Assembly: GCA_963790475.1 (NCBI GenBank)
Contig: CAWBOS010000006.1
Location: forward strand, 768,001 to 832,000
Length of the DNA: 64,000 nt
Direction of reading: 5' to 3'
Source: an uncultured delta proteobacterium
Lineage (GTDB): Bacteria > Desulfobacterota > RBG-13-43-22
Every line of letters starts with the position of its first letter. The first letter of the stretch is position 1. The notes beneath the pieces were generated by a model. It did not search any database and was not told the origin of the DNA. It was given only the letters and a program-made list of their open reading frames with translations. The position numbers and the translations under genes are program-made. Positions 1-64,000 of the stretch are shown piece after piece.

Positions 1-297
1 AACTCTGCTATTAAACCGTAACACCTTAAGACCTAAGCTGGCTAAATATTCGTCACGATTCTTATCCTTTTGGGAGTGATCATCTTCAATATGTTGAGAT
101 CCATCCACTTCAATAACCAATTTGACCCTTGGCGCAAAGAAATCTATAATGTATTGACCAATGGGTTTCTGACGGTAACATTGAATCCCCTCAATTTGTT
201 TCCTCCGAAGGCGAGACCACAGAGTGCTTTCACTATCTGTTTGTTCCTTGCGCAATTGACGCGCATTACCTTTAAGGTTGGTTGAATATTGCAACAT
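1..297 (-). CDS. DUF559/Vsr-like endonuclease domain protein (3' end runs off the window)
   Basis: Manual translation MLQYSTNLKGNARQLRKEQTDSESTLWSRLRRKQ..RQKPIGQYIIDF..KLVIEVDGSQH..RDEYLASLGLKVLRF; GAGG RBS. Not in the ORF track. Confidence 0.88.
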   Translation of the reverse strand, partial: MLQYSTNLKGNARQLRKEQTDSESTLWSRLRRKQIEGIQCYRQKPIGQYIIDFFAPRVKLVIEVDGSQHIEDDHSQKDKNRDEYLASLGLKVLRFNSRV

Positions 298-318
298 GCG
301 TACCTCTTTATAATTTAA

Positions 319-358
319 AAATCCCCCCTTACCCCCCTTTTCCAAAGGGGGGAATTTA
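319..358. repeat. REP-like GC hairpin (CCCCCCTTT-TCC-AAAGGGGGG) upstream of the DUF559 gene
   Basis: Inverted repeat seen directly. Confidence 0.6.
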
Positions 359-403
359 AATTTAACATTTAAGCCCCACAAATAAAAAACGTTTTCATTT
401 ACT

Positions 404-1390
404 TTATTTCAACAGGATCTCCCCATCAGCCGGCATGCCGGGTTTCAACTCCATATTGAGATTGGGGATCTCCACTTTGATCCGATAGACCAGTTTTACC
501 CGCTCTTTTTGGGTCTGAACATTTTTGGGAGTGAACTCGGCCTGAGGGGCAATGAAAGAAATCTTACCCTCGTAATTTTTACCGGGGAAAGTATCGGTAA
601 TTATTTTTACCTGTTGTCCCACCTTGACCCGCCCCAAGTCGGTTTCATTAATATAGGCCCGCAAATAAACCCGGCTCAAATCACCCATGGAAATGACCGG
701 AGTTCCAGGGGAAACATATTCTCCCGGTTGAACGTTTTCGGAAAGGACCATCCCTGAAATGGGAGAGGTGAGGGTTGCATAATTCATCCTGGTCTCCGCC
801 AGTCCCAGGGCTTGTTCGGCCTGCCCCAGGGCCGCACGGGCCTGATCGATTTTTTCCTTCCGGGGCCCCTTACGGACCAAGGTCAAGGCCTCCTTGGCCT
901 CACGGATTCGGGCTTCAGTGCCCTCAAAAGCGGTTTTGGCCTGGTCGAATTCACGAGTGGAGATCACTTCCCTTTCATACAGCCTTTTCTGCCTTTCGAA
1001 TTCATCCCTGGTCCGGCTCCCATCGGCCTGCACTCGTTCCAGAACGGCCTCGGCCTGAGCAATTTCTTCAGGCCGCGATCCGGTTTGCGCTTCTGCCAAA
1101 ACGGACCGGGCGGCTGCCACCTGGTCCCTGCGCTGGGCAATTTCCAACTTCAGGTCTTTGTCGTCCAGGCGGGCCACCAGCTGGCCAACGGTTAGCATAT
1201 CTCCTTCGAATACCGGTCGCTCCTCGACCCGCCCCGGAATCTTGAAACTGACCTCCACATCAGTGATCTCGATGTTACCTGAAACACGAATACGATTCAC
1301 ATCCGGGGTTTGATGATTCTTAAAATAAAAAATTCCGGCAACCGCGGCGGCGATTACCACCAAAGCAAGGATGATGATCTTCTTTCTCAT
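404..1390 (-). CDS. HlyD-family efflux periplasmic adaptor (YbhG-like)
   Basis: N-terminal TM, coiled coil, AEFTPKNVQT..ERVKLVYRIK motif; start trimmed to MRKKIII. Confidence 0.92.
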   Translation of the reverse strand: MRKKIIILALVVIAAAVAGIFYFKNHQTPDVNRIRVSGNIEITDVEVSFKIPGRVEERPVFEGDMLTVGQLVARLDDKDLKLEIAQRRDQVAAARSVLAEAQTGSRPEEIAQAEAVLERVQADGSRTRDEFERQKRLYEREVISTREFDQAKTAFEGTEARIREAKEALTLVRKGPRKEKIDQARAALGQAEQALGLAETRMNYATLTSPISGMVLSENVQPGEYVSPGTPVISMGDLSRVYLRAYINETDLGRVKVGQQVKIITDTFPGKNYEGKISFIAPQAEFTPKNVQTQKERVKLVYRIKVEIPNLNMELKPGMPADGEILLK

Positions 1391-1403
1391 TTTTACCCTC
1401 TTT

Positions 1404-1634
1404 TCACCCGCTTTTCTTAACAAAGACATGGAAAGTCCCTCTATCTTCTTCCACGCCCAGACATTCGTGACCGGTCTGCCGGCACCAGCTTGGCATATCC
1501 TGTTCTATGCCTTTGTCATCGGCCAGGATTTCCAGTATCTGTCCCGGTTTCAACGTCTTTATTTTTTTGGCTGTTTCTATAATAGGCATAGGGCAGTAAA
1601 GCCCTACGCAATCCAGAATTTCGTCTGCTTTCAT
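1404..1634 (-). CDS. tusA: TusA/SirA-family sulfur carrier
   Basis: LDCVGLYCPMP motif, 76 aa. Confidence 0.9.
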   Translation of the reverse strand: MKADEILDCVGLYCPMPIIETAKKIKTLKPGQILEILADDKGIEQDMPSWCRQTGHECLGVEEDRGTFHVFVKKSG

Positions 1635-1645
1635 GGCCTCTCCCC

Positions 1646-1827
1646 CTAAATAAACAGATTGATCTCGCTCTCCCTGGCGGCGGCCATAATAATGGCTACG
1701 CCGGCAAAACTAATCAACCTCCGGGATAGGCCGGCAATTGCCCTCCGAAGGCCGAACTAAAAGTGGCCAAGGCCTTAACCATCTCACCGCTAAAGACGAT
1801 GATGGTTCTTTGTTCCTTCTCAGTCAT
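1646..1827 (-). pseudogene. DsrE/DsrF-like (DsrE2 peroxiredoxin-family) remnant with internal deletion and frameshift
   Basis: N-terminus MTEKEQRTIIVFSGEMVKALATF and, in another frame, C-terminus FAGVAIIMAAARESEINLFI*; lies between iscS and tusA. Confidence 0.7.
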
Positions 1828-1885
1828 TTCTTCCTCTTTCCCTTTTCCCTGCTTTGGTTCTTCAAGGCAATAAACCGGCATGGTT

Positions 1886-3082
1886 TCAACTCTTTCCTTC
1901 CTTTATAAATTTAGCATATAAGGGAGACATCTGTCGCAGCCGGTCCACGATGGGCGAAAATTTTTCCAGCAGGTAATCGATGTCTTCTTCATGGGTTTCG
2001 AAACCGAGGGTCAGCAACAGGGACCCTTGGGCGATTTCAGGGGGCAATCCCATGGCCAGGAGGACGTGGGAAGCCTTAAGGGCCTTCGAGGTGCAAGCTG
2101 ATCCGCTGGAGACAGCAATGCCATCCAGGCTCATGAACAACAGCATAGCTTCCCCTTCAATGAATTCAACGCAGAAACTGGCATGATGAGGAAGGCGACG
2201 GCTGGGATGACCGGTAAGGACCACGTGGTCGATTTTCTTCATCATCCCTTCAATCAAGCGGTCACGAAGTTTGGAAAAGCGGGCCGAGCGTGGAGCCATA
2301 TCCCTTTTGGCAATCTCGGCCGCCTTGCCCAGACCAACGAAAGCAGGCACATCCTCAGTCCCCGGTCTTCGCCCGTTTTCCTGGATACCGCCATCCATCT
2401 GGGGGATCAGTCGGACCCCTTTTCGCAGCCATAAGGCGCCCGAACCCTTGGGCCCATAAAACTGATTCCCGGCCAGGCTCAGGGCATCAATCTTGAGTTC
2501 CTGGACATCGACCGGTATATTTCCGGTGCTGGCAACTGCATCGGTATGAAAAAGGACTCCAGCCTCTTTCACTTTTTGAGCGATCTCCAAAATCGGTTGA
2601 ATAGTACCGACCTCTCCATTGGAGTGCATAATAGACACCAGGATGGTATCTTTCCGGATTGTCTTACTCACGTCATCGGGATTAATCAAGCCGTACTTAT
2701 CAACCGGCACTAAGCTGAATTCATATCCGGCCTTTTCCATCCTGCGGACGGTATTGAGCACGGAGAAATGCTCTATGGCCGATACTACGATATGTTTCCC
2801 TTTACCAAGTTGCCCTTGAGCCAATCCTTTTATGGCCAGATTATTGGATTCAGTACCGCTGGCGGTAAAGATGATTTCTTCGTCGTTTCCGTTGATAAGG
2901 GAGGCGACCTGTTCGCGGGCGGTATCCAAGGCCTCTCGGCTCTGTTCACCCCAGTCATGAATGGACTGGGGATTGCCGTAGATGTCCCTGAAATAGGGAA
3001 GCATGGCCTCCATCACCTCAGGTAATACCGGTGCCCCGGCAATGTAGTCAAGATAGACTTTACGATCCGTTGTTGTTTCCAA
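1886..3082 (-). CDS. iscS: Cysteine desulfurase (IscS/NifS type)
   Basis: YLDY, GNPQSIH, SGTESNN, FHTDAV, SSGSACTS motifs. Confidence 0.93.
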   Translation of the reverse strand: METTTDRKVYLDYIAGAPVLPEVMEAMLPYFRDIYGNPQSIHDWGEQSREALDTAREQVASLINGNDEEIIFTASGTESNNLAIKGLAQGQLGKGKHIVVSAIEHFSVLNTVRRMEKAGYEFSLVPVDKYGLINPDDVSKTIRKDTILVSIMHSNGEVGTIQPILEIAQKVKEAGVLFHTDAVASTGNIPVDVQELKIDALSLAGNQFYGPKGSGALWLRKGVRLIPQMDGGIQENGRRPGTEDVPAFVGLGKAAEIAKRDMAPRSARFSKLRDRLIEGMMKKIDHVVLTGHPSRRLPHHASFCVEFIEGEAMLLFMSLDGIAVSSGSACTSKALKASHVLLAMGLPPEIAQGSLLLTLGFETHEEDIDYLLEKFSPIVDRLRQMSPLYAKFIKEGKS

Positions 3083-3145
3083 GATGGTTTACCTCCTTAC
3101 TGAATTTGGCATTTCCTGTCAGGGTCTAATCCTCTGTCCTTTAAG

Positions 3146-3334
3146 TTATTCCTCCCAATGGATGCAGGAGACCGGACAGGTATCAATGGCCTCATCGATA
3201 CACTCTTTGGATCCTCCTTCAGGCAAAATCACTTCAGCTTTTTCTTTTTCTTCGTTCAGTTGAAAGACTTCCGGGCAGAGTTCCGAACAGCTTCCACAGC
3301 CGATACATTCCTCTTCTTTTATGATTACTTTCAA
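3146..3334 (-). CDS. Monocluster ferredoxin
   Basis: CIGCGSC..CP and CPVSCI. Confidence 0.92.
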   Translation of the reverse strand: MKVIIKEEECIGCGSCSELCPEVFQLNEEKEKAEVILPEGGSKECIDEAIDTCPVSCIHWEE

Positions 3335-3503
3335 TCGGTCCTTCTTTTTATCATTTATGACTTGATTTCTAGAGTATAAGGGAAATGAGTAGAATCAAAG
3401 GGCTTCATTCTCCAACGACCATCGTATCCTCCAGTTGCCTCCCTCTATGCCCGATACAGAGCTCCTGGTTGACCGCGGTAAAACCCCAATCCAGGAAATA
3501 TTT

Positions 3504-4052
3504 TCAGTCACCCTTCAACAATTTTTCCGCTTCACTGATTTTATTTTTGTATATAAGGTGAATCAAGTTTTTATCGAATTCCCATTCTTCCTGCAGCATA
3601 ACTTCTTGCTCCTCCTTGCTGAAGTATTTCATGATGGGCATGAAAAAGTGCCGGTCCTCCTTTTCGATATGCTTAGGATAAAAATCGATCAGGAACTTCA
3701 ACCGGTCGAGCATAATGCTTAAGGCTTCTCGATCTCCTTCCAAATATTGTCTTTTGGCTTTGACCAGATCAGCCACGGTCTTCCTGCCTTGCTGATGTTC
3801 TTCCATCAGTTCATCCATGATCTGTTTTTCTTCGACGGACAGGGCCTTTTTGCTCAAGTCCCGGAAGAGGATATCTTCCTCTTTTCCGTGGTGGCAGCGG
3901 TCGGCATAAACACGGATGAAATCGACGGCCAGATCGATGAATTCAGGGTTTATCTTATTTTGCTGTTCCCCTTGGTTAATTTCCTTTTGAATTACCGCGA
4001 GCATCTTTTCGATCAGTCGGTGTTCGATCATCAGGGGGGCTATGGGTAACAT
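3504..4052 (-). CDS. Hemerythrin (HHE) domain protein
   Basis: EHRLI, HHGKEEDILF, EEHQQGR, HIEKED. Confidence 0.9.
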   Translation of the reverse strand: MLPIAPLMIEHRLIEKMLAVIQKEINQGEQQNKINPEFIDLAVDFIRVYADRCHHGKEEDILFRDLSKKALSVEEKQIMDELMEEHQQGRKTVADLVKAKRQYLEGDREALSIMLDRLKFLIDFYPKHIEKEDRHFFMPIMKYFSKEEQEVMLQEEWEFDKNLIHLIYKNKISEAEKLLKGD

Positions 4053-4064
4053 GGTAAAACCTCC

Positions 4065-4718
4065 TTATAAATTTTTTGCCTTTTTAGAGATCCTGTCCTT
4101 AAAAGGCCCGACCGCCGGGATGTCTATCTTAAGGGCCTTTTCAAAAATCGGCCAAGCCTTTTTTATATGTTTTGAAGCGTCGAACTTGCCCTGGCTCAAA
4201 TACCAGAGTATGGCCGGAGGTTGAATAAGCCCCAAATAAATAACCGAAACCGTAGCGGGGTCGAGGCCAGGCTTGATCTGGCCCATCTGTTGACCCTTTT
4301 GGATGATCTCGGTTACCTGCCCCAGGATTTCCAGGATAATTCTATAGATGGCCGTTCTTCTCAGGGGATGCGAAGCCGATATTTCGTCGGAAAAAACGAT
4401 CCGGGGGATGGCCTGAAATTCTTGAATCATCTGGATATGGCGCATCATGAGTCTTTTAAGCTGATCCAAAGGCCGGGGAGATTCCCGGCGCACCGACCGG
4501 ACATTTTCGGCAATCAGGTCTCGGACCAATTCTATGGTCGATTCCAGGATTTCTTCTTTCCCTTTAAAATGGCGGTAAAGGGCCGAAGGGACCAGCCCGA
4601 CTCTTCGGGCTACCGCGGCAACACTTAACCCTTTCACCCCTTGGCGGGCGATCAAGGACATGGCCGCCCCGGCAATCTGCCTCTTCCGTATTTCGCTGGT
4701 CAGTTTTTCGGCTCTCAT
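4065..4718 (-). CDS. TetR/AcrR transcriptional regulator
   Basis: HTH VARRVGLVPSALYRHFKGKEEI; start probably MRAEK. Confidence 0.92.
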   Translation of the reverse strand: MRAEKLTSEIRKRQIAGAAMSLIARQGVKGLSVAAVARRVGLVPSALYRHFKGKEEILESTIELVRDLIAENVRSVRRESPRPLDQLKRLMMRHIQMIQEFQAIPRIVFSDEISASHPLRRTAIYRIILEILGQVTEIIQKGQQMGQIKPGLDPATVSVIYLGLIQPPAILWYLSQGKFDASKHIKKAWPIFEKALKIDIPAVGPFKDRISKKAKNL

Positions 4719-4728
4719 AATTGGTAAC

Positions 4729-4777
4729 AATAGTGAATTGTGATTCACTATTTTAAAACATTAAACAAACCTGTCAA
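4729..4777 (-). promoter_or_regulatory. Sigma70 promoter with overlapping palindromic operator (probable TetR autoregulation site)
   Basis: TTGACA-16-TAAAAT on the minus strand; perfect inverted repeat AATAGTGAAT-N4-ATTCACTATT at 4729-4752. Confidence 0.7.
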
Positions 4778-4956
4778 GAAAAATTTTACGGTGCGACGAG
4801 GGGGATAGAAGAATTCTGAAAATCGGCCTTTCAGGGGAGGGATAATGCGGAGTCGTCCTAAAGAGCCCGCCTGAGGTGTTCATGTATTATCTTTGTTCCT
4901 ATCAATAAATTGATTTAATCTGAGAATTCACAAAACTACCGCGATTCCTTGTGTTT

Positions 4957-5802
4957 CTATCCTATCCATTCCCTGAGAGTTGAAATTTCCCCGGCCAGAT
5001 CCTGGGCCTGGGGGTGGACCTCGATGGAAATGCTTCCCTGGTAATCGAGGTCCCGTAAACGTCGAATACAGGTCTTGAGATCCACGTAACCGTTTCTAAG
5101 ACCCTGGTGCTGATCGAAAGTTCCGTCGTTATTATGCAGGTGGACGTTGTTCAAAATATCCAGACAAGCGCTCAGAGCGTCGGCCACGGTGCCGTAACGC
5201 TTATAGGGGGGTTCGGGACCGCGTTTGGTAAGGTTGGCGTGGCCGGTATCAAAGGTCATGGCTACGGGCAGACCATCCTCATTTTTGAGCCTGCGGATCA
5301 AGGCCGCGCACTCTCCTATGTCATGCAGATTCATGGCGTTTTCAATGGAAAGGGTCATGCTGGAACCTTTACATAAACCGGCCAGGCGGGTGAAGGCCAA
5401 ATACTGCCGATGTGGTTCACGCGCCGTCATGATCCCTTCGGTCGTGCCGGTGGCATGGGCCACTGCATAATCAAGGTTCAGCCTTTTGCCAATCTCGATG
5501 GCCAAGCGCATCTGTTCCATGGCATCGTCCCGAACCCGCTCATTGACACTGATCACGTTAAGGGCAAAAAAGGGCAGATGAGCCCCGGTACGCTGAAAAT
5601 GGCTTAAGAAGGCCTCGACCTCCCGAAATTCATTTTCTTCCCATTCCCATGGATAGGGGGCGAATCTCCGCCCGATACCTTCCAGAACCAGTTCGACGCT
5701 GGTCAAATTAAACTGTTCCTGAAGCCTCAGGACCATTTCACGGGCCTCGCTTCGAGTGTGGCGATCATGGTCAATGGCGCTCAAGCAAATACCGATATGC
5801 AT
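4957..5802 (-). CDS. Sugar phosphate isomerase/epimerase (AP-endonuclease-2 TIM barrel)
   Basis: SIEN, FDTGHA, VHLHNNDG..DQH, SIEV metal motifs. Confidence 0.85.
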   Translation of the reverse strand: MHIGICLSAIDHDRHTRSEAREMVLRLQEQFNLTSVELVLEGIGRRFAPYPWEWEENEFREVEAFLSHFQRTGAHLPFFALNVISVNERVRDDAMEQMRLAIEIGKRLNLDYAVAHATGTTEGIMTAREPHRQYLAFTRLAGLCKGSSMTLSIENAMNLHDIGECAALIRRLKNEDGLPVAMTFDTGHANLTKRGPEPPYKRYGTVADALSACLDILNNVHLHNNDGTFDQHQGLRNGYVDLKTCIRRLRDLDYQGSISIEVHPQAQDLAGEISTLREWIG

Positions 5803-6191
5803 GGCGATCTCCTTTCAAAATTCTAGAAAACCTTCAGCCCACGGCTGAATCGTTTTTATAGCTTCCTTATTTTATCAAAAAATACTTCTACTGTCTTCGG
5901 TACCGGGGTTTCTCGACTCCACCTCAATAAAACAACTTGATGGAAGTTTTACACCACATTGAGGGAAGTTAGTCAAGATAGAAAGAGACAATCACCCCGG
6001 ATTTAAGTGAAATAGCTCCATTGGAGGCCAAGGAAAAATAAAATGATCACCCTCATCCTTTCCGAAGGCTCCTATTTCCCCGAGGAGAATTTAGAATTTG
6101 TATTAAGATTCAAGAGTAGATCTAATCCCTTTTCATAAATTTCTTGCTTTAGTGAATAAAAAATGAAATCCTCTATGAAAAGGAGAGGGAA

Positions 6192-6884
6192 ATGGACACT
6201 AAACCATTTGAGATCATTCCCGGAATTTATTGTGTGGGTGGTTCCGAACTCTCCCATCCCCAAGATGCCCTGGTTTATCTGATCAAAGGAGAAGGGAAGA
6301 CCGCGCTCATCGATTCCGGAGCGGGAAAGGGCTCGGCCGTGATCTGGGAAAATATCCGGGAAGCGGGAGTGAATCCGCAGGATCTGACCTATCTTATTCT
6401 AACCCATGGCCATGTAGACCATATTGGCGGGGCCTCCTTTTTCCAGGAACGTACCCGTTGCCTTACGGTTGCCCATGAATTGGATCAGGAGGCCATCGAG
6501 ACCGGGGATCCAGGTTTGACCGCCTCTTCCTGGTATGGCCTGAACCTACCCCGTCTTAAAGTCGATCGGGTATTAAAGGACAAGATCGAGGAACTTCCTA
6601 TGGGCCGAAAAGAAAATCTTATCTGTTTACACACCCCGGGTCACACCCCGGGATCGATTTCCCTTTACCTCGATCGACAGAAACTACGGGTCCTCTTCGG
6701 TCAGGATATCCACGGCCCTTTTTCCAAGGCTTTCGGATCCAACCTCAGTGATTGGAAACTTTCCATGGAGGAACTACTAGCCTTAAAGGCCGACATCCTA
6801 TGCGAAGGACATTTCGGTATCTTTCGACCGGCCCAAAAGGTGCAGAGCTATATCGAACAATACATGAAACAATATTTATCCTGA
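6192..6884 (+). CDS. MBL-fold metallo-hydrolase
   Basis: THGHVDHIGG, HTPGHTPG, CEGH. Confidence 0.92.
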   Translation: MDTKPFEIIPGIYCVGGSELSHPQDALVYLIKGEGKTALIDSGAGKGSAVIWENIREAGVNPQDLTYLILTHGHVDHIGGASFFQERTRCLTVAHELDQEAIETGDPGLTASSWYGLNLPRLKVDRVLKDKIEELPMGRKENLICLHTPGHTPGSISLYLDRQKLRVLFGQDIHGPFSKAFGSNLSDWKLSMEELLALKADILCEGHFGIFRPAQKVQSYIEQYMKQYLS

Positions 6885-7311
6885 AATCCAGTCCCCTTTA
6901 TTTCCTTAAATCTGACCAATGCTAACACAAATCCCCGTTTTAGGTTATTCTTGTAACTGCCGATATTATGGCCTTCTGTGGATTTCTACAGGAACACAAT
7001 TTGTCAATGTTAATATTCCAAATAAAATGTTCACAACGATCCTCCCTTGTCTGGAGCCAAGAGGCTGCTCACAAGGCCCTCATGCAGTGAGTAAAGGGGG
7101 ACGCTGGGACTAAAACAACTTATTTTTTATCTTTTTCTTATTTGTGACCCAGAATAACCGATTGATTCCTTGGTTACTCGGCAATCCGAAATCTAAATTC
7201 TGAAATGGTCTTTGGAAAATAGGGACACATCCGGGATTTTGATATTGCTTTGAAAAAGTCTTTAAACAAATAAGAGAGGGCGTCCTCTACCAAACGTAGG
7301 ATTTTCCCCTT

Positions 7312-7439
7312 TCCCGGTAGCAATGACAAAGGGGCCGCACCCTTTCTCATCCCGAAGAGGTCAGTTAAGTCCTTCTGCGCCGATGGTACTGCCTGGGCAT
7401 TCCCCAGAGGCGGGATGGGAGAGTAGGACGCCACCTGGA
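7312..7439 (+). rRNA. rrf: Degenerate full-length 5S rRNA-like copy A (probable pseudogene) with a short palindromic insertion
   Basis: CCCGGTAGC..GCACCC..CATCCCGAA..GTTAAGTCC..GCGCCGATGGTACTGC..GGGAGAGTAGGACGCCACCTGG follows the bacterial 5S pattern; mismatches in helix I and in the CCGAAC loop. Confidence 0.75.
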
Positions 7440-7611
7440 ATTAAAAAAAGTCCGTTTTCAATCCGCCCTGTTTTTCTTCTCAAAATTTTATCATTGATCC
7501 TGCATTTTTCTTGTTTTATACTTAAATAAAGGGTTGACCTGGTAAATAAAATATGAAGTTATCAAGTACTACCCGGAGAGACTTCCCCCGAACCACCAAA
7601 ATTCGCTAAAA

Positions 7612-7938
7612 GTGAGGAGCCGGCTTATGATAGAGTTCAATCCTTATGAAAAAGGTACTAGGGGATGGGGCTTCAACCCGATAATTTTCGAATTTCCTGA
7701 AACCCCGCCATTTTCAAAAAAGGATAGTCCCCAAAAAATACATATCACCAGAAGAGAAGTAGAAGTGTTGCAATGGTTACAACAGGGGAAGAGTTCCTGG
7801 GAGATATCTAAAATACTCGGTCTTAGTGAGAGGACGGTAAATTTCCATATCTATAATGTCATGGAAAAGATTAAGGCGGTAAATCGACTGCAGATGGTAA
7901 GCATTGCTTTGCGCTTGGGGCTTATTGATCTGAAATAA
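7612..7938 (+). CDS. Stand-alone LuxR-type HTH regulator (no ligand-binding domain)
   Basis: ITRREVEVLQW..GKSSWEISKILGLSERTVNFH..KIKAVNR. Confidence 0.85.
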   Translation: MRSRLMIEFNPYEKGTRGWGFNPIIFEFPETPPFSKKDSPQKIHITRREVEVLQWLQQGKSSWEISKILGLSERTVNFHIYNVMEKIKAVNRLQMVSIALRLGLIDLK

Positions 7939-8217
7939 ACCAATCCATCCGGCGCCCTTGCCTTTTTCCCAAACATAGATGGCCCACCTGATGAGACTCC
8001 TGTAATTTCTTACAGGTGTTTTTAAAATAATTAAACGTTAATAATTTACCATTTCTAAAACCGAATGTAATCATGGGGAGGGAACAATTTAGGCGTTGGC
8101 CCATCACTTTCTTTAATGATTTTAATCCTGCATAACCCCTTTTCGGATTTTTTGTGATTGAGATGGGGAGCATTTTCATATTTACGTATTTTTTTAAGAA
8201 GGGAGCCTTAAAAAAGA

Positions 8218-9384
8218 ATGGAAAAGTCAAACCGTGATGCTGTAATCGTCGCTGCTGTTCGGACACCCATTGGCAGGCGTGGCAAATCCCTGAGCCAGAC
8301 GCGGCCTGAAGACCTGGCGGCAGATGTGCTGAATGGAGTAATTCGACGCTCTGGCATTGATCCTGGTGAGGTGGAAGATATTATCATGGGGTGCGGTACG
8401 CCTACGGGTGAGCAGGGGGTGAATATCGGGCGTCTTTCCACCTTGATTGCCGATTTCCCGGTTGAAGTGCCTGCTGTTACGATCAACCGTATGTGTGCCT
8501 CTAGTGATCAGGCAACCCACTTCGCCACACAGGCTATTCTGGCGGGTGATCTGGACGTGGTCATTGCCGCTGGAATCGAGAGCATGAGCCGGGTTCCCAT
8601 GGGTTCCGATAGTGCCCCAAAATTCAGTAGACGGCTGGCCAAGAAATACTGGATCATTCCACAGGGTGAGTCTGCAGAACTTATGGCGGAAAAATGGCAG
8701 ATAAGTCGAGAAGAATTAGATGCCTATTCCCTCGAAAGTCACAGACGTGCTGCCCAGGCCCAGGACGAAGGGCGTTTTGATCGAGAAATCATGCCTCTTG
8801 AGATCGTTGGCCCTGAAGGAACCTCTGTTTTATTTGCTAAGGACGAAGGTCCACGCCGGGATACTTCAATGGACCAACTGGCAGGATTAGCTCCAGCGTT
8901 CAAGGAGGGGGGCAAAATCACTGCCGGGAATTCAAGTCAGATGAGCGATGGGGCGGCTGCTATCCTTTTTATGAAGCGGGAAAAGGCCAAGCGTCTGGGG
9001 TTAAAACCGAGGGCACGCATTATCGGCCGCGTGTCGGTCGGTTCTGATCCCACATTGCAGCTTTCCGGGCCTATCGTCGCTACAAAAAAAGTGCTCCAAA
9101 AGACTGGCCTTACGCTGAAAGACTTGGACGTCATCGAGGTGAACGAGGCCTTTGCCTCAGTGGTACTGGCTTGGGCTCGGGAGTTTAAACCGGATATGGG
9201 GAAAGTAAATCCCAACGGCGGAGCCATCGCCTTGGGTCATCCCCTGGGGGCGACTGGTGCCAGGATCATGACGACGCTACTGAATGAATTGGAGCGACGC
9301 GACGGACGCTACGGTCTCCAGACCATGTGTATCGGCCACGGACTGGCGAATGCCACAATTATTGAGCGAGAAGATGGTTTTTAA
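8218..9384 (+). CDS. Thiolase (acetyl-CoA C-acyltransferase)
   Basis: NRMCASS, NEAFA, GHPLGATG, MCIGHG. Confidence 0.95.
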   Translation: MEKSNRDAVIVAAVRTPIGRRGKSLSQTRPEDLAADVLNGVIRRSGIDPGEVEDIIMGCGTPTGEQGVNIGRLSTLIADFPVEVPAVTINRMCASSDQATHFATQAILAGDLDVVIAAGIESMSRVPMGSDSAPKFSRRLAKKYWIIPQGESAELMAEKWQISREELDAYSLESHRRAAQAQDEGRFDREIMPLEIVGPEGTSVLFAKDEGPRRDTSMDQLAGLAPAFKEGGKITAGNSSQMSDGAAAILFMKREKAKRLGLKPRARIIGRVSVGSDPTLQLSGPIVATKKVLQKTGLTLKDLDVIEVNEAFASVVLAWAREFKPDMGKVNPNGGAIALGHPLGATGARIMTTLLNELERRDGRYGLQTMCIGHGLANATIIEREDGF

Positions 9385-9386
9385 CC

Positions 9387-9453
9387 TAAGTTAGCCCTTC
9401 GGCCCTGATGGTGCTGTTCGGGCAACTGGGCGGGCGAGTAGAACACCACCCGG
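9387..9453 (+). pseudogene. 5S rRNA 3'-part relic, copy B
   Basis: AAGTTAGCCCTTC..GATGGTGCTG..GGGCAACTGGGCGGGCGAGTAGAACACCACCCGG, starting 2 nt after the thiolase stop. Confidence 0.65.
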
Positions 9454-9462
9454 TATTTTTTC

Positions 9463-9510
9463 AGCCCCTTTTCAATCCTCCGTTTCTCGGGATTGAAAAG
9501 GAGCTTTTTA
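9463..9510 (+). terminator. Intrinsic terminator
   Basis: CCTTTTCAATCC..GGATTGAAAAGG stem followed by a T-run. Confidence 0.75.
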
Positions 9511-9724
9511 TTTTTATCCTATTCAGTAGACCAAAGTTGTCCACTGAATAAAAGGGCTTTCTTGACTGCTGTGAACCGTGCGCTACTGGCGGTGATTGTG
9601 AATGTGGCTGCTGCAAGGCAGTGCCGAAAGAAGACAAGAAACCGAGCTGCTGAGGTGAGGATAGAGGGAGTCTATTAAAGAGACAGGGCCCCTCCTGGCT
9701 GGTAGAAAATCATGGAAAAATTAA

Positions 9725-9844
9725 AATAGCCAAGGGGCCACACCCGTTCCCATCTCGAACTCGTAAGTTCTAATCCCTTCTGCGCCGATGGTACTGCCTG
9801 GGCAGTCCTGCTGAGGCGGGATGGGAGAGTAGGACATCACCGGG
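9725..9844 (+). rRNA. rrf: Degenerate near-full 5S rRNA-like copy C (lacks the 5' strand of helix I; palindromic insertion)
   Basis: ATAGCCAAGGGGCCACACCCGTTCCCATCTCGAAC..GCGCCGATGGTACTGCC..GGGAGAGTAGGACATCACCGGG. Confidence 0.78.
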
Positions 9845-10031
9845 CTTTTTCTTTTTTGCTGCCCTTTGAACCCTCAGAAAAAAATTTCTCGGCGCTTTTT
9901 TCAAGCAGTATATGGAAACAGCAATTCCCCTTAGCTTCAAAATCAGACTAACCTCCTGAAAGGTAACCCCGCCCTTCCCTTTTTCAACCTTCCTTGCCTT
10001 TAAAATAATTCCGTTTTACAATGAGAACTAC

Positions 10032-13000
10032 ATGACCCCCCACAATTCCAGAGACCCCCTTTCATTCTTCCATCCCCTGATCCGAAAATGGTTCAGGGAA
10101 AGTATCGGGGTTCCTACCAACATACAGTCGCAGGCCTGGCCGGAAATTGCTTTGGGGAAACATGCCCTGATAACAGCTCCCACAGGGAGCGGCAAAACAC
10201 TTACCGCCTTCCTCTGGGCCATCAACCAACTGGTCACCGGAGCTTGGGAACCGGGTCGGACCCGTGTCCTCTATGTCTCCCCCTTAAAGGCTCTCAACAA
10301 TGATGTGCAACGCAACCTCATCAAACCGATTGATGAGCTTAAGGCCTTTTTCCTGAAGTCTGAGGAGAATTTCCCCCTCATCAGTGTGCTGACGCGAAGC
10401 GGCGATACCCCGACCGAAGATCGCCGGCAGATGTTGCGCCGCCCACCGGAAATCCTGATCACCACCCCGGAAAGTCTGAATATTCTCCTGAGTTCCCGAA
10501 ACGGCAGGGGATTACTGGGGGGCCTATCGACTGTCATTCTGGATGAAATTCATGCCGTGGTCGGCACCAAGCGGGGCACCCATCTCATTACCGCTGTGGA
10601 TCGGTTGGTTCTCCTTTCCGGTGAGTTCCAGCGCATCGCGCTGTCGGCTACGGTAAAGCCCCTTCCGATCGTGGCCGAATTTGTCGGCGGCTATAGGCTA
10701 TTGAACGGGGGTAAGACCTGTCATTATGAAAAAAGAAAAGTGGAAATTATCAGGTCAAAAGATAAGAAAGATTATTTGATTGAGGTCCGCTTTCCGCCGG
10801 AGGCCAGGGAACATCTGGTCGATGCCTCCTGGTGGCCGGCCCTGGCCGAATCCTTCAAAGAGGTTATCCTGGCCAATCGTTCCACCCTGCTTTTTGCCAA
10901 CAGCCGCAGGATTGCCGAAAAGGTTACCCGCCTGATCAACGAAGGAGGAGAAGAGGAATTAGCCTATTCACACCACGGCTCCCTTTCTCGCGAGATCCGT
11001 CTGGCCGTAGAACAGAGATTGAAGGCGGGTGAACTGAAAGCCATCGTGGCCACCAGCTCTCTCGAACTGGGCATCGATATCGGCGATCTCGACCGGGTGA
11101 TCCTTATCCAGGCTCCGCCCTCCATTTCATCGGCCATTCAGCGGATCGGACGATCCGGCCACAGGGTCGGCGGGTTGAGCCGCGGTCTTCTCTATCCCAC
11201 CCACGGCCGCGATTTTTTGAATGCCGCAGTCATCGCCGAAGGGGTCATGAGTCAGGATATCGAAGCCGTCAGACCCATCGAAAGCCCCCTGGATGTGCTG
11301 GCCCAGGTGATCATTTCCATGACCGGCCTTGAAGCATGGGATATAAATGAGCTCTTCTTTTTTATCAAGACCAGCACTCCCTATCATCACCTCTCCCGCC
11401 AACAATTCAATCTGGTGCTGGAGATGCTGGCCGGGCGGTATGCCGATACCCGGCTTCGGGAACTCAAGCCCCGTATCTCCATGGATAAGATCGATAACAC
11501 CCTTCAGGGGAAAGAAGGGGTGCTGCGATTGATCTATCTGTCGGGCGGCACCATTCCGGATCGGGGTTACTATGATCTTCGAATAGCCGATTCAAAATCC
11601 AAGATCGGCGAACTGGATGAAGAATTCGTCTGGGAACGGAGTATCGGAGATACCTTCACCCTGGGTGCCCAGGTCTGGCGTATCCAGAAGGTGACCCATA
11701 ACGACGTGGAGGTCAGTCCGGCCGAGGTCAAACCAGGTATTTTCCCTTTCTGGAGGGCCGAGGACCAGAATCGGGATTTCCACTTCTCGGAAAAGATCCT
11801 GCTGTTCCTGGAAAAATTTCATAAGCGGATCGATGCCCTTTCTTTCAAGGAGGAACTGGCCCGGAAATATTGTTTGGATGAAGCCGCCGTTATTGAGCTC
11901 ATCGATTTCTTGAAACGGCAAAAAGAGGCCACCAAAACCGACCTGCCTCATCGGCACCATCTGCTCATCGAGCATTTTCATGATCCGCTGAACACGGCCG
12001 AAGGCCGGCAGGTTATCCTCCATACGATCTGGGGAGGAAAAATCAACCGGCCCTTCAGCCTGGCCCTGCAGGCCGCTTGGGAAGATAAATATCACGCTCA
12101 TCTGGAAGTCATTCAGAATAACGATTGTATCCTATTGATCCTGCCCCATGAATTTTCGATTGGGGAGCTCTTTGCCCTGGTCAAACCGGAAAACCTGGAT
12201 AAGCTGCTTAGGCAGTCCCTGGAACAAAGCGGATTTTTCGGGGCTAAATTCAGGGAAAATGCCGGACGGGCCCTTCTGCTTCCCCGTTCCGATTTCAAGA
12301 GGCGCCTGCCCCTTTGGCTCAACCGGCTTCGATCCAAAAAGCTGATGGACGCGGTTATGGCCTATCCGGATTTTCCCATTCTTCTGGAAACCTGGCGTAC
12401 TTGCCTTCAGGATGAATTCGACCTGGAGAATTTAAAAAAACTATTGGAAGAAATCCGAAACGGTCAGATAAAAATCAGCGAGACCTTCACCTCGGCCGCT
12501 TCTCCTTTTGCCGAAGGCTTGATCTGGAAACAGACCAACACCTATATGTATGCCGATGATTCCCCCCTTTCCGGCAAGACCTCGGAGTTAAGTCAGGAAC
12601 TCTTGAAAGAAGTTGTCTTTTCTCATCGCCTCAGACCGCGGCTTCCCGAGAATCTGGTTCGATCCTTGGAAGCGAAACTTCAGCGTACAGCCCCTGGATA
12701 TGCCCCCAGATCAGCCCAGGATCTTTTGGACTGGATCAAGGAAAGGGTGTTGATCCCGGCCTCCCAGTGGCAGGAGCTGATGAGGACTATAGATCAAGAC
12801 CGTGATATTCCGGCCAGTGATATGGTGGACTTGATACAAGAAAAAATCATCTCCATTAAACTGCCCGCTGCCTCTATCCCTCTGGTCTGCGCCGTGGAAA
12901 ATTTACAACGCATCGTCATGGGGTTTAATCTCCGACAGGAAGAAGTTGATATCCGGGATGCCTGTTCAAATGGACCAATAAACGGACGAACCGTCCTTTT

Positions 13001-14540
13001 AATTGAGACTGTTTTTAAAAAATATTTTACTGAGCTGGAAGGACAGGAGGAAACCACGCCAGCGGACATTTTGCGGCAATGGCTTTCTTTTTATGGCCCA
13101 GTCGGCAAATCCTCTCTGAAAGAAATTCTGGGTCTGGAAGAATCTTATCTGGATGAGATTATCTCCGGCCTGGCGGAATCCCAAGATGTTGTCTTCGACC
13201 GGCTTACGGAAAAGGCCGAAGAAATGGAACTCTGTGACCGGGAAAACCTGGAAATATTGCTTAGAATGGCCAGAAAATCCCGGCAGCCCCTTTTCAAGGC
13301 CCTGGGCATCGATCATCTCCCCTTGTTCCTGGCGGCCTATCAGGGCCTGACCAAGCAGGGCGAATCGACCGAAGACCTGCAGCGGGTCCTGGATCAACTC
13401 TTTGGTTTTCCCTCTGAGGTTGAGGCCTGGGAAAAACACATTCTTCCGGCCCGACTATCCCCCTATTACGGCACCGGGTTGGACAATCTGAACCGGACCA
13501 GCGATCTGCTCTGGTTCGGCTGCGGAAAAAGAAAAATAAGTTTTTCTTTTTCTGATGATCTTGAACTCTTCCTCAATCAATACGGATATGATGACGAGGG
13601 GCAAACATCGGTTGAGCCCCTCCTGCCGGATGAACTGGCCGGTCTGCTGCCTCGAAAAATCGGACGATACAGTTTTTTTGATATAGCCCGATTTTCGAAT
13701 TTGGACAGCCGCGATTTGAGCAAAAAACTCTGGGACCTTTTCTGGAAAGGTTTGATTAGCAATGATACTTTCGCCACCCTTCGCCAGGGGATCTTAACCA
13801 AATTTGCTCCCCTGCCTCTAAAAAGAGAAGAGGGGCGGCCTTCCCGTTCGGCCTTCAACCGCTGGGTCTCCACCCGCCCCCTTTCGGGAAACTGGTATAT
13901 CCTGGACCGCGACTTTATAGAAAAAGATCCCATCGATGAAGCGGAGTTGGTCAAGGATCGGGTCCGTCAGCTTTTCCGACGCTACGGCCTGATCTTTCGT
14001 GAACTGTTGGCTAACGAACTGCCTTTGCTCCAGTGGAATAAAGTATTTAAGGCCCTGAGGCTCATGGAGCTCTCTGGAGAAATTTTATCGGGATATTTTT
14101 TTGAAGGGATTCCCGGTGTTCAATTTATTTCGCCGGAGGCCTTTAGGTTCTTAAACGAGCCTTTGCCGGATGAAGCGGTTTACTGGTTAAATGCCACAGA
14201 TCCGGCTTCCCTTTGCGGCCTCAAGTTGGAAGCCCTCAAGGGTAGGCTTCCCAGCCGCATTCCCTCCACCTATCTGGTCTATCAAGGCCATCGACTGGCC
14301 ATGCTTTCCCGCCGCAACGGCAGACACCTGGAAATTCTGGTTCCCCCTGATGATACCCATTTCCAGGACTACCTGGCTTTTTTCAAAGTTTTGCTGACCA
14401 GGGAATTCAGCCCTGAAAAAATCATCTCCGTTGAGAGGATCAACCAAAAACCCGCACTGGAGAGCGAATATGCCGACCTCCTTAAAGCCTTCGGCTTCAG
14501 CCGCTCGTATAAGGGATTGGAATTGGTCAGAAGGTACTGA
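10032..14540 (+). CDS. lhr: Lhr-family SF2 DEAH helicase, long form with C-terminal domain
   Basis: APTGSGKT, YVSPLKAL, ITTPESL, DEIH, HHGSLS, TSSLELGIDIG, QRIGRSGH; 1502 aa. Confidence 0.93.
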   Translation: MTPHNSRDPLSFFHPLIRKWFRESIGVPTNIQSQAWPEIALGKHALITAPTGSGKTLTAFLWAINQLVTGAWEPGRTRVLYVSPLKALNNDVQRNLIKPIDELKAFFLKSEENFPLISVLTRSGDTPTEDRRQMLRRPPEILITTPESLNILLSSRNGRGLLGGLSTVILDEIHAVVGTKRGTHLITAVDRLVLLSGEFQRIALSATVKPLPIVAEFVGGYRLLNGGKTCHYEKRKVEIIRSKDKKDYLIEVRFPPEAREHLVDASWWPALAESFKEVILANRSTLLFANSRRIAEKVTRLINEGGEEELAYSHHGSLSREIRLAVEQRLKAGELKAIVATSSLELGIDIGDLDRVILIQAPPSISSAIQRIGRSGHRVGGLSRGLLYPTHGRDFLNAAVIAEGVMSQDIEAVRPIESPLDVLAQVIISMTGLEAWDINELFFFIKTSTPYHHLSRQQFNLVLEMLAGRYADTRLRELKPRISMDKIDNTLQGKEGVLRLIYLSGGTIPDRGYYDLRIADSKSKIGELDEEFVWERSIGDTFTLGAQVWRIQKVTHNDVEVSPAEVKPGIFPFWRAEDQNRDFHFSEKILLFLEKFHKRIDALSFKEELARKYCLDEAAVIELIDFLKRQKEATKTDLPHRHHLLIEHFHDPLNTAEGRQVILHTIWGGKINRPFSLALQAAWEDKYHAHLEVIQNNDCILLILPHEFSIGELFALVKPENLDKLLRQSLEQSGFFGAKFRENAGRALLLPRSDFKRRLPLWLNRLRSKKLMDAVMAYPDFPILLETWRTCLQDEFDLENLKKLLEEIRNGQIKISETFTSAASPFAEGLIWKQTNTYMYADDSPLSGKTSELSQELLKEVVFSHRLRPRLPENLVRSLEAKLQRTAPGYAPRSAQDLLDWIKERVLIPASQWQELMRTIDQDRDIPASDMVDLIQEKIISIKLPAASIPLVCAVENLQRIVMGFNLRQEEVDIRDACSNGPINGRTVLLIETVFKKYFTELEGQEETTPADILRQWLSFYGPVGKSSLKEILGLEESYLDEIISGLAESQDVVFDRLTEKAEEMELCDRENLEILLRMARKSRQPLFKALGIDHLPLFLAAYQGLTKQGESTEDLQRVLDQLFGFPSEVEAWEKHILPARLSPYYGTGLDNLNRTSDLLWFGCGKRKISFSFSDDLELFLNQYGYDDEGQTSVEPLLPDELAGLLPRKIGRYSFFDIARFSNLDSRDLSKKLWDLFWKGLISNDTFATLRQGILTKFAPLPLKREEGRPSRSAFNRWVSTRPLSGNWYILDRDFIEKDPIDEAELVKDRVRQLFRRYGLIFRELLANELPLLQWNKVFKALRLMELSGEILSGYFFEGIPGVQFISPEAFRFLNEPLPDEAVYWLNATDPASLCGLKLEALKGRLPSRIPSTYLVYQGHRLAMLSRRNGRHLEILVPPDDTHFQDYLAFFKVLLTREFSPEKIISVERINQKPALESEYADLLKAFGFSRSYKGLELVRRY

Positions 14541-14614
14541 TAGGCGGGTGTGGATAAAACTTTTTCAGGCTGAAACAATTTATTTGTTCTACGATCGATA
14601 ACCTGAAAAAATTT

Positions 14615-14686
14615 GTCTCCTCATAGCCGAGGGTAATGCCTGCGCAGTCCTGCTGAGGCGGGATGGGAGAGTAGGCTGCCACCGTG
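14615..14686 (+). pseudogene. 5S rRNA 3'-part relic, copy D
   Basis: GCCGAGGGTAATGCCTGCGCAGTCCTGCTGAGGCGGGATGGGAGAGTAGGCTGCCACCG, closely similar to the 3' half of copy C. Confidence 0.7.
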
Positions 14687-14703
14687 AATTTTTATAAAGC
14701 CCC

Positions 14704-15456
14704 TTATTGTGCCAGTAATCCCGTTTCTTCGGAACTGGCCAAAGGGCTGACGGCCGAAGTCGGCTTCCTGGCCGCTCCGAAATAGATGATGGCGGTGTTC
14801 CCCCTGGAAGAGATGATGGCCGGAAAATCGCCCTTCCCAGGCGAATGCCGATTGAACTTAACCCCGGCCAATTCTATATTGGTGAATCCCTGGTTCTCCA
14901 AAAGAACCCTCAAATCGGCAGGAGAGATAAAAAGGGGCCAGTGATGGGTCCCCCGTGGCATGAACCTGATGAGGATTTCCCCGAGCCAGATGATAAACAA
15001 TTTGGACCAGAAGGTTTTATTGAAGGTGTCAAAGAACAACCATCCACCTGGTTTGAGCACCCGGTATATCTCACCAAGGGTAAGACCCTTATCAGGCATA
15101 TGCTCCAACACATCAAAACAGGTGACGGCATCCATTGTCTGGTCGTTGAAGGGAAGCCGTTCGGCGGTGCATAGATTATACTCGATATCCAGATTGTTTT
15201 CCCTGGCATGTTCTCGAGCCTGCTGGAGGGATTCTGCCATGATATCTGTTCCGAAAACCACCGCCCGGCGTTGGGCCAGGAATTCACAGGCATACCCGCC
15301 GCCGCAGCCCACATCAAGCACTTTAACCCCGTCCCACCCATCCAGAAAATGGTCAAAATGGGCAAACCGTACCGGGTTCAGTTTATTTAAAAAGATATGG
15401 TCCCCACTTGGGGGCCACCAATGATAAGATCCGCCATGTAAATCTTTCTGATCCAT
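14704..15456 (-). CDS. UbiG-like SAM-dependent O-methyltransferase
   Basis: LNPVR, VLDVGCGGG, FDVLEH, LKPGG, PRGTH; start probably MDQKD. Confidence 0.85.
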   Translation of the reverse strand: MDQKDLHGGSYHWWPPSGDHIFLNKLNPVRFAHFDHFLDGWDGVKVLDVGCGGGYACEFLAQRRAVVFGTDIMAESLQQAREHARENNLDIEYNLCTAERLPFNDQTMDAVTCFDVLEHMPDKGLTLGEIYRVLKPGGWLFFDTFNKTFWSKLFIIWLGEILIRFMPRGTHHWPLFISPADLRVLLENQGFTNIELAGVKFNRHSPGKGDFPAIISSRGNTAIIYFGAARKPTSAVSPLASSEETGLLAQ

Positions 15457-15460
15457 TAAT

Positions 15461-16021
15461 CTATTTCCTCCCCATTTCCAATGTCTGAACACCTCTCTTG
15501 ATGTCAACTGGGATTTTCCCGTTCCTTCTTATCTTTTCAAAAGCAGTAAAAAACCATTTGAATCTTTTCGTAACATGAAAAATTAGATACACCAACAAGA
15601 CCCAGGTTATTTTGTCGTGTATCTCCATATAAAATCCACGGCTTAAGGCCGGGCCTCCGCTCAACTTGATAAACCATGAGATATACCCGGTGACAGCCAC
15701 TAAAATAAAAATTATCGTCATGATAATCGCTTGCTGGTTTTTAAAGACTAACTTCTTCTTCCGTACTACCGCCTTATACCATTTCCAGTGCAGGATGATA
15801 TGAAAGACCATGCCAATGGATACGAGGACGACTGAAATTAAATGAATGTCCGACCAGTTGAAATAATTTAAACCTAAAACTAAATTGTTTGTATCTATTT
15901 CTCCGTGATGCCCCATGTGGTAGCCGATTTGTATCCAAAGGCCGGAAAAAACCATGGCCGACCCAAACAACAGCAGTCCAAGATTTATTAAAAAACTAGG
16001 TATCGGATTTTTCTTTAACAT
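15461..16021 (-). CDS. DUF4405-type cytochrome b-like membrane protein
   Basis: Four TM segments with conserved His (WSDIH, FHIILHWKW, EIH, FHV). Confidence 0.75.
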   Translation of the reverse strand: MLKKNPIPSFLINLGLLLFGSAMVFSGLWIQIGYHMGHHGEIDTNNLVLGLNYFNWSDIHLISVVLVSIGMVFHIILHWKWYKAVVRKKKLVFKNQQAIIMTIIFILVAVTGYISWFIKLSGGPALSRGFYMEIHDKITWVLLVYLIFHVTKRFKWFFTAFEKIRRNGKIPVDIKRGVQTLEMGRK

Positions 16022-16042
16022 AGAATGGCCCTGTCAACCGGA

Positions 16043-16729
16043 TTAGGTTGTTTGAGCGACCTTTAATCTTGTAAAAACAGCCCCTCTTGCCCAGGCGCGG
16101 ATGGCCTCCCAGTTGCGGAAATCGCCTTCCGGGGACTGGATGATTTTTTTATTCAACCAAGAGAGGTTGCTGTAATGCATCGCTCCGGCAAAGGGTTCAA
16201 TATCGACCGGCTTTACTTGGGGTATGGTTTGAAGAACAGGGTCTAAAAAGGATAATGCTTTACGTCGATTCTCTTCCGTTGGCTGGCGTATGGTCATGCA
16301 GACCATAAAATAAGCCACAGGAATCTGACTCAGTAGGTCAGCGTTGGCCTTGACGAAATTCACCGCTTCCGACATCCAATTGCCCCGATAAATGGCACTG
16401 CCCACAACTGCACCTTGATAGGAACTCAAGCTTCTTACGTTTCTCACTAAACAAACATCCGCCTTCGCCCCCTTACTGCATAATTCTTTCCCGATGGCCT
16501 CGGCCACACCGCCGGTGGAGCCGTACTCGCTGGCGTAGGCGACTAATATTTTTTTGGCCATATTATTATTTTTGTCTCCGCATCTTGATTCAGGGAAGAC
16601 GATTGAAGCAGCATAACCGGATCCTGCCGCCGAGATGCTTCCCAAGGATAGGGTCCCGATGATCCCCCCGGCCAGCGCCAAAAAATCCCGGCGACCCATA
16701 CCTCGTTGTTTGTTGTCCTTCGTTCCCAT
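16043..16729 (-). CDS. Tat-signal flavodoxin-domain protein (HemG-like)
   Basis: GRRDFL twin-arginine signal; AYASEYGSTGGVAE; GDFRNWEAIRAW. Confidence 0.85.
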   Translation of the reverse strand: MGTKDNKQRGMGRRDFLALAGGIIGTLSLGSISAAGSGYAASIVFPESRCGDKNNNMAKKILVAYASEYGSTGGVAEAIGKELCSKGAKADVCLVRNVRSLSSYQGAVVGSAIYRGNWMSEAVNFVKANADLLSQIPVAYFMVCMTIRQPTEENRRKALSFLDPVLQTIPQVKPVDIEPFAGAMHYSNLSWLNKKIIQSPEGDFRNWEAIRAWARGAVFTRLKVAQTT

Positions 16730-16814
16730 GAATGCTCCTTTTTTTAAATGTATTTTTGACTACAGAAAAGCCCCTTCTCCACTTCCTTCAGAGGGCTTCA
16801 CTGCTCTATCCGAA

Positions 16815-17330
16815 TCATGACCGGTGATATTTCATTCTTTCCTTGATTTCATCTGTAATCATCCGCTTTTGTTTGCTGTCCAAAGTGTTATAAAAATCCA
16901 GAAAGAGCCCCAGACTTTTATCCAAGAAAGCGGACATCTCATTTATTTTTGACTTCATGGATTCAATCATCAACGGAAGGTTGGGATCTTCCCGGTCCAT
17001 TTCCTCATGGAACTTTTCCCTCATTTTCTGGTGATCGCTCATAGCCGTAGAAAAATGAGCTTTCAAGTTTTCTTTAAGCACCTCATATTTCGCTTTTTGC
17101 TTCTCGGTCAGGTTCAGTTCCTTGGCCTTTTTGTCCATACGCCAGAGGATAAATTCGGCCATATCCTTACCATGGGTCATTGAATGGAAACCCCGGTCAT
17201 GAAAATGGGGGCGAAAGCCTCCGCACCAATAACCCCGCGGCCCGTAGGCGGAAACCAAGCTGTAGCCGGCCAGAATCACTACCAACAAAAAAATACCGCT
17301 CCCCATAAAGACTTTGTTTCTTGTTTTCAT
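16815..17330 (-). CDS. Spy/CpxP-family periplasmic chaperone-like protein
   Basis: Signal peptide, LNLTEKQ and LDSKQ (LTxxQ-like) motifs, divergent from a two-component pair. Confidence 0.75.
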   Translation of the reverse strand: MKTRNKVFMGSGIFLLVVILAGYSLVSAYGPRGYWCGGFRPHFHDRGFHSMTHGKDMAEFILWRMDKKAKELNLTEKQKAKYEVLKENLKAHFSTAMSDHQKMREKFHEEMDREDPNLPLMIESMKSKINEMSAFLDKSLGLFLDFYNTLDSKQKRMITDEIKERMKYHRS

Positions 17331-17424
17331 TTCAGACTCCTTTCTTTGACTATGTGTTTGATGGTCTATCCTTGAAATTGGTCTTCACGCTACAGGAAAG
17401 ATGTAAAGAATCTTTTTTGCGCTT

Positions 17425-17460
17425 GTAAAAGTTTGTTAAATAAATGTAAAAGAAGGTAAA
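17425..17460. promoter_or_regulatory. CpxR/OmpR-type direct-repeat boxes
   Basis: GTAAA-AGAAG-GTAAA at 17446-17460 and GTAAA-AGTTT-GTTAA at 17425-17439. Confidence 0.6.
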
Positions 17461-17474
17461 AAGAGGTGACAAAC

Positions 17475-18178
17475 ATGGGAAATCTGGTTTTAATTGTCGA
17501 CGACGATGAAAAACTCCAAAAACTCCTCAAGGAGTACCTGGAGAATAACGGATTTCGTGTCCTGGGCCTCGGGACGGATCTCATGTTCTGGAAACCATCC
17601 GAAAGGAATCTCCGGATCTGGTGATTCTGGATATTATGCTGCCGGGAAAGGATGGTTTGGAAATATTGAAGGAGATCAGGCGGGATTTCGACCTGCCGGT
17701 CATGATGCTCACGGCCAAGGGGGAAGATACGGATCGTATTGTGGGTCTGGAATTGGGGGGAGATGACTATCTGGCCAAACCTTTTAATCCCAGGGAACTA
17801 TTGGCCAGGATAAAGGCGATTTTACGACGGGCCGGACCAGGAGTTCCATTTGATTCCGATGCCCGGAAACCTGTTTTCATCAAAGCCGGTGGGTTGACAC
17901 TGAATACGGCCAGGCAGACGGTCTCAACGGAAAAGCGCGAAATAGAACTGTCTTCGGCCGAGTACCGGATACTGGAAGTATTGATGAAAAACCCCAATAC
18001 CGTCTTGAGCCGGGATCAGCTTATGACCTTGGCCCGCGGCAGAGATTTCATGGCCTTTGACCGGAGCATCGATGTCCATATCAGCAAATTACGGGCCAAA
18101 TTGGAGTCGGACCCCCATTCTCCCCGAAGGATAAAAACCATATGGGGGAGCGGTTATATGTTTATAGATGAGCCATGA
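17475..18178 (+). pseudogene. OmpR/CpxR-family response regulator, frameshifted near 17570
   Basis: MGNLVLIVDDDEKLQKLLKEYLENNGF in one frame continues as DGSHVLETIRKESPDLVILDIMLPG in the -1 frame. Confidence 0.85.
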
Positions 18179-19602
18179 GACCGGGAAAACTTTATATCAA
18201 GATCCTTTTATCCTTTCTGGCTGTCCTGTTCATAACCATGATGGTGGTTTTTGCCCTGTTTCACGCTTTGCCGGTTCAACGTTTCAATGCCCGTTTGGAA
18301 GATTTCGCCCAAACAAAGGCCCTCATCGTCAAAGAGGCGGTTGAAGAAAAAATACGATCGGCACCGAACACAGATTTGTCTAAAAATGAACCGTTAAAAA
18401 ATTTTATTCTGGACTTTGGTAAAATTTTGGGGGCCAAGGTCTGGCTGCAAAATTCGGACAATACCATACCTGTCAAATCGTTCCCGGATGAGATTCCGGA
18501 AATCGTTTTCAAGCTTAAAAGAAAGCATGCTCTGGTATATGGCGATATAACCATTTACCACCACAGACGTTTGGATTTATACGCGGTTATACCCGTTGTC
18601 CTTCTAAGGGGAGAAAGGGGAACTATCCACGTGTTGTTTGACACTACGGAAAGGTCCTCCCATCCGGACCATCCCGAAGGATTTTTTGCCCTGGGATTGA
18701 TCATTATCGGTCTAATGGCCGCTTTGCTCTTCATTCCCTTGTCGTGGATCATCACCGCTCGGCTCAAAAAACTTCGCCAATCGGCTTTGACTATTTCGGA
18801 AGGCAATCTTTCCCATAGGGTGGCCATTCGCGGTCGAGATGAAATCAGTGAGTTGTCCCAATCCTTTAATCAAATGGCCGACAAGCTGGAAGCCATGATT
18901 GTAAATGCCAGGGAGTTGACTGCCAATGTCTCTCATGAGCTTCGCACGCCCCTGACCAGGATCAGGATTTCCGAAGAGATCCTCCGTGAAAAACTGAAAC
19001 CCGGGGATGTTGCCCTTTACGAAAGACACCTCGATGAGATACGTGAAGATATTCAGGAGTTGGATCAACTCATCGGCCGAATCCTGGAATGGTCCAAACT
19101 GGATATGCAGGCATCACCTCTGGTCTTCGCCCCCTTCGACCCAACAGAGCTTATGGGGGAGCTCCTTCGACGGCTTCAACCGGTGACTGACCGCAAGCAT
19201 CTGAAAGTTGTTTCCGACTTGTCATTTTCCCCCCCTTTTTCAGGGGACAAAGAGGCCCTGGCCACGGCCTTTTTAAACATCCTGGATAATGCCGCCAAAT
19301 TCACTTCGGAAAAAGGTCAAATCCATATCCGGATGCAACCGCAATCCGACTTTTTAGAGATCAGTATCACAAACAGCTTCGAGAAAATACCAGAAGAAGA
19401 GCTTTCCAGGATTTTTGTCCCCTTCCATCGGGCCAAACTATCCAAGGCCGGCGGTTCCGGCCTGGGGCTGGCTATTGCCAAAAAGATCATCGACCGGCAT
19501 GGAGGAAATATTGGGGCTTATAATGCAGAAAAGGGGTTCGAGATTAGAATATCCCTGCCCCGTAACGCGCCCGGGGAGGGGTCAAGAAAAAGTCCTGTCT
19601 AA
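18175..19602 (+). CDS. HAMP sensor histidine kinase (CpxA-like)
   Basis: Two TM segments, HAMP, SHELRTPL, NILDNA, GSGLGL. Confidence 0.93.
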   Translation: MRPGKLYIKILLSFLAVLFITMMVVFALFHALPVQRFNARLEDFAQTKALIVKEAVEEKIRSAPNTDLSKNEPLKNFILDFGKILGAKVWLQNSDNTIPVKSFPDEIPEIVFKLKRKHALVYGDITIYHHRRLDLYAVIPVVLLRGERGTIHVLFDTTERSSHPDHPEGFFALGLIIIGLMAALLFIPLSWIITARLKKLRQSALTISEGNLSHRVAIRGRDEISELSQSFNQMADKLEAMIVNARELTANVSHELRTPLTRIRISEEILREKLKPGDVALYERHLDEIREDIQELDQLIGRILEWSKLDMQASPLVFAPFDPTELMGELLRRLQPVTDRKHLKVVSDLSFSPPFSGDKEALATAFLNILDNAAKFTSEKGQIHIRMQPQSDFLEISITNSFEKIPEEELSRIFVPFHRAKLSKAGGSGLGLAIAKKIIDRHGGNIGAYNAEKGFEIRISLPRNAPGEGSRKSPV

Positions 19603-19971
19603 AGGACCAGGAGTTAGGCGGCGTTAGGCTCTATTCAAGTCCAATCCTTAGCCAAACAGATATGTGCCCCTACTATTAAAGATAGTGACCAGGACGTTGT
19701 GGTGACCGGGACATCCTATAATGATCCTGTCAAGAAAGAATATAGCCTTCAAAGAAAAATATATCTCCAGGGCACAGATTGGCAGGAAACCTCAACCCGA
19801 AATCAGAAACCCAAAATGGTAATACCTTTTTCAGTTTTGATTGAAAACGGGCTTTTTGTATTTTTATTGACTTGCTTTATTAGATGTATTTTTATACCAA
19901 AGACCCTATAGGGATTAAAAAGGCGTCAAAAAAATATGGGCTTAATCATTTGAAAGGAGATGACCTGAAAG

Positions 19972-21426
19972 ATGCCAGTTATCAATAAACTGCCGGAACA
20001 TAAAACCAAAATCGTTTGCACTATTGGCCCGGCTACTCGATCTCAAGTTGTTTTAAAAGAACTGATCAGGCAGGGGATGAATGTGGCCCGACTCAACTTT
20101 GCCCATGGCTCCCTTGAAGAACACCGGGAGGATATTCGGCTTATACGATCATTATCGGAAAAGATGGATATGGTTTGTCCTATCCTGGTAGACCTCCCGG
20201 GGCCCAAGATCCGTATCGGAAAACTATTTTCGGATCCTTTGATTCTGAAAAAGGGGGAGCTGGTGACCCTGTTTACCGCTGAGTCTACCAACGACCCTTC
20301 TCGAATACCCGTGGATTATCAAAAATTGCTTGAGAGTGTTTCCAGGAGAGGGACGGTCTACCTCAATGATGGCTTTATTCAATTGCGTGTAATGGAGATC
20401 ACAAACAATGACGTGGTATGTAAGGTGATCATGGGCGGCTCTTTACTTTCTCATAAAGGATTAAACCTTCCCAAGGCCAAGACCATGGCCGACCCGGTAA
20501 CCGATGAGGATTTGGATTTGGTCAATTTTGGTCTGAAAGAAGGACTAAAAATATTCAGTCTCTCCTTTGTTGAACAGGCCGAAGACATTGTCAAAGTCAG
20601 AGAATTTGCCAGAAAAAAGGGGAAAAATATTCATCTCATCGCCAAAATCGAACGGGCCGAGGCCGTAAAAAATATCAATTCCATCCTTAAAGCAGCCGAT
20701 GGGATTATGATCGCTCGAGGGGATCTGGGGGTGGAAATCCCCATTGAAAATGTGCCGGCCGTTCAAAAGAGGCTGATTTATCAGGCCAATCTCCTGGGAA
20801 GGCCGGTTATCACCGCCACCCAAATGCTGGAATCCATGACCGAAAATATCCGCCCCACCCGAGCCGAGGTCACCGATGTGGCCAATGCCATTTTGGATGG
20901 CAGCGATGCCGTTATGCTCTCAGAAGAAACGGCCATCGGGCGTTATCCTGTTGAAACGGTGAAAATGATGGTTCGCATCGCCAATTCCATCGAGAAACAA
21001 AGGAAAACGCTCAACCCGGCCACCCATTCTTATGACTATCTTAAAATGGATATAGGGCGGGAAAAGGTATCGGTAAGTAACGCGATCTCCCTGAATGTCA
21101 TGGAGGCCTTGAGGGTATTGAAAATTAAATTGATTCTGGCTCCCACCCATACGGGAACCACACCTCGCCGGATTTCGCGGTTTAAACCCGATTGTTGGGT
21201 CTTGGCTTTTTGCCTGGATAAACCAACCCGGAATTTCTTGTCCTTATCCTATGGAGTTTCTCCCTTTTTATTAGAGGGGAAGGATCCTTTTCAATACGAT
21301 AATCTTCTGGCTTTCCTCAAGGAGCACCATCTGGCCTACAAGGGGGATCGGCTCATTTTGACCGAAATGGTTGCCCCCGGCCAGACGGGAGGAATCAATT
21401 CCCTCAATTTCATCACCTTGACCTAA
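19972..21426 (+). CDS. pyk: Pyruvate kinase
   Basis: TKIVCTIGP, IAKIE, MIARGDLGVE, ATQMLESM, PTRAE. Confidence 0.97.
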   Translation: MPVINKLPEHKTKIVCTIGPATRSQVVLKELIRQGMNVARLNFAHGSLEEHREDIRLIRSLSEKMDMVCPILVDLPGPKIRIGKLFSDPLILKKGELVTLFTAESTNDPSRIPVDYQKLLESVSRRGTVYLNDGFIQLRVMEITNNDVVCKVIMGGSLLSHKGLNLPKAKTMADPVTDEDLDLVNFGLKEGLKIFSLSFVEQAEDIVKVREFARKKGKNIHLIAKIERAEAVKNINSILKAADGIMIARGDLGVEIPIENVPAVQKRLIYQANLLGRPVITATQMLESMTENIRPTRAEVTDVANAILDGSDAVMLSEETAIGRYPVETVKMMVRIANSIEKQRKTLNPATHSYDYLKMDIGREKVSVSNAISLNVMEALRVLKIKLILAPTHTGTTPRRISRFKPDCWVLAFCLDKPTRNFLSLSYGVSPFLLEGKDPFQYDNLLAFLKEHHLAYKGDRLILTEMVAPGQTGGINSLNFITLT

Positions 21427-21576
21427 TAAGGGGTTTACAAATCTAAGGTTTTGATGTGCCAGTTTTAGATTTTACCAACTTTTCTTCTAAAATTATTTTA
21501 TATACTTTGTGCTAAAAGGTTATCCTTAAATTCATGACCTTCAGAAGATAGCGTCCATGTTTCAGAAAGGTCGCTG

Positions 21577-21650
21577 ATAGCAAGAGTTGGCTTACCCGGC
21601 ATACCTCACAATGTTACACGGCGGGTAGAACGTCGGAGGCAGACTTTTTC
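21577..21650 (+). pseudogene. N-terminal remnant of a RAYT/Y1 transposase
   Basis: Translates IARVGLPGIPHNVTRRVERRRQTF, resembling the MPRxARxxxPGxPHHVTQRG start. Confidence 0.55.
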
Positions 21651-21652
21651 TG

Positions 21653-24115
21653 TTAGTCCAGATAAAAATCCGGTCCACTGTCCCCCATGATGATTTCCTT
21701 TTCCTGAAGTTTTCTGACCTCTTCATCACTCAACCCTAGCAGATTCTTAAGCACGTAATCATTATGCTCTCCAAGCAAGGGCGCGTGTCGGTTTGGCTTT
21801 TGCAGTCCGCTGATCTTCCAGGGCGTGTCGATGATTTCCAGCGGACCGATCTCCGGATGCTCGATTTGCAGGAAAGCGTTTCTCTCGCGGAAATGCGGAT
21901 CGGCATAGACATCCCTGGCCTCCCGGGAAGGGGAGGCGGCCAAACCGGCTTTGCAAAATTCATTAACCATCCAGTCGCGGTCCCGCAAGGATGTCCAGGA
22001 TTCGATGAGGCGATCCAGCTCTTTCTCATTTTGTTTGCGCGAGGCTCTGTCCGCAAATCTGGGATCTTCTACTAAGTCGGGTCTGGCAAGTATTTTAGCC
22101 AGTATGGCGAATTCCTGGTCCGAATGAATCTCAAGTGCCAACCATCGATCCACACCCCAGCATCGGTAGACATTATGAGGGCAATAAAAAGGATGCCTGT
22201 TTCCCAGGCGTTCCTGGATTTGGCCGGTCATGGAATACCCGAGCAGAGTTTCACCGATCAGGCTGCTCACCCCTTCACACTGAGAGAAATCGATAAATTG
22301 GCCTTCCCCTGTTTTAGCGCGGTGATTCAGGGCGGCCAGGCAGGCATAGGCCAGGGTGAGTCCGTTCATCAGATCCGCATCTCCCGGTGTCCCATGGGTG
22401 GGATGACTTTCCGGATGTCCGGAGATATAGGCCGCTCCCCCAATGGCCTGGTGAATGGTGGCAAAACCCAGGTAGTCGGTATGAGGCCCGCCATATCCAC
22501 GACTGGAAAGGGTGGCGACAATGATATCCCCTCGGACTTTTTTAAGTTCTTCGTAACCGAGCCCCAGTTTATCCATGGCCCCCGGCCGCATATTATCAAT
22601 AACCAGATCGCTTTTGGCTGCCAGTTGCCTGGCAATCCGAACTCCGTCAGGCTTGCTCAAATCCAGGGTGAGGCTCTTTTTATTCAGGTTGACCGTAATA
22701 TTCCCCAGCCCCTGGTTAGGTCGTACTTTGGTGGGGACCGAATCCGGGAGCGGCCAGACTACGGATCTCCGGGTGAGATCGGACCTTTTATGCCCTTCAA
22801 TCTTAATCACCTCGGCCCCAAGCTCGGCCAAGGCCCGGCAGCCGTAGGGGCCGGCCCAGACCCAGCTAAAGTCGAGGACACGGATACCTTCCAGGGGAAG
22901 ACGTGAACATTCGGAAACACTTGTGTTCGCAACGGTGTGTGTTGCTTTTTTCAGGAGTCCTCCACTTGATCCGAATACCTCATTATTGTGCTGACCCAGT
23001 AACGGGGCCGGGCGTTCAATGCCCGGCGGTGAGGCCGTCATCCGATAGGACCAGCCAGGGTAGGGATATTTCCCGGCGACGGGATGTTCGATCTCGATAA
23101 AATATCCCCGCGCCTTATACTGCTCGTTGACCATCAGATCAGCGGCTGTGTTAAAGGGACCGATAGGGATCTTGGCTTTAGCTGCCCGGTGATGAATATC
23201 CTCCTTTTTCTGTTGCCGCATCCAGTCCTCCATCAGAGGTGCGATATCCATAAGGTGGTTCAGGCGATAGTATCGATCATCCCATCGATCACTGGAAGCC
23301 CAGGCTGGTTTTCCCATCAGTTCCCTGAAGGCGCGGAAATGATGATCGTCTGCCGCCCCTAAAACGATATAACCGTCACTCGTTTCCATCCGACCCATGG
23401 CCGGGGGCCGGTCGGGAACGCGGGACCAGGTAGTACCGTGATAACGTGTGCTGGCCACCACTGGACTCACCAGCGCCAGCATGACCTCTTCCAGCGATAT
23501 TTCGACTATTCTGCCTATTCCGGTTTTCGGCCGTCCGACAAATAAGGCCAGTCCGGCCAGGGCAGCGGAAAGACCACCGTGATATCCGGCAAAGAAGCCG
23601 CCCATTTTTACGGGAGAAAGATTGACATCTGCAGAGCGGGCCGGCAGGAGATTGGCCAGGGCCCCTCCGTGAGAAACGGTCAGTTCACCGCCCTTGACCT
23701 TTGATCTCGGTCCGGTTCGCCCGAAGGGGGTGATAGAGATATATATGAGGCCGGGGTTGAGCTGCTGCAACTGATCCCAGACAAAACCATGTTTCTCCAG
23801 AACCTCGGGAGAATGGTTATCAATAAGTATGTCAGCCCATTGAACCAATTCCCCGAATCGTTTCCTTTGGTCGTCTTTTTTCAGATCAAGAGTGACTCCT
23901 TTCTTATTAGTGTTGAGATAGAGAAACAGGGCGCTTTTTTCAGGGTGGGCCGTATGATCGGGAAACGCCCCATAGGAACGAGAAGGATCACCCTCGGGCG
24001 GTTCTACTTTAATGACCTCGGCCCCCAGATCGGCGAAGAGCTTTCCGCAATAGGGTCCTGAAACTTCCTGCGCGAATTCCAGGACTTTCAGATTGTCCAG
24101 AGCTTTTGGAGCCAT
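21653..24115 (-). CDS. Two-domain CaiB/BaiF (family III) CoA-transferase fusion
   Basis: Two repeats of LxGxRVLD/E..GP..LA(D/E)LGAEVIK(V/I)E..NKK..LDL..APLLG(Q/E)HN. Confidence 0.93.
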   Translation of the reverse strand: MAPKALDNLKVLEFAQEVSGPYCGKLFADLGAEVIKVEPPEGDPSRSYGAFPDHTAHPEKSALFLYLNTNKKGVTLDLKKDDQRKRFGELVQWADILIDNHSPEVLEKHGFVWDQLQQLNPGLIYISITPFGRTGPRSKVKGGELTVSHGGALANLLPARSADVNLSPVKMGGFFAGYHGGLSAALAGLALFVGRPKTGIGRIVEISLEEVMLALVSPVVASTRYHGTTWSRVPDRPPAMGRMETSDGYIVLGAADDHHFRAFRELMGKPAWASSDRWDDRYYRLNHLMDIAPLMEDWMRQQKKEDIHHRAAKAKIPIGPFNTAADLMVNEQYKARGYFIEIEHPVAGKYPYPGWSYRMTASPPGIERPAPLLGQHNNEVFGSSGGLLKKATHTVANTSVSECSRLPLEGIRVLDFSWVWAGPYGCRALAELGAEVIKIEGHKRSDLTRRSVVWPLPDSVPTKVRPNQGLGNITVNLNKKSLTLDLSKPDGVRIARQLAAKSDLVIDNMRPGAMDKLGLGYEELKKVRGDIIVATLSSRGYGGPHTDYLGFATIHQAIGGAAYISGHPESHPTHGTPGDADLMNGLTLAYACLAALNHRAKTGEGQFIDFSQCEGVSSLIGETLLGYSMTGQIQERLGNRHPFYCPHNVYRCWGVDRWLALEIHSDQEFAILAKILARPDLVEDPRFADRASRKQNEKELDRLIESWTSLRDRDWMVNEFCKAGLAASPSREARDVYADPHFRERNAFLQIEHPEIGPLEIIDTPWKISGLQKPNRHAPLLGEHNDYVLKNLLGLSDEEVRKLQEKEIIMGDSGPDFYLD

Positions 24116-24551
24116 ATTTGGTTCTCCTTTTTATAAAAAATTGCCTCCTTGGGTAAAAAATCGATTCCTTGGGTCGTCATCGTTATCCAAATATTGGAGG
24201 TTTATTTGAGAAAATAATTCACAGAGGGTTGTCCTGATTGCGGATGGCTGTTTCCCCGGTCACGGGTTTTTTTAAATTATCCCTGCTGTTAAGCTCAAAA
24301 TATCCGGAAAAAATATTAGGGAAACACGGATTGACCTCTCATACCCCACCAGACTAATCCTACCTCGGGGTCCCAGTTTGCGCTTCTATAGTAGCGCCTC
24401 CCGAAGACTTCGTCAAAAAGAAAATGAGGATGCTTTTCTCCTTGCCCCGGTATTTATCTTGCCTTATACTCTCTCCATCAAACAGGACCTTTATATCCAA
24501 CAAGGCATTATAAAAATAAAAAAGGGTATCGTCGCTAAGGGAGGTTTAAAC

Positions 24552-25541
24552 ATGACCAGAGAATTCACTCCGGAATCCATTTATGGCATTGCTCGAAGTT
24601 TTATGGAATGCCGCCTGCTTTTAACGGGCGTAGAGTTGAACCTCTTCAGCCTGGCTGCTTCAACTCCCCTATCCGCAGAAGAGATCGCAGGGAAATTAAA
24701 AGGTGATCTCAGGGCTACAACCATCCTGCTGGATGCCCTAAGTGCATTAGGGTTCCTGGAAAAGAAAGATAATCATTACCGGACAGTTCCTTCCCTGGTC
24801 CCTCTATTATCTGATTCCGAACCCGCATCCATTCTACCGGGCATTCTGCATACGGCTCACCTCTGGCGGACCTGGTCCCAGCTTACCAATGTCGTACTCA
24901 AGGGGAGCCCGTCCAAAGCAGATGCCTCCGGCTTTACCGATGATCGTCTGACAGCCTTTATCGGGGCTATGCACGTGGGTGCGGCCGCAGCGGCCGATGG
25001 TATCGTCGCGGCTATTACCCCTGGTTCGGCAAAAGCACTCATCGATATCGGGGGTGGTTCCGGCACCTACACCATTGCTTTCCTCAAGGCCTCAACTGAA
25101 TTGGAGGCTACGATCTTCGATTTGCCACCGGTCATTGAAATGGCCCGAAAACGGATTACGGAGGCGGGAATGCAGGATCGTGTTACGCTGGTCCCTGGTG
25201 ATTTCTACAAAGATACTCTTCCCTCGGGTCATGACCTGGCACTTTTATCGGCGATTATTCATCAAAACAGTCCCGAACAAAACCGCGCCTTATATCAAAA
25301 TATATTCCAGGCCCTGGATTCCGGAGGCCGGATCGTCATCCGGGACCATGTTATGGAACCGGATCGTACCAGGCCGGTTTCCGGGGCGATTTTCGCGGTT
25401 AACATGCTGGTGAACACCCCCGGAGGAGGAACCTATACCTTTGAGGAGATTAAAGAGGACTTGATTAAGGCCAAGTTTGATCAGGTAAAACTCATACAAA
25501 CCCAAGGGATGTTTTCCTTGGTTGAGGCCTTTAAACTGTAA
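24552..25541 (+). CDS. Class II O-methyltransferase with dimerisation domain
   Basis: DIGGGSG, FDLPPV, GDFY, SAIIH; start at MTREF after a GGAGG RBS. Confidence 0.9.
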   Translation: MTREFTPESIYGIARSFMECRLLLTGVELNLFSLAASTPLSAEEIAGKLKGDLRATTILLDALSALGFLEKKDNHYRTVPSLVPLLSDSEPASILPGILHTAHLWRTWSQLTNVVLKGSPSKADASGFTDDRLTAFIGAMHVGAAAAADGIVAAITPGSAKALIDIGGGSGTYTIAFLKASTELEATIFDLPPVIEMARKRITEAGMQDRVTLVPGDFYKDTLPSGHDLALLSAIIHQNSPEQNRALYQNIFQALDSGGRIVIRDHVMEPDRTRPVSGAIFAVNMLVNTPGGGTYTFEEIKEDLIKAKFDQVKLIQTQGMFSLVEAFKL

Positions 25542-25772
25542 TTCGGAAGGACAATCAAGAAAAATCTTTATCTGTTTGGCTTGTTGAACAAAATTTTACT
25601 TGGTCTAGGTTTGAAGGGGACATTTGGCCAGTGGAGATAGACCAGGACAAGCCACCGACATCTTAAAAAGAAGTTGCCAGGGCTTTATCCAAAACCTTTC
25701 AATATTCAAAAACTATCCCACTCTATTAGAAAGGTCTTGGAAGAGTGAATTTTTCTTTTCTGATCGGTTTGT

Positions 25773-25895
25773 TTATCTTTTTCGCCCGCTTCCGAAAGGC
25801 GACCCCAGTACCCCCCGAATAATCTGACGCCCGATCTGACTCGCGATGGCATGGGCGGCGCTTTGGGCCATGGCCCCTAGCAGTTTTGAGGTTTC
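25773..25895 (-). pseudogene. C-terminal remnant of a DUF853/YjgR HerA-like ATPase
   Basis: Translates KLLGAMAQSAAHAIASQIGRQIIRGVLGSPFG..*. Confidence 0.6.
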
Positions 25896-25920
25896 CGATA
25901 ATTATGATTCAATTGGACCT

Positions 25921-25998
25921 TGCCCCCCTTCACTTTGAGCTAAGTAATTCTGGCAACCTCCTTTTTAATCAGGGGGGAATTTTGTTCAGGGTTGCCAA
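25921..25998 (-). repeat. Dispersed ~80-bp repeat, copy 1
   Basis: Reverse complement aligns with 46616-46696 (TTGGCAACCCTGAA..CCCCCTGATTAAA..AAAGTGAAGGGGGGCA). Confidence 0.75.
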
Positions 25999-26055
25999 GG
26001 TTCAGGGCTGCGAAAAAAAGTTGACGGAAGGCCTTTAAAATATGATATGTCTTAT

Positions 26056-27462
26056 GAGCCTCTTGCAAAAGTCTATTTTTAGGGAATAGACAAGCATAAA
26101 GAGTGAGCCTCAGCGGTGGTTCTGTGTTAAGATGATGTTTAGAAAGAACACAAAAAAACACAGGAGACACCGATGAAGCTCTGGAAAAAAGTATCATGGT
26201 TAAGGGGTAGATTGCAACAAGGTTTATTTTCCGATTTAGAAGAATGTTGGGAACAGCCTTTGACTGAAAAAGAGGAACGGCTGGTGACGATATTGGAACT
26301 GGTTGAGGTTGAAAGATATGTTCCCCGGAGTTCTTTAAATCAGTGGATGGGGAGGAAGATCCTTGAGCGCCAAGCGATAGCGCGGGCTTTTGTGGCCAAG
26401 ACGGTCTATAACCATTCCTTCACCAGATCAACCATTGAACATTTGAAAACGACGTCTAATGTAAGACGCATCTGCGGGTTCGAAAAGGTATCCGACATTC
26501 CCTCTGAGGCCACTTTTTCCAGGGCCTTTGCGGAGTTTGCCGAAGGGGGGCTTGGCGAAAAAGTTCACGAAGCCCTGGTGGAACGTTGTTTAAAGCCGGA
26601 ACTGGTTGGTCATATATCCCGAGACGCAACGGCCATAGAAGGTCGGGAAAAGCCGACTAAGAAGCCTGTAAAAGAAAAGCCTGCGCCGAAGAAGAGAGGA
26701 CGTCCAGTCAAGGGAGAACTCCGTGATTCCAAGGAAGACAAACGCTTGACCAGGCAACGAGAGCAATCAGTTGAAGAGGCCTTAAAAGAATTGCCGGTTT
26801 ACTGCGACGTAGGGACCAAGAAGAACTCCAAAGGGTACAAAGAGACCTGGGTCGGGTATAAACTCCATGCCGATGTTAATGATTGCGGATTGCCGGTGAG
26901 TGTCGTCTTGACCGCAGCATCGCTTCATGACAGCCAGGTCGCTATACCGTTAATGAAGATGACCAGTTCCAAGGTGGATTATCTTTATGATTTGATGGAT
27001 GCCGCTTATGACGCTGGATCTATCTATGCAATCAGCAGAGCTCTGGGACATGTGCCCATTATCGACAAGAACTTCCGCGGTAAGGATGTGATCCCTATGG
27101 CTCCCCACGAGGCCAGAAGATTTAATGGAAGGACAGCATCAGAACGGTTCAATAGCCGGTTAAAAGAAGAGTTCGGTGCCAAGAATGTCATGGTCCGAGG
27201 AGCCTTGAAAGTCAATCTCCATCTCATGTTTGGCGTCCTGGCGCTCTTTGCGGATCAGTTGATAAAGTTGGCTTCCTGAGTAAATTTTCAAAGAACGGGG
27301 TGAAAAGTTCAGGTCAGGAGGAGAACTATGCCTGAAAATTGTTACCAAAGTCTCAAATCTGACTATCGTCGTTAAGAAAGACCCAAAATTTCTAAATCGA
27401 CTGGGATAACTGCCTGCTGATATATTTCATCATGCAGTTTTTATAAGTTTTGCAAAAGGCTC
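26056..27462 (+). mobile_element. Intact-looking DDE insertion sequence (IS5/IS1182-like), 1407 bp
   Basis: Terminal IRs GAGCCTCTTGCAAAA / TTTTGCAAAAGGCTC; 4-bp direct repeat TTAT on both sides. Confidence 0.9.
26173..27279 (+). CDS. DDE transposase
   Basis: PSEATFSR, SRDATAI, GYKLH, HDS, MDAAYD, ERFNSRLK. Confidence 0.93.
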   Translation: MKLWKKVSWLRGRLQQGLFSDLEECWEQPLTEKEERLVTILELVEVERYVPRSSLNQWMGRKILERQAIARAFVAKTVYNHSFTRSTIEHLKTTSNVRRICGFEKVSDIPSEATFSRAFAEFAEGGLGEKVHEALVERCLKPELVGHISRDATAIEGREKPTKKPVKEKPAPKKRGRPVKGELRDSKEDKRLTRQREQSVEEALKELPVYCDVGTKKNSKGYKETWVGYKLHADVNDCGLPVSVVLTAASLHDSQVAIPLMKMTSSKVDYLYDLMDAAYDAGSIYAISRALGHVPIIDKNFRGKDVIPMAPHEARRFNGRTASERFNSRLKEEFGAKNVMVRGALKVNLHLMFGVLALFADQLIKLAS

Positions 27463-27530
27463 TTATAATTATAATAATGTCTTTTTTGCCTGGCAGTCAC
27501 CGCAAAAAAGATTGATCCCCCCAAAAGGAG

Positions 27531-29207
27531 ATGTTCATGAAAGTTGGAGACAAGTTAGCAGAATTATTGGTTAAGAATGGTGTGAAGTATGTTTATGGAG
27601 TCCCCGGAGGCCAATCGCTTCCCTTGTATGAGGGAATCCGGAAGCTTCAAGACCGAATTCAGCATGTGTTGATGCGTGATGAACGCAGTGCCGGTTATGC
27701 GGCCGATGCCTATGCTCGACTTACGGGACGGACTGGTGTTTGTGACGCTACTGTGGGTCCGGGGGCTACTAACCTGGTTTCCCCCCTGGCGGAAGCCTAC
27801 TGTTCCTCGATTCCGGTTTTGGCGGTTCTATCGGATATCCCAAGGGGCTGGGAGCACAGGCGGATACGGGGAAACGCTTCCCAAGGGGTTCAGCAGGTCG
27901 AAATTTTCCGCACGGTCAGTAAATGGCAGGTAACCGTAACTGATCCCAGGATGCTGGAGGATGTTTTGGATACCGCCTTTCGGATTGCCACCACTGGCAA
28001 ACCGGGCCCGGTGGTTATATCGATTCCGGTTGACATCGGGAGTGCTGACTTTTCCTTTCGGGAGCGTACTCATACCCTGCTGGGATCTGTATTCCCCCGA
28101 TTCAGAACCGCACCGGACCCGAAAGAAGTTGAAAGGGCCACCCAAATGCTTCTGAAGTCCCGGAAGCCTGTTCTGGTGGTAGGAGGTGGAGCGCATATTT
28201 CAGGTGCCGATCAACAGGTCCGGAGATTTACCGAGTTGTTGCAGGCACCGGTCGTCACTACTATCTCGGGTAAAGGTATCATTGAAGAAAACCACCCCCA
28301 GGCCTTTGGGGTGACCGGGGTGTTTGGAAATTCCATCGCCTGTGAAATTATGCAGCAAGCCGATCTGGTTTTTTTCATCGCCAGTAAAGTCGGAGAACTG
28401 ACCACCTTTGGATTTCGGGTTCCCCCAAAAGCCACCCCGGTTATTCATCTGGATACCGATCCGGAGGAAATCGGACGAAATTTTATCGAAAGCGTTCCCC
28501 TAGTGGCTGATGCCTGTTTGGGACTCGATGCGATCATCGCCTCCCTGGACGGCAAGAAATCTGCCGCTGTGTGGGATTTCCAGGCCTACAAGGAAAAACA
28601 GCGGAAGTGGTATGATGAAAAAACATCTCTGACTACAGAATCGGATAAACCACTAAGACCGCAGGCCGTTATGGAAGCGTTGAATCAGGTCTTGACCGAA
28701 AAGGATCTGGTGGTCTGTGACGCCAGCCTGTCCTCCGGTTGGGCCTCCGCTTATCTGAAACTAAACACGACCGGGCACCGGTTCATAGCTCCAAGAGGAT
28801 TGGCCGGAATAGGCTGGGGTGCCCCGGCCGCTGTTGGGGCGGCGCTGGCCGCAAACAAAGAAAATAGAATTCTGACTATCGCCGGGGATGGGGGATTCAG
28901 CTACTCCGTCCAGGAACTCGAAGTCATGAGTCGATTAAAATTGCCGGTGGTCACCATTGTACTCAACAACAACGTGTTGGGCTGGATAAAGCACGCTCAG
29001 AAGTTCGGGTATCAGGAGAATTATATCTCCACCGACTTTTCCCAAGTGGATTTTGCCACCGTAGCCAAAGGTTTCGGAGCAAGAGGGTATACCGTTCGTT
29101 CGCTGGGAGAATTAAAAGATTGCCTGGCCAGGGAGAAATCACCTCAGGGCCCGGCCGTCATTGACGTCATAGTCGATCAATGGGAATCCCCGGTTCATCG
29201 CCTGTAA
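27531..29207 (+). CDS. ThDP-dependent enzyme (acetolactate synthase-like)
   Basis: RDERSAGYAADAYAR, GPGATN, GDGG..NN. Confidence 0.92.
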   Translation: MFMKVGDKLAELLVKNGVKYVYGVPGGQSLPLYEGIRKLQDRIQHVLMRDERSAGYAADAYARLTGRTGVCDATVGPGATNLVSPLAEAYCSSIPVLAVLSDIPRGWEHRRIRGNASQGVQQVEIFRTVSKWQVTVTDPRMLEDVLDTAFRIATTGKPGPVVISIPVDIGSADFSFRERTHTLLGSVFPRFRTAPDPKEVERATQMLLKSRKPVLVVGGGAHISGADQQVRRFTELLQAPVVTTISGKGIIEENHPQAFGVTGVFGNSIACEIMQQADLVFFIASKVGELTTFGFRVPPKATPVIHLDTDPEEIGRNFIESVPLVADACLGLDAIIASLDGKKSAAVWDFQAYKEKQRKWYDEKTSLTTESDKPLRPQAVMEALNQVLTEKDLVVCDASLSSGWASAYLKLNTTGHRFIAPRGLAGIGWGAPAAVGAALAANKENRILTIAGDGGFSYSVQELEVMSRLKLPVVTIVLNNNVLGWIKHAQKFGYQENYISTDFSQVDFATVAKGFGARGYTVRSLGELKDCLAREKSPQGPAVIDVIVDQWESPVHRL

Positions 29208-29461
29208 TCAAAATACTTGGCGCGAAAATACCGTTCGTCGTTGAGCGTTCGGCGTTCGGCGAAAAGTTTTTTTTGATAGTTCGTTCGTGCACACTTCAGG
29301 CGGGGATGAGGGCTTAACAAGAAAATAGGATTTGGGTATTCCTTCCCGCTGTAGGCGGAACACAGGTCCAAGTGATTTAAATTCCATGCCTTTCACTCCG
29401 TCCTGCGGTCCTCGACCCCTTGAATCCTATTTTCATATTAATAGATAAGGGAGATTTTTAT

Positions 29462-30319
29462 ATGGGTGAAAAGAAATTAATCGGCAAAGTGGCCATGATC
29501 ACCGGCGGCGCCCGGGGACTTGGGAGGGGCTATGCCCTGCGTTTGGCCGGATTAGGGGCCGATATTGCTATTGTAGATAGGAATCTGCATTCAGCAGATG
29601 TCTATAACTTTGAGAGAAAGCAGATGACGGCCCCTACCGTCATGGAAGAGTGCCGGGCCCTCGGGGTCCGGGCGATCGGCATCGAGGCGGATTTAACGGA
29701 CCGGGCCGCCACAGAAAAGGCGGTGGCCGATATTGTCGACCAGCTGGGAGGTATTGATATCGCCATCTGTAACGCTGGGGGCGGCACAGTGACTTTTGCC
29801 GATGAACGCGAACCGGAAACGGATGCCTCCGGGAAGCTGGTAGGGGGAAAGTTAAAAGATATCGGACTGACGGGAACCCCTGCGGATTGTCCCCAGCATA
29901 TGTTGACCAGAGTGCTGGATATCAACCTGATGACCTGTATGTACACCTGCATGGCCGTGGCCCCCTATATGAAAGCTCAGCGATCGGGGAAAATCGTTAC
30001 CGCGTCTTCCACCGCCGGCATTCAGGCCAGGGGTGCCTACCATCCTTATGGAGTGGCTAAGGCAGCCATTATTCATTACACCCGGTCACTCGCTCAGGAG
30101 CTGGGGCCCTACAACATTAATGTGAACAGTATTGCTCCGGGCATAATACGCACCGGCAGGCTTGGCGACCGAAGCCAGTTGGCTAACCTCATACCGTTAA
30201 GAAGAGAAGGAACGATTGAAGATTGTGCCAAAGTGGTCGAGTTCCTGGTGACCGATCTTTCCGATTATGTGACCGGGAAAACAATTTCGATCGACGGGGG
30301 AGTTTGCGATCAAAGGTAA
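29462..30319 (+). CDS. SDR-family oxidoreductase
   Basis: TGGARGLG, NAG, YGVAK; start MGEKK. Confidence 0.92.
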   Translation: MGEKKLIGKVAMITGGARGLGRGYALRLAGLGADIAIVDRNLHSADVYNFERKQMTAPTVMEECRALGVRAIGIEADLTDRAATEKAVADIVDQLGGIDIAICNAGGGTVTFADEREPETDASGKLVGGKLKDIGLTGTPADCPQHMLTRVLDINLMTCMYTCMAVAPYMKAQRSGKIVTASSTAGIQARGAYHPYGVAKAAIIHYTRSLAQELGPYNINVNSIAPGIIRTGRLGDRSQLANLIPLRREGTIEDCAKVVEFLVTDLSDYVTGKTISIDGGVCDQR

Positions 30320-30442
30320 AATGACGGGAATGTATCACTAAATGGCCTTTAAAGTTTCACAATGTGATAGTTGGCTGTTTATTTCCAAAGAGCATTGGTG
30401 CCTCTGAGGATTATTTTTCAACTTGTCTAGTAAAGGAGCTAC

Positions 30443-31450
30443 GTGATTATGGAAGAGATTTTGCCGAGGTTGTACCGAATTGTTGTTCCCCTGCCCGGGA
30501 ACCCACTTAAAGAGATCAACTCTTATGTCCTCACCTCCGATGACCGGAACCTGGTCATCGACACCGGGATGAACCGCCCGGCCTGTAAACAGGTTCTGGA
30601 GCCGGGGCTGGAAGAACTGGGAGTGGATTTGAGGAAGACCGACTTTTTTATCACCCATTTGCACGCCGATCATCAGGGGATGGTGGCCGGTTTGATGAGA
30701 GAGGGATCAAGGGCCTATATGGGAGAAGATGATGCTTATCGATTAAAGGCGGGCACCACCCCTCATGCCCGTCGCTCTCCCATGGGGGATTATGCCGCCC
30801 AAAGCGGTTTCCCTGACGAGGTACTCCAATCCGCCATGGTCAACCATCCCGGTTTCAAGTATGGACCGGAATCTGTGGTCGATTACCAGATTACCCGGGC
30901 TGGAGATATTTTTAAAGTTGGGGATTATACTTTGGAAGTGGTGTCCACACCCGGACATACCTTAAGTCATGTGTGTCTGTATGAGCGGGATAAAAAGATC
31001 TTTTTCTCAGGGGACCATGTGCTGGGTGACATCACCCCCAACATTCAGAACTGGTCCGATGAAAACGATCCTCTGGACTTGTATATCAAGAGTCTGAAAA
31101 AAGTTTATGATATGGAGGTAACCTTGTGTCTTCCGGGTCATCGGAGCTTTATCAAAGACTTCAAAAAAAGGATCTTGGAATTGCTCGAACATCACCGTAT
31201 CCGGGCCAATGAGGTGATTGACATCCTGGAAAAGGAAACCCTGACCGCTTACTGGACAGCCTCGAAAATGACCTGGGATATCGTGGCCAAATCCTGGGAC
31301 GATTTTCCGGTCATGCAAAAATGGTTTGCAACCGCCGAAGCTATCTCCCATTTGATCTATCTGGAGAATAAGGGTCTGATCCAAAGAGAGCACAGGGACG
31401 GGCTGATCTATTTTTACAGCGATGGAAAGAAAAAATTGCAGACCGTATAA
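30443..31450 (+). CDS. MBL-fold metallo-hydrolase
   Basis: THLHADH, PGHT, GDH, PGH. Confidence 0.92.
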   Translation: MIMEEILPRLYRIVVPLPGNPLKEINSYVLTSDDRNLVIDTGMNRPACKQVLEPGLEELGVDLRKTDFFITHLHADHQGMVAGLMREGSRAYMGEDDAYRLKAGTTPHARRSPMGDYAAQSGFPDEVLQSAMVNHPGFKYGPESVVDYQITRAGDIFKVGDYTLEVVSTPGHTLSHVCLYERDKKIFFSGDHVLGDITPNIQNWSDENDPLDLYIKSLKKVYDMEVTLCLPGHRSFIKDFKKRILELLEHHRIRANEVIDILEKETLTAYWTASKMTWDIVAKSWDDFPVMQKWFATAEAISHLIYLENKGLIQREHRDGLIYFYSDGKKKLQTV

Positions 31451-31499
31451 TGAGATATTCACAACAACAGATTAACAGAACCGAAAAATTCTTTTTTCA

Positions 31500-31624
31500 C
31501 AGATTGCTCAAAAAGGCCCAGATACAAGGCGCCCGAAATCGTGAGGAGTGAGGCGTACAGAGAAGTACGCCGCAATGACGAGGGATGAGGGCAACGAAGT
31601 AGATGTGACTTTTTCAGCAATCTG
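31500..31624. mobile_element. MITE-like element
   Basis: Terminal IRs CAGATTGCTCAAAAAG / CTTTTTCAGCAATCTG; internal hairpin GGCGTAC..GTACGCC. Confidence 0.7.
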
Positions 31625-31639
31625 ATAAGGAGTATCGTT

Positions 31640-31972
31640 ATGTTTAGCCATTTAACCTTCTCACAACAGCAGCTTATCTATTTGGGTCTCAAAGCGCTCA
31701 TCGAGAGCAAGGCCGGATACGGCTTTCTTAAAGGGGATTTGGGACACCCGGTTTATCGGGATGGCGCCCTCGGAAAAGATGCTGAAAAGGCGGGCTACAT
31801 TGATTCCCCCCAAAAGAACACTCTCTTTATCATGCTTTCTGAATTGACCGAGGAGTTGAAAAAAAGCGGGATTGAGGATATGGATTACAAGTGGTGGTAT
31901 GATTTCAGTACCTGGGAAAATTTCTGCAAATTTGCCGTTGCCGTGTTTGACGGAGACAGTCCTGTCTCCTGA
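31640..31972 (+). CDS. Hypothetical protein
   Basis: TAAGGAG RBS, 110-aa ORF. Confidence 0.7.
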   Translation: MFSHLTFSQQQLIYLGLKALIESKAGYGFLKGDLGHPVYRDGALGKDAEKAGYIDSPQKNTLFIMLSELTEELKKSGIEDMDYKWWYDFSTWENFCKFAVAVFDGDSPVS

Positions 31973-32425
31973 TCACGATAGACAGGTATATCTTTGGAAA
32001 TTATGAACCTTGAACCGGACCTGCCACTCAGACTAAAGTTAAAGAGAAATGGATGTGCCTTTTTGCATTTTCGATTTTTTGTGATGGTCTGCCTGGCGGG
32101 GGTAAAAAATATTTTTTGACCATTTCCTTCCTATTTATTAAAAGGTAATATCTCCCAGGAAAAAATATCAGCCAAGATCCCCGGCCGGAAGTTGAGGGTT
32201 CTCGGCCAGAATGATCTCCTTTTCGTCCCGACAGCTTAAAAAGAGGCGGGGTCAGGAAATACAAAGGGGAGAGAAGAATCCTGTTTTCATTGTGGCAGGA
32301 GAACAGCCGGGACTGGATAGGGCTTATCCTCTGATAACCAATTTTCATGAGACTATCGAGGTGGAGAATCAAGAAGGAAGGGACGCTGCCTTAAAAAGGC
32401 TTTTCCAGACTCAGAGGAGAGCAAG

Positions 32426-33436
32426 GTGAGTAAAAAGATCTTAGTAGTAGTTGATGAAGAGATCGATCGGAGGGTCATTCGACTTCATTTGGAGCGGGAA
32501 GGATGGATGGGGATCAAAGCAGTGGACGGGGTCGAGGCCCTGGGAATTCTGGAAAAGGAATCAATCGCCCTGGTGCTTTATGATATCAAGATGCCCGGGA
32601 TGGACGGGATCACCTTTTTGACCCGAATAAAAGAAAAGGGGATTACGATCCCGGTGATCATGCTCTTGAGGTTTGTGGATATGGAAACAGTCACCCAAGT
32701 TCTACGAAAGGGGGCCTTTGATGTTCTGACCAAACCGATTCAGAGGGAGAGTTTGATCTTGGCAGTGAACCGGGGGGTGGAGTATCAGACGCTTTGGGAA
32801 GACAATAGAAGACTGAAAGAAGAAAATCAAAAATACCAAGAGAATCTGGAACAGGTTGAAACGGTTTATCTGGAACTGGTCAAAACACTGGCCGAGGCCA
32901 TCGAGACCAAAGATGCCTATACGCGGGGACACTGTGAACGGGTCCCTGAGTTTTCGCTTAACATAGCCAAAACCATGGGCCTTTCCCTTAATGAAATACG
33001 TGACATTCTCTTAGCCGGCATCCTCCATGATGTTGGAAAAATCGGCATTTCGGAAGCGATTTTGACCAAACCGGGTCCTTTGGATCAAAGGGAATGGGCG
33101 ATGATTCAAGAGCACCCCGCCCTGGGACTTAACATCATTCAACATGTGGGCTTTCTGGGTAAAGCCCGGGAGATCATCGCCCAACATCATGAACGCTATG
33201 ATGGGATGGGTTATCCCAAAGGATTGCAAGGGGAAGCCATACATCTGGGTGCCCGTATCCTGGCGGTGGCCGATTCTTATGATGCCATGAGTTCGGAACG
33301 TCCCTACCACCCGTCAATGAATAAGGAAACGATCATCAAAGAGATTCGTAAACAGGCAGGGCTCCAATTCGATCCCCGGGTTGTGGAAATTTTTTTAACC
33401 CTGTTAGCTCAAGAAGGAAAAGAAAAATTCGACTGA
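32426..33436 (+). CDS. REC + HD-GYP response regulator (putative c-di-GMP phosphodiesterase)
   Basis: DIKMPGMDG; KDAYTRGH; LHDVGKIG; HHERYDGMGYP. Confidence 0.92.
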   Translation: MSKKILVVVDEEIDRRVIRLHLEREGWMGIKAVDGVEALGILEKESIALVLYDIKMPGMDGITFLTRIKEKGITIPVIMLLRFVDMETVTQVLRKGAFDVLTKPIQRESLILAVNRGVEYQTLWEDNRRLKEENQKYQENLEQVETVYLELVKTLAEAIETKDAYTRGHCERVPEFSLNIAKTMGLSLNEIRDILLAGILHDVGKIGISEAILTKPGPLDQREWAMIQEHPALGLNIIQHVGFLGKAREIIAQHHERYDGMGYPKGLQGEAIHLGARILAVADSYDAMSSERPYHPSMNKETIIKEIRKQAGLQFDPRVVEIFLTLLAQEGKEKFD

Positions 33437-33456
33437 GTCCGGACGAATTTAAGGAT

Positions 33457-33798
33457 TTGGTAAGCCGGGCCTTGGATGAAATCCCCGAGGAATTCCTGGA
33501 GAAGCTGGAGAATTTAGATATCTTCGTGGAAGAGGTCCCCTCCCCGGAATTATTGGAGGAATTGGGTTTGACCGAGGAGGGCCTTCTTTTCGGATTGTAT
33601 CAGGGCGTCCCCATTTCGGGAAAAAGTTTTTTCCAGGGCCAAAGCCTCCCGGACCGCATTATAGTATTTCGACAGCCCATCCTTTCCATCTGCCGCACTG
33701 AAATTGATATCCTGCAACAAATTAAGAAGACCCTGATCCATGAAATAGCCCATCATTTCGGCCTGTCTGAAGCCAGGATACGTCATCTGGGGTATTAG
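33457..33798 (+). CDS. Zincin-like minimal metallopeptidase (DUF1025 family)
   Basis: LFGLYQGVP, PDRI, HEIAHHFG; start uncertain (frame extends upstream as IRLSPDEFKDL). Confidence 0.88.
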   Translation: MVSRALDEIPEEFLEKLENLDIFVEEVPSPELLEELGLTEEGLLFGLYQGVPISGKSFFQGQSLPDRIIVFRQPILSICRTEIDILQQIKKTLIHEIAHHFGLSEARIRHLGY

Positions 33799-33807
33799 AC
33801 TCAACCT

Positions 33808-33828
33808 TAGTGGAACGATTCATTGGGC
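33808..33828 (-). other. Truncated attC (R''/L'' arm only)
   Basis: GCCCAAT-GAATCG-TTCCAC after the methyltransferase stop; nearly complementary to that cassette's GTTGGGC start. Confidence 0.5.
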
Positions 33829-33846
33829 TGTTCTTGTGCGTGCTGC

Positions 33847-34611
33847 TCATTTCTCTCCCCGTATCATCCCCATAGTTCCCAAAATAAAAGGCGCTTTCAA
33901 CAGGCGTGGGATAAAGGGCGAGTTTCTGGTTTGAATGAATTCCACATTGGCTATTCCCCAGCTCTTAATAGTGGTGATTAACGAGTCTATATCGCCGTAC
34001 ATATTCTTGATGAGGAACTCGTCTTGAAAAGCGAACCTGCCCCCTTTCTTAAGAACCCGCAACGCTTCATGAATAACTTCACGTTTGTCTCTGACACCGC
34101 CGACCTCATGGAAGACGAAATTGCTCACCGCTGCATCGAAATACTCGTCAGCGAATGGCAATGACGCGGCACTGCCTTTCTGGAACGCTACTCGGTTACT
34201 GACTCCCTCAATTGCCGCGTTGCGTTCACAGACCTTCATCGAGTAATCCCACTTCTTTCCCCAATAGTCTATTCCGAGGACGCGTGCCCTTCCGTGTCTC
34301 TGAGCCAGTTTGATGGCGAGGGCACCGTTCCCGCACCCTATGTCCAAGGCTCTCCCTTCTCCATTCCAGTCTAAATGGTCTAACAGGAGCCTCCAAATGG
34401 ATTCTTGCACATTTCCCGCTTTGGGAGAAAGCCTGAAACGAACATACGACAGAAAGGCAGCGACCAGCAAAAAGAATACAGATGGAATCAACAGGAAAGA
34501 CCATATCAGACTCGATGCCAGGAACAGGAGCGCTATTGCGAGGGGAACATAAATCATTAGTTTTGGTGTCCAATTGCCATAATCTGGATTCTCTCTGATC
34601 TGCCCGTTCAT
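33847..34611 (-). CDS. Class I SAM-dependent methyltransferase (gene cassette)
   Basis: LDIGCGNG, SNFVFHE, RVLKKGG. Confidence 0.9.
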   Translation of the reverse strand: MNGQIRENPDYGNWTPKLMIYVPLAIALLFLASSLIWSFLLIPSVFFLLVAAFLSYVRFRLSPKAGNVQESIWRLLLDHLDWNGEGRALDIGCGNGALAIKLAQRHGRARVLGIDYWGKKWDYSMKVCERNAAIEGVSNRVAFQKGSAASLPFADEYFDAAVSNFVFHEVGGVRDKREVIHEALRVLKKGGRFAFQDEFLIKNMYGDIDSLITTIKSWGIANVEFIQTRNSPFIPRLLKAPFILGTMGMIRGEK

Positions 34612-34642
34612 ATGCTCCAGTCCTTCATGTTTATGTGTTGCA

Positions 34643-34699
34643 GCCCAACGTCTTCATTCAGCGGCCAGCGAAGCTGGTCCCTGGCACGAAATGTTAGGC
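34643..34699 (-). other. Integron attC site (57 bp)
   Basis: GCCTAAC-ATTTCG..CCAGC-TTC-GCTGG..-GTTGGGC: RYYYAAC / GTTRRRY ends with a central hairpin, between two cassette genes. Confidence 0.85.
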
Positions 34700-34706
34700 C
34701 GCATCA

Positions 34707-35123
34707 TTATGAGTCTACTGATTGTGGGAGCACCGGCTTGATATCGACTACGGGCGTTCCATCAATCGCTTCTACCGGTGTCACCTTTAATCTATTGCCA
34801 GCGATTTCGAGAACCGTAACTCGATGTAAGCCAAGTGGATTGGGTCTATCGGGAGACCGTGTCGCAAAGACGCCCGTCAGAGGCATGTTCTTGTCCCCGC
34901 GGGGGTGCAACTTCAATATGTCGCGATGAGCCTTATGAAACCATGTGATCAAAATAATTTCATTGCCCGCTGCAATACCCTCAAGCCCCTCCGCAACCGT
35001 CGAATTTACTTCGAGCCAGGCATCGGGAGCACCTTCGTATCCCTGACGAGGTGCCGCTTCAGGATTCGTCAGTTCGGAGCGTATGACCCCTATGGGGTCG
35101 ATCGTATAGATGGTTTCGGCCAT
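34707..35123 (-). CDS. tsaA: TsaA/TrmO (YaeB)-family SAM-binding protein (gene cassette)
   Basis: APRQG, GVFATRSPDRPNPLGL, DGTPVVDIKP. Confidence 0.9.
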   Translation of the reverse strand: MAETIYTIDPIGVIRSELTNPEAAPRQGYEGAPDAWLEVNSTVAEGLEGIAAGNEIILITWFHKAHRDILKLHPRGDKNMPLTGVFATRSPDRPNPLGLHRVTVLEIAGNRLKVTPVEAIDGTPVVDIKPVLPQSVDS

Positions 35124-35179
35124 ATCTTTTTCCTATGAGATTGTCGTGCTTCTTCCTTCACCGCAGTAGATTGCGGCCT

Positions 35180-35312
35180 AACAAGTTATTCTAAAGTTCA
35201 TAACTTGACAAATCTGAAGTTTCATTCGGTGAAATCAACCCCGTCCTTTGTTTTTTTTGATGACATCAGGGTTGTTTAGCTCCTCAGATTCTTTGTAACC
35301 CATTATAAATGA
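35180..35312 (-). repeat. attI-like direct repeat, copy 1
   Basis: ~130 bp similar to 41066-41197; ends TAGAAT-AACTT-GTT then AGGC. Confidence 0.75.
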
Positions 35313-35349
35313 GGAGTATTTAAATAGAAATTGCGCAAAAGATCACTCT

Positions 35350-35688
35350 TCACCGGTGATTGGACACTGTGGGGGCAGGGACTAACGACGGCTTGCGATT
35401 GGTTGACTTCATTTTTTCAGGTTTCTCCATCCATGAAGGAAGTCTGGTTCCTGTTGCCTCCGCATAGAGGGTTTCGGGAGCGATATCGAGGTCATTGCCC
35501 CAGGTTAATACGCCGAGTTCTTTGTTAATCTGAAAAGCACGAAAATATTCGATGTTTTTAAATTTTTTAAAGACACCGCCACGTTTTAAATATTTTGAAA
35601 AATCAACAACCCCGTGCTTGCCGTCATCGAAAAAAAGTTCTATTAAATAATCGCCTTTGTACTCAGTACCGATAATATCATGAATCAT
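35350..35688 (-). CDS. DUF2442-domain protein (TA-associated)
   Basis: Y.IELFFDDG..G.VDF..L..GGVF..TWGNDLDIAPETLY. Confidence 0.85.
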   Translation of the reverse strand: MIHDIIGTEYKGDYLIELFFDDGKHGVVDFSKYLKRGGVFKKFKNIEYFRAFQINKELGVLTWGNDLDIAPETLYAEATGTRLPSWMEKPEKMKSTNRKPSLVPAPTVSNHR

Positions 35689-35800
35689 GTTCTATCCTCA
35701 GCCCAAAACATAGCTTAGACGATTTTATTTTAACCCCTTCGCGTGGTCCGACCCCTATACCCCCATTTGGAATCATTCACGTCCACAGCTCGGCGGCAAA

Positions 35801-36097
35801 TTAGGGGTGAGCAAGGACCTGTATATCAGCAAGGCGTTTACCAATGTTCGCATTCGCGATTTTTAAGTCGTAAGACGCCTGAAGATTGAGCCAGTATTGC
35901 GGTGACTGGTTGAATACACACCCGAACAACAATGCCAGTTCCGCTGTCACCGGACGATCGCCCTTGACAACATGGGAAATCCGCATAGGCGATACCCCAA
36001 TAGCACGCGCGAACTCAGCTTGAGATAACTTCATTTCACCTAAAATCTCTGCCAAGAACTCTCCTGGATGAATTGCAGGCAAACCATTTTCAACCGT
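35801..36097 (-). pseudogene. higA: HigA antitoxin copy 1 (ATG changed to ACG; only DYH* of higB remains upstream)
   Basis: IHPGEFL..SPQYWLNLQASYDL; ACG at the position of the ATG in copy 2. Confidence 0.75.
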
Positions 36098-36124
36098 CTT
36101 TGTGTCTCCTTTAGTGATAATCAA

Positions 36125-36333
36125 GGATTTATATCAAGGAGTGCCCATATCGGGGAAAAGTTTTTTTTCAGGGACAGAGCCTTCCGGACTGGATCATCCT
36201 ATTTCGACACCCCATCCTTTCAATCTGCCGCACTGAAAATGATATCCTGAAACAAATCAAGAAGACCCTGATCCATGAAATAGCCCATCACTTCGGCCTG
36301 ACCGAGGCCCGGATACGTCATTTGGGGTATTAG
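36125..36333 (+). pseudogene. 3' fragment of the zincin-like metallopeptidase gene (copy 2)
   Basis: Close DNA similarity to ~33592-33798 through the stop codon; frameshift in a T-run. Confidence 0.85.
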
Positions 36334-36590
36334 AAGAATCGTTCATACTCGTTATGACTACCAACCCAGAACCACGTTAAGGTATCTTTATCCAGAACAC
36401 CCAGGGCACGGTACCCAAGTGTAATCCTTACCGCCCAGATATTTTCATCCCGGTTTATGCACTTAAAACGCAAAGAAGGATGAAAAGGATCGTCAGCCCA
36501 AAGACGATATGCCTTTTTGGCCTTGCCTCTGATTTGGCGATTGAGATTATGATAACGTTCCCAGAATGATGGTACTGTGGCAGATTTCAT
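36330..36590 (-). CDS. RelE/ParE-superfamily toxin
   Basis: FHPSLRFK..WAVRITLGYRALG..WFWVGSHNEY. Confidence 0.85.
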   Translation of the reverse strand: MKSATVPSFWERYHNLNRQIRGKAKKAYRLWADDPFHPSLRFKCINRDENIWAVRITLGYRALGVLDKDTLTWFWVGSHNEYERFF

Positions 36591-36817
36591 AGCTTGTCGA
36601 TATCCAAAGGGGTTGCCAGGCCCTCTGCAATTTCCTTACGTACTTGCCGAGCTGCTGTTACAAGATTGGTTTGAGTTCGGGAGAATGACTCATTCCACAA
36701 TACTTCATCCCGAAGATCTTCGATGTATTCGCGTAAATGCTCGAGCACCCGATCCTGAGCTTGCGCCGGCAGTGTTTCAAGCATTTTAATGATTGTCATC
36801 GTTGCTTCTGAAGTCAT
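36587..36817 (-). CDS. Putative antitoxin coupled to the toxin
   Basis: 76 aa, ATGA overlap with the toxin, GGAGG RBS. Confidence 0.8.
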   Translation of the reverse strand: MTSEATMTIIKMLETLPAQAQDRVLEHLREYIEDLRDEVLWNESFSRTQTNLVTAARQVRKEIAEGLATPLDIDKL

Positions 36818-36841
36818 AGGTTCCTCCTTATGTTATCTATT

Positions 36842-36897
36842 TATCAACGAAAAGTTCACCGGGAGCGGTAGCGATCCGGTGGGATGAAGTATTGTGA
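36842..36897 (-). other. attC-like site preceding the TA cassette
   Basis: TCACAAT..CACCGG-ATCGCTACCGCTC-CCGGTG..GTTGATA, followed by RBS and ATG. Confidence 0.7.
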
Positions 36898-37074
36898 GAT
36901 TCATGACATTTTTTTAAAAGTATTTTGCTTAAGAGCCTTTTTTTGAAAGCAAAAAGGTGCCCTTAGCCAATTTCTTGCCTCCGTTTTCAGACAATTCTAT
37001 TTTAACTCCTTCGCGTGGTCCGACTCCCCTATACCCCCATTTGGAATCATTCACGTCCACAGCTCGGCGGCAGA

Positions 37075-37371
37075 CTAGGCGTGGGCAAGGGCATGTATAT
37101 CAGCAAGGCGTTTACCGATGTTCGCATTCGCGATTTTTAAGTCGTAAGACGCCTGAAGATTGAGCCAGTATTGCGGCGACTGGTTGAACACAAGCCCGAA
37201 CAACAATGCCAGTTCCGCTGTCACCGGACGATCACCCTTGACAATATGAGAAATCCGCATAGGCGATATCCCGATAGCACGCGCGAACTCAGCTTGGGAT
37301 AACTTCATTTCACCTAAGATCTCTGCCAAGAACTCTCCTGGATGAATTGCAAGCAAACCATTCTTAACCAT
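37075..37371 (-). CDS. higA: HigA-family antitoxin copy 2
   Basis: MVKNGLLAIHPGEFL.. after an AAAGGAG RBS. Confidence 0.88.
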   Translation of the reverse strand: MVKNGLLAIHPGEFLAEILGEMKLSQAEFARAIGISPMRISHIVKGDRPVTAELALLFGLVFNQSPQYWLNLQASYDLKIANANIGKRLADIHALAHA

Positions 37372-37384
37372 TTTTGTGTCTCCT

Positions 37385-37429
37385 TTAGTGATAGGAGACG
37401 ATTTCAACATCATAAGCATCTCCGTCGCT
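37385..37429 (-). pseudogene. higB: HigB toxin C-terminal remnant
   Basis: SDGDAYDVEIVSYH*. Confidence 0.7.
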
Positions 37430-37451
37430 GCCTCTCGGTGAGGCAGGAAAT

Positions 37452-37601
37452 AGGTCCTTCCCCTGAACTGTTAAAGGAATTGGGGATGTCCGACCGCGAC
37501 CTTCTTTTCGGATTATATCAGGGAGTACCCATTTCGGGAAAATGTTTTTTCCAGGGCCAGAGCCTCCAGGACCGGATTATACTATTTCGACAACCTATCC
37601 T
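37452..37601 (+). pseudogene. Internal fragment of the zincin-like metallopeptidase gene (copy 3)
   Basis: PSPELLKELG..LLFGLYQGVPISGK..DRIILFRQPIL; ends beside the RAYT element. Confidence 0.85.
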
Positions 37602-37608
37602 ATAAAAT

Positions 37609-38679
37609 GGGACGTTGTTCACTTTATTCACTGTTGATAGTTTTTTGCCTCTATTCTTTTAATGGCCATGGCCACTCCCGTAGTCCCAATTCCAACCAGG
37701 CGAGCGATTTCGGCCATTGGAATCCCGAGATCTCGGTTAAAATAGAAACAGAGTCTTTTCCGTAGTTCCGATACTGCTTTTCGTTGGCCCCCTGATATTA
37801 ACTCGATTTCCTTGACCCCGGCTTCATGACATCTTTCTTTGATAATCTTCGATAACGATCCAGCTTTCTTTCGAGCTCGTATTTGGCGGGTCAACTTTTG
37901 ATCTGCTTCTTCCAGAATTCCCTGGACGAAATCTCCATCTCCTAATATCCGTTCATCATAAGTCTCGGATTCGCCCTTCTTTCTTAGAGATAAAACTCGC
38001 GACCATCCCCCCAGACTCCGAATCAATCCGCCACCGACCAATTCTGGCCTTTGTCCAAGGCCCTTTCCTGCCGCCACAAATTCCCGGTAAGCTTGAACGG
38101 CCTTTCTCTTTTTGGACCCAAAAAACCCGAGCACAAAATCTTTTTCCTGAAAATCGTTTGTCCGCTTGCCGGATAAAATCCCGTGGCCGCACCAGGGGTA
38201 GTTTTCCAATTCTTCAAGATCATTAACCAATCTAGCCCTAAGAGGATTCAGGTGGATATATCGGACCAGTTCCAGAAGGTACGGATCCAGGTCACAAATA
38301 ATTGATTTGTATCGGTTCTGAAACAGATGCCCGAATCTCCGATATTTCCGGTTATACCCAATGGCATAACCGGTTAACAAACGTCGCATAAAGGTTGGAA
38401 GACCCGCCGGTCCGCTGATTAATAACAAATGGACATGATTATCCAACAGCGCCCAGGCCAAAATAAGGGTTCCGGTTTCCTTAACCAAGGAATTGATCCT
38501 ATCGAGAAAATCCTTTCGATCTTCCGCATCCTGGAAAATATTACTTCCTTCTATCCCTCGTACCATAATATGGTGCAGGGTTCCGGGGATATCTAACCGA
38601 GCTTTTCGAGGCATAATTCTTTATAAACAGTTTTGCTCTTAATGTCAAAATTAATTGTGAATTAAATGAACAACGTCCC
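37609..38679 (-). mobile_element. Y1/RAYT-transposase element with 23-bp terminal inverted repeats
   Basis: GGGACGTTGTTCACTTTATTCAC (37609-37631) vs reverse complement of 38657-38679, 21/23 identical. Confidence 0.75.
37628..38614 (-). CDS. REP-associated tyrosine transposase (HUH Y1) with C-terminal DnaA-C-like HTH
   Basis: MPRKAR..HHIMVRG, NHVHLL, GHLFQNRY, YIHLNP. Confidence 0.92.
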   Translation of the reverse strand: MPRKARLDIPGTLHHIMVRGIEGSNIFQDAEDRKDFLDRINSLVKETGTLILAWALLDNHVHLLLISGPAGLPTFMRRLLTGYAIGYNRKYRRFGHLFQNRYKSIICDLDPYLLELVRYIHLNPLRARLVNDLEELENYPWCGHGILSGKRTNDFQEKDFVLGFFGSKKRKAVQAYREFVAAGKGLGQRPELVGGGLIRSLGGWSRVLSLRKKGESETYDERILGDGDFVQGILEEADQKLTRQIRARKKAGSLSKIIKERCHEAGVKEIELISGGQRKAVSELRKRLCFYFNRDLGIPMAEIARLVGIGTTGVAMAIKRIEAKNYQQ

Positions 38680-38693
38680 CCTTTAGAGAAGCC

Positions 38694-41018
38694 TCAAACG
38701 CCTTCACGCAGTGTCCAGAACATCTCCCGCACTTGGTCATCCGTGACGAGGTCTTGCCGAACGGGTATCCGGTCCCGCCAGTGCCCGCTGCCCTCTTCAT
38801 GATTCCGCGATCCCTCTTCGCGCTCGGCGATATCCTCATCGAGCCGCCTAATCTCATACTCAAGATCGAGGCCGTACTCAGTACTGAGTCTGTCGAGTGA
38901 CTCCCGCAGCCCTGTCAGCTCATCAACGGTCGTACAGTCGAAACGCTCATCCCTAGCGCCGTTCTGTACGTAGTGCCGAAGCGCCGTCTCTAGTTGCTTT
39001 TCATCGGCATCGCTCCATTCGAATGCCTTCGCGGGGAACGCGAGGAGGTCGAGCCAGTCGTCTGCCCTCGCGTAGTCGAGTGCATCTACGACCCCGGTCA
39101 AAAGCCTGCGGTACACTTCGTGCCCACCGTGGTCGAGGAACCAGCGATTCTCCGCAATCGCGGCCAGTAGGCGTAGCACTGGTCCGAAATCGACGCCCTG
39201 CTGCTCCCACTCTCGGACAAGTTTCCCCGCCAGTTGAGAGGCCATCGCGGCAAGCTGTGTTGAATTATGAACTGCGGCGATTTTCGCAAGGAACCCCACC
39301 TTGCCTTCATAGCTCATATCAATCGGGTAGCCCCTATGAGTACCGTCCGGCATCTTCTCCCAGCGCATGGAGGGGCCCTCCAGCAGGCGTGACAACGGTC
39401 GACAAAGAAGATCGGTATTCGTCGTTAGAACATTGCTGAGTTCGCTGTCAGGTTGGGCAGCGGCGAGTTCCCAGAGATTCACAATCTGCTTGAATCGAGC
39501 GGCCGAATTAAGAAGGTCTTCGGCGATTTCGCGCTCGTTGCTGATCATCGAGGCCACGAAGTCCCGAACAGAAGGGTTAAGGAAGCTCGCGTACCCCTTG
39601 CTATACGAGAGAAAGGCGCCTTCCAGCTCCTGAAGAGCCCGGTGGAAATCTCCTGCACGAATCTGCTGATGGTACTTGGCGGCACTGTACCGGTGGAGCG
39701 CTATGAAGGCCGGTTCTAGGTCGACCGTATCCGACCATCCGCCGAACGTGTTGAAGCTGAGGAGAACGTGGCGCGCCGCGCCCGAGATTTGGTTGTGGAA
39801 CGCGTGGGCCCAGATGGTGTCCGGTGACTCTATCAGGGCCAAGACGTGTGTCCTGTAGCTATCCGCCGGAACTTGTCTCAGGCGCGAATAAGCTGATAGC
39901 CACTCGATCAGTCTAGGATTGAAGTGCTCGTGCTTGATAATATCGAGGAAGAAGTCCTCCTTCAGCAGTTCGTCTTTGTACTCCTGTGGGAGGTCACTGA
40001 AATAGAGATGGTTATAGAGAAGCCGGGCTCGGGTCCCATACGAATAGTCGCCCAGCTGGAGGATGCAGCGATGGTCTAAGATCGGACTGTGGGCAAGCCG
40101 CTCCGAGATTTGGAGAGCCCCGCTCAGGATATGTTCCCGCGTAGTGAGAATGAATCGAGACTGGGGGGACCGGCGGACCATCTCCATGAAATCCACCATC
40201 GCTGTATCTTGATTTCTGCCAAGGTATTCGCGGCGGTCGCCCAAGAATGTCTGGCCGAGGAAGTCGTCGTAGTAGAAGATTTGCTTGCGCGCGGACTTGA
40301 AGAGATCCTTCGCCTCGGAAATCTCCGCTTTGATCGCGACCGGCTCGTATCCGTCTTCCAAATGTGAGTAGAGGAGCATCTCGGCCAGTGTGGTCTTGCC
40401 GATCCCTGGGGGGCCCGTCACAACGACAATGCGGGTTTCGTTGAGGATCTCAGTCGCCCGCGGGTAAGCATCGCTCTTGACGAACAGAGGAAGCTTGCGA
40501 CGTAGGCGATCAACCTCGAAATCTGTCTGGCACAACGTTGCATTGTGAAGCACTCGATCGAGAACGCTCGTGCTGGTGAGCCATAGTTTAAAGTTGGCGC
40601 GCTCGACCTCCGAATGGCGGCTGAGCAGGCCTTCGATATCGTCTGCGCCGAGGACGTCCCGAACACTCAACACGAACGGCTGAAGCGCTGTGACGATTTC
40701 GTCCTTATTGCCGGGAGTGAGGCTGACAGAGGTTGCTACCACATAACGGGTCGGGCCCAAGCGCTGGATCTTTGGGAGTTCTCCGGCACGCAGATTCGCC
40801 AGCAACTTGGCGAACCCAGAGTTCGCGAAGTGCTTGCACTGGATGATTGTCGCACCATCGTCTGCCGGCGCATACCGCAAGTCGATCCCACGATCACGGC
40901 CGCTGCGGAAGGCTTCGAGCGCGATCTTCCACTCCGCCTGTAGAAGATCGCGGATCAACTCCTCAAAGTCCTGACCTGAGAGAGATTTGAAGTCGTAACG
41001 TGGCATTCGCTGCACCAT
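38694..41018 (-). CDS. Mrr-like restriction endonuclease fused to a STAND (nSTAND3-like) NTPase; candidate defence protein
   Basis: FEEL..DRGIDL..IQCKH nuclease; GPPGIGKT Walker A; YYDDFLG Walker B; ILTTRE; visibly GC-richer than flanks. Confidence 0.85.
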   Translation of the reverse strand: MVQRMPRYDFKSLSGQDFEELIRDLLQAEWKIALEAFRSGRDRGIDLRYAPADDGATIIQCKHFANSGFAKLLANLRAGELPKIQRLGPTRYVVATSVSLTPGNKDEIVTALQPFVLSVRDVLGADDIEGLLSRHSEVERANFKLWLTSTSVLDRVLHNATLCQTDFEVDRLRRKLPLFVKSDAYPRATEILNETRIVVVTGPPGIGKTTLAEMLLYSHLEDGYEPVAIKAEISEAKDLFKSARKQIFYYDDFLGQTFLGDRREYLGRNQDTAMVDFMEMVRRSPQSRFILTTREHILSGALQISERLAHSPILDHRCILQLGDYSYGTRARLLYNHLYFSDLPQEYKDELLKEDFFLDIIKHEHFNPRLIEWLSAYSRLRQVPADSYRTHVLALIESPDTIWAHAFHNQISGAARHVLLSFNTFGGWSDTVDLEPAFIALHRYSAAKYHQQIRAGDFHRALQELEGAFLSYSKGYASFLNPSVRDFVASMISNEREIAEDLLNSAARFKQIVNLWELAAAQPDSELSNVLTTNTDLLCRPLSRLLEGPSMRWEKMPDGTHRGYPIDMSYEGKVGFLAKIAAVHNSTQLAAMASQLAGKLVREWEQQGVDFGPVLRLLAAIAENRWFLDHGGHEVYRRLLTGVVDALDYARADDWLDLLAFPAKAFEWSDADEKQLETALRHYVQNGARDERFDCTTVDELTGLRESLDRLSTEYGLDLEYEIRRLDEDIAEREEGSRNHEEGSGHWRDRIPVRQDLVTDDQVREMFWTLREGV

Positions 41019-41065
41019 CCCCGGGCATTATGTCACGGGATACCTACTCGTGTGCGGTCGCCGAG

Positions 41066-41197
41066 AACAAGTTGTTCTAAGGTTTTCGTATAACTTGACA
41101 AATCAAAAGTTTCGTGAAATCAACCCCCGATCCTTTGTTTTTTGATGACATCAGGGTTGCCTAACTCTTCAGATTCTTTGTAACTCATTATAAATGA
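41066..41197 (-). repeat. attI-like direct repeat, copy 2
   Basis: TAGAAC-AACTT-GTT then CTCG; similarity to copy 1 stops exactly after GTT. Confidence 0.75.
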
Positions 41198-41216
41198 TAA
41201 ATATTATCATAACAAC
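41188..41216 (-). promoter_or_regulatory. Pc-like sigma70 promoter facing the cassettes, containing a Fur-box-like palindrome
   Basis: TTGTTA-17-TATAAT on the minus strand; TGATAAA-T-ATTATCA in the spacer. Confidence 0.55.
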
Positions 41217-41319
41217 TGTATAATATTGCTTAAAATTTGAGGCAGGTATATTCTTCAAAACAACATGATATACAGAAATAGATGGATTCATCCTTCTGGT
41301 TGTACCTTTTCCTTGGTAG

Positions 41320-42294
41320 CTATTCCCGCTCAAACGGTTTCCCAAGACCTGAGGGAGGGGCCAGGCGCAGGAATCCGGCCAGGGACCTGCCGATCGGTCC
41401 TGGTAAGAGTTCCACCACTCGTTCCAGTCTTTGATTACTTACCAGGGCCAGGACGACGATCATGAAAACAAAAGGAGCCACCTGAAAGACCTGGATGGGC
41501 ATTGAAGGTAATACCCCCTGAAGGAGGATACCCAGGGATTGAAGCCCGCCGAACAGATAGGTGCCCAGTGCTGCTTTGAAGGGATGCCAGCCGCCGAAGA
41601 TGACGATGGCCAGGGCGATCCAGCCGATCCCCAGGGTATGCTGATAACTCCATCCCAGCTTGACGCTCAAGGAAAAATTGGCCCCGGCCAGGCCCACTAG
41701 GCTTCCGCCGATCAGGGTGTAAAGGTAGCGGACACCTCTGACAGAAATCCCCCGGGCATAGGCCGCTTCCGGGCGTTCACCCACCCCGCGCATGGCCAGG
41801 CCCGGTCCGGTCTTGAATATCCAGAACCAGGCCAGAAATATCAGTAGAAAACTGCCATAGGTAAACAGGTTATGGTTAAAGAAGAGAGGACCCAGAACCG
41901 GTATGTCTTTTAAAATCGGTATGGCCAGGTGCGGCATCTCCGGCCCGGGTTTTCGGACAAAGGGGTTCCCCAGGAAGGAACTGAGATCGGTGGCCAGCAA
42001 AGTCATAATGAACCCCACCGCCACCTGATCTTGACGGAGTTCGATACCGGCCACTACCACAATGAGGGCGACCAGGGCCCCAATCCCCATGGCCGACAAG
42101 AGGCCAAGGACCAGGCTGCCTGAGCCATAGGCCACGGCAAATCCGGTCATGGCCGAAAGCAAAATACTTCCGTCCAGGGAAAGGTTGATGACCCCGGCCT
42201 TCTCGGTTATGGTCTCCCCGATGCAGGCATAGACCAGAGGAGATGAATCAGCCAGGATGGAGGCCAGCATCCGTATCAGAAAATCCCAGTCCAT
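41320..42294 (-). CDS. ABC transporter permease (nucleoside/sugar type)
   Basis: EKAGVINL, VGERPEAAYARG, GWIALAIVIFGGW. Confidence 0.92.
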   Translation of the reverse strand: MDWDFLIRMLASILADSSPLVYACIGETITEKAGVINLSLDGSILLSAMTGFAVAYGSGSLVLGLLSAMGIGALVALIVVVAGIELRQDQVAVGFIMTLLATDLSSFLGNPFVRKPGPEMPHLAIPILKDIPVLGPLFFNHNLFTYGSFLLIFLAWFWIFKTGPGLAMRGVGERPEAAYARGISVRGVRYLYTLIGGSLVGLAGANFSLSVKLGWSYQHTLGIGWIALAIVIFGGWHPFKAALGTYLFGGLQSLGILLQGVLPSMPIQVFQVAPFVFMIVVLALVSNQRLERVVELLPGPIGRSLAGFLRLAPPSGLGKPFERE

Positions 42295-42362
42295 ATTTTA
42301 GTCCCTTGAGTAAATCAACATCAACAAAGCTTTGTCGATCAGATCCTAAAATCCTCTTTCCT

Positions 42363-42441
42363 GTCACCCCGGCGAAAGCCAGGGTCCAGTCCCGCCAAGG
42401 CTAAATTAAATTCCTGGATTCCGGGTCAAGCCCGGAATGAC
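42363..42441. repeat. REP doublet (REPIN-like)
   Basis: GTCACCCCGGCGAAAGCCAGGGTCCAG ... CTGGATTCCGGGTCAAGCCCGGAATGAC in inverted orientation. Confidence 0.7.
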
Positions 42442-42583
42442 GAAAAGGTGCTTTTGTTTTTTAAACAACGTCGTCTACCTTGAAGTTGAACCGTTTACAA
42501 TTTCAAAAAGGTGTAATAAGAAAACAGGATTCGAGATTCATCCTTCGATTATTCCTATTTTCATGCATTGTGGTGTCACGCCC

Positions 42584-43642
42584 CTAAGCGGGGTATGACG
42601 GTTTGGTGTGTTTCTGCCTCCACACCCTGGCCTGTATTCCTCGGGCCAGGATGACGAAAAGGACTAAAGCTTCCTGCAGGACCCCTCCCAATGAGGAATC
42701 GATGTGCATGACCATCGGTAATTGGAGACTGCCCTTATTGGCGGCCGCAAAGAAAAAGGCCACCGGGGCGATCCAGAGGGTCTGATTCCCGGTCAGCAGG
42801 ACCACCAGGATAGCCAGGTAGCCGTACCCGCTGGAAATCGAGGGGACTAAACGATGATACAGTCCGATGGCTTGAATGGCGCCGGCCGCGCCAGCCAAGG
42901 CCCCGGCCAGCCCAAAGGCCAGGAGGATATTCCTTTCCACCTTTAGACCCAGAAAGAAGGAAGCGGAAGGATTATTACCCACGGCCTTCAGTTTGAGGCC
43001 CCACATGGTACCCCGCAGGGCAAACACCGACCCCAAAATAGCCAACCCGGCCAGGATTATCTCCACCGGCCCTAAAGACAGGTTGAAAAGACCGGGAAGC
43101 AGGGCGGAAGATCGAAAAAACTCTGTCCCGCTCATGGTGGCCGTTCCGGGTTGTTTCCAGGGGCCGAAGATGAGAAAGTTTGTGGCCCCCACGGCCACAA
43201 AATTGAGTCCCAAACCGGCGAATATCTCATGCACCCGGCCGTAGATCCGCAGAAAGCCGGTCAGGCAGGCCCAGAGAGCACCACCGGCCATGCCGGAAAG
43301 GATTATCAAAGGGATGAGCCCATAGGAGGGCAGGTCTAAGGACCTGGCCGCCCAGGTCGCGCCAATCGCCCCCATAATCATCTGCCCCTCTATTCCTATA
43401 TTCCAAAGGCCGGCGGCAAAGGTGAAGGACAAACCAACGGCACATAAAACCAAAGGCACCCAGGCCACAAAAACATCGGCCCATTTATTGACACTGCCGA
43501 AGGCCCCCTTGAGCATATTCCCATAGGCCTCGATCGGCGAGGCCCCCATGGCTACTAAAATCACCATGGTAAAGAGCAGGGCCAGGGCAACAGCTAGAGT
43601 GATCATGACCCAGGGGGCTGAGTGGTTCCTTGGAGGCGTCAT
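42584..43642 (-). CDS. ABC transporter permease
   Basis: WNIGIEGQ, GYGYLAILV. Confidence 0.92.
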   Translation of the reverse strand: MTPPRNHSAPWVMITLAVALALLFTMVILVAMGASPIEAYGNMLKGAFGSVNKWADVFVAWVPLVLCAVGLSFTFAAGLWNIGIEGQMIMGAIGATWAARSLDLPSYGLIPLIILSGMAGGALWACLTGFLRIYGRVHEIFAGLGLNFVAVGATNFLIFGPWKQPGTATMSGTEFFRSSALLPGLFNLSLGPVEIILAGLAILGSVFALRGTMWGLKLKAVGNNPSASFFLGLKVERNILLAFGLAGALAGAAGAIQAIGLYHRLVPSISSGYGYLAILVVLLTGNQTLWIAPVAFFFAAANKGSLQLPMVMHIDSSLGGVLQEALVLFVILARGIQARVWRQKHTKPSYPA

Positions 43643-45102
43643 AATCCCTTTCCGCCGATCATTTCTGCTAACTGCTGAGCATTCGTTTCTTCGGCTTTCA
43701 ACAGCCGGGAAACCTGACTGCCGGAGAAGACCAGGATAAAGTCGCTATGCTCCATGATCTCATCCAGGTCGGAAGAGATAAACAGGATGGCTGTCCCTTG
43801 TTCACAGCGGGTCATCAATTTGTCCCAGACCCATTTGGCCGAGTCGATGTCCAAGCCCCTGGTGGGGTGTTCCATCAGCAGAAGGGAGGGATGATCCGGA
43901 AGGAGGGCCAGTAAGGTCCGCTGCTGGTTACCGCCGGAGAGGGCCTCGACCCTGGTTTCCGGGGTCCCGATGATATTAAAAGCCTGGATGCGGGAAGCGG
44001 CTCTGGCTCCGGACTTTGCCCAATCAATGACAAAAGTGGGGTCCTCTTCCGTCAGCAGGAAATGTTCGGTCAGATTAAGCCCTCGAATCATTCCCTCTTC
44101 CAGCCGGGCGGCCGGTACATAGGCCATACCAAAAGACCGGAACCTTTGATAACCCTGACCGGTCAGATCGGTCCCGCAAAGCCGGATTTTTCCTTCCCGG
44201 ATCTTCCGCAAACCGGCGCATCCCTGGAGAAACAGCCGGCGGCCGCTTCCTCCAGTGCCGGCCAGGCCGATCACCTCTCCCTGCCGCACCGCCAGGCAAA
44301 GGTTGGAGATACAAATTCTTTGTTCTTCCAGACAGAAATCGGAAAGTTCCAATACCAAAGCCCCCGAACAGCCTTTTCTGCCGGTTTGCATATCAGGCAA
44401 CCGGCCAAACATCAACTGGACCAGTTGGTCGATATCAAAAGGAGACTGCACTTCCCCGGCCACCCTTCCCTGACGGAGAACAATGACCTGTTGACAGAGA
44501 TCCTGGATGTCTTCCAACTTATGTGAAACGAGGATGATGATGTGACCTTTCCCGGCTAAGAGCCGGAGACCGGCGAAGAGGGAATTTTTCTGGGAAGCGG
44601 ATATGCCGGTGGTGGGTTCATCGAGAATGAGCACCTTAACACCCGAGGCCAGCAGGCCTATGATTTCGGCCTGCTGTCGTTCGCCGACGGACAGGGTTCG
44701 CTCCAGGGCGTCGGGATCGAGGTGAAAATGAAGAAACCCGGCCTGTTCTTTCAACCAGAGTTTAGCTTTTTTTCGATTGATGCGCCAGCCGGCATTCCTT
44801 CCCAAAAGAAAATTATCCAGAACAGTAAAAGGAAGGAAATCGAAAGGGTCCTGCTGAAGCATTCCGATGCCCTGGTCAAGGGCCTGGGCCGGAGACTTAA
44901 TACGGACCGGACGGCCGTCAATGAGGATTTCCCCGGCGTCGAGAGAAAGAAAGCCGGCCAATATCTTCATCAGGGTGGTTTTGCCGGCCCCGTTTTCACC
45001 CAGGAGTCCATAGATGCGGCCGCTTTCAAAAGTGACCCCCAGGCCGTCAACGGCCCGGACCGGTCCGAAGGATTTGTAGATGTCCCGCAGCTCAACCTTC
45101 AT
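43639..45102 (-). CDS. ABC transporter ATP-binding protein (two NBDs)
   Basis: GENGAGKT, ILDEPT, LSGGNQQ. Confidence 0.94.
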   Translation of the reverse strand: MKVELRDIYKSFGPVRAVDGLGVTFESGRIYGLLGENGAGKTTLMKILAGFLSLDAGEILIDGRPVRIKSPAQALDQGIGMLQQDPFDFLPFTVLDNFLLGRNAGWRINRKKAKLWLKEQAGFLHFHLDPDALERTLSVGERQQAEIIGLLASGVKVLILDEPTTGISASQKNSLFAGLRLLAGKGHIIILVSHKLEDIQDLCQQVIVLRQGRVAGEVQSPFDIDQLVQLMFGRLPDMQTGRKGCSGALVLELSDFCLEEQRICISNLCLAVRQGEVIGLAGTGGSGRRLFLQGCAGLRKIREGKIRLCGTDLTGQGYQRFRSFGMAYVPAARLEEGMIRGLNLTEHFLLTEEDPTFVIDWAKSGARAASRIQAFNIIGTPETRVEALSGGNQQRTLLALLPDHPSLLLMEHPTRGLDIDSAKWVWDKLMTRCEQGTAILFISSDLDEIMEHSDFILVFSGSQVSRLLKAEETNAQQLAEMIGGKGL

Positions 45103-45105
45103 AGT

Positions 45106-45246
45106 GAGACCTCTGAAAAATGCCCCTTTTGCCCAATCTCCTCGTCAGGCTTAAATTTCAATCCTCGAAATATTTCATATATTCCTGCGGTTGAAATTTT
45201 CGCCTTGCTTGACCTTGGCCAAAATTAAACATCTTTCAAAGGTCTC
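45106..45246. mobile_element. MITE-like element
   Basis: Terminal IRs GAGACCTCTGAAAAATG / CATCTTTCAAAGGTCTC; internally self-complementary. Confidence 0.72.
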
Positions 45247-45279
45247 ATGGCAAGGTCTGGTTGAAAGTGAACTGCTTCT

Positions 45280-46470
45280 TTATTTACTTGGCCCGGTCAT
45301 GCCTTCAAGCAGTTGAGGAAGATACCAGACCTGTTTGTCGTTGGCCGTCTGGCCGTCTTTTAAAAAAACCGAGCCGTCTTGAAACTTGAGCGGACCTTTG
45401 AACAAGACGATCTTTCCGGAGGCCAGTCCTTTGATAAATTCTTCCACCTTGGCCAGGGCCTCTCCCTTAAGGGCCGGACCCGGCAGGAAGCCGACGGCGC
45501 TGGTGTCCGGGTTATTAATATTTTTCCAGTCCGGACCGGCCCATTCGAAGGCCTGTTTCCAGGTCCCGGTCCGCCAGGCCTTCACCAGCTTCAGATATGC
45601 GGGCCCCCAGTTAAAGTAAGGCACACCCAGGCAAACCCCGGGGGCCTCTTTGCAGGCCTCCTTGAAGTCATAAGGAACGGCCGATACCTTCATTCCCTCT
45701 TTGGACTTCTTGCCGGCCTGAACCAGAGCCTCGTTGGTGTCGAGCCCGGACATGAGCACGTCGGTCCCCCCGGTGAAGAAATCATTGGCCACCTTGGTGG
45801 GATCGAGGGTTACACCCGGGATGTTGAACCAGAATCCGATCCATTTGACGTCGAATTTAAGATCACTTTCCTTTTTCCCCCGATAATGGGTCCAGGCGTA
45901 TCGGGCCCCCAGGTAGGCCGCTGCAACCAGCCGCCGGGTTTCATCATTGATAAGGGGACCCAGGTAGCCGATCTTGCCGGTCTGGGTGGACATGGCTGCC
46001 GCACATCCGGCGATCATCTTGGTATATTCCATGCGCCCCATATAGTTGCCTAAATTTTTAGGGGCCTTGCCGGTCCAGACATCATCCCCGGAAACCTGAA
46101 TAAAGGTAACTTCCGGGTATTTCTTTGCCGCCAGGCGGGTCTCATCCTTGAAATCATCAGAGGTGGTAAAGATCAACTTGGCCCCTTTGGCAATCATATC
46201 GCTGACCACCTGATCCAGTGTGGTCCCTTTGCGGTCGGCCGGGTTGAGCTTGTCTAACCAGATCATTTTGGCCCCCGGCATTTTTCCTTCCACATACTTG
46301 CCAGCGGTGAAATGAGCCTCGCTCCAACCGTGGTCATTGTAAGGACCCACCAGCACCACGCCAAAAGTAAACGAGCCTGAGGTGGCCGCCAAAGCGCCTC
46401 CCATCAGGAAGAAAACCAACAGAAGAGTCCCCGCAAGAATCAATCCCGTAATAGATTTTTTCCTTTTCAT
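45280..46470 (-). CDS. BMP-family ABC substrate-binding protein
   Basis: Signal peptide, GPYNDHGWSEAH, YFNWGPAY; start MKRKK. Confidence 0.9.
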   Translation of the reverse strand: MKRKKSITGLILAGTLLLVFFLMGGALAATSGSFTFGVVLVGPYNDHGWSEAHFTAGKYVEGKMPGAKMIWLDKLNPADRKGTTLDQVVSDMIAKGAKLIFTTSDDFKDETRLAAKKYPEVTFIQVSGDDVWTGKAPKNLGNYMGRMEYTKMIAGCAAAMSTQTGKIGYLGPLINDETRRLVAAAYLGARYAWTHYRGKKESDLKFDVKWIGFWFNIPGVTLDPTKVANDFFTGGTDVLMSGLDTNEALVQAGKKSKEGMKVSAVPYDFKEACKEAPGVCLGVPYFNWGPAYLKLVKAWRTGTWKQAFEWAGPDWKNINNPDTSAVGFLPGPALKGEALAKVEEFIKGLASGKIVLFKGPLKFQDGSVFLKDGQTANDKQVWYLPQLLEGMTGPSK

Positions 46471-46615
46471 GTTCCCCTCCTTGAGCAATAGCTGGTTCAT
46501 TTTGATTTAGAGAAGCAGTGAACAGAGAAAAGCAAAACCTTCTTTTTTATATAATAATTTTAACAAAAAGAAAAGAAGAGTTCAAAAGCGGGTTGACAAT
46601 AAAGAAAGGCTTGGG

Positions 46616-46696
46616 TTGGCAACCCTGAATAAAATCCCTTCCCCCTGATTAAATAGGGAGTTAGCTGGATGACTTAAAGCAAAGTGAAGGGGGGCA
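46616..46696 (+). repeat. Dispersed ~80-bp repeat, copy 2
   Basis: Aligns with the reverse complement of 25921-25998. Confidence 0.75.
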
Positions 46697-46804
46697 GCTA
46701 AAGAAAGGTGGTTGCAAAAAGGATTTTTACTTGATATGTAGAAAGGAGTCTTTGAAACACAATTCCTGAATCAGTATAGTTTTAATAAAAAAGGAGGCTA
46801 TTGG

Positions 46805-47389
46805 ATGCAGATACTTGCTTTTAACGGAAGCCCGCGGAAAACCGGAAATACCTCGGCCATCATCAAGGCCATGCTCAAAGGGGCAAAATCAGCGGGTGCT
46901 AAAACCACAGAGGTCCGACTACACGATATCATTCTCAAAGGATGCATGGGATGCCTGACTTGCCGAAAAAGGCCGGGAAAATGCAAGCAGCAGGACGATC
47001 TGAGCCCTTACCTGGAAGCGATCAAGACCTGTGACGGGGTCATTTTCGGCACACCGATTTACATGTACCATGTGACCGGACAAATGAAGATGTTTATCGA
47101 TCGATGTTATTCCCTTTATGTCAGTAAGCAGGACGGCTCAGGTTATACTTCCGCTGTGCCGGCAGGCAAGACCTTCGCCCTGGTGACCTCGCAGGGACAT
47201 CCTGATGTGGAGCGTTTTCAAAAACCGATCCGCTGGTTCGCCGGCATGACCGGGGGCGGTTTAGGGATGATAGAGGTCGGTAGAATTATTCAAGGAAACA
47301 GCCATCTGGCGCCGGCCAAGGCCGATGAAGCCCTTTTGGAAAAGGCTTATAACATCGGACGGCGGCTGGTGAAACGGGATGAGAGTTAA
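46805..47389 (+). CDS. Flavodoxin-fold iron-sulfur flavoprotein / FMN reductase
   Basis: GSPRKTGNT, CMGCLTC..C, GTPIY, KMFIDR. Confidence 0.9.
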   Translation: MQILAFNGSPRKTGNTSAIIKAMLKGAKSAGAKTTEVRLHDIILKGCMGCLTCRKRPGKCKQQDDLSPYLEAIKTCDGVIFGTPIYMYHVTGQMKMFIDRCYSLYVSKQDGSGYTSAVPAGKTFALVTSQGHPDVERFQKPIRWFAGMTGGGLGMIEVGRIIQGNSHLAPAKADEALLEKAYNIGRRLVKRDES

Positions 47390-47428
47390 GAGGGTCAGAA
47401 TCTAAGGAGCGCTTTAATGGTATTTCAA

Positions 47429-47462
47429 GAAAAAGAGGGCCATTCCTTCGGGCCCTCTTTTT
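47429..47462. terminator. Bidirectional intrinsic terminator
   Basis: AAAAGAGGGCC..GGCCCTCTTTT between convergent genes. Confidence 0.8.
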
Positions 47463-47477
47463 CTTGGTGAACCGTGC

Positions 47478-48773
47478 TTAATTTAAGGCCTCTATAATAG
47501 TCGTGGCCCCTTGCCCTCCTCCGATACACTGGGTAGCCACACCATAACGTTTCCCGCTGCGCCGCAGTTCTTTGGCGACCGTGAAAACGAGCCGATTGCC
47601 CGTTGCGCCAATAGGATGTCCGATTCCCAGCGATCCTCCATTGACATTCACTTTTTCCTCGGAGATGCCGAGCTCCTTCAATGAGCCAATAACCTGACAG
47701 GCGAAGGCCTCATTAAATTCAATCCGATCGACCTGGTCGATCGTTATTCCTGCATGTTTAAGCGCTTTTTGGGTTGATACGACCGGCCCCATACCCATGA
47801 TTTGCTGTTTGACCCCTCCGTTTCCCCAGCCGATGATTCGGGCCAAGGGCTCCAGGCGCAATTTAATGGCCATCTCCTCACTCATGATCAGGCTGGCCGT
47901 GGTCCCGTAGTTGGTCGGGCAGGAATTCCCGGCCGTGATCCTGAGCTCCTGACCGCCGTAACTGACGATATCCTTGACCACCGGCAATTTAGCCAGGGAG
48001 GCCACGGTCGTGTCCGGCCGCAGACACTCATCACGGTCGAAGACCATCATAGGACCTCTGGCCTCTTCCACCCATTGCTTTTTCTCATCGAAAACCGGAG
48101 TCTCGATTTCCAAAGGGATGATCTCATCTTTATAAATGCCCTTTTCGTAAGCGGCCGCCAACTTTTTATGGCTCCTTTCGGCGAAGGCATCCATCTCTTC
48201 CCTGGTCATGTTATACATCTCGACCACGTTCTGGGCCGTCTGGACCATCGAGGCGTTTGGGGGAGAATCAAGGAGATAGTCCGGGATGGGGGTGGAAAAA
48301 TACTCAAAATGGTCGTGGGCCATATCCCGTTGGATTCGGTTCTTCTCCAATGTTCTGGGGTTGAAGTCGCCCACTCGGGTTGTATTCACCGAGGAGCCTC
48401 GAGGACCGAATTGACGCTCAACACCAAAAGAAATCCCGCACTCATACTGCCCAAGAGAGATGGCCATGGCAATTCGCAGCAGGGCTTCCATGCTCGAGGC
48501 GCAATGGCGGTCGGTATAGAAATTGGTCACTTCATAGGGCAAACCGGCCAAACGGGAGATAAAATTCAGAGAGGAAAGATCCATGGCCCTACGCCCGTTT
48601 CCAATCCCGAATTCAGCGATCATAGTCGGCTTGACCTTGGGATTCCGGGCCAGCAAAGCCTGGACGATTTTGGCCCCCAATTCATCCATGCGGGTTGCTT
48701 CCAGCTTTCCTTTGCCGCCGCGGGAAAAGGCCGATCGGCACCCATCAACAATTACTACATTTCTTGCTTTCAT
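47478..48773 (-). CDS. Thiolase
   Basis: DRHCASS, NEAFA, GHPIGATG, CIGGGQG. Confidence 0.93.
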   Translation of the reverse strand: MKARNVVIVDGCRSAFSRGGKGKLEATRMDELGAKIVQALLARNPKVKPTMIAEFGIGNGRRAMDLSSLNFISRLAGLPYEVTNFYTDRHCASSMEALLRIAMAISLGQYECGISFGVERQFGPRGSSVNTTRVGDFNPRTLEKNRIQRDMAHDHFEYFSTPIPDYLLDSPPNASMVQTAQNVVEMYNMTREEMDAFAERSHKKLAAAYEKGIYKDEIIPLEIETPVFDEKKQWVEEARGPMMVFDRDECLRPDTTVASLAKLPVVKDIVSYGGQELRITAGNSCPTNYGTTASLIMSEEMAIKLRLEPLARIIGWGNGGVKQQIMGMGPVVSTQKALKHAGITIDQVDRIEFNEAFACQVIGSLKELGISEEKVNVNGGSLGIGHPIGATGNRLVFTVAKELRRSGKRYGVATQCIGGGQGATTIIEALN

Positions 48774-48842
48774 CGCTTAACCTTTCATTAAAAAAAGAGG
48801 GCCTTTCCCAAGGCCCTCCTTAATAAACATCCAATGTATTTT

Positions 48843-50147
48843 TTAGTTAAGGGCCTCTAAAATGGTCGTAGCTCCCTGGCCGCCGCCGATGCACTGGGTG
48901 GCCACCCCGTAACGCTTTCCGCTACGCCGGAGTTCCTTGGCTACCGTTAAAACGAGACGATTGCCTGTGGCTCCGATGGGATGCCCGATGCCCAGCGAAC
49001 CGCCGTTGACATTCACCTTTTCTTCAGGGATGCCGAGTTCCTTCAAGGAGATGATCACCTGGCAGGCGAAGGCTTCATTGAATTCCACCCGATCGATTTG
49101 ATCGGCCGTTATGCCGGCATGCTTGAGGGCCTTTTTGGTGGAGACGATCGGTCCTATCCCCATGATCTGTTGTTTGACCCCGCCGTTTCCCCAACCGATG
49201 ATCCGGGCCAGAGGCTCCAATTTCATTTTAAGGGCCATTTCTTCACTCATGATCAGGGCTGCCGTAGCCCCTGAATTGGTCGGGCAGGAATTGCCGGCCG
49301 TGATTCGGAGTTCCTGATTCCCGAAACTGACGATCCCCCTTACCGGTCCCAATTTGGCCAGACCCTCCATGGAACAGTCAGGCCGAACGCATTCGTCACG
49401 GTCGAAGGTGATCATCGGTCCATGGGCATCCTCCACCCATTGACGTTTGTCATCAAACACGGGTTCCTCGATTTCCACCGGAATAATCTCATCCTTATAA
49501 ATGCCTTTCCCATAAGCCGCAGCCAGCTTTTTATGGCTCCTGACCGCGAAGGCATCCAATTCTTCCCGGGTCATATCATACATTTCCACCACATTCTGGG
49601 CGGTCTGGACCATGGAGGCCATCGGGGTGGAATCGAGGATATAATCAGGTATCGGAACGGAAAAATATTCAGAGTGGTCATAGGCCATGTTGCGTTGAAT
49701 CTCGTTCGGCTGAGCCACCTTGGGATTGAAACTGCTGACTCGAGTCGTCGGAGGGGGAACGCGCCCGCCGCCGATTTCCCTGGTCATCCGCTCCACACCA
49801 AAGGAAATGCCGCATTCATACTGGCCGAGACTGATGGCCATAGCAATGCGAAGCAAGGCTTCCATGCTGGAGGCGCAGTGACGGTCCGTGTAGAAATTGG
49901 TTACTTCATAGGGCAGGCCGGCCAACCGGGAGATATTATTCAGATTGGAAAGATCCAGGGCCCGGGCACCGTTGCCGATGCCGAATTCGGCGATCATGGT
50001 CGGTTTGACCTTGGGATTTCGTTCCAAAAGGGCTCGGACAACCGTTGCGCCGATTTCGTCCATACGAGTCGCCTCGAATTTTCCCACTCCGCCGCGGGAA
50101 AAGGCTGATCGACATCCATCTACGATTACTACATTTCTTGCTTTCAT
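48843..50147 (-). CDS. Thiolase (tandem paralog)
   Basis: Same motifs; highly similar to 47478-48773. Confidence 0.93.
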   Translation of the reverse strand: MKARNVVIVDGCRSAFSRGGVGKFEATRMDEIGATVVRALLERNPKVKPTMIAEFGIGNGARALDLSNLNNISRLAGLPYEVTNFYTDRHCASSMEALLRIAMAISLGQYECGISFGVERMTREIGGGRVPPPTTRVSSFNPKVAQPNEIQRNMAYDHSEYFSVPIPDYILDSTPMASMVQTAQNVVEMYDMTREELDAFAVRSHKKLAAAYGKGIYKDEIIPVEIEEPVFDDKRQWVEDAHGPMITFDRDECVRPDCSMEGLAKLGPVRGIVSFGNQELRITAGNSCPTNSGATAALIMSEEMALKMKLEPLARIIGWGNGGVKQQIMGIGPIVSTKKALKHAGITADQIDRVEFNEAFACQVIISLKELGIPEEKVNVNGGSLGIGHPIGATGNRLVLTVAKELRRSGKRYGVATQCIGGGQGATTILEALN

Positions 50148-50430
50148 TAAGTCACCTCTCGTTTTTTAGTATTATACCTCGAAGGGATTTGAAAACAAAC
50201 ACCGGGGTTTTCAGAAACCTGCGTGTAAAACCTTATGTGAAGGTTATATAAAAGTTGGATTTCCAATGTCAAGGGGAAAAAAGATAAGGGGCATCAATCC
50301 CGTTAAGGTTATTAAGACCGGTTATGATTATTGTCTTGACACAAAACCAGCTTGTGATAATTTTGGAAGCTGTAATACGTATGTAATTAATCAACACTTG
50401 TTGAACTTGTGAAAAAAAGGAGGAAATAAA

Positions 50431-52515
50431 ATGACAAAGATTACCGATGTGGTTGATCTGGAAAAGCAAGGTGAGATTGCCGTGCTGATGATCAACAATC
50501 CCCCTGTTAATGCCCTCAGTGTGGGGGTTCGAAAGGGAATGGCCGATGGCGTAAAGGCGGCCATGGAGGACGATTCAGTCAAGGCGGTAGTGATCGCCTG
50601 TGCAGGACGCACCTTTATTGCCGGGGCCGATATCACCGAGTTTGGAAAACCGCCCCAGGAACCAGGGTTAGAGGTCTCTTTTGGATTAATTGAAAACGGC
50701 AAAAAGCCGGTTATCGCCGCCATTCATGGCACTGCGTTGGGAGGTGGTTTGGAAACGGCCCTGGTCTGCCACTTTAGGGTGGCCGTGCCTTCAGCCAGAT
50801 TTGGTCTGCCTGAAGTCCTTCTCGGGCTATTACCCGGTGCGGGTGGTACGCAGAGATTACCCCTGGTCGTCGGGGTTGAAAAGGCCATCCAGATGATTGC
50901 CACCGGGAACCAAATCAGCGCCCAGGATGCCCTGAAAGAGGGTTTGATTGATGAAATTATCCAAGGGGATCTGTTGTCCGGAGCCGTTGCCTTTGCCAAG
51001 AAGGTTCTTGCCGAAAAGAGACCTTTGCGAAAAATCCGGGACCGTCGGGAAAAAGTTGATGCGGCCAAAGGTAAACCGGAGATATTTGCCGAAGCGCGGA
51101 AGGCCTTCGCCCGGTCAAAACGGGGATTTGAAGCCCCTCAGGCCTGTATTGATGCTGTAGAAGCGGCAGTAAACCTTCCCATTGAGGAAGGGCTGAAAAG
51201 AGAGAGGGAACTTTTCGTTAAATTAATGATGGGTTCTCAATCTGCGGCCCAGCGGTATGCGTTCTTTGCCGAAAGAGAGGTGGCCAAGATCCCGGATGTG
51301 CCCGCAGACACACCGCAGATACCCATTAACAAGGTCGGTATCGTCGGAGCAGGGACCATGGGCGGAGGCATAGCCATGAATTGTGCTAACGTCGGGATCC
51401 CGGTGCTCATCATGGAGGTCAACCAGCAGTTGCTGGACAAAGGTTTGGGTATTTGCCGCAAGAATTATGAAAACACGGCGGCCAAGGGGCGAATCACCAA
51501 GGAAGATGTGGAAAAACGCATGTCACTCATCAAAGGTACTCTGACCTTGGATGACTTTAAAGATGTCGATCTGGTTATCGAGGCCGTATACGAAAATATG
51601 GATCTTAAAAAAGAGATCTTTGCTAAACTCGACAAGATCTGCAAACCGGGTGCCGTTCTGGCCTCCAACACCTCGGCCTTGAATATCGATCAAATTGCTT
51701 CGGCAACCAAGCGACCGGAGAGTGTGATCGGCCTACACTTTTTCAGCCCGGCCAATGTCATGCGCCTTCTGGAGGTCGTGCGTGGAACCAAGACTGCAAA
51801 AAATGTTATTGCCACCTCAATGGCCTTCGGGAAAAGGATTCAGAAGATTGCCGTACTGGTCGGAGTATGCCAGGGCTTCGTTGGTAACCGAATGTTGTAT
51901 GAACGCTCGCGTGAAACCCAAAAGTTGATCCTGGAGGCGGGTTCGCCGCAACAGATCGACAAGGTCATCTTCGATTTCGGATTCCCCATGGGGCCTTTCA
52001 CCATGAGTGATCTGGCCGGACTGGATATCGGCTGGAACAAGGCCGCCTCCAAGGGAGCAACCCTTCGGGAACGTCTCTGTGAAGCCGGACGATTGGGCCA
52101 AAAGACCAGTGCCGGCTTCTATGATTACCAGCCGGGGAACAGGACACCGATTCCCTCGCCGATTGTCGAGAAAATGATCAAGGAATTCGCAGCAGAACGC
52201 AACATCCCCCAGAGAAAGATTACTGATGAGGAGATCCTGGAAAAGAGTCTTTACCCGATGATCAATGAAGGGGCCAAGATTTTGGAAGAAGGGATCGCCA
52301 TCAGGCCAAGCGATATTGATGTCATCTGGATTTACGGTTATGGGTGGCCCATCTATCGCGGCGGTCCCATGTTTTATGCCGATCTGGTTGGGGTCAAGAA
52401 GATCTACGACAAGATGGTGGAATTCCAAAAGAAGGAAGGCGATGTTTGGAAACCGTCAGCCCTGTTGGAAAAGTTAGCCAAAGAGGGTAAGGGGTTCAAG
52501 GATTTTCGAAGATAA
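50431..52515 (+). CDS. Enoyl-CoA hydratase / 3-hydroxyacyl-CoA dehydrogenase (FadB-like)
   Basis: AGADI, LGGGLE, PGAGGTQRL, GAGTMG, SNTS, HFFSP, GFVGNR. Confidence 0.95.
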   Translation: MTKITDVVDLEKQGEIAVLMINNPPVNALSVGVRKGMADGVKAAMEDDSVKAVVIACAGRTFIAGADITEFGKPPQEPGLEVSFGLIENGKKPVIAAIHGTALGGGLETALVCHFRVAVPSARFGLPEVLLGLLPGAGGTQRLPLVVGVEKAIQMIATGNQISAQDALKEGLIDEIIQGDLLSGAVAFAKKVLAEKRPLRKIRDRREKVDAAKGKPEIFAEARKAFARSKRGFEAPQACIDAVEAAVNLPIEEGLKRERELFVKLMMGSQSAAQRYAFFAEREVAKIPDVPADTPQIPINKVGIVGAGTMGGGIAMNCANVGIPVLIMEVNQQLLDKGLGICRKNYENTAAKGRITKEDVEKRMSLIKGTLTLDDFKDVDLVIEAVYENMDLKKEIFAKLDKICKPGAVLASNTSALNIDQIASATKRPESVIGLHFFSPANVMRLLEVVRGTKTAKNVIATSMAFGKRIQKIAVLVGVCQGFVGNRMLYERSRETQKLILEAGSPQQIDKVIFDFGFPMGPFTMSDLAGLDIGWNKAASKGATLRERLCEAGRLGQKTSAGFYDYQPGNRTPIPSPIVEKMIKEFAAERNIPQRKITDEEILEKSLYPMINEGAKILEEGIAIRPSDIDVIWIYGYGWPIYRGGPMFYADLVGVKKIYDKMVEFQKKEGDVWKPSALLEKLAKEGKGFKDFRR

Positions 52516-52526
52516 ATCAGCAAGGG

Positions 52527-52552
52527 AGAGGGGCCGAAATCGGCCCCTCTTT
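52527..52552. terminator. Intrinsic terminator
   Basis: AGAGGGGCCG-AAAT-CGGCCCCTCT-TT. Confidence 0.75.
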
Positions 52553-52563
52553 GACTTCCCTGT

Positions 52564-53229
52564 TTAATCTTGAGAAATTTTGGATCGTTTAACCTGCTCT
52601 TCCAGCCAGGATACCCAGGCCACAAGACCTTCACCGGTCCTGCAGGACACCTCAAAAATAATCATATCCCGATTTAACTGGGACACCGCCTTTTTGATAT
52701 TGTCGACGCTGCAATCCACATAAGGGAGCAGGTCAATCTTATTGATGATCAGAACCCGGCTTTCCTGAAACATGAGGGGATATTTCAAGGGCTTGTCATC
52801 CCCTTCAGTGACGGACAAAAGCATGACCTTCATATCTTCCCCCACCTTGAATTCCGCCGGGCAGACCAGGTTGCCTACATTTTCTACAATGAGGAGATCC
52901 AGGGCGGACAGGTCAAGTTGATTCATCGCTTCCCGGATCATATTCCCGTCCAGGTGACAGGCCCCGTCGGTGTTGATCTGTATGGCCTGAACCCCTTTTT
53001 TGGCGATCCGTTCGGCATCAAAGCTGCACTGGATATCTCCTTCTATAACTCCCATATGGAGACGGTCTTTCAATAGTTCAATGGTTTTTTCCAAAAGACT
53101 GGTCTTGCCGGCCCCGGGACTGGACATGAGGTTGATCACAAACAGGTTGTTCCGGTCGAATATCTCCCGATTCTGATCGGCGATCCTATCATTGACCTCC
53201 AAAATATTACGCACTACGGGTATCTTCAC
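52564..53229 (-). CDS. hypB: Hydrogenase nickel incorporation GTPase HypB
   Basis: SSPGAGKT, ACHLD, ENVGNLVCPA, DKPLKYP, NKID. Confidence 0.96.
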   Translation of the reverse strand: MKIPVVRNILEVNDRIADQNREIFDRNNLFVINLMSSPGAGKTSLLEKTIELLKDRLHMGVIEGDIQCSFDAERIAKKGVQAIQINTDGACHLDGNMIREAMNQLDLSALDLLIVENVGNLVCPAEFKVGEDMKVMLLSVTEGDDKPLKYPLMFQESRVLIINKIDLLPYVDCSVDNIKKAVSQLNRDMIIFEVSCRTGEGLVAWVSWLEEQVKRSKISQD

Positions 53230-53304
53230 AATGGCCTCCTAATATCTAAGCTATGGTAATGCCGGACCCGGAAAAAGATTCTCCGGCCGGCAGTGATAAA
53301 TCTT

Positions 53305-53649
53305 TTAATCCGATACCTCGATGGATTCAATTTTCAACTCCCGGCCGAACACCAATTCAGGATCTTCTCCGCCACAGAATGGGCACTTAAATGATATTCC
53401 TTCTGAGGTAAATTCCTGATCGCAATTTGGACACCGATAAGTTATAGGGACCATTTTAATATCCAGGGCAGTACCGGCCAGTCTCGTTTTAGAGGTGAGA
53501 ATTTCAAAACATAGGGTCAACTGCTCAGGTACGACAGCGGACATCCGGCCTACGGCCAGGTGGATGGCTTTAAGGTTTTCTACGCCGTGGCGATTCATCT
53601 CCTGTTCAACAATGTCGATTATATTCTGGACCAGGGACATCTCATGCAT
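53305..53649 (-). CDS. hypA: Hydrogenase maturation nickel chaperone HypA
   Basis: MHEMS, CPNC, CPFC, GREL. Confidence 0.96.
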   Translation of the reverse strand: MHEMSLVQNIIDIVEQEMNRHGVENLKAIHLAVGRMSAVVPEQLTLCFEILTSKTRLAGTALDIKMVPITYRCPNCDQEFTSEGISFKCPFCGGEDPELVFGRELKIESIEVSD

Positions 53650-53883
53650 ACTTTTTTTCCTGAAGGATGTGTTATTCTGATAGAAATGACAGGATTCCGG
53701 ATCAATGCCTTATCTGTTCACCGTGAATTATGCTGCAATAAAGCTTAACTTTTTGTCAAGGTAAAAATGATTAAGAGGAATTAGCAGAGGGATTAGGGCT
53801 ATCGAGTAATGAATAGATCGTTTCTGTAGCGGGATAGGATTTTTTGAAAGAAACCAGATCCCGCCACTTTTTTATAAGGTCAA

Positions 53884-56800
53884 TTATTTTCTTATACCTG
53901 TAAACTTGGTTTTAAAACTCCTATCCGATCCATAGGTGGTTCCAGCACTATTGGTAGCTACAAGGCGGTAATGATATACGGTATAAGAACTCAGTCTGGT
54001 AATACCGGCAGACACCGCCATATTGCTTGTGCCGCTTCCAGATGAGGTAACGGTCGTGTTATTACCATAAGAAGTAGTCCGCCCCCACTGAAAAACATAA
54101 GTCGTGGATAAGCCGTTGGGATTGACCGTCCCGTTCAGAGTGGCGGAACTCCAGGGTACCAAGGTGGCTGAGCCGGTTACGACCATAGGCTGATTTATTC
54201 CCGTACTTAAACTAAAGGTTGCGGTAACACTCACATTCGCGTTCATGGTCACCTGGCAGGTAGTCGACATCCCGGAACAGCCGCCTGACCAACCGTTGAA
54301 TACGGAATTGGAATCCGGTGAGGTCGTCAAGGTGACGGCAGTGCCGGAAGGAAAGGTGGTCCCGGTCGGATTGACGGAAACACTTCCGCTCCCCGTCCCG
54401 ACTTTGCTTACTGTTAGGGTATAATTGGTAATGGTAGAAAATGTTGCGCTTATAGTATGGTTGGCGCTAACCGCAGAGAAAGTATAGGAAGCAATCGCCC
54501 CCTGAGACACTTCGTCCACGGTTACATTGGCAATCTTGTAACCGGCATTGGCTGCGATCGTAAAGGTCTGGTTAGCCCCGGACTGGACACTGATCCCTCC
54601 CGAGGGAGAAATAGCCCCGCCCGTTCCGGCCGTGGCGGTGATGGTGTAGATTTGGTTGTTGTTATTGGTAAAACTTTTATCTACTCCATAGGTGGTCCCT
54701 GCACTGTTGGTGGCCTTAAGGCGATAATGATAAACGGTATTAGACCTCAGCCTGGTTATATTGGCCGAAGAGGCGACATCGCTTGTGCCGCTTCCGACCG
54801 TGGTAACGGCCGTGGTACTACCGTAAGAAGTGGTCCGCCCCCATTGAAAAACATAGGTCGTGGATAAACCCTTTGGATTGACTGTACCGTTCAACTGGGC
54901 GGAACTTGAGGGTATCAATGTGGCTGATCCGGTAACAACTGTCGGTGGATTAGTTGCCGTACTGGAATTGAATATCGCGGTAACACTCACATTCGCGTTC
55001 ATGGTCACCTGGCAGGTAGTCGACATCCCGGAACAGCCGCCTGACCAACCGTTGAATACGGAATTGGAATCCGGTGATGCTGTCAGGGTGACCTGGGTGC
55101 CGGCGGGAAAGGAGGTTCCGGTGGGGTTGGAAGAGACACTGCCGCTTCCCGTCCCGGCATTGGTTATTGTAAGAGTGTATGTGTTGGAAACAAATGACGC
55201 AACGATAGTATGGTTGGCGTTTACGGTCGAGAAGGTATAAGAACTGATTGCTCCCCGAGAAACGCGGTCCACAGTCAGGTTGGCAATCTTGTAACCGGCA
55301 TTGGCTGCGATCGTAAAGGTCTGGTTAGCCCCGGACTGGACACTGATCTCTCCCGAGGGAGAAATAGCCCCGCCCGTTCCGGCCGTGGCGGTGATGGTGT
55401 AGATTTGGTTGTTGTTATTGGTAAAACTTTTATCTACTCCATAGGTGGTCCCTGCACTGTTGGTGGCCTTAAGGCGATAATGATAAACGGTATTAGACCT
55501 CAGCCTGGTTATATTGGCCGAAGAGGCGACATCGCTTGTGCCGCTTCCGGCCGGGGTAACGGCCGTGGTACTACCGTAAGAAGTGGTCCGCCCCCATTGA
55601 AAAACATAGGTCGTGGATAAACCCTTTGGATTGACTGTACCGTTCAACTGGGCGGAACTTGAGGGTATCAATGTGGCTGAGCCGGTAGCGACCATGGGCG
55701 GATTTAATACAGCGCTGAAGGTTGCGGTAACACTCACGTTCGAGTTCATGGCCACCTGACAGGTGGTCGTGCTCCCGGAACAGGCCCCCGACCAGCCTCC
55801 GAAGGTGGAATTGGCGTCAGGTGCGGCAGTCAAGGTGACTTTGGTGCCGGCCGGAAAAGAGGATCCGGTAGGGTCGGTAACAACACTACCGCTGCCCGTC
55901 CCATTTTTGAATATGTTCAGGGTATAGTTGGGAATGGTTGCGAAGGTTGCGTTGATAGTATGGTTGGCGGCCACCGTTTGAAAAGTGTAAGAGGTGATCG
56001 CCCCTTGGGATACGCTGTCTACCAGGACACTGGAAATTGTATAGCCGGAATTAGGGGCGATGGTAAAGCTTTGATTGGCCCCGGACTGGACACTAACCCC
56101 CCCCGAGGGAGAAATGGTTCCGCCGGTTCCGGCCGAAGCGGTGATGGTGTAGGTTTTAAGGTTGAAAGTTGCCGTGACGGAGACAATGGAATTCATCATT
56201 ACCTGACAGGTAGTCGAATTCCCGGAACAACCGCCGCCGGACCAGCCGCTGAATACGGAATTGGCATCCGGTAAGGCGGTTAGGGTAACCTGCGTCCCGG
56301 AGGAAAAGCTGGCCCCCGTCGGACTGGTCGAAACCGTGCCGCTGCCCGTCCCATTTTTGAATATGTTCAGGTTATAGTTGGGAATGGTCGTAAAGGTCGC
56401 GCTTATGGTGTGATTAGCAGTCACCCCTGTGAAGGTGTAAGAGGAGATCACCCCTTGGGATGCGCCATCGACCAGGACGTTGGAAATTGTATAGCCGGAA
56501 TTAGGGGCGATGGTAAAGCTTTGATTGGCCCCGGATTGGACATTGGTCACCCCCGATGGGGAAATGGATCCACCCGTTCCGGCCGAGGCGGTGATGGTGT
56601 AGGTCTTAAGGTTGAAAGTTGCCGTGACGGAGACAATGGAATTCATCATTACCTGACAGGTAGTCGAATTCCCGGAACAACCGCCGCCGGACCAGCCGCT
56701 GAATACGGAATTGGCATCCGGTAAGGCGGTTAGGGTAACCTGCGTCCCGGAGGAAAAGCTGGCCCCCGTCGGACTGGTCGAAACCGTGCCGCTGCCCGTC

Positions 56801-58563
56801 CCATTTTTGAATATGTTCAGGTTATAGTTGGGAATGGTCGTAAAGGTCGCGCTTATGGTGTGATTAGCAGTCACCCCTGTGAAGGTGTAAGAGGAGATCA
56901 CCCCTTGGGATGCGCCATCGACCAGGACGTTGGAAATCGTGTAGCCGCCATTCGGAGCGATGGTATAGATCTGATTGGCCCCGGACTGGACACTAACCCC
57001 CCCCGATGGGGAAATGGATCCACCCGTTCCGGCCGAGGCGGTTATGGTGTAGGTCTTAAGGTTGAAAGTTGCCGTGACGGAGACAATGGAATTCATCATT
57101 ACCTGACAGGTAGTCGAATTCCCGGAACAACCGCCGCCGGACCAGCCGCTGAATACGGAATTGGCATCCGGTAAGGCAGTTAGGGTAACCTGCGTCCCGG
57201 AGGAAAAGCTGGTCCCCGTCGGACTGGTCGAAACCGTGCCGCTGCCCGTCCCATTTTTGAATATGTTCAGGGTATAGTTGGGAATGGTTGCGAAGGTTGC
57301 GTTGATGGTATGGTTGGCGGCCACCGTTTGAAAAGTGTAAGAGGTGATCGCCCCTTGGGATACGCTGTCTACCAGGACACTGGAAATTGTATAGCCGGAA
57401 TTAGGGGCGATGGTAAAGCTTTGATTGGCCCCGGACTGGACACTAACCCCCCCCGAGGGAGAAATGGTTCCGCCGGTTCCGGCCGAAGCGGTGATGGTGT
57501 AGGTTTTGGGATTGAAGGTGGCGGTCACACTAACATTGGAACTCATGGTCACCTGGCAGGGATTTGTATTCCCGGAACAACCGCCGGACCAGCTGCTGAA
57601 AATGGAATTGGCATCCGGTGTGGCGGTCAGGGTGACTTTGGTGCCGGCCGGGAAAGAGGATCCGGTAGGGTCGGTAACAACACTACCGCTGCCCGTCCCG
57701 GCTTTGCTTGTCGAAAGGGTATAATAAGTGAGGGCGGCGAATGTTGCGCTTATGGTGTGGTTGGCACTTACCGCCGAGAAAGTATAGGAAGGGATCGTCC
57801 CCTGTGACACCCCGTCCACGGTTACACCAACAATCTTGTAGCCGGAATTAGGAGTGATGGTAAAGGTCTGATTAGCCCCGGACTGAACGCTGACTCCCCC
57901 CGATGGAGAAATGGACCCACCCGTTCCGGCTGAGGCGGTGATGGTGTAAGCAGCCAGGCCGGTTTCAGTTACCGTGAATACACTCCCGGCGATGGTCAAA
58001 CTTGCTATCCGGGTGGTCCCGGTGTTGGGAGAAACCGTGTAACTCATCGTCCCGTTTCCCATACCGGACCCGGAATTGACCGTGATCCAGGAGGGAGCCG
58101 TCGATGTCCCCCAATTGCAGCCGGCTTGGGAGGTGACCAGGACACTCCCCGATCCCCCGGAAGCGGCAAAGGAGGCACTTGAAGGGGAAATGGTAAAAGT
58201 GCAGGAGGGAACGGAATAGACCACTTCATTGGAGAACCCGCTCGATAGTCCTTGTGTATTATAAGCGGTTGCGGCGAAATAGTACGTCGCTCCAATGTTG
58301 AGGCCGCTTTGGGTGTAAGTAGTGGCATTACCAACATCAGTTTTCCACTGATAGTTTCCGGATGCCGTTCCGTAATAGATGTCATATCCGGCCAAATCCG
58401 GTTCGGTGTTGGGGTCCCAGGTGAGCGTAACCTGACTACAATGGCCTTTAGGATAAGGAAAGACCAGGAGAACGGCAATAAGGAAAATTGAAAGAAGTGT
58501 GGAAAGAAGAATCGACCCGCGGTAATAGGAGCGGTTGGTGAGACAACATTTTTTTGGTATCAT
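53884..58563 (-). CDS. Large secreted/surface protein with FN3, BACON-like and tandem InlB-B-like beta repeats (putative adhesin)
   Basis: Signal region, TLTWDPN..LAGY FN3, repeated YTITASAGTGG and FSGWSGGC units, three NSAGTTYG domains; start probably MIPKK. Confidence 0.88.
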   Translation of the reverse strand: MIPKKCCLTNRSYYRGSILLSTLLSIFLIAVLLVFPYPKGHCSQVTLTWDPNTEPDLAGYDIYYGTASGNYQWKTDVGNATTYTQSGLNIGATYYFAATAYNTQGLSSGFSNEVVYSVPSCTFTISPSSASFAASGGSGSVLVTSQAGCNWGTSTAPSWITVNSGSGMGNGTMSYTVSPNTGTTRIASLTIAGSVFTVTETGLAAYTITASAGTGGSISPSGGVSVQSGANQTFTITPNSGYKIVGVTVDGVSQGTIPSYTFSAVSANHTISATFAALTYYTLSTSKAGTGSGSVVTDPTGSSFPAGTKVTLTATPDANSIFSSWSGGCSGNTNPCQVTMSSNVSVTATFNPKTYTITASAGTGGTISPSGGVSVQSGANQSFTIAPNSGYTISSVLVDSVSQGAITSYTFQTVAANHTINATFATIPNYTLNIFKNGTGSGTVSTSPTGTSFSSGTQVTLTALPDANSVFSGWSGGGCSGNSTTCQVMMNSIVSVTATFNLKTYTITASAGTGGSISPSGGVSVQSGANQIYTIAPNGGYTISNVLVDGASQGVISSYTFTGVTANHTISATFTTIPNYNLNIFKNGTGSGTVSTSPTGASFSSGTQVTLTALPDANSVFSGWSGGGCSGNSTTCQVMMNSIVSVTATFNLKTYTITASAGTGGSISPSGVTNVQSGANQSFTIAPNSGYTISNVLVDGASQGVISSYTFTGVTANHTISATFTTIPNYNLNIFKNGTGSGTVSTSPTGASFSSGTQVTLTALPDANSVFSGWSGGGCSGNSTTCQVMMNSIVSVTATFNLKTYTITASAGTGGTISPSGGVSVQSGANQSFTIAPNSGYTISSVLVDSVSQGAITSYTFQTVAANHTINATFATIPNYTLNIFKNGTGSGSVVTDPTGSSFPAGTKVTLTAAPDANSTFGGWSGACSGSTTTCQVAMNSNVSVTATFSAVLNPPMVATGSATLIPSSSAQLNGTVNPKGLSTTYVFQWGRTTSYGSTTAVTPAGSGTSDVASSANITRLRSNTVYHYRLKATNSAGTTYGVDKSFTNNNNQIYTITATAGTGGAISPSGEISVQSGANQTFTIAANAGYKIANLTVDRVSRGAISSYTFSTVNANHTIVASFVSNTYTLTITNAGTGSGSVSSNPTGTSFPAGTQVTLTASPDSNSVFNGWSGGCSGMSTTCQVTMNANVSVTAIFNSSTATNPPTVVTGSATLIPSSSAQLNGTVNPKGLSTTYVFQWGRTTSYGSTTAVTTVGSGTSDVASSANITRLRSNTVYHYRLKATNSAGTTYGVDKSFTNNNNQIYTITATAGTGGAISPSGGISVQSGANQTFTIAANAGYKIANVTVDEVSQGAIASYTFSAVSANHTISATFSTITNYTLTVSKVGTGSGSVSVNPTGTTFPSGTAVTLTTSPDSNSVFNGWSGGCSGMSTTCQVTMNANVSVTATFSLSTGINQPMVVTGSATLVPWSSATLNGTVNPNGLSTTYVFQWGRTTSYGNNTTVTSSGSGTSNMAVSAGITRLSSYTVYHYRLVATNSAGTTYGSDRSFKTKFTGIRK
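54180..57950. repeat. Intragenic tandem repeats with 450-bp and 753-bp periods
   Basis: Near-identical shadow ORFs at 55960/56410/56860/57310 and 54457/55210. Confidence 0.9.
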
Positions 58564-58632
58564 GACAGCATCCCCATTCTCAAGCAAGAAGGTTATTATT
58601 CAAACACCAGCTACAGCATGAGGATGCTGTGC

Positions 58633-58720
58633 CTGGCAACCCTGCTGCCATGTCTTACTTAATGTAAGACTTAGGCCAGTGGCTTTGCGTCCCACCCTTT
58701 CGAGTGGTTTGCCCTTTTCA
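58633..58720 (-). ncRNA. c-di-GMP-I (GEMM) riboswitch
   Basis: GGCAAACCACTC-GAAA-GGGTGGGACGCAAAGCC..CCTAA..ATGGCAGC.GGGTTGCC. Confidence 0.93.
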
Positions 58721-58744
58721 GACTTGGATTCCAGTATTCATTAA

Positions 58745-58761
58745 AGCAAGTAATATGCCAA
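58745..58761 (-). promoter_or_regulatory. Sigma54 promoter
   Basis: TTGGCATATTACTTGCT (GG-N10-GC) just upstream of the riboswitch. Confidence 0.75.
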
Positions 58762-59149
58762 GAATGATAACCGGTAATCGATTGAAAACATAAAAAGTAT
58801 TATTTTTACTAAGATTAATAAGGCAAATAATTGGTCAAAACCTGACAAAATTCGTAATTTTTCTATCTAAAATGCTCCCTTCAAATTCTTTTATCTTTGA
58901 AATCAGATTACCATGGTCATAAACCCAAGTATAAAAACAAAGAGTATACCCGTCCTTTGCTTCCATCGATCTTCTTGAGGAAGAGATAAATATTTTTTAG
59001 AAGGGAGGGTTGGTGTGAATAATCGTTGGATTAAACCTGCAGGGATGCGGAGAGGTTGCCCCTTATTAGAGTCTTATAATAGGTTTGATATGAGAATTAA
59101 GAGTCCCCACTCAATGGGATCGGGATCCAAAACCTGTTAAAGACAACGG

Positions 59150-60400
59150 TCATAATCGCTGAAGGAGATAGAGGTAGAGAGGCCGGAGGCTTCTCATCTT
59201 CAGTTCCTTAAATCGCCGCAATAGTTCTGTACGGCCTTCACGGCTTAAAGGGGACAAGTAGAGGGCCCCTTTATCAAAATAATGAGGAAAATAATCTTGC
59301 GTGAGCCGGGATAATGCTTCCCAGTGTCCGGATGGTAATTTTGTGTCAATCACGAAATTGGCGGTTATTTCCAGACGATCATATTTTCGGTTGATTTCCG
59401 ACAGGTGGAGAAAAGCCTCCTCCACCTTCGCCGCCCTCAGCGGTTTCCCCAACAGGTCAAGGGTCTCCTGGTCGGCTGATTCCAATCCCAGGTTCAAATA
59501 GGTCCGGTAGGGTAATTGGTTTAAGGCCTCAAAAACGTTTTCTTTGGATTTCAAAAACGAATCCACACTGCCGAAGAGAAAAAGAAAGCACTCCTCCAGG
59601 TAGGACCGTTTGAAATCCAGTCGTTCATAGGCTTGCAGGGCGGCACTAACAATCCGGTCGCAGCCGCAGTTCAGGGCATCATGCTGGCCTAAAAAGAGAC
59701 TGTTGTAATTGCGAAGATCCGGCCCGTAGAGGTCTTTGAGCTTGGTGAGCTGTTCCAGGATATCCTGGCTGGAACGGACTTGAAAACCCTGATTGGACTT
59801 GACCCGGCAAAAAGAGCAATGATACAGGCACCCATCGGAAATATTCAAGGGAATGCAATCATAATCCACATGCCGGCTATCCGGAGGAAGAACGCTGACG
59901 CATCCTTTAAGCAGGGCTCTCAGCTGTGCCGCCCTTTCTGTCAGCATCGGGTCATCCATGGTTATGGCTTTTAGCAGAAACGTTTTTTCTTCTGTCGTCC
60001 AGTGATTTGTTTCTAAGGCATTCCTCAATTCCTTTGACAGGTGATGGAAAGCTGAAAGGGCTCTCTGCACCGAGGCCTCCTGGAAAGGGTCGGCCTTCCC
60101 AAGATGGTTTGATTGATAGGTAAAATAAGGAAGGTAATATTCTCCCAGGTAATCAAGAACCTGGTTATAGCCATCGCTGTCATAATATACCCAATGGTTC
60201 CCGGCGGTTCGTTTCAGCCATTCGGAAGGATGAGGCCAGTTCCGCCCGGTTCCCTGGAGATACTTGATTTCTCCATTGAGATTGAATTGAAAACAATGGT
60301 CGGGGGTGGTGATCTCCGCTAACCGCCCATAACGGATCGGATAGCTGACCTTGTCGTACTTCGTGGCCGTAGGGATATTCAGTTTGAGATCAATTTTCAT
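59150..60400 (-). CDS. Radical SAM domain protein
   Basis: GCLYHCSFC (CxxxCxxC), GLES. Confidence 0.88.
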   Translation of the reverse strand: MKIDLKLNIPTATKYDKVSYPIRYGRLAEITTPDHCFQFNLNGEIKYLQGTGRNWPHPSEWLKRTAGNHWVYYDSDGYNQVLDYLGEYYLPYFTYQSNHLGKADPFQEASVQRALSAFHHLSKELRNALETNHWTTEEKTFLLKAITMDDPMLTERAAQLRALLKGCVSVLPPDSRHVDYDCIPLNISDGCLYHCSFCRVKSNQGFQVRSSQDILEQLTKLKDLYGPDLRNYNSLFLGQHDALNCGCDRIVSAALQAYERLDFKRSYLEECFLFLFGSVDSFLKSKENVFEALNQLPYRTYLNLGLESADQETLDLLGKPLRAAKVEEAFLHLSEINRKYDRLEITANFVIDTKLPSGHWEALSRLTQDYFPHYFDKGALYLSPLSREGRTELLRRFKELKMRSLRPLYLYLLQRL

Positions 60401-60498
60401 AAAAAATTACAGCGAAAATTCCGGCCGGGGATCTCCCTGACTGCCGAAACATCGGAAAAGAAAGGGATGCTGTTCCTGGACGATGGTCCGCGCGGTTA

Positions 60499-60975
60499 TT
60501 AACCTCGGTCTTCGAATTCATAGAGTTTGTCAATCGCAAATTCCAAGGCCTTATTGCACTTCTCCCGCCAGATATTGGATTCCCGGAATTTTTTATTCTC
60601 CTCGGGATCAGAGGTATTGAAGCCGATCAGGTCCCGGCAGATGATGGTGCCGAATTTCTGTTCAAACCCTTTGACCAGTTCCTGAGTCAAGGCACGGATT
60701 TTGGTCCTGGCCGGTTTGGCCTGTTCCTTGTCCTGAAGGGAACAGCGATGCCGCAGTCCCAGAAAGACGGCTGAAGAAGAGACCACGCCGCAGGGGGCTT
60801 GTTGCTGACCGGCGATACCTCCCAGAAAGGGGATGCCGGCCCAGAGAAAATCCTCATTTCTAAGGTCACAAGTTTCCCACATAACTTGCAGGATAGCCGG
60901 GCCTCAATGGTATCCTTTGGGCATAAGTTCCAGGGCACGGGCTTTGGCCTCATCGCCGGATAATTTAAGGGTCAT
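60499..60975 (-). CDS. C_GCAxxG_C_C-family redox protein, probable selenoprotein (UGA at 60904-60906)
   Basis: GGAGG RBS, MTLKLSGDEAKARALELMPKGYH-U-GPAILQVMW..GGIAG..CG..FGTIICRDL..C. Confidence 0.8.
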
Positions 60976-61228
60976 TAATCAATCCTCCCTCTTGAATTTC
61001 CAAAAGTAACATGGAATTTGCCAAGTATAGGAGATGAATCAAGAAGGATCAAGAGGAATAATCTCTCCGGTGTCAGGTAAGCCGGAATGATCTTTTTCCC
61101 TTGACATGAAAAGAGAGATGGGCGTCAATTAAACCGGTGTAGTTGTCACTATTCCGGGTGCAGCAATCAATCAGTAAATGAATCGAAAGAAAGATCCGGG
61201 TATCGGATTATAACGAGGAAAGAAGCTG

Positions 61229-61933
61229 ATGGCTCACAAAAATTTACATGGCGGCTCAACTAACTGGTGGCCGCCCTGCGGGGACCATGTGATCTTGTAT
61301 AGGGCTAATCCGCTTCGTTTCGAACATTTTGACCGATACCTGAAAGGCTGGGACGGCGTTAAAGTACTGGATGTGGGCTGCGGCGGAGGGTATGCCTGTG
61401 AATATCTTGCCAGACGCCAGGCAGAGGTCTTCGGCACGGACATCCTGGCAGAATCCCTCCAGGAGGCCGACGACCATGCCGCACAGGAAAATCTTGAAAT
61501 CGATTATCGCCTGTGCACCCCTGAACGACTGCCTTTCAACGATCAGGAGATGGATGTCGTCACCTGTTTTGATGTGTTGGAACACATACCCGATAAGAGG
61601 CATACCCTCAGCGAGATTCACCGGGTGCTCAAGCCGGGGGGATGGTTGTTTTTTGATACGCTGAATAAAACCTTTTGGTCCAAGGTGGGTGCGATCTGGC
61701 TTGGTGAAATCCTGCTCAGATTCATCCCTCGAGGGACTCATCATGGGCATCTTTTTATCCGCCCGGAAGATCTGAAAATTCTTTTGGAGAGTTCAGGATT
61801 TGCAAGCGTAGAATTTGGCGGGGTGAGATTAGCCTGGGGCGCCCGGTCGAAGAACGGCTTTCCCGCACGAATTGTACCTCAAGGTAACACTACCATCATT
61901 TATTTCGGAGCGGCCAGGAAGCCGACTTCTTGA
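61229..61933 (+). CDS. UbiG-like O-methyltransferase, paralog of 14704-15456
   Basis: VLDVGCGGG, FDVLEH, PRGTH. Confidence 0.87.
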   Translation: MAHKNLHGGSTNWWPPCGDHVILYRANPLRFEHFDRYLKGWDGVKVLDVGCGGGYACEYLARRQAEVFGTDILAESLQEADDHAAQENLEIDYRLCTPERLPFNDQEMDVVTCFDVLEHIPDKRHTLSEIHRVLKPGGWLFFDTLNKTFWSKVGAIWLGEILLRFIPRGTHHGHLFIRPEDLKILLESSGFASVEFGGVRLAWGARSKNGFPARIVPQGNTTIIYFGAARKPTS

Positions 61934-62106
61934 GACAGAATTAATAGATCATCAGTCGCCCTGGCCCTGTTCTTATCCATCAGCCATAGCTTTCACTTCA
62001 GATAGGACATCAAAAAAGCTAGAAAATAGAAATATCTTGACATAACATAAATGTTTAGTAATATAAAAACATATATGTGTTTATAATTACTTCCAAGGAG
62101 AAAAAA

Positions 62107-62739
62107 GTGAATTATAATACCAAGGCGGTTTCTAAAATCATCAGCTTGACTCCAAGGCAAATTGATTATTGGGATAAAACCCATTTTATTAAACCTTCAA
62201 CAGAGGAAGCCTCGGGGTACGGAAGCGTCCGATTATATTCTTTTGAAGATCTCGTCCGGTTAAAAATTGCCAAGACCCTTATCGACAAAGGAATCAGCCT
62301 ACAAAAGATCAGAAAAGCCATAACCTTTCTGAAGAAAAATATGCCTAATATTGAAAATCCTCTTTTTGATCTAAAATTTTTGACGGACGGGGAAACCATT
62401 TTTGTCCTGACGAAGAATTCCCGGGAAATTATCGATACCCTGAAAAACGGGCAATTGGTTTTTTCAGTGTCCCTTGGGGCAATCATTGAGGAGCTGAAGG
62501 GGGAAGTCAAAGCCCTTCACGATCAAAGAAATTATCAGGTTACCGTTGGGAAAAAGAGATATCCGGTCGTCCTTCATGCTGATGTCGAGGATGGGGGATA
62601 TTGGGTGGAGTGTCCCGAAATACCTGGATGCGCCTCTCAGGGGGATACAGTCGAAGAGGCTCTTGCCATGATAAAGGATGCCATCCAAGGATGCTCGGAG
62701 TGTAAACCCAACAAGAAGAGGTTAGCCAAGGTCTCATGA
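62107..62739 (+). CDS. hicB: MerR-HTH / HicB-domain fusion antitoxin
   Basis: RQIDYWD..RLYSFEDL MerR HTH; EDGGYWVECPEIPGCASQGDTVEEAL HicB domain; GTG start after AAGGAG. Confidence 0.85.
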   Translation: MNYNTKAVSKIISLTPRQIDYWDKTHFIKPSTEEASGYGSVRLYSFEDLVRLKIAKTLIDKGISLQKIRKAITFLKKNMPNIENPLFDLKFLTDGETIFVLTKNSREIIDTLKNGQLVFSVSLGAIIEELKGEVKALHDQRNYQVTVGKKRYPVVLHADVEDGGYWVECPEIPGCASQGDTVEEALAMIKDAIQGCSECKPNKKRLAKVS

Positions 62740-63020
62740 CGGACCTGCATAACCTTAAACCGGAAAGGGTTATCAGGGCTTTTATACGGGATGGATGGCA
62801 AAAAGAAGGACAGACCGGAAGCCATGTAATTCTATCCAAAGAGGGACATCCCTGTATCTTATCGATTCCTGTTCATAAGGCAAAACCGGTTAAGCAAGGT
62901 TTAATGAGAAAATTGATAGAGATGTCAGGGATGACAGCCCGGCATTTGGGGCAGGTCCAGGGGATCAACCTTCCCGGATCATGTCCGGGACAGGCTGTGT
63001 CAAAGACCGGAGAGTCTTAG
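62736..63020 (+). CDS. hicA: HicA-family toxin with an aberrant C-terminus
   Basis: GW..QTGSHVIL..SIPVH..GL; tail after SGMT looks non-native. Confidence 0.8.
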   Translation: MTDLHNLKPERVIRAFIRDGWQKEGQTGSHVILSKEGHPCILSIPVHKAKPVKQGLMRKLIEMSGMTARHLGQVQGINLPGSCPGQAVSKTGES

Positions 63021-63118
63021 CCCCAATAAAGTTTTTACCTTTACAACCAAAATAATCCGGTTATAATTATTACCGGATAACCCCATAACTGGTAATAATT
63101 TCGATCGGAGTGAAACGA

Positions 63119-64000
63119 ATGCTCGAGACAATTAAATCACTCATCCTGGATTTCCAGCGGTGTCTCCAAAGAGAATCTCCTTTATCTGAATTTTTTCGAT
63201 GACCGGCTTCACCCTTTACGCTGGGAGAGGCTGGGTTTGATCAGCGAGGCTTATTATTTCCTCTATCCGGAAAAGGAAAATACAGAAACGGTCTATTGCT
63301 TTTTCGATGAAATTCAGTCCATTTCGGATTGGGAACCCTTTATCGACCGGCTATTGCGGACGGGAAAATGCGAGATCTATATTACCGGTTCTTCCGCCCG
63401 GATGCTTTCCAGGGAAATCGCCACCCAAATGCGCAGACGGGCCTTATCATGGGAATTGTTTCCCTTTTCCTTCCAGGAATTCCTGGATTATAAAGGGATC
63501 ACCGGGTCAGGTTTCCTGTCTACTAAAAAACAACTCCTAATCCGTAAGGCTTTCGATGAGTACTGGGAAAAGGGTGGGTTTCTGGAAGTGACCGGCCTTA
63601 GTCGCAACCTGAGAATCAAGATCCACCAGGAATATTTTAACACCATTCTGTTCAGGGACCTGGTAGAGCGTCATGATATTCCCCATCCTAAGGCCGTGTC
63701 TGATCTCGGCCATTGGCTGGTGGACAATACGGCCTCACTGTATTCCGTCAATAATCTTACAGGATATTTAAAATCATTAGGCCATAAAGTCCCCAAGTCG
63801 TCGGTCTCAGACTATCTGGTTTGGTTCGAAGATGCCTATTTTTTATTCAAAGTCCGATTATTTGATGCCTCATTGGTCCGCAGTAATACCAACCCTAAGA
63901 AGATCTATTGCGTCGATCACGCCCTGATCACTTCGGTGTCGTCGGGGATACTCCTTAACTATGGACACCTTCTCGAAAACCTCGTATTCACAGCCCTCCG
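63119..64000 (+). pseudogene. AAA_14/DUF4143 ATPase with the Walker A region deleted and a frameshift; runs off the window
   Basis: MLETIKSLILDFQ, then another frame YLNFFDDRL..FFDEIQ..ITGSS..LFPFSFQEFL..NPKKIY. Confidence 0.8.

Follow-up and report, generated by a model that had tools for sequence, protein, structure and literature searches.

Decayed copies of a 5S rRNA gene and its terminator bound accessory-gene blocks in a Desulfobacterota genome

It is well established that tRNA genes and integrons capture genes. In the genomic islands found at tRNA and tmRNA genes, a full RNA gene stands at one end and a duplicate of its 3' part at the other, islands can accrete in tandem, and the derivatives without an integrase are known as CIMEs; a study by Reiter and colleagues from 1989 is reportedly connected with these islands. 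As regards rRNA genes, we know of a single proposal, made for SAR11, that they serve as homology anchors. The stretch of DNA analysed here (the window, 64,000 nt) raises the question of whether a 5S rRNA gene, too, can mark a place where genes gather, since the original prediction described in it four co-oriented 5S-like sequences with luxR, thiolase and lhr genes between them and compared them with attL/attR pairs. These sequences could be boundaries at which genes are exchanged, passive relics of old duplications, or RNAs that are still of use.

Four sequences derived from 5S, here called copies A, B, C and D, all lie on the + strand at the predicted positions, and the order A, luxR, thiolase, B, C, lhr, D is as predicted. 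A covariance search with Rfam RF00001, which had been proposed as a check, gave significant matches for A and C, both above the gathering score of 38 bits; the match of C (9726–9835; 40.1 bits, E 8e-5) extends over model positions 11–110. B and D were not reported by this model even at E ≤ 10 and were detected by BLAST and by a profile built from the copies of the family and run over the whole 6.34-Mb genome (for D, nhmmer match at 14609–14684, E 8.5e-10). By BLAST, B matches the true 5S at 77% identity in an alignment of 93 nt, and D matches C at 94% identity in one of 50 nt. The features of the interval are:

7313–7439, + strand: copy A, variant-type 5S pseudogene of full length (Rfam 54 bits, E 1.7e-8, full model covered)
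7447–7465, + strand: left-arm remnant of the rrn-type terminator that followed A, right arm missing (aligned with the flank of the true 5S)
7494–7522, + strand: promoter-like site of the luxR-thiolase block (consensus scan; intergenic block conserved in G008 and G010)
7612–7938, + strand: small regulator of the LuxR/GerE family (Pfam GerE, 1.4e-21)
8218–9384, + strand: thiolase of the acetyl-CoA acyltransferase family (Pfam Thiolase_N, Thiolase_C)
9387–9452, + strand: copy B, 3' fragment of a 5S (positions 50–117, approximately), without insertion (nhmmer E 1.6e-5)
9463–9515, + strand: intrinsic terminator that follows B, complete and homologous to that of the true 5S (hairpin of –21.4 kcal/mol, then a T run)
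9724–9844, + strand: copy C, variant-type 5S pseudogene without about the first 9 nt (Rfam, nhmmer)
9994–10022, + strand: promoter-like site of lhr, TTGCCT-17-TACAAT (consensus scan)
10032–14540, + strand: lhr, large Lhr-type DEAD/H helicase of 1502 aa (Pfam DEAD, Helicase_C, DEAD_assoc, WH_Lhr)
14626–14705, + strand: copy D, 3' fragment of a 5S of variant type (about positions 67–117) with a trace of the terminator left arm

The copies are of two types. Copy A carries an insertion of 11 nt in helix IV/loop D and the helix III change AGGTCAGT, and an insertion of about 11 nt is common to A, C, D and a fifth copy, E, which lies at C6:694925–695017, 80 kb upstream of the window; the true 5S and copy B are without it. 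The true 5S (99.8 bits) is found 3.3 kb past the end of the window on the opposite strand. Fragments of 5S are not scattered over the genome: the profile search gave six 5S-related loci, every one of them inside a 140-kb stretch of a single contig, and the clustering of A–E and the true 5S is therefore not a matter of chance. Relative to the true 5S, the array of A–D and copy E are inverted and 52–140 kb distant. A mis-assembly of the A–D region appears unlikely, because the copies differ among themselves by 6–25% and the same types of junction occur in relatives that were assembled separately. The public contigs from four DNA runs over positions 6800–15200 are pieces of 108–832 nt, none of which spans a 5S copy, and are thus too short to provide an independent check of the assembly.

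That each copy derives from a 5S-plus-terminator unit, as had been proposed, is supported by the alignments to the flank of the true 5S. The further claim that one terminator arm follows all four copies stands for A and D, behind which only the left arm is left (the remnant at A folds into no hairpin), and fails for the other two: B has the full hairpin, and behind C the proposed arm is unconvincing, no rrn-type terminator being recognisable there by fold or alignment. Terminators have thus been lost at three of the four copies of the window, while that of B is intact and probably ends the luxR-thiolase transcript; B starts right behind the stop codon of the thiolase. Of 24 non-true copies, 15 keep the hairpin and the T run. 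In the terminator alignment 96.1% of the cells are paired. Of the changed pairs in its 14 non-true rows, 22 are preserved and 10 broken; in the 5S body the figures are 43 preserved and 113 broken (Fisher p 2e-5, a value overstated since the copies are related). By this pattern of change the terminator hairpin is under selection.

The 5S bodies follow a different course. In the counts just given for the body, which come from 20 copies, 72% of the changed pairs are broken; helices I–V are not kept by compensatory change, and substitutions are about equally frequent at paired (179/1326, 13.5%) and unpaired positions (127/970, 13.1%). Compared with the true 5S, pairing is broken at 5 of the 34 pairs of A and at 5 of the 31 pairs of C. 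Judged by these changes, the copies are no longer working 5S genes and their 5S fold is not selected. They also differ from stand-alone or linked 5S genes in that an Rfam scan finds no 16S or 23S in the window, as predicted, the terminator of A is incomplete and C is without one of the rrn type. The copies might nevertheless be retained as functional RNAs, either alternative 5S rRNAs or structured 5' or 3' UTR modules by which neighbouring mRNAs are stabilised or regulated, and such a role could explain why a UCCCGC-NNNN-GCGGGA hairpin and AGGTCAGT recur in many copies of several genera, why similar features are met in G068, a genome of another family, and why the stem of the variant hairpin is conserved and its loop variable. 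We hold it to be very improbable: besides the loss of pairing described above, AGGTCAGT itself, as read from the sequence, breaks two of the six helix III pairs with no compensation, truncation is common among the copies, and their orientation relative to neighbouring genes is inconsistent. Since conservation of the 5S fold is lacking, the structured UTR RNAs given as an alternative in the original prediction are unsupported. Folding the sequences singly gives no better results than folding shuffled ones (z –2.1 to +0.5), although this type of folding is uninformative here, as the true 5S itself fails to reach its known shape. RNAalifold on 14 variant copies proposed a long-range helix foreign to 5S, UUCCCAUCUC with GGGAUGGGAG, in which the covariation term is –0.21, i.e., almost none; it was rejected as an accident of the 5S sequence because the true 5S can form nearly the same pairing. 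The variant-hairpin pattern was found at 43 loci of the species genomes, with a 5S-like copy at the pattern site in only three, and the remaining loci were set aside as chance or unrelated.

If the copies are not retained for their fold, their position relative to the genes becomes the point of interest. As predicted, they mark the boundaries of gene blocks, and relatives have the lhr block without adjoining 5S pieces or have other cargo between such copies. The lhr gene is 72–86% identical at the nucleotide level to that of eight relatives, in none of which (0/8) do 5S pieces adjoin the lhr block (about 9990–14634), and therefore lhr was placed between C and D only in this lineage. The homology of the block to G012 stops at about 14634, and the promoter-like site of lhr is kept in G011 and G012, neither of which has an upstream 5S copy. 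The products of the other block are 81–83% (LuxR) and 92–94% (thiolase) identical in amino acids to those of G008 and G010, and the junction alignment shows that, upstream of luxR, G008 has its true 5S where copy A sits here.

The relatives extend this picture to the whole family. 5S matches below 90 bits occur in 10 of 21 family genomes. Most of them lie downstream of 23S-5S on the same strand and are separated by variable cassettes, and in relatives variable gene content lies directly against the rRNA genes. Of six 23S-5S loci with downstream DNA, five have 1–5 more copies or fragments on the same strand, and at the sixth the contig stops 4 nt short of the expected copy. The cassettes between copies differ among G007, G008, G009, G010, G011 and G016 and, from genome to genome, hold a Mo-oxidoreductase with FmdE and HxlR, luxR-thiolase, sigma70 with DUF3795 and Ogt-AlkA, chemoreceptors, or toxin-antitoxin pairs. 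The layout of full copy, block and 3' piece recurs five times in the family (twice each in G000 and G007, once in G009), and brackets from one full-length copy to another are many in the relatives. True and variant types are also joined in chimeras, G010_b consisting of a true 5' and a variant 3' part and G016_c of the reverse. A second family, represented by G070, has the same layout; every toxin-antitoxin cassette there ends in a 5S piece with a spacer and a terminator behind it. Six loci were matched on metagenome contigs, and the five examined (L108 was excluded) have the same array layout, with single genes between copies 1.3–1.6 kb apart and no integrase.

The similar arrays with different genes in relatives make the array look like an integrase-free site where accessory genes gather and swap. 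A more modest reading is that the copies are passive relics, that is, ancestral duplications of the 3' end of the rRNA operon between which genes were placed by ordinary indels and inversions, the copies having no role in gene gain and the terminators being kept where a gene uses them. This would agree with the pseudogene-like evolution of the 5S bodies, with the decay of both positional orthologues E and G004_c16a, and with the A/luxR junctions of G000, G008 and G010, which look like the progressive deletion of one ancestral spacer. It would leave without explanation the strong turnover of cassettes among close relatives, the breaks of synteny at the copies, and the same layout with different insertions in a second family. 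Moreover, young copies (86.5 bits) lie beside old ones (32 bits), which suggests that copies continue to be born. We therefore regard passive relics as a rather unlikely account, although they would also agree with the lack of excess identity to relatives of the blocks in the window. This comparison requires a baseline, for which the gyrB and recA loci were used; two proteins of the window, pyruvate kinase and a FadB-like protein, were rejected because they are not universal in the family. Identity to G010 is 85% for luxR-thiolase against 80.7% at the recA locus, and that of lhr to G011 is 85.6% against 82.6–87.9%, and by this measure the two blocks give no sign of recent import.

Elsewhere in the family such signs exist, and near-identity between genera is limited to the cassette between a true and a variant copy, which again speaks against passive relics. 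The cassette shared by G014 and G016 is 90.6–100% identical (90.6–99.6% in 500-nt windows, 100% in the last 492 nt), against 73–78% upstream of the rrn operon and about 74% at gyrB/recA, a near-identity that could also be due to chimeric assembly through the rRNA operon. The comparison of G004 with G016, a single case, is free of this risk and gives 92.1% identity over 2911 nt against 75.0% at gyrB. The excess is weak between G011 and G016 (82–85% against 74%), and the region shared by G010 and G016 shows none over the baseline.

Which process moves the cassettes is a separate matter. The original prediction offered two, a recombinase acting in trans and homology-anchored recombination, of which the second fits the data better and the first less well, both being inferred. 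Its observation that no integrase lies in the interval is borne out and extends to the window and to the whole 860-kb contig: no integrase or recombinase domain was found in 48 window ORFs (12 of the interval and its flanks and 36 further), nor an integrase among 71 cassette ORFs scanned in relatives. The genome has 17 tyrosine-recombinase matches on other contigs and none on contig C6, which carries the copies, and a search of the genome for resolvase-type or serine recombinases gave none. A gene with Y1 (IS200-like) and DnaA_C domains lies beside a copy on L109 and L110, and was dropped as a candidate enzyme because its four homologues in G000 adjoin no 5S copy.

The strict analogy with attL/attR also breaks down at the junctions. 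The breakpoints of B and D, mapped to the true 5S as had been proposed, lie at about positions 50 and 67; across genomes, the starts of 3' pieces are at 45, 50, 54, 58 and 67, the ends of 5' pieces at 41, 46, 63, 77 and 87, and no junction motif is shared among them. Such variable breakpoints argue against a fixed att core, many brackets run from full copy to full copy, and A, with the insertion, and B, without it, are of different types and therefore no duplicated pair. Site-specific capture by a recombinase in trans would insert integrase-less cassettes, comparable to cis-mobilisable elements or integron cassettes and with the 5S 3' part as attachment site, into a 5S copy and leave the full copy, cassette and 3' piece found five times in the family. 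It would suit the very fresh footprint in G070, where piece and true 5S differ at 1 of 51 nt, the true 5' and variant 3' parts of G010_b, as expected of an attL, and the tyrosine recombinases encoded on other contigs. The starts of the 3' pieces, confined to 45–67, are more orderly than random truncation predicts and hint at a directed process. Against it stand, together with the scattered breakpoints and the missing enzymes, the existence of 5' pieces and of full-to-full brackets and the search for vehicles, in which viral contigs gave no match to the variant signature, and plasmid and phage records gave partial query matches only, none covering 80% of the query. On balance we consider a recombinase in trans improbable.

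The tails that pile up downstream of full copies might alternatively be explained by a nuclease, selfish or structure-specific, that cuts 5S, with repair from incoming DNA replacing the 3' end and pushing the old tail downstream. In genus g1, all five single-copy genes for an ERCC4/Hef-like nuclease do lie 0.9–3.6 kb from a 5S or 5S-like copy. XPF/Hef nucleases are, however, specific for structure and not for sequence, most relics are full-length and not tails, the nuclease was not found in the array-bearing G008, G010 and G016, and in two of three carriers from other genera (G014 and G017) it lies elsewhere; in the third, G015, the gene is on a small contig, and no 5S match was found in the genome. 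We give this mechanism hardly any credence.

Our preferred explanation, to which we assign an about even chance of being right as a whole, is a lineage-wide variable region behind the rRNA operon that is shuffled by homologous recombination between 5S-terminator repeats. The four sequences would be dead copies of a unit made of a 5S gene and its terminator, and the variable region would begin at the 3' end of the rRNA operon, with blocks of accessory genes between the units. Every block would have its own promoter and many would use the terminator of the unit, whose 5S part decays and whose terminator is kept. The units could then act as portable stretches of homology: through recombination with one another or with the true 5S, blocks would be duplicated, lost, inverted or traded, even between related genera, and an integrase of the region's own would be unnecessary. 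The window would hold an old, inverted and decaying part of this system, and the parting of A–D and E from the true 5S through rearrangement belongs to the same even judgement. The placement of the lhr block between copies only in this genome, the clustering of all six loci and the cassette identity across genera support this explanation. A recombination event was not directly observed, no circular or alternative junction having been seen; the homology, of about 120–170 nt and 75–95% identity, is a poor RecA substrate, which counts against it, and the presence of the variant insertion across genera also fits vertical inheritance with gene conversion. Bolder, and in our view a tentative possibility, is that the units are recombination sites of an undescribed system of cassette capture, integrase-free or serviced in trans, at rRNA operon ends in at least two families of the phylum, whose cassettes would cross genera using the most conserved DNA of the cell as landing homology.

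Comparison with known systems places the arrays between several of them. Integron arrays are serial, co-oriented modules, each closed by a structured repeat, with toxin-antitoxin and accessory cargo and one anchoring site; the present arrays share the serial modules closed by repeats, the type of cargo and a fixed anchor, whereas no IntI was found, the contig encodes no tyrosine recombinase, the modules have their own promoters and either orientation, and the repeats are not attC but derive from an rRNA gene, here 5S. Islands at tRNA and tmRNA genes and CIMEs have in common with them the full RNA gene facing a duplicate of its 3' part and the serial co-oriented repeats with foreign or accessory genes between. 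They differ in that here a 5S gene is the target, most of the 'full' copies are pseudogenes and 5' pieces occur too, and in that integrase, fixed core and identical direct repeats are all missing. The closest published analogue appears to be HVR2 of SAR11, whose flanking 23S and 5S were read, in the part of the 2007 report dealing with this region, as sites of homologous recombination that spread variants of the region (PMC2217521). There, too, a variable block of accessory genes lies against rRNA genes; as described in that part, HVR2 is a single island between two working genes of a split operon, whereas here serial islands are parted by extra, non-working 5S-plus-terminator copies, which sit downstream of an intact 16S-23S-5S operon or have, as in this genome, moved away from it. 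On a smaller scale, the passages of Stenum et al. (2021, PMC8144298) on the genes rrA, rrB and rrF, which encode E. coli sRNAs, place these between the dual terminators found at rrnA, rrnB and rrnD, and speak of tRNA-linked repeats. There the 3' end of 5S is repeated at the close of the insert behind 5S, and a second terminator comes after it; this is a duplication of tail plus terminator as found here, but those repeats share 18–19 bp and enclose a short sRNA, whereas ours are 50–135 nt or full-length and enclose 1–8 kb of variable protein-coding genes. Francisella has a 119-bp 5S sequence unlinked to 23S (PMC3479022), an orphan which in the section concerned is single and conserved, unlike the decaying arrays that here bound variable gene blocks. 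In the full texts searched, no arrays of 5S pseudogenes bounding bacterial cassettes were described.

If the preferred explanation is true, 5S-terminator units would offer a simple, enzyme-independent route along which accessory genes could collect in one place and pass between relatives that are fairly far apart, the genes for redox enzymes and regulators and the toxin-antitoxin pairs being among them. The arrays matter for annotation as well, since low-scoring 5S matches near rRNA operons are easily mis-annotated as extra 5S genes, and for assembly, since 5S copies break metagenome assemblies exactly at these places, as in the contig that ends just before its expected copy.

Two matches in the window, copies A and C, exceed the gathering score of the Rfam 5S model (38 bits), whereas B and D go unreported by the covariance model at a cutoff as loose as E ≤ 10. 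A search of the entire 6.34-Mb assembly with a profile of the family's own 5S copies detects exactly six 5S-related loci, all located on a single contig (C6, that of the window) within a span of no more than 140 kb:

C6:694925-695017, plus strand: copy E, upstream of the window, found with the family-copy profile
Window 7313-7439, plus strand: copy A, 54 bits over the full model
Window 9387-9452, plus strand: copy B, family-copy profile, E 1.6e-5
Window 9726-9835, plus strand: copy C, 40.1 bits, model positions 11-110
Window 14609-14684, plus strand: copy D, family-copy profile, E 8.5e-10
C6:835350-835464, minus strand: true 5S, the working gene linked to 23S, 99.8 bits

The four 5S-like sequences of the original prediction are borne out, A and C by Rfam, B and D by the family-copy profile together with BLAST, as are the order and identities of the genes among them, encoding a GerE/LuxR regulator, a thiolase and an Lhr helicase, and the lack of any 16S or 23S in the window (Rfam scan). 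A-D are co-oriented and packed into 7.4 kb. By BLAST, C and D share 94% identity over 50 nt, A and C 83% over 113 nt, and B and the true 5S 77% over 93 nt; A, C, D and E share some 11 inserted nt in the helix IV/loop D region, absent from the true 5S and B. The true gene is separated from A-D by 52-60 kb and from E by 140 kb, and lies on the opposite strand to all of the copies, so that the array is inverted relative to the rRNA operon. The pattern is genuine and extends further than the window alone could show.

The copies might have been kept as functional RNAs, a reading that is made very improbable by their pattern of substitution. In an alignment of 20 non-true copies from 10 genomes with the true 5S, guided by the Rfam structure, paired positions had changed as often as unpaired ones (179/1326, 13.5%, versus 127/970, 13.1%), and 113 of the changed pairs were broken versus 43 kept, only 7 of the latter through two-sided changes. 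Broken pairs number 5 of 34 in A and 5 of 31 in C, and in the alignments the recurrent variant motif AGGTCAGT breaks two helix III pairs without compensation. On this comparison, the non-true copies are not working 5S genes. The terminators behind the 5S-derived units are, instead, predicted to work. Standard pairs fill 96.1% of the 306 cells of their alignment, and in the 14 rows other than true 5S flanks changed pairs that are kept outnumber those that are broken by 22 to 10, a contrast with the 5S body whose Fisher p of 2e-5 is overstated since the copies are related. Hairpin and T run are retained in 15 of 24 non-true copies or pieces, within the window only in B, where the hairpin is complete and homologous to the true-5S terminator. 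The claim that each copy derives from a 5S-plus-terminator unit is supported, although A and D retain the terminator's left arm alone and behind C no recognisable terminator of the true-5S type was found.

Among 21 genomes of the family, RF00001 (E ≤ 0.01) has matches in 15, and matches below 90 bits in 10. Six of the loci fetched hold 23S-5S with downstream DNA, and five of these continue, within 14 kb and on the same strand, with additional copies: three full copies in G008, two copies in G016, one full copy and four pieces in G007, one full copy and one piece in G009, and one copy in G011; at the sixth, in G014, the contig stops 4 nt short of the site of the G016 copy. Gene content between copies varies from genome to genome and includes a Mo-oxidoreductase/FmdE/4Fe-4S/HxlR block, luxR-thiolase, CoA-transferases, sigma70/DUF3795/Ogt-AlkA, two chemoreceptors, PIN, HEPN/nucleotidyltransferase and MazF modules, an ERCC4 nuclease block and, between two 5S-like copies of G008 (locus L017, G008:C65, 8385-11028, minus strand), a penicillin amidase pseudogene broken into four consecutive ORFs. 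For many of these genes the homologue in the source genome of the window (G000) is missing or located elsewhere; the ERCC4 block of G007, G009 and G011 also lies downstream of its true 5S. In G008 the true 5S stands directly 5' of luxR-thiolase, at the position held by A in G000, and in G010 a 5' piece (5S positions -2 to 41) occupies the position upstream of the same genes; the three junctions resemble a single ancestral spacer that would have undergone unequal deletion.

No 5S-like sequence was found at the lhr locus or in its 1.5-kb flanks in any of eight relatives (8/8), and homology to the two closest, G011 and G012 (85-86% at nucleotide level, window ~9990 to 14540-14634), runs from the promoter through 95 nt beyond the stop codon, its limits coinciding with the starts of C and D; the placement of the lhr block between C and D is therefore peculiar to this lineage. 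Since its identity to G011 (85.6%) equals the genome baseline (82.6-87.9% at the recA and gyrB loci), the block was relocated inside the lineage, not brought in from outside. The relatives' lhr flanks map to G000 regions beside 5S units or synteny breaks.

Signs of exchange come from other cassettes, some of which are more similar between genera than the genomes carrying them:

Cassette identity and genome baseline in pairs of relatives
G014 (genus g2) and G016 (g4): along ~4.4 kb from the true 5S to the following copy, 90.6-99.6% per 500-nt window, the final 492 nt 100% identical; baseline 73-78% upstream of 16S, 73.6-74.1% at gyrB and recA
G004 (g1) and G016: 92.1% over 2911 nt, then 85-87%; baseline 75.0%
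G011 and G016, second cassette: 81.5-84.5%; baseline about 74%
G010 and G016: 73-78%; baseline 73.8% (recA locus)

A chimeric contig joined via the rRNA operon could account for the G014 case; that risk does not apply to G004, whose cassette is embedded in a 192-kb contig and, in the stretches examined, has no rRNA operon beside it. Two copies are themselves chimeric, one in G010 with a true-type 5' part and a variant 3' part and one in G016 with the reverse, and point to recombination between the two types. To homology-driven shuffling and exchange at the 5S units we give about an even chance; that the copies are passive relics is a less probable reading, with a minor but appreciable share of the likelihood.

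The original prediction had likened the copies to attL/attR pairs. Once mapped, the breakpoints are spread out, 3' pieces starting at 5S positions 45, 50, 54, 58 and 67 and 5' pieces ending at 41, 46, 63, 77 and 87, and their junction sequences have nothing in common. No integrase lies in the interval, as had been stated, nor anywhere in the window, nor among 71 ORFs scanned between the relatives' copies, one of which has a Mu-transposase C-terminal domain; in G000 no resolvase-type match was found, and all 17 tyrosine-recombinase matches are off contig C6. Capture at a specific site by a trans-acting enzyme is therefore unlikely, despite the main point for a directed process, namely that the order full copy, block, 3' piece is seen five times in the family with 3' starts within 23 nt. 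Tail swapping driven by a nuclease is hardly credible. The strict attL/attR form fails, while sequence comparison supports the broad idea of genes accumulating at 5S-derived units, the mechanisms proposed for it being hypothetical.

Outside the family, a phylum sample of 151 genomes yielded extra low-scoring copies in G070, G106, G152 and G068. In G070, the clearest case, the true 5S is followed by a DUF433/DUF5615(PIN) pair, a 3' piece matching the true 5S at all but 1 of 51 nt, two ORFs, a 5S-like copy interrupted in the same loop by a GC-rich palindrome, a Phd/YoeB pair and another copy, each unit keeping spacer and terminator with compensatory changes. Two of the 5S-like copies at this locus (L030, G070:C3, 4875-8477) bear different palindromes in the same loop (GGCACAGGC...GCCTGTGCC), and the palindrome recurs just 3' of both, in the manner of a small REP- or MITE-like element. 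Elsewhere, the variant hairpin pattern is restricted to records titled deltaproteobacterial MAGs and a few metagenome contigs of the same layout. In a full-text literature search, no account was found of dead 5S copies arrayed at cassette boundaries. The nearest published case found is HVR2 of SAR11, whose flanking 23S and 5S genes are interpreted as homologous-recombination sites (PMC2217521). A small-scale counterpart of 5S-tail duplication is offered by the E. coli tRNA-linked repeats, described as 18-19 bp duplicated from the 3' end of the upstream tRNA/rRNA gene and, in rrnA, B and D, as sitting between dual terminators (PMC8144298).

A second G000 rRNA operon is cut by the end of contig C15 (last ~1.9 kb, 640505-642368); its 16S and leader are 97.9% identical to those of the C6 operon, and tyrS precedes it, as in G014 and G016. 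The 23S-5S end of this second operon is unassembled, so the assembly lacks another true 5S and possibly further units. Further features of the region are:

C6:832319-832678, just past the window's right end: short XPF/Hef-like nuclease gene (ERCC4 plus HhH)
Window 14704-15507, minus strand: class I methyltransferase, abutting copy D
Window 61229-61933, plus strand: its paralogue, near the window's true-5S end
Window 26173-27279, plus strand: DDE transposase (DUF772/DDE_Tnp_1)
Window 37628-38614, minus strand: protein with IS200-like Y1 transposase domain and DnaA C-terminal HTH
Window 38694-41018, minus strand: nSTAND3 NTPase
Window 53884-58587, minus strand: 1567-aa protein, eight InlB-type B repeats and an fn3 domain
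Window 58632-58723, minus strand: c-di-GMP-I riboswitch, 85 bits

Genes of the XPF/Hef-like type are rare in bacteria. This one is single-copy in 8 of 21 family genomes, and in genus g1 all 5 of 5 (G000, G007:C84, G009:C27, G011:C299, G001:C64) have a 5S or 5S-like copy at a distance of 0.9-3.6 kb; no such proximity was seen in other genera, the gene being elsewhere in G014 and G017 and, in G015, on a small contig of a genome without a 5S match. The Y1/DnaA_C protein adjoins a 5S-like copy on two metagenome contigs (L109:1936-2943, L110:12-443), and none of its four G000 homologues does. The methyltransferases, 74% identical at nucleotide level and in inverted orientation, could be traces of an old inverted duplication or of the endpoints of an inversion, and the NTPase and DDE transposase suggest further mobile or defence-related content mid-window. 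The riboswitch lies directly 5' of the gene for the 1567-aa protein, probably a c-di-GMP-controlled surface or adhesion protein.

Follow-up and report, generated by a model that had tools for sequence, protein, structure and literature searches.

A probable integrase-less integron cassette array with two copies of a genus-specific promoter-attI platform in the chromosome of an uncultured delta proteobacterium

The usual picture of an integron is one integrase gene (intI), one attI site and one cassette array. CALINs are frequent, with no explanation so far of how they arise or are expressed; to our knowledge, nobody looks for attI sites at their heads. The chromosomal integrons of Xanthomonas reportedly occupy a single locus in each genome, where intI is often inactivated and persists as a pseudogene. 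In the available text of Cury et al. (2016; PMC4889954), a CALIN is a cluster of attC sites without an integron integrase, defined regardless of attI, and attI is unknown for most integrons and therefore not searchable, which is why it is not sought at the head of these clusters. The accessible part of Loot et al. (bioRxiv 10.1101/2022.09.11.507474) describes the receiving sites of attG/SALIN cassettes as unrelated genomic sequences, and the available portion of a further preprint (bioRxiv 10.1101/2024.07.02.601686) reports defence systems in sedentary chromosomal integron arrays. Our search of the literature on solo, orphan, multiple or duplicated attI sites returned only papers on attI x attI assays, and none on genomes with numerous dispersed solo Pc-attI platforms; an engineered attI1 is the subject of a recent preprint (10.64898/2026.03.17.712381), whose available text has no bearing on solo platforms.

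Positions 33,799-41,299 of the DNA studied here, a stretch of 64,000 nt which we call the window, very probably represent the cassette array of a chromosomal integron whose integrase has been lost, with two copies, w1 and w2, of a genus-specific platform composed of a promoter (Pc) and an attI. Read along the minus strand, the array and its flanks comprise:

41320..42294, minus strand: ABC-permease gene, the proximal conserved flank (Pfam BPD_transp_2)
41222..41299, minus strand: intI-Pc intergenic remnant, fused about 20 nt from the ABC-permease stop
41187..41215, minus strand: w2 Pc-type sigma-70 promoter, TTGTTA-17-TATAAT, with palindrome GATAATATTTATC within the spacer
41068..41186, minus strand: w2 attI-like segment, crossover G41068|T41067 (family alignments and junction table)
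38694..41018, minus strand: first cassette gene after w2, restriction-endonuclease fold plus STAND NTPase (nSTAND3, 1.5e-45; Mrr_cat)
37600..38688, minus strand: 1.09-kb unit with one Y1_Tnp (IS200-like) + DnaA_C-like gene (Pfam); inverted ends GGGGACGTTGTTCA (repeat I1)
37456..37601, plus strand: Zincin_1 gene fragment C, matching 33538-33683 (repeat D3, 84%; blastn)
37075..37419, minus strand: XRE-type HTH gene, copy 2 (Pfam HTH_3; D1 repeat, 94%)
36842..36897, minus strand: attC site with decayed R'' (AAC to TAC) and R' GTTGATA (model R2)
36330..36817, minus strand: ParE-like toxin (86 aa; Pfam ParE_like, 1e-11) and an upstream 76-aa partner
36129..36334, plus strand: Zincin_1 fragment B, a 3' end with stop codon (repeats D2/D5)
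35801..36124, minus strand: XRE-type HTH gene, copy 1 (Pfam HTH_3)
35350..35688, minus strand: DUF2442 gene (Pfam; 87.6% by blastn to a copy placed differently in the orthologous G004 array)
35182..35345, minus strand: w1 platform copy (nhmmer E 6.5e-34 and family alignments)
34649..35181, minus strand: cassette 1 after w1, TrmO_N-like gene 34707-35123 (TrmO_N, 5.7e-28) plus attC 34643-34699
33806..34648, minus strand: cassette 2, methyltransferase gene 33847-34611 (Pfam; blastn to G008 loci)
33799..33828, minus strand: internally deleted attC that closes the array distally, 0-7 nt away from the Zincin_1 stop codon
33457..33798, plus strand: Zincin_1 gene, the distal conserved flank (Pfam, 5.2e-30; synteny with G004 L061 5047-6420)

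The platform copies form a repeat pair (35160-35345 versus 41046-41230; 81.6% identity over 147 nt, blastn E 2.3e-33), with which the repeat families D4 and D14 concur. A previous, sequence-only reading had described a repeat of about 130 bp; the repeat is real, but this length was short, the true extents being approximately 35182-35345 and 41068-41299. Its account of the boundary stands: on the minus strand both copies read ...AGAA(T/C)AACTTGTT, similarity stops at GTT and the copies diverge directly past it (w1, GTT|AGGCCGC; w2, GTT|CTCGGCG). As also proposed there, w1 reads into a TrmO_N-like gene (138 aa), behind which a 57-nt site opens with GCCTAAC, closes with GTTGGGC and is followed by a class-I methyltransferase gene, while w2 reads through its GTTCTCG junction into a 774-aa gene with Mrr_cat and nSTAND3. 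The platform is predicted to consist of a sigma-70 Pc followed by an attI of about 120 nt ending ...AGAATAACTTG|TT. The w2 promoter, with 10/12 matches, is the top promoter-like site across 33700-41400 and is conserved in the aligned element copies. In w1, which the promoter scan did not call, a -10 TATAAT (35307-35302) with a decayed -35 (TTTCTA) precedes the attI-like segment and the crossover G35182|T35181. IntI binds an attI at several GTTA-type sites, four of them in attI1, and recombines it, as double-stranded DNA, with an attC in folded form; the element contains attI-type motifs, recognised as motifs only, namely GGTTAC at its 5' end, AGTTAT about 30 nt from its 3' end, an inverted ATAAC and the terminal GTT.

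No integron integrase was found in the window, in agreement with the sequence-only reading, nor across the 6.34-Mb genome. With the TIGR02249 profile none of 25 matches in the whole genome exceeded the cut-off (best 105 bits versus 265), the best ones skip model positions of about 180-235, and tblastn with the IntI of a relative returned identities of at most 31%, Xer-like in character. Given that the assembly consists of 20 contigs with an estimated contamination of 9.7%, an intI might have escaped assembly. An intI above the TIGR02249 cut-off occurs in 6 of 21 genomes of the family, at 8 loci. The check suggested with the sequence-only reading, a search for an intI next to homologues of the repeat, proved positive: at four of the seven intI loci examined in genomes of the same genus (L055, L050, L060 and L059) homologues of the repeat abut intI, lying upstream, adjacent and divergent; at the other three the element is missing. 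Homology in the intI-adjacent copies is unbroken from the element through the ribosome-binding site and into the start codon of intI, and the first cassette opens at the element's G|TT, followed by classical cassettes with attC sites. The complete integron of G007 (L055), for example, reads element...GTT|AGCGAG, with the first attC R'' flank CTCGCTAAC and more attCs beyond. The intergenic remnant 41222-41299 is assigned from the intI-adjacent locus L060, where 6707-6937 corresponds to window 41289-41066 (blastn) and the intI frame starts at 6703; in an alignment of upstream regions, its counterpart in relatives extends as far as the ribosome-binding site and start codon of intI. Since homologues abut intI, homology enters the intI start and first cassettes begin at G|TT, the repeats are best read as attI-plus-promoter platforms, and the same homologues support the earlier description of the region as an integrase-less cassette array.

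In an alternative scenario the element would be a cassette with a promoter and no ORF, or else an attC of unusual length, copied by the integrase and lying beside intI as a frequent first cassette. Platforms do occur in tandem inside single arrays (w1; L010 a-c, three within 2.6 kb), 3'-end-only fragments lie at expected cassette junctions (e.g., L010 5309-5345 and L029 5397-5471), and the 5' AGGTTA and 3' TAACTT ends are able to pair in single folds. Yet the unbroken homology from element to intI start leaves no space for a separate attI, the 5' edge has neither an R''-type box nor a G|TT junction, and RNAalifold finds no attC-type conserved hairpin, with the 3' inverted repeat alone in 11 copies and 0 pairs, without covariation, in 32 copies, unlike attC hairpins. 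Our attC covariance model, R2, also scores the element nowhere except for a 16-nt partial match of 8.7 bits (35176-35191). We regard this scenario as very unlikely. It is hardly credible that the repeat is instead a shared regulatory module (promoter, operator palindrome and structured 5' leader or small RNA) of an accessory-gene regulon, with no role in recombination. The promoter with its palindrome is very well conserved and is also found alone at other loci, start codons lie 20-60 nt past the element, and single-sequence folds contain hairpins; but Rfam returned nothing relevant for the element at E<=1, the 32 copies have no consensus structure, and such a module leaves unexplained the sharp GTT end followed by RRRY, the complementarity described below, the adjacency to intI and the strand shared with attC matches. 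A promoter followed by a structured RNA, suggested by the hairpins and apparent alternative pairings in single folds, was considered as well and rejected. Our reading of the element as a Pc-attI platform leaves room for a regulatory function of the promoter.

The attC sites, imperfect hairpins of the layout R''-L''...L'-R', were sought with covariance models, because hand-written scanners performed poorly: a strict version missed known sites, and a loose one gave 251 matches versus 192 in shuffled loci. All calls and scores come from our own model R2, rather than that of IntegronFinder, built from 21 seeds taken from outside the window; of the seed alignments, MAFFT A2-A4 were structurally misaligned and left unused, and A5 was usable. 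R2 is narrow and misses the attC after an Mrr cassette (L011 4550-4606) and that after an SNase cassette (L009), both recognised by eye and by mutual similarity. Over 33000-42000, the best three R2 matches fall on 36842-36897 and 34643-34699, one of them on both strands. Both sites had been proposed earlier and were recovered on the minus strand, the former as top match (15.7 bits, E 0.015 in 9 kb; DNA fold z -1.88) and the latter with 14.5 bits (E 0.033; DNA fold -10.9 kcal/mol, z -1.81). Together they furnish the array with cassette attC sites, at modest scores: with default filters over the whole window they are unreported or reach E 0.1, and both DNA folds are only slightly more stable than those of shuffled sequences (z about -1.8 to -1.9). 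Copies similar to 36842-36897 are found elsewhere in the genome. A third proposed site, 33808-33828, is attC-derived, yet as part of an internally deleted attC (33799-33828), as alignment with the full attC of the same cassette in L029/L030 shows; it is made up of R'' GCCCAAT, a spacer and the first half of L'', joined to a terminal R' GTTGAGT. GGTTGAG is the last motif ahead of the Zincin_1 stop in G004 too. The tentative fourth, 35380-35408, does not hold as an attC (9.3 bits, E 1.2, no fold) and lies within the DUF2442 reading frame, conserved in G004. Genome-wide, R2 yields 27 matches at E<=1, and the genome holds many more small attC clusters; of the 13 matches within 12 kb of an element match, all 13 are on the same strand as the element and 10 are downstream of it.

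The junctions provide additional clues. Among 42 element copies, 31 end in GTT and 35 have a purine next. Cassette 1 begins TTAGGCCG, and its attC R'' flank CGGCCTAAC is complementary at 9/9 bases to GTTAGGCCG. Such complementarity, sought within 4 kb downstream, involves at least 8 of 9 bases in 20/38 junctions versus 282/1400 decoy pairings, and all nine in 4/38 versus 21/1400. This anchored 9-mer test replaced an exact 7-mer one, too weak on its own (10/28 versus 118/560 decoys, 21%). No complement of GTTCTCG lies downstream of w2, where the cassette has no recognisable attC. At three of nine platform loci in this genome (L012, L013 and L014) no attC was found, and two of their junctions are without GTT. 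The methyltransferase cassette recurs in two further contexts in G008 (L029 6826-7664, 90.1%; L030 1939-2776, 88.5%; blastn), and its boundaries fall exactly at G|TT in all three contexts.

The genome holds 11 full-length copies of the element (nhmmer, E 3e-40 to 7e-28). Among the 31 genomes searched, 15 gave a match, the present genome (G000) included: 12 of the 13 other genomes of the genus, both genomes of genus g2 and none of the 15 more distant ones. Most same-genus genomes hold several copies, and some solo copies are orthologous between species; the platforms of the priA locus and of the L012 locus, for instance, are orthologous in G004, G008 and G010. The sister species G004 contains a single complete platform, no fewer than five solo copies and, away from the present locus, intact intI genes. 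It has both array flanks and the intI-less left junction of w2 in common with the window (41066-42370 versus L037 4177-2871, 83%, contiguous), whereas the cassettes differ. Because orthologous integrase-less platforms hold different cassettes at this locus, we infer capture by an integrase acting in trans.

Pure relics would offer another explanation, in which many complete integrons each lost their own intI and the solo platforms, never used in trans, are dead DNA supplying promoters. On their left side, solo copies begin at points that range between the promoter edge and 250 nt inside intI, several extending into its 5' coding region (L024 by up to about 250 nt, L026 by 210 nt, L014 by 92 nt); truncated intI genes lie near platforms in G014 and G004:C38; and integrase loss is proposed as one origin of CALINs in the available text of Cury et al. 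(2016; PMC4889954). Against this, the w2 junction common to both species, with different cassettes past G|TT, requires that the platform still recombined once intI had gone from this locus. Furthermore, about 16 copies start within a few bases of the promoter, intI loss alone does not account for the tandem platforms, and at least ten integrons in one genome would be needed. We consider pure relics unlikely, though the variable left ends would also suit repeated intI loss from many complete integrons.

Under the platform reading, the element's GTTA-type repeats would have been binding sites for the IntI of this lineage, which would have inserted circles with a folded attC at G|TT, and an integrase whose gene lies elsewhere would have acted on the solo platforms in trans, as might occur in G004. 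In the present genome, which lacks an integrase, the platforms may now act mainly as fixed promoters of first cassettes, with a defence gene after w2 and a weakened -35 in w1; cassette capture today would need an incoming integrase, and uptake would resume only on its arrival. Tentatively, we put forward a 'distributed integron', which could well apply here: Pc-attI would have multiplied to about ten dispersed docking-and-expression sites per chromosome, used in trans by one or two integrases (or none after loss), and attC clusters without integrase would mostly be working satellites of this integron and not debris. The platform may have spread as composite-cassette cargo, excised between two flanking attC sites (a position like that of w1) and re-inserted elsewhere.

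Comparison with the described systems places the locus close to several of them. As in sedentary chromosomal integrons of the Vibrio type, the element separates, in relatives, the first cassette from a divergently oriented intI, with an outward promoter and a GTT core, and the cassettes, promoterless ORFs that share one orientation, have attC sites and include toxin-antitoxin pairs and defence genes. Unlike those integrons, there is no intI here, the platform has 11 full copies, two of them in one array, and the array, short at 7.3 kb, is rearranged. An adjacent gene for IntI, the integron-type tyrosine recombinase with an extra domain of its own, which would define a complete integron, is lacking, and an attI at the array head is recognised from homology and junctions only; with two attC sites (called by our own covariance model) 2.1 kb apart and no intI nearby, the locus is a CALIN. 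Whereas CALINs are defined regardless of attI, a Pc-attI platform can be recognised, on the same strand, at the head of this cluster and of several others in the genome. attG/SALIN cassettes are likewise single or in short arrays scattered on the chromosome, away from any integrase, but each receiving site here duplicates the attI of the integron itself together with its promoter. In Xanthomonas an intI pseudogene is said to persist at the single locus; here no intI remnant extends past the intergenic region and platform copies are many. The available text on those integrons (bioRxiv 10.1101/2025.06.18.660453) likewise describes a chromosomal integron at a genus-conserved locus.

A module present in many scattered copies, in this bacterium and its relatives, is unusual for integrons. 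In this lineage the attI-promoter module is recognisable and heads many scattered short arrays, some of them orthologous between species with different cassettes, and several of these cassettes encode defence against phages. Should the platforms be used in trans, many 'first' cassettes would be expressible at once instead of one, and loss of intI would leave a fixed, promoter-driven set of accessory genes. This offers a concrete, testable model of CALIN formation and expression, and natural attI variants are at hand for recombination assays.

The content of the arrays (toxin-antitoxin pairs and defence genes, among them PDC-S73, type IV Mrr and CBASS) is that expected of integrons; the gene at 38694-41018 is itself a candidate anti-phage system, PDC-S73 (PADLOC E 3.7e-156). 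Its expected attC place is occupied by the unit 37600-38688, a single copy in this genome, with 78% identity to L055 8263-9335 inside the complete integron array of G007. Contigs from four metagenome runs that match within 32500-42500 measure 82-670 nt and gave no joints, and some window-identical pieces, possibly from the source sample itself, bridge 35293-35520 and 37460-37696. The junction sequence indicates that the ParE-like cassette had its own attC severed where it meets Zincin fragment B, which is 86.9% identical to the full gene and 88.8% to that of G004.

The two repeats described by the sequence-only reading, copy 1 (35182-35345, minus strand) and copy 2 (41068-41299, minus strand), are real: a 147-nt alignment of the two is 81.6% identical (E 2.3e-33). 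Both terminate, on the minus strand, in AGAA(T/C)AACTTGTT and divergence begins directly beyond, as had been said of the GTT boundary. A profile made from the genome's own copies identifies 11 full-length members in the 6.34-Mb source genome (E 3e-40 to 7e-28), and also matches partial pieces consisting of the promoter end only or the 3' end only. A full copy comprises a sigma-70 promoter (TTGTCA-17-TATAAT; its spacer contains the palindrome GATAATATTTATC), a moderately conserved stretch of about 120 nt and the conserved terminus GTTATACAGAAAACTTTAGAATAACTTGTT, and the start codons of mutually unrelated genes follow 20-60 nt past it. Copy 2 has the best promoter match within the array region; in copy 1 the -35 box has decayed. 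A structured RNA was first suspected, but an Rfam search of the element returned nothing relevant, and RNAalifold recovered just the terminal inverted repeat from 11 copies and no pair from 32, so this reading was dropped.

Relatives connect the element to integrons. Among 21 genomes of the family, six carry an integron integrase gene (intI) above the TIGR02249 cut-off, at 8 loci. At four of the seven intI loci examined (genome:contig G007:C174, G004:C14, G002:C47 and G001:C166), a homolog of the repeat lies immediately 5' of intI, oriented divergently from it, and the copies remain homologous from the promoter across the intergenic stretch as far as the intI ribosome-binding site and ATG. The other three encode a second integrase type and are without the element. 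At the G007 locus the element ends in AACTTGTT followed by AGCGAG, a textbook attC with the R'' flank CTCGCTAAC stands behind the first gene, and further attC sites lie downstream. The divergent position beside intI, the continuous homology and the G007 cassettes together indicate, on comparative grounds, that the element is the Pc-attI platform belonging to one of this genus's integron types; the two sites called attI-like in the window are copies of this platform, and copy 2 retains about 80 nt of the former intI-Pc intergenic region. A DNA search matched the element in 15 of 31 genomes with the source genome counted, namely in 12 of 13 others of the same genus, both of a neighbouring genus and none of 15 more distant ones.

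The integrase genes neighbouring the element have an open frame of 471-524 aa (484 aa from the likely start), with an N-terminal extension of about 170 aa, without a Pfam match, before the SAM-like and catalytic domains.

Element-neighbouring integrase genes (L, loci examined around platform or intI copies)
L060 5252-6703, minus strand
L055 1368-2780, minus strand

The platform promoter with its palindrome is also found where the attI part is missing, for instance ahead of a DUF1003 gene, and promoter-only matches are numerous in every genome of the genus. Conversely, 3'-only fragments, in which just the final 40-75 nt of the platform are present up to AACTTGTT, occupy cassette junctions within arrays, in the expected place of an attC.

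Partial platform copies (G000, source genome; C, contig)
Promoter only, among others: L009 5894-5946, minus strand
Promoter only: G000:C1:211371-211416
Promoter only: C10:874970-875005
Promoter only: C10:1889010-1889086
3' end only: L010 5309-5345
3' end only: L029 5397-5471
3' end only: L034 794-850
3' end only: G000:C13:505346-510498 (three copies)

The lack of intI beside the repeats and in the window holds for the whole source genome, where the best TIGR02249 match reaches 105 bits (cut-off 265) and tblastn with a relative's IntI retrieves Xer-like genes only, none above 31% identity. The array has real cassettes and no integrase, and between its two flanking genes lie only accessory genes, all on the minus strand.

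The window array, in plus-strand order
33457-33798, plus strand: Zincin_1 metallopeptidase gene, distal flank
Minus strand: methyltransferase (cassette 33806-34648), TrmO_N-like protein, DUF2442
Minus strand, continuing: two XRE HTH genes, ParE-like toxin pair
Minus strand, last: Y1_Tnp gene and 774-aa Mrr_cat-nSTAND3 gene
37600-38688: 1.09-kb Y1_Tnp unit
41320-42294, minus strand: ABC-permease gene, proximal flank

A first attC covariance model was built from 6 attC sites of relatives, the loci were searched, and the model was rebuilt from 21 hits, none of them from the window. The rebuilt model was run with filters off over 33000-42000.

Matches of the rebuilt attC model
36842-36897, minus strand: attC, 15.7 bits, E 0.015
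34643-34699, minus strand: attC, 14.5 bits, E 0.033
34643-34699, plus strand: opposite strand of the same site, 13.2 bits, E 0.081
Next match: 9.9 bits
35380-35408, minus strand: 9.3 bits, E 1.2

The proposed attC-like sites at 34643-34699 and 36842-36897 are therefore recovered, at modest scores, and their single-stranded DNA folds are somewhat better than those of shuffles (z -1.81 and -1.88, respectively). With default filters over the whole window, 36842-36897 was the sole site reported (E 0.1). Folds of 33800-33840 and 35375-35415 are no better than those of shuffles. The site proposed at 33808-33828 is a truncated remnant, the attC of the methyltransferase cassette ending past the first half of its L'' box, and the possible site at 35380-35408 is discarded: it scores poorly, does not fold and falls within a DUF2442 frame conserved as coding in G004. 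Genome-wide the model yields 27 matches at E<=1, being narrow enough to miss at least two attC sites recognised by other means; 13 of these have an element within 12 kb, always on the same strand, and 10 of the 13 are downstream of it.

Cassette junctions give further evidence. The junction is GTT in 31 of 42 copies and the next base a purine in 35, the signal fading by the fifth base past GTT (pattern GTTRRRY). A cassette's own attC is expected to carry an R'' box complementary to the cassette start. A complement of at least 8/9 bases occurs within 4 kb downstream of 20/38 junctions versus 282/1400 decoy pairings, and one of 9/9 at 4/38 versus 21/1400; an exact 7-mer version is weak (10/28 versus 118/560 decoys). 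At copy 1 the complementarity noticed earlier extends to 9/9 (GTTAGGCCG and CGGCCTAAC). The methyltransferase cassette also occurs on two contigs of G008 (90% and 88.5% identity), with different neighbours on both sides and breakpoints precisely at G/TT.

The array of G004 (8.4 kb) is flanked by the same ABC-permease and Zincin_1/response-regulator genes, and the motif GGTTGAG just ahead of the Zincin_1 stop terminates both arrays; thus the window array spans from G41068/T41067 to a terminal R' at 33805-33799. The permease-side platform of G004 aligns contiguously with copy 2, including the junction that lacks intI, and past its G/TT the first cassette differs from that of the window. DUF2442 is the only gene common to the two arrays, and its position differs. 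This intI-less junction, common to two species with different cassettes, is the strongest argument that solo platforms were probably served in trans by an integrase whose gene lies at another locus. As to how the platform multiplied, one lying between two attC sites, such as copy 1, could leave as cargo of a composite cassette; for at least some copies the main alternative is repeated loss of intI in many integrons. Solo copies differ in where their left end lies: about 16 begin with the promoter edge, several where intI starts, and some as far as 250 nt into intI. G004 combines a complete integron of the element-adjoining type with at least five solo platforms, and in G005 and G008, both fragmented assemblies, several platforms carry canonical cassettes and no intI is detectable. 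In the source genome the platforms probably now serve as fixed promoters.

Besides being present in multiple copies, the platform is in part orthologous between species: the copies at the priA and L012 loci are orthologous in G004, G008 and G010, with different content downstream. Behind the platforms of the source genome, attC sites were recognised at 6/9 loci. Apart from the two window copies, the platforms of this genome precede genes for a type IV Mrr enzyme (attC R'' box ACCCAAC versus junction GTAGGGT, 6/7 positions), a CBASS pair, an SNase-HhH protein, small toxin-antitoxin-like genes and genes of unknown function. The first cassette behind copy 2 is itself a candidate defence gene (PADLOC PDC-S73, E 3.7e-156).

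The window array has the same parts as a sedentary chromosomal integron, and its cluster is by definition a CALIN, an attC cluster without integrase. In the literature searched, which covered few subscription journals, we found no description of a lineage whose CALINs are headed by numerous scattered solo attI-Pc platforms. Cury et al. (2016; PMC4889954) state that the attI of most integrons is unknown and hence left out of searches, and Loot et al. (bioRxiv 10.1101/2022.09.11.507474) describe cassettes inserting into genomic sites of unrelated sequence.

In the expected attC place of the first cassette after copy 2 lies the Y1_Tnp unit, in which inverted ends GGGGACGTTGTTCA enclose the gene of a single 328-aa protein, Y1_Tnp (IS200-like) plus DnaA_C-like. 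The unit is single-copy in the source genome and also present in the complete integron array of G007 (L055 8263-9335, 78% identity), and so in arrays of two species; it may be an insertion element preferring cassette arrays or attC sites.

The SNase-HhH and Mrr cassettes, behind different solo platforms (L009 ~3510-3580, minus strand; L011 4550-4640, plus strand), have closely similar attC ends, and GTTCAAGAAGC... comes next in both cases, so that the next unit is common to two distant loci. Two additional fragments of the Zincin_1 3' part lie within the window array (36129-36334 and 37456-37601, 84-88% to the full gene), the former equally near the G004 gene (88.8%); each adjoins the start of an XRE HTH copy (35717-36124 and 36989-37419, 94% alike), and none occurs in G004. 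This looks like successive gain of foreign array ends via the flanking gene, or an old tandem duplication. A resembling pattern was seen by eye at L010 (G000:C12; ~4230-4390 and 5830-5920), where 3'-end fragments of the neighbouring oligopeptide ABC ATPase gene lie immediately 5' of two among three tandem platform copies. This locus also has a repeat of the C-terminal end of a 253-aa ORF. Elsewhere in the window, an intergenic stretch of about 150 nt (31483-31636) with an inverted repeat (31500-31525/31599-31624) is 79-85% identical to sequences at three loci of relatives (L046, L033, L057). Finally, antisense ORFs recur each 450 nt (55960, 56410, 56860, 57310) in the very large gene at 53884-58587 (minus strand, 1567-aa ORF), a spacing that suggests a 450-nt tandem repeat within it.
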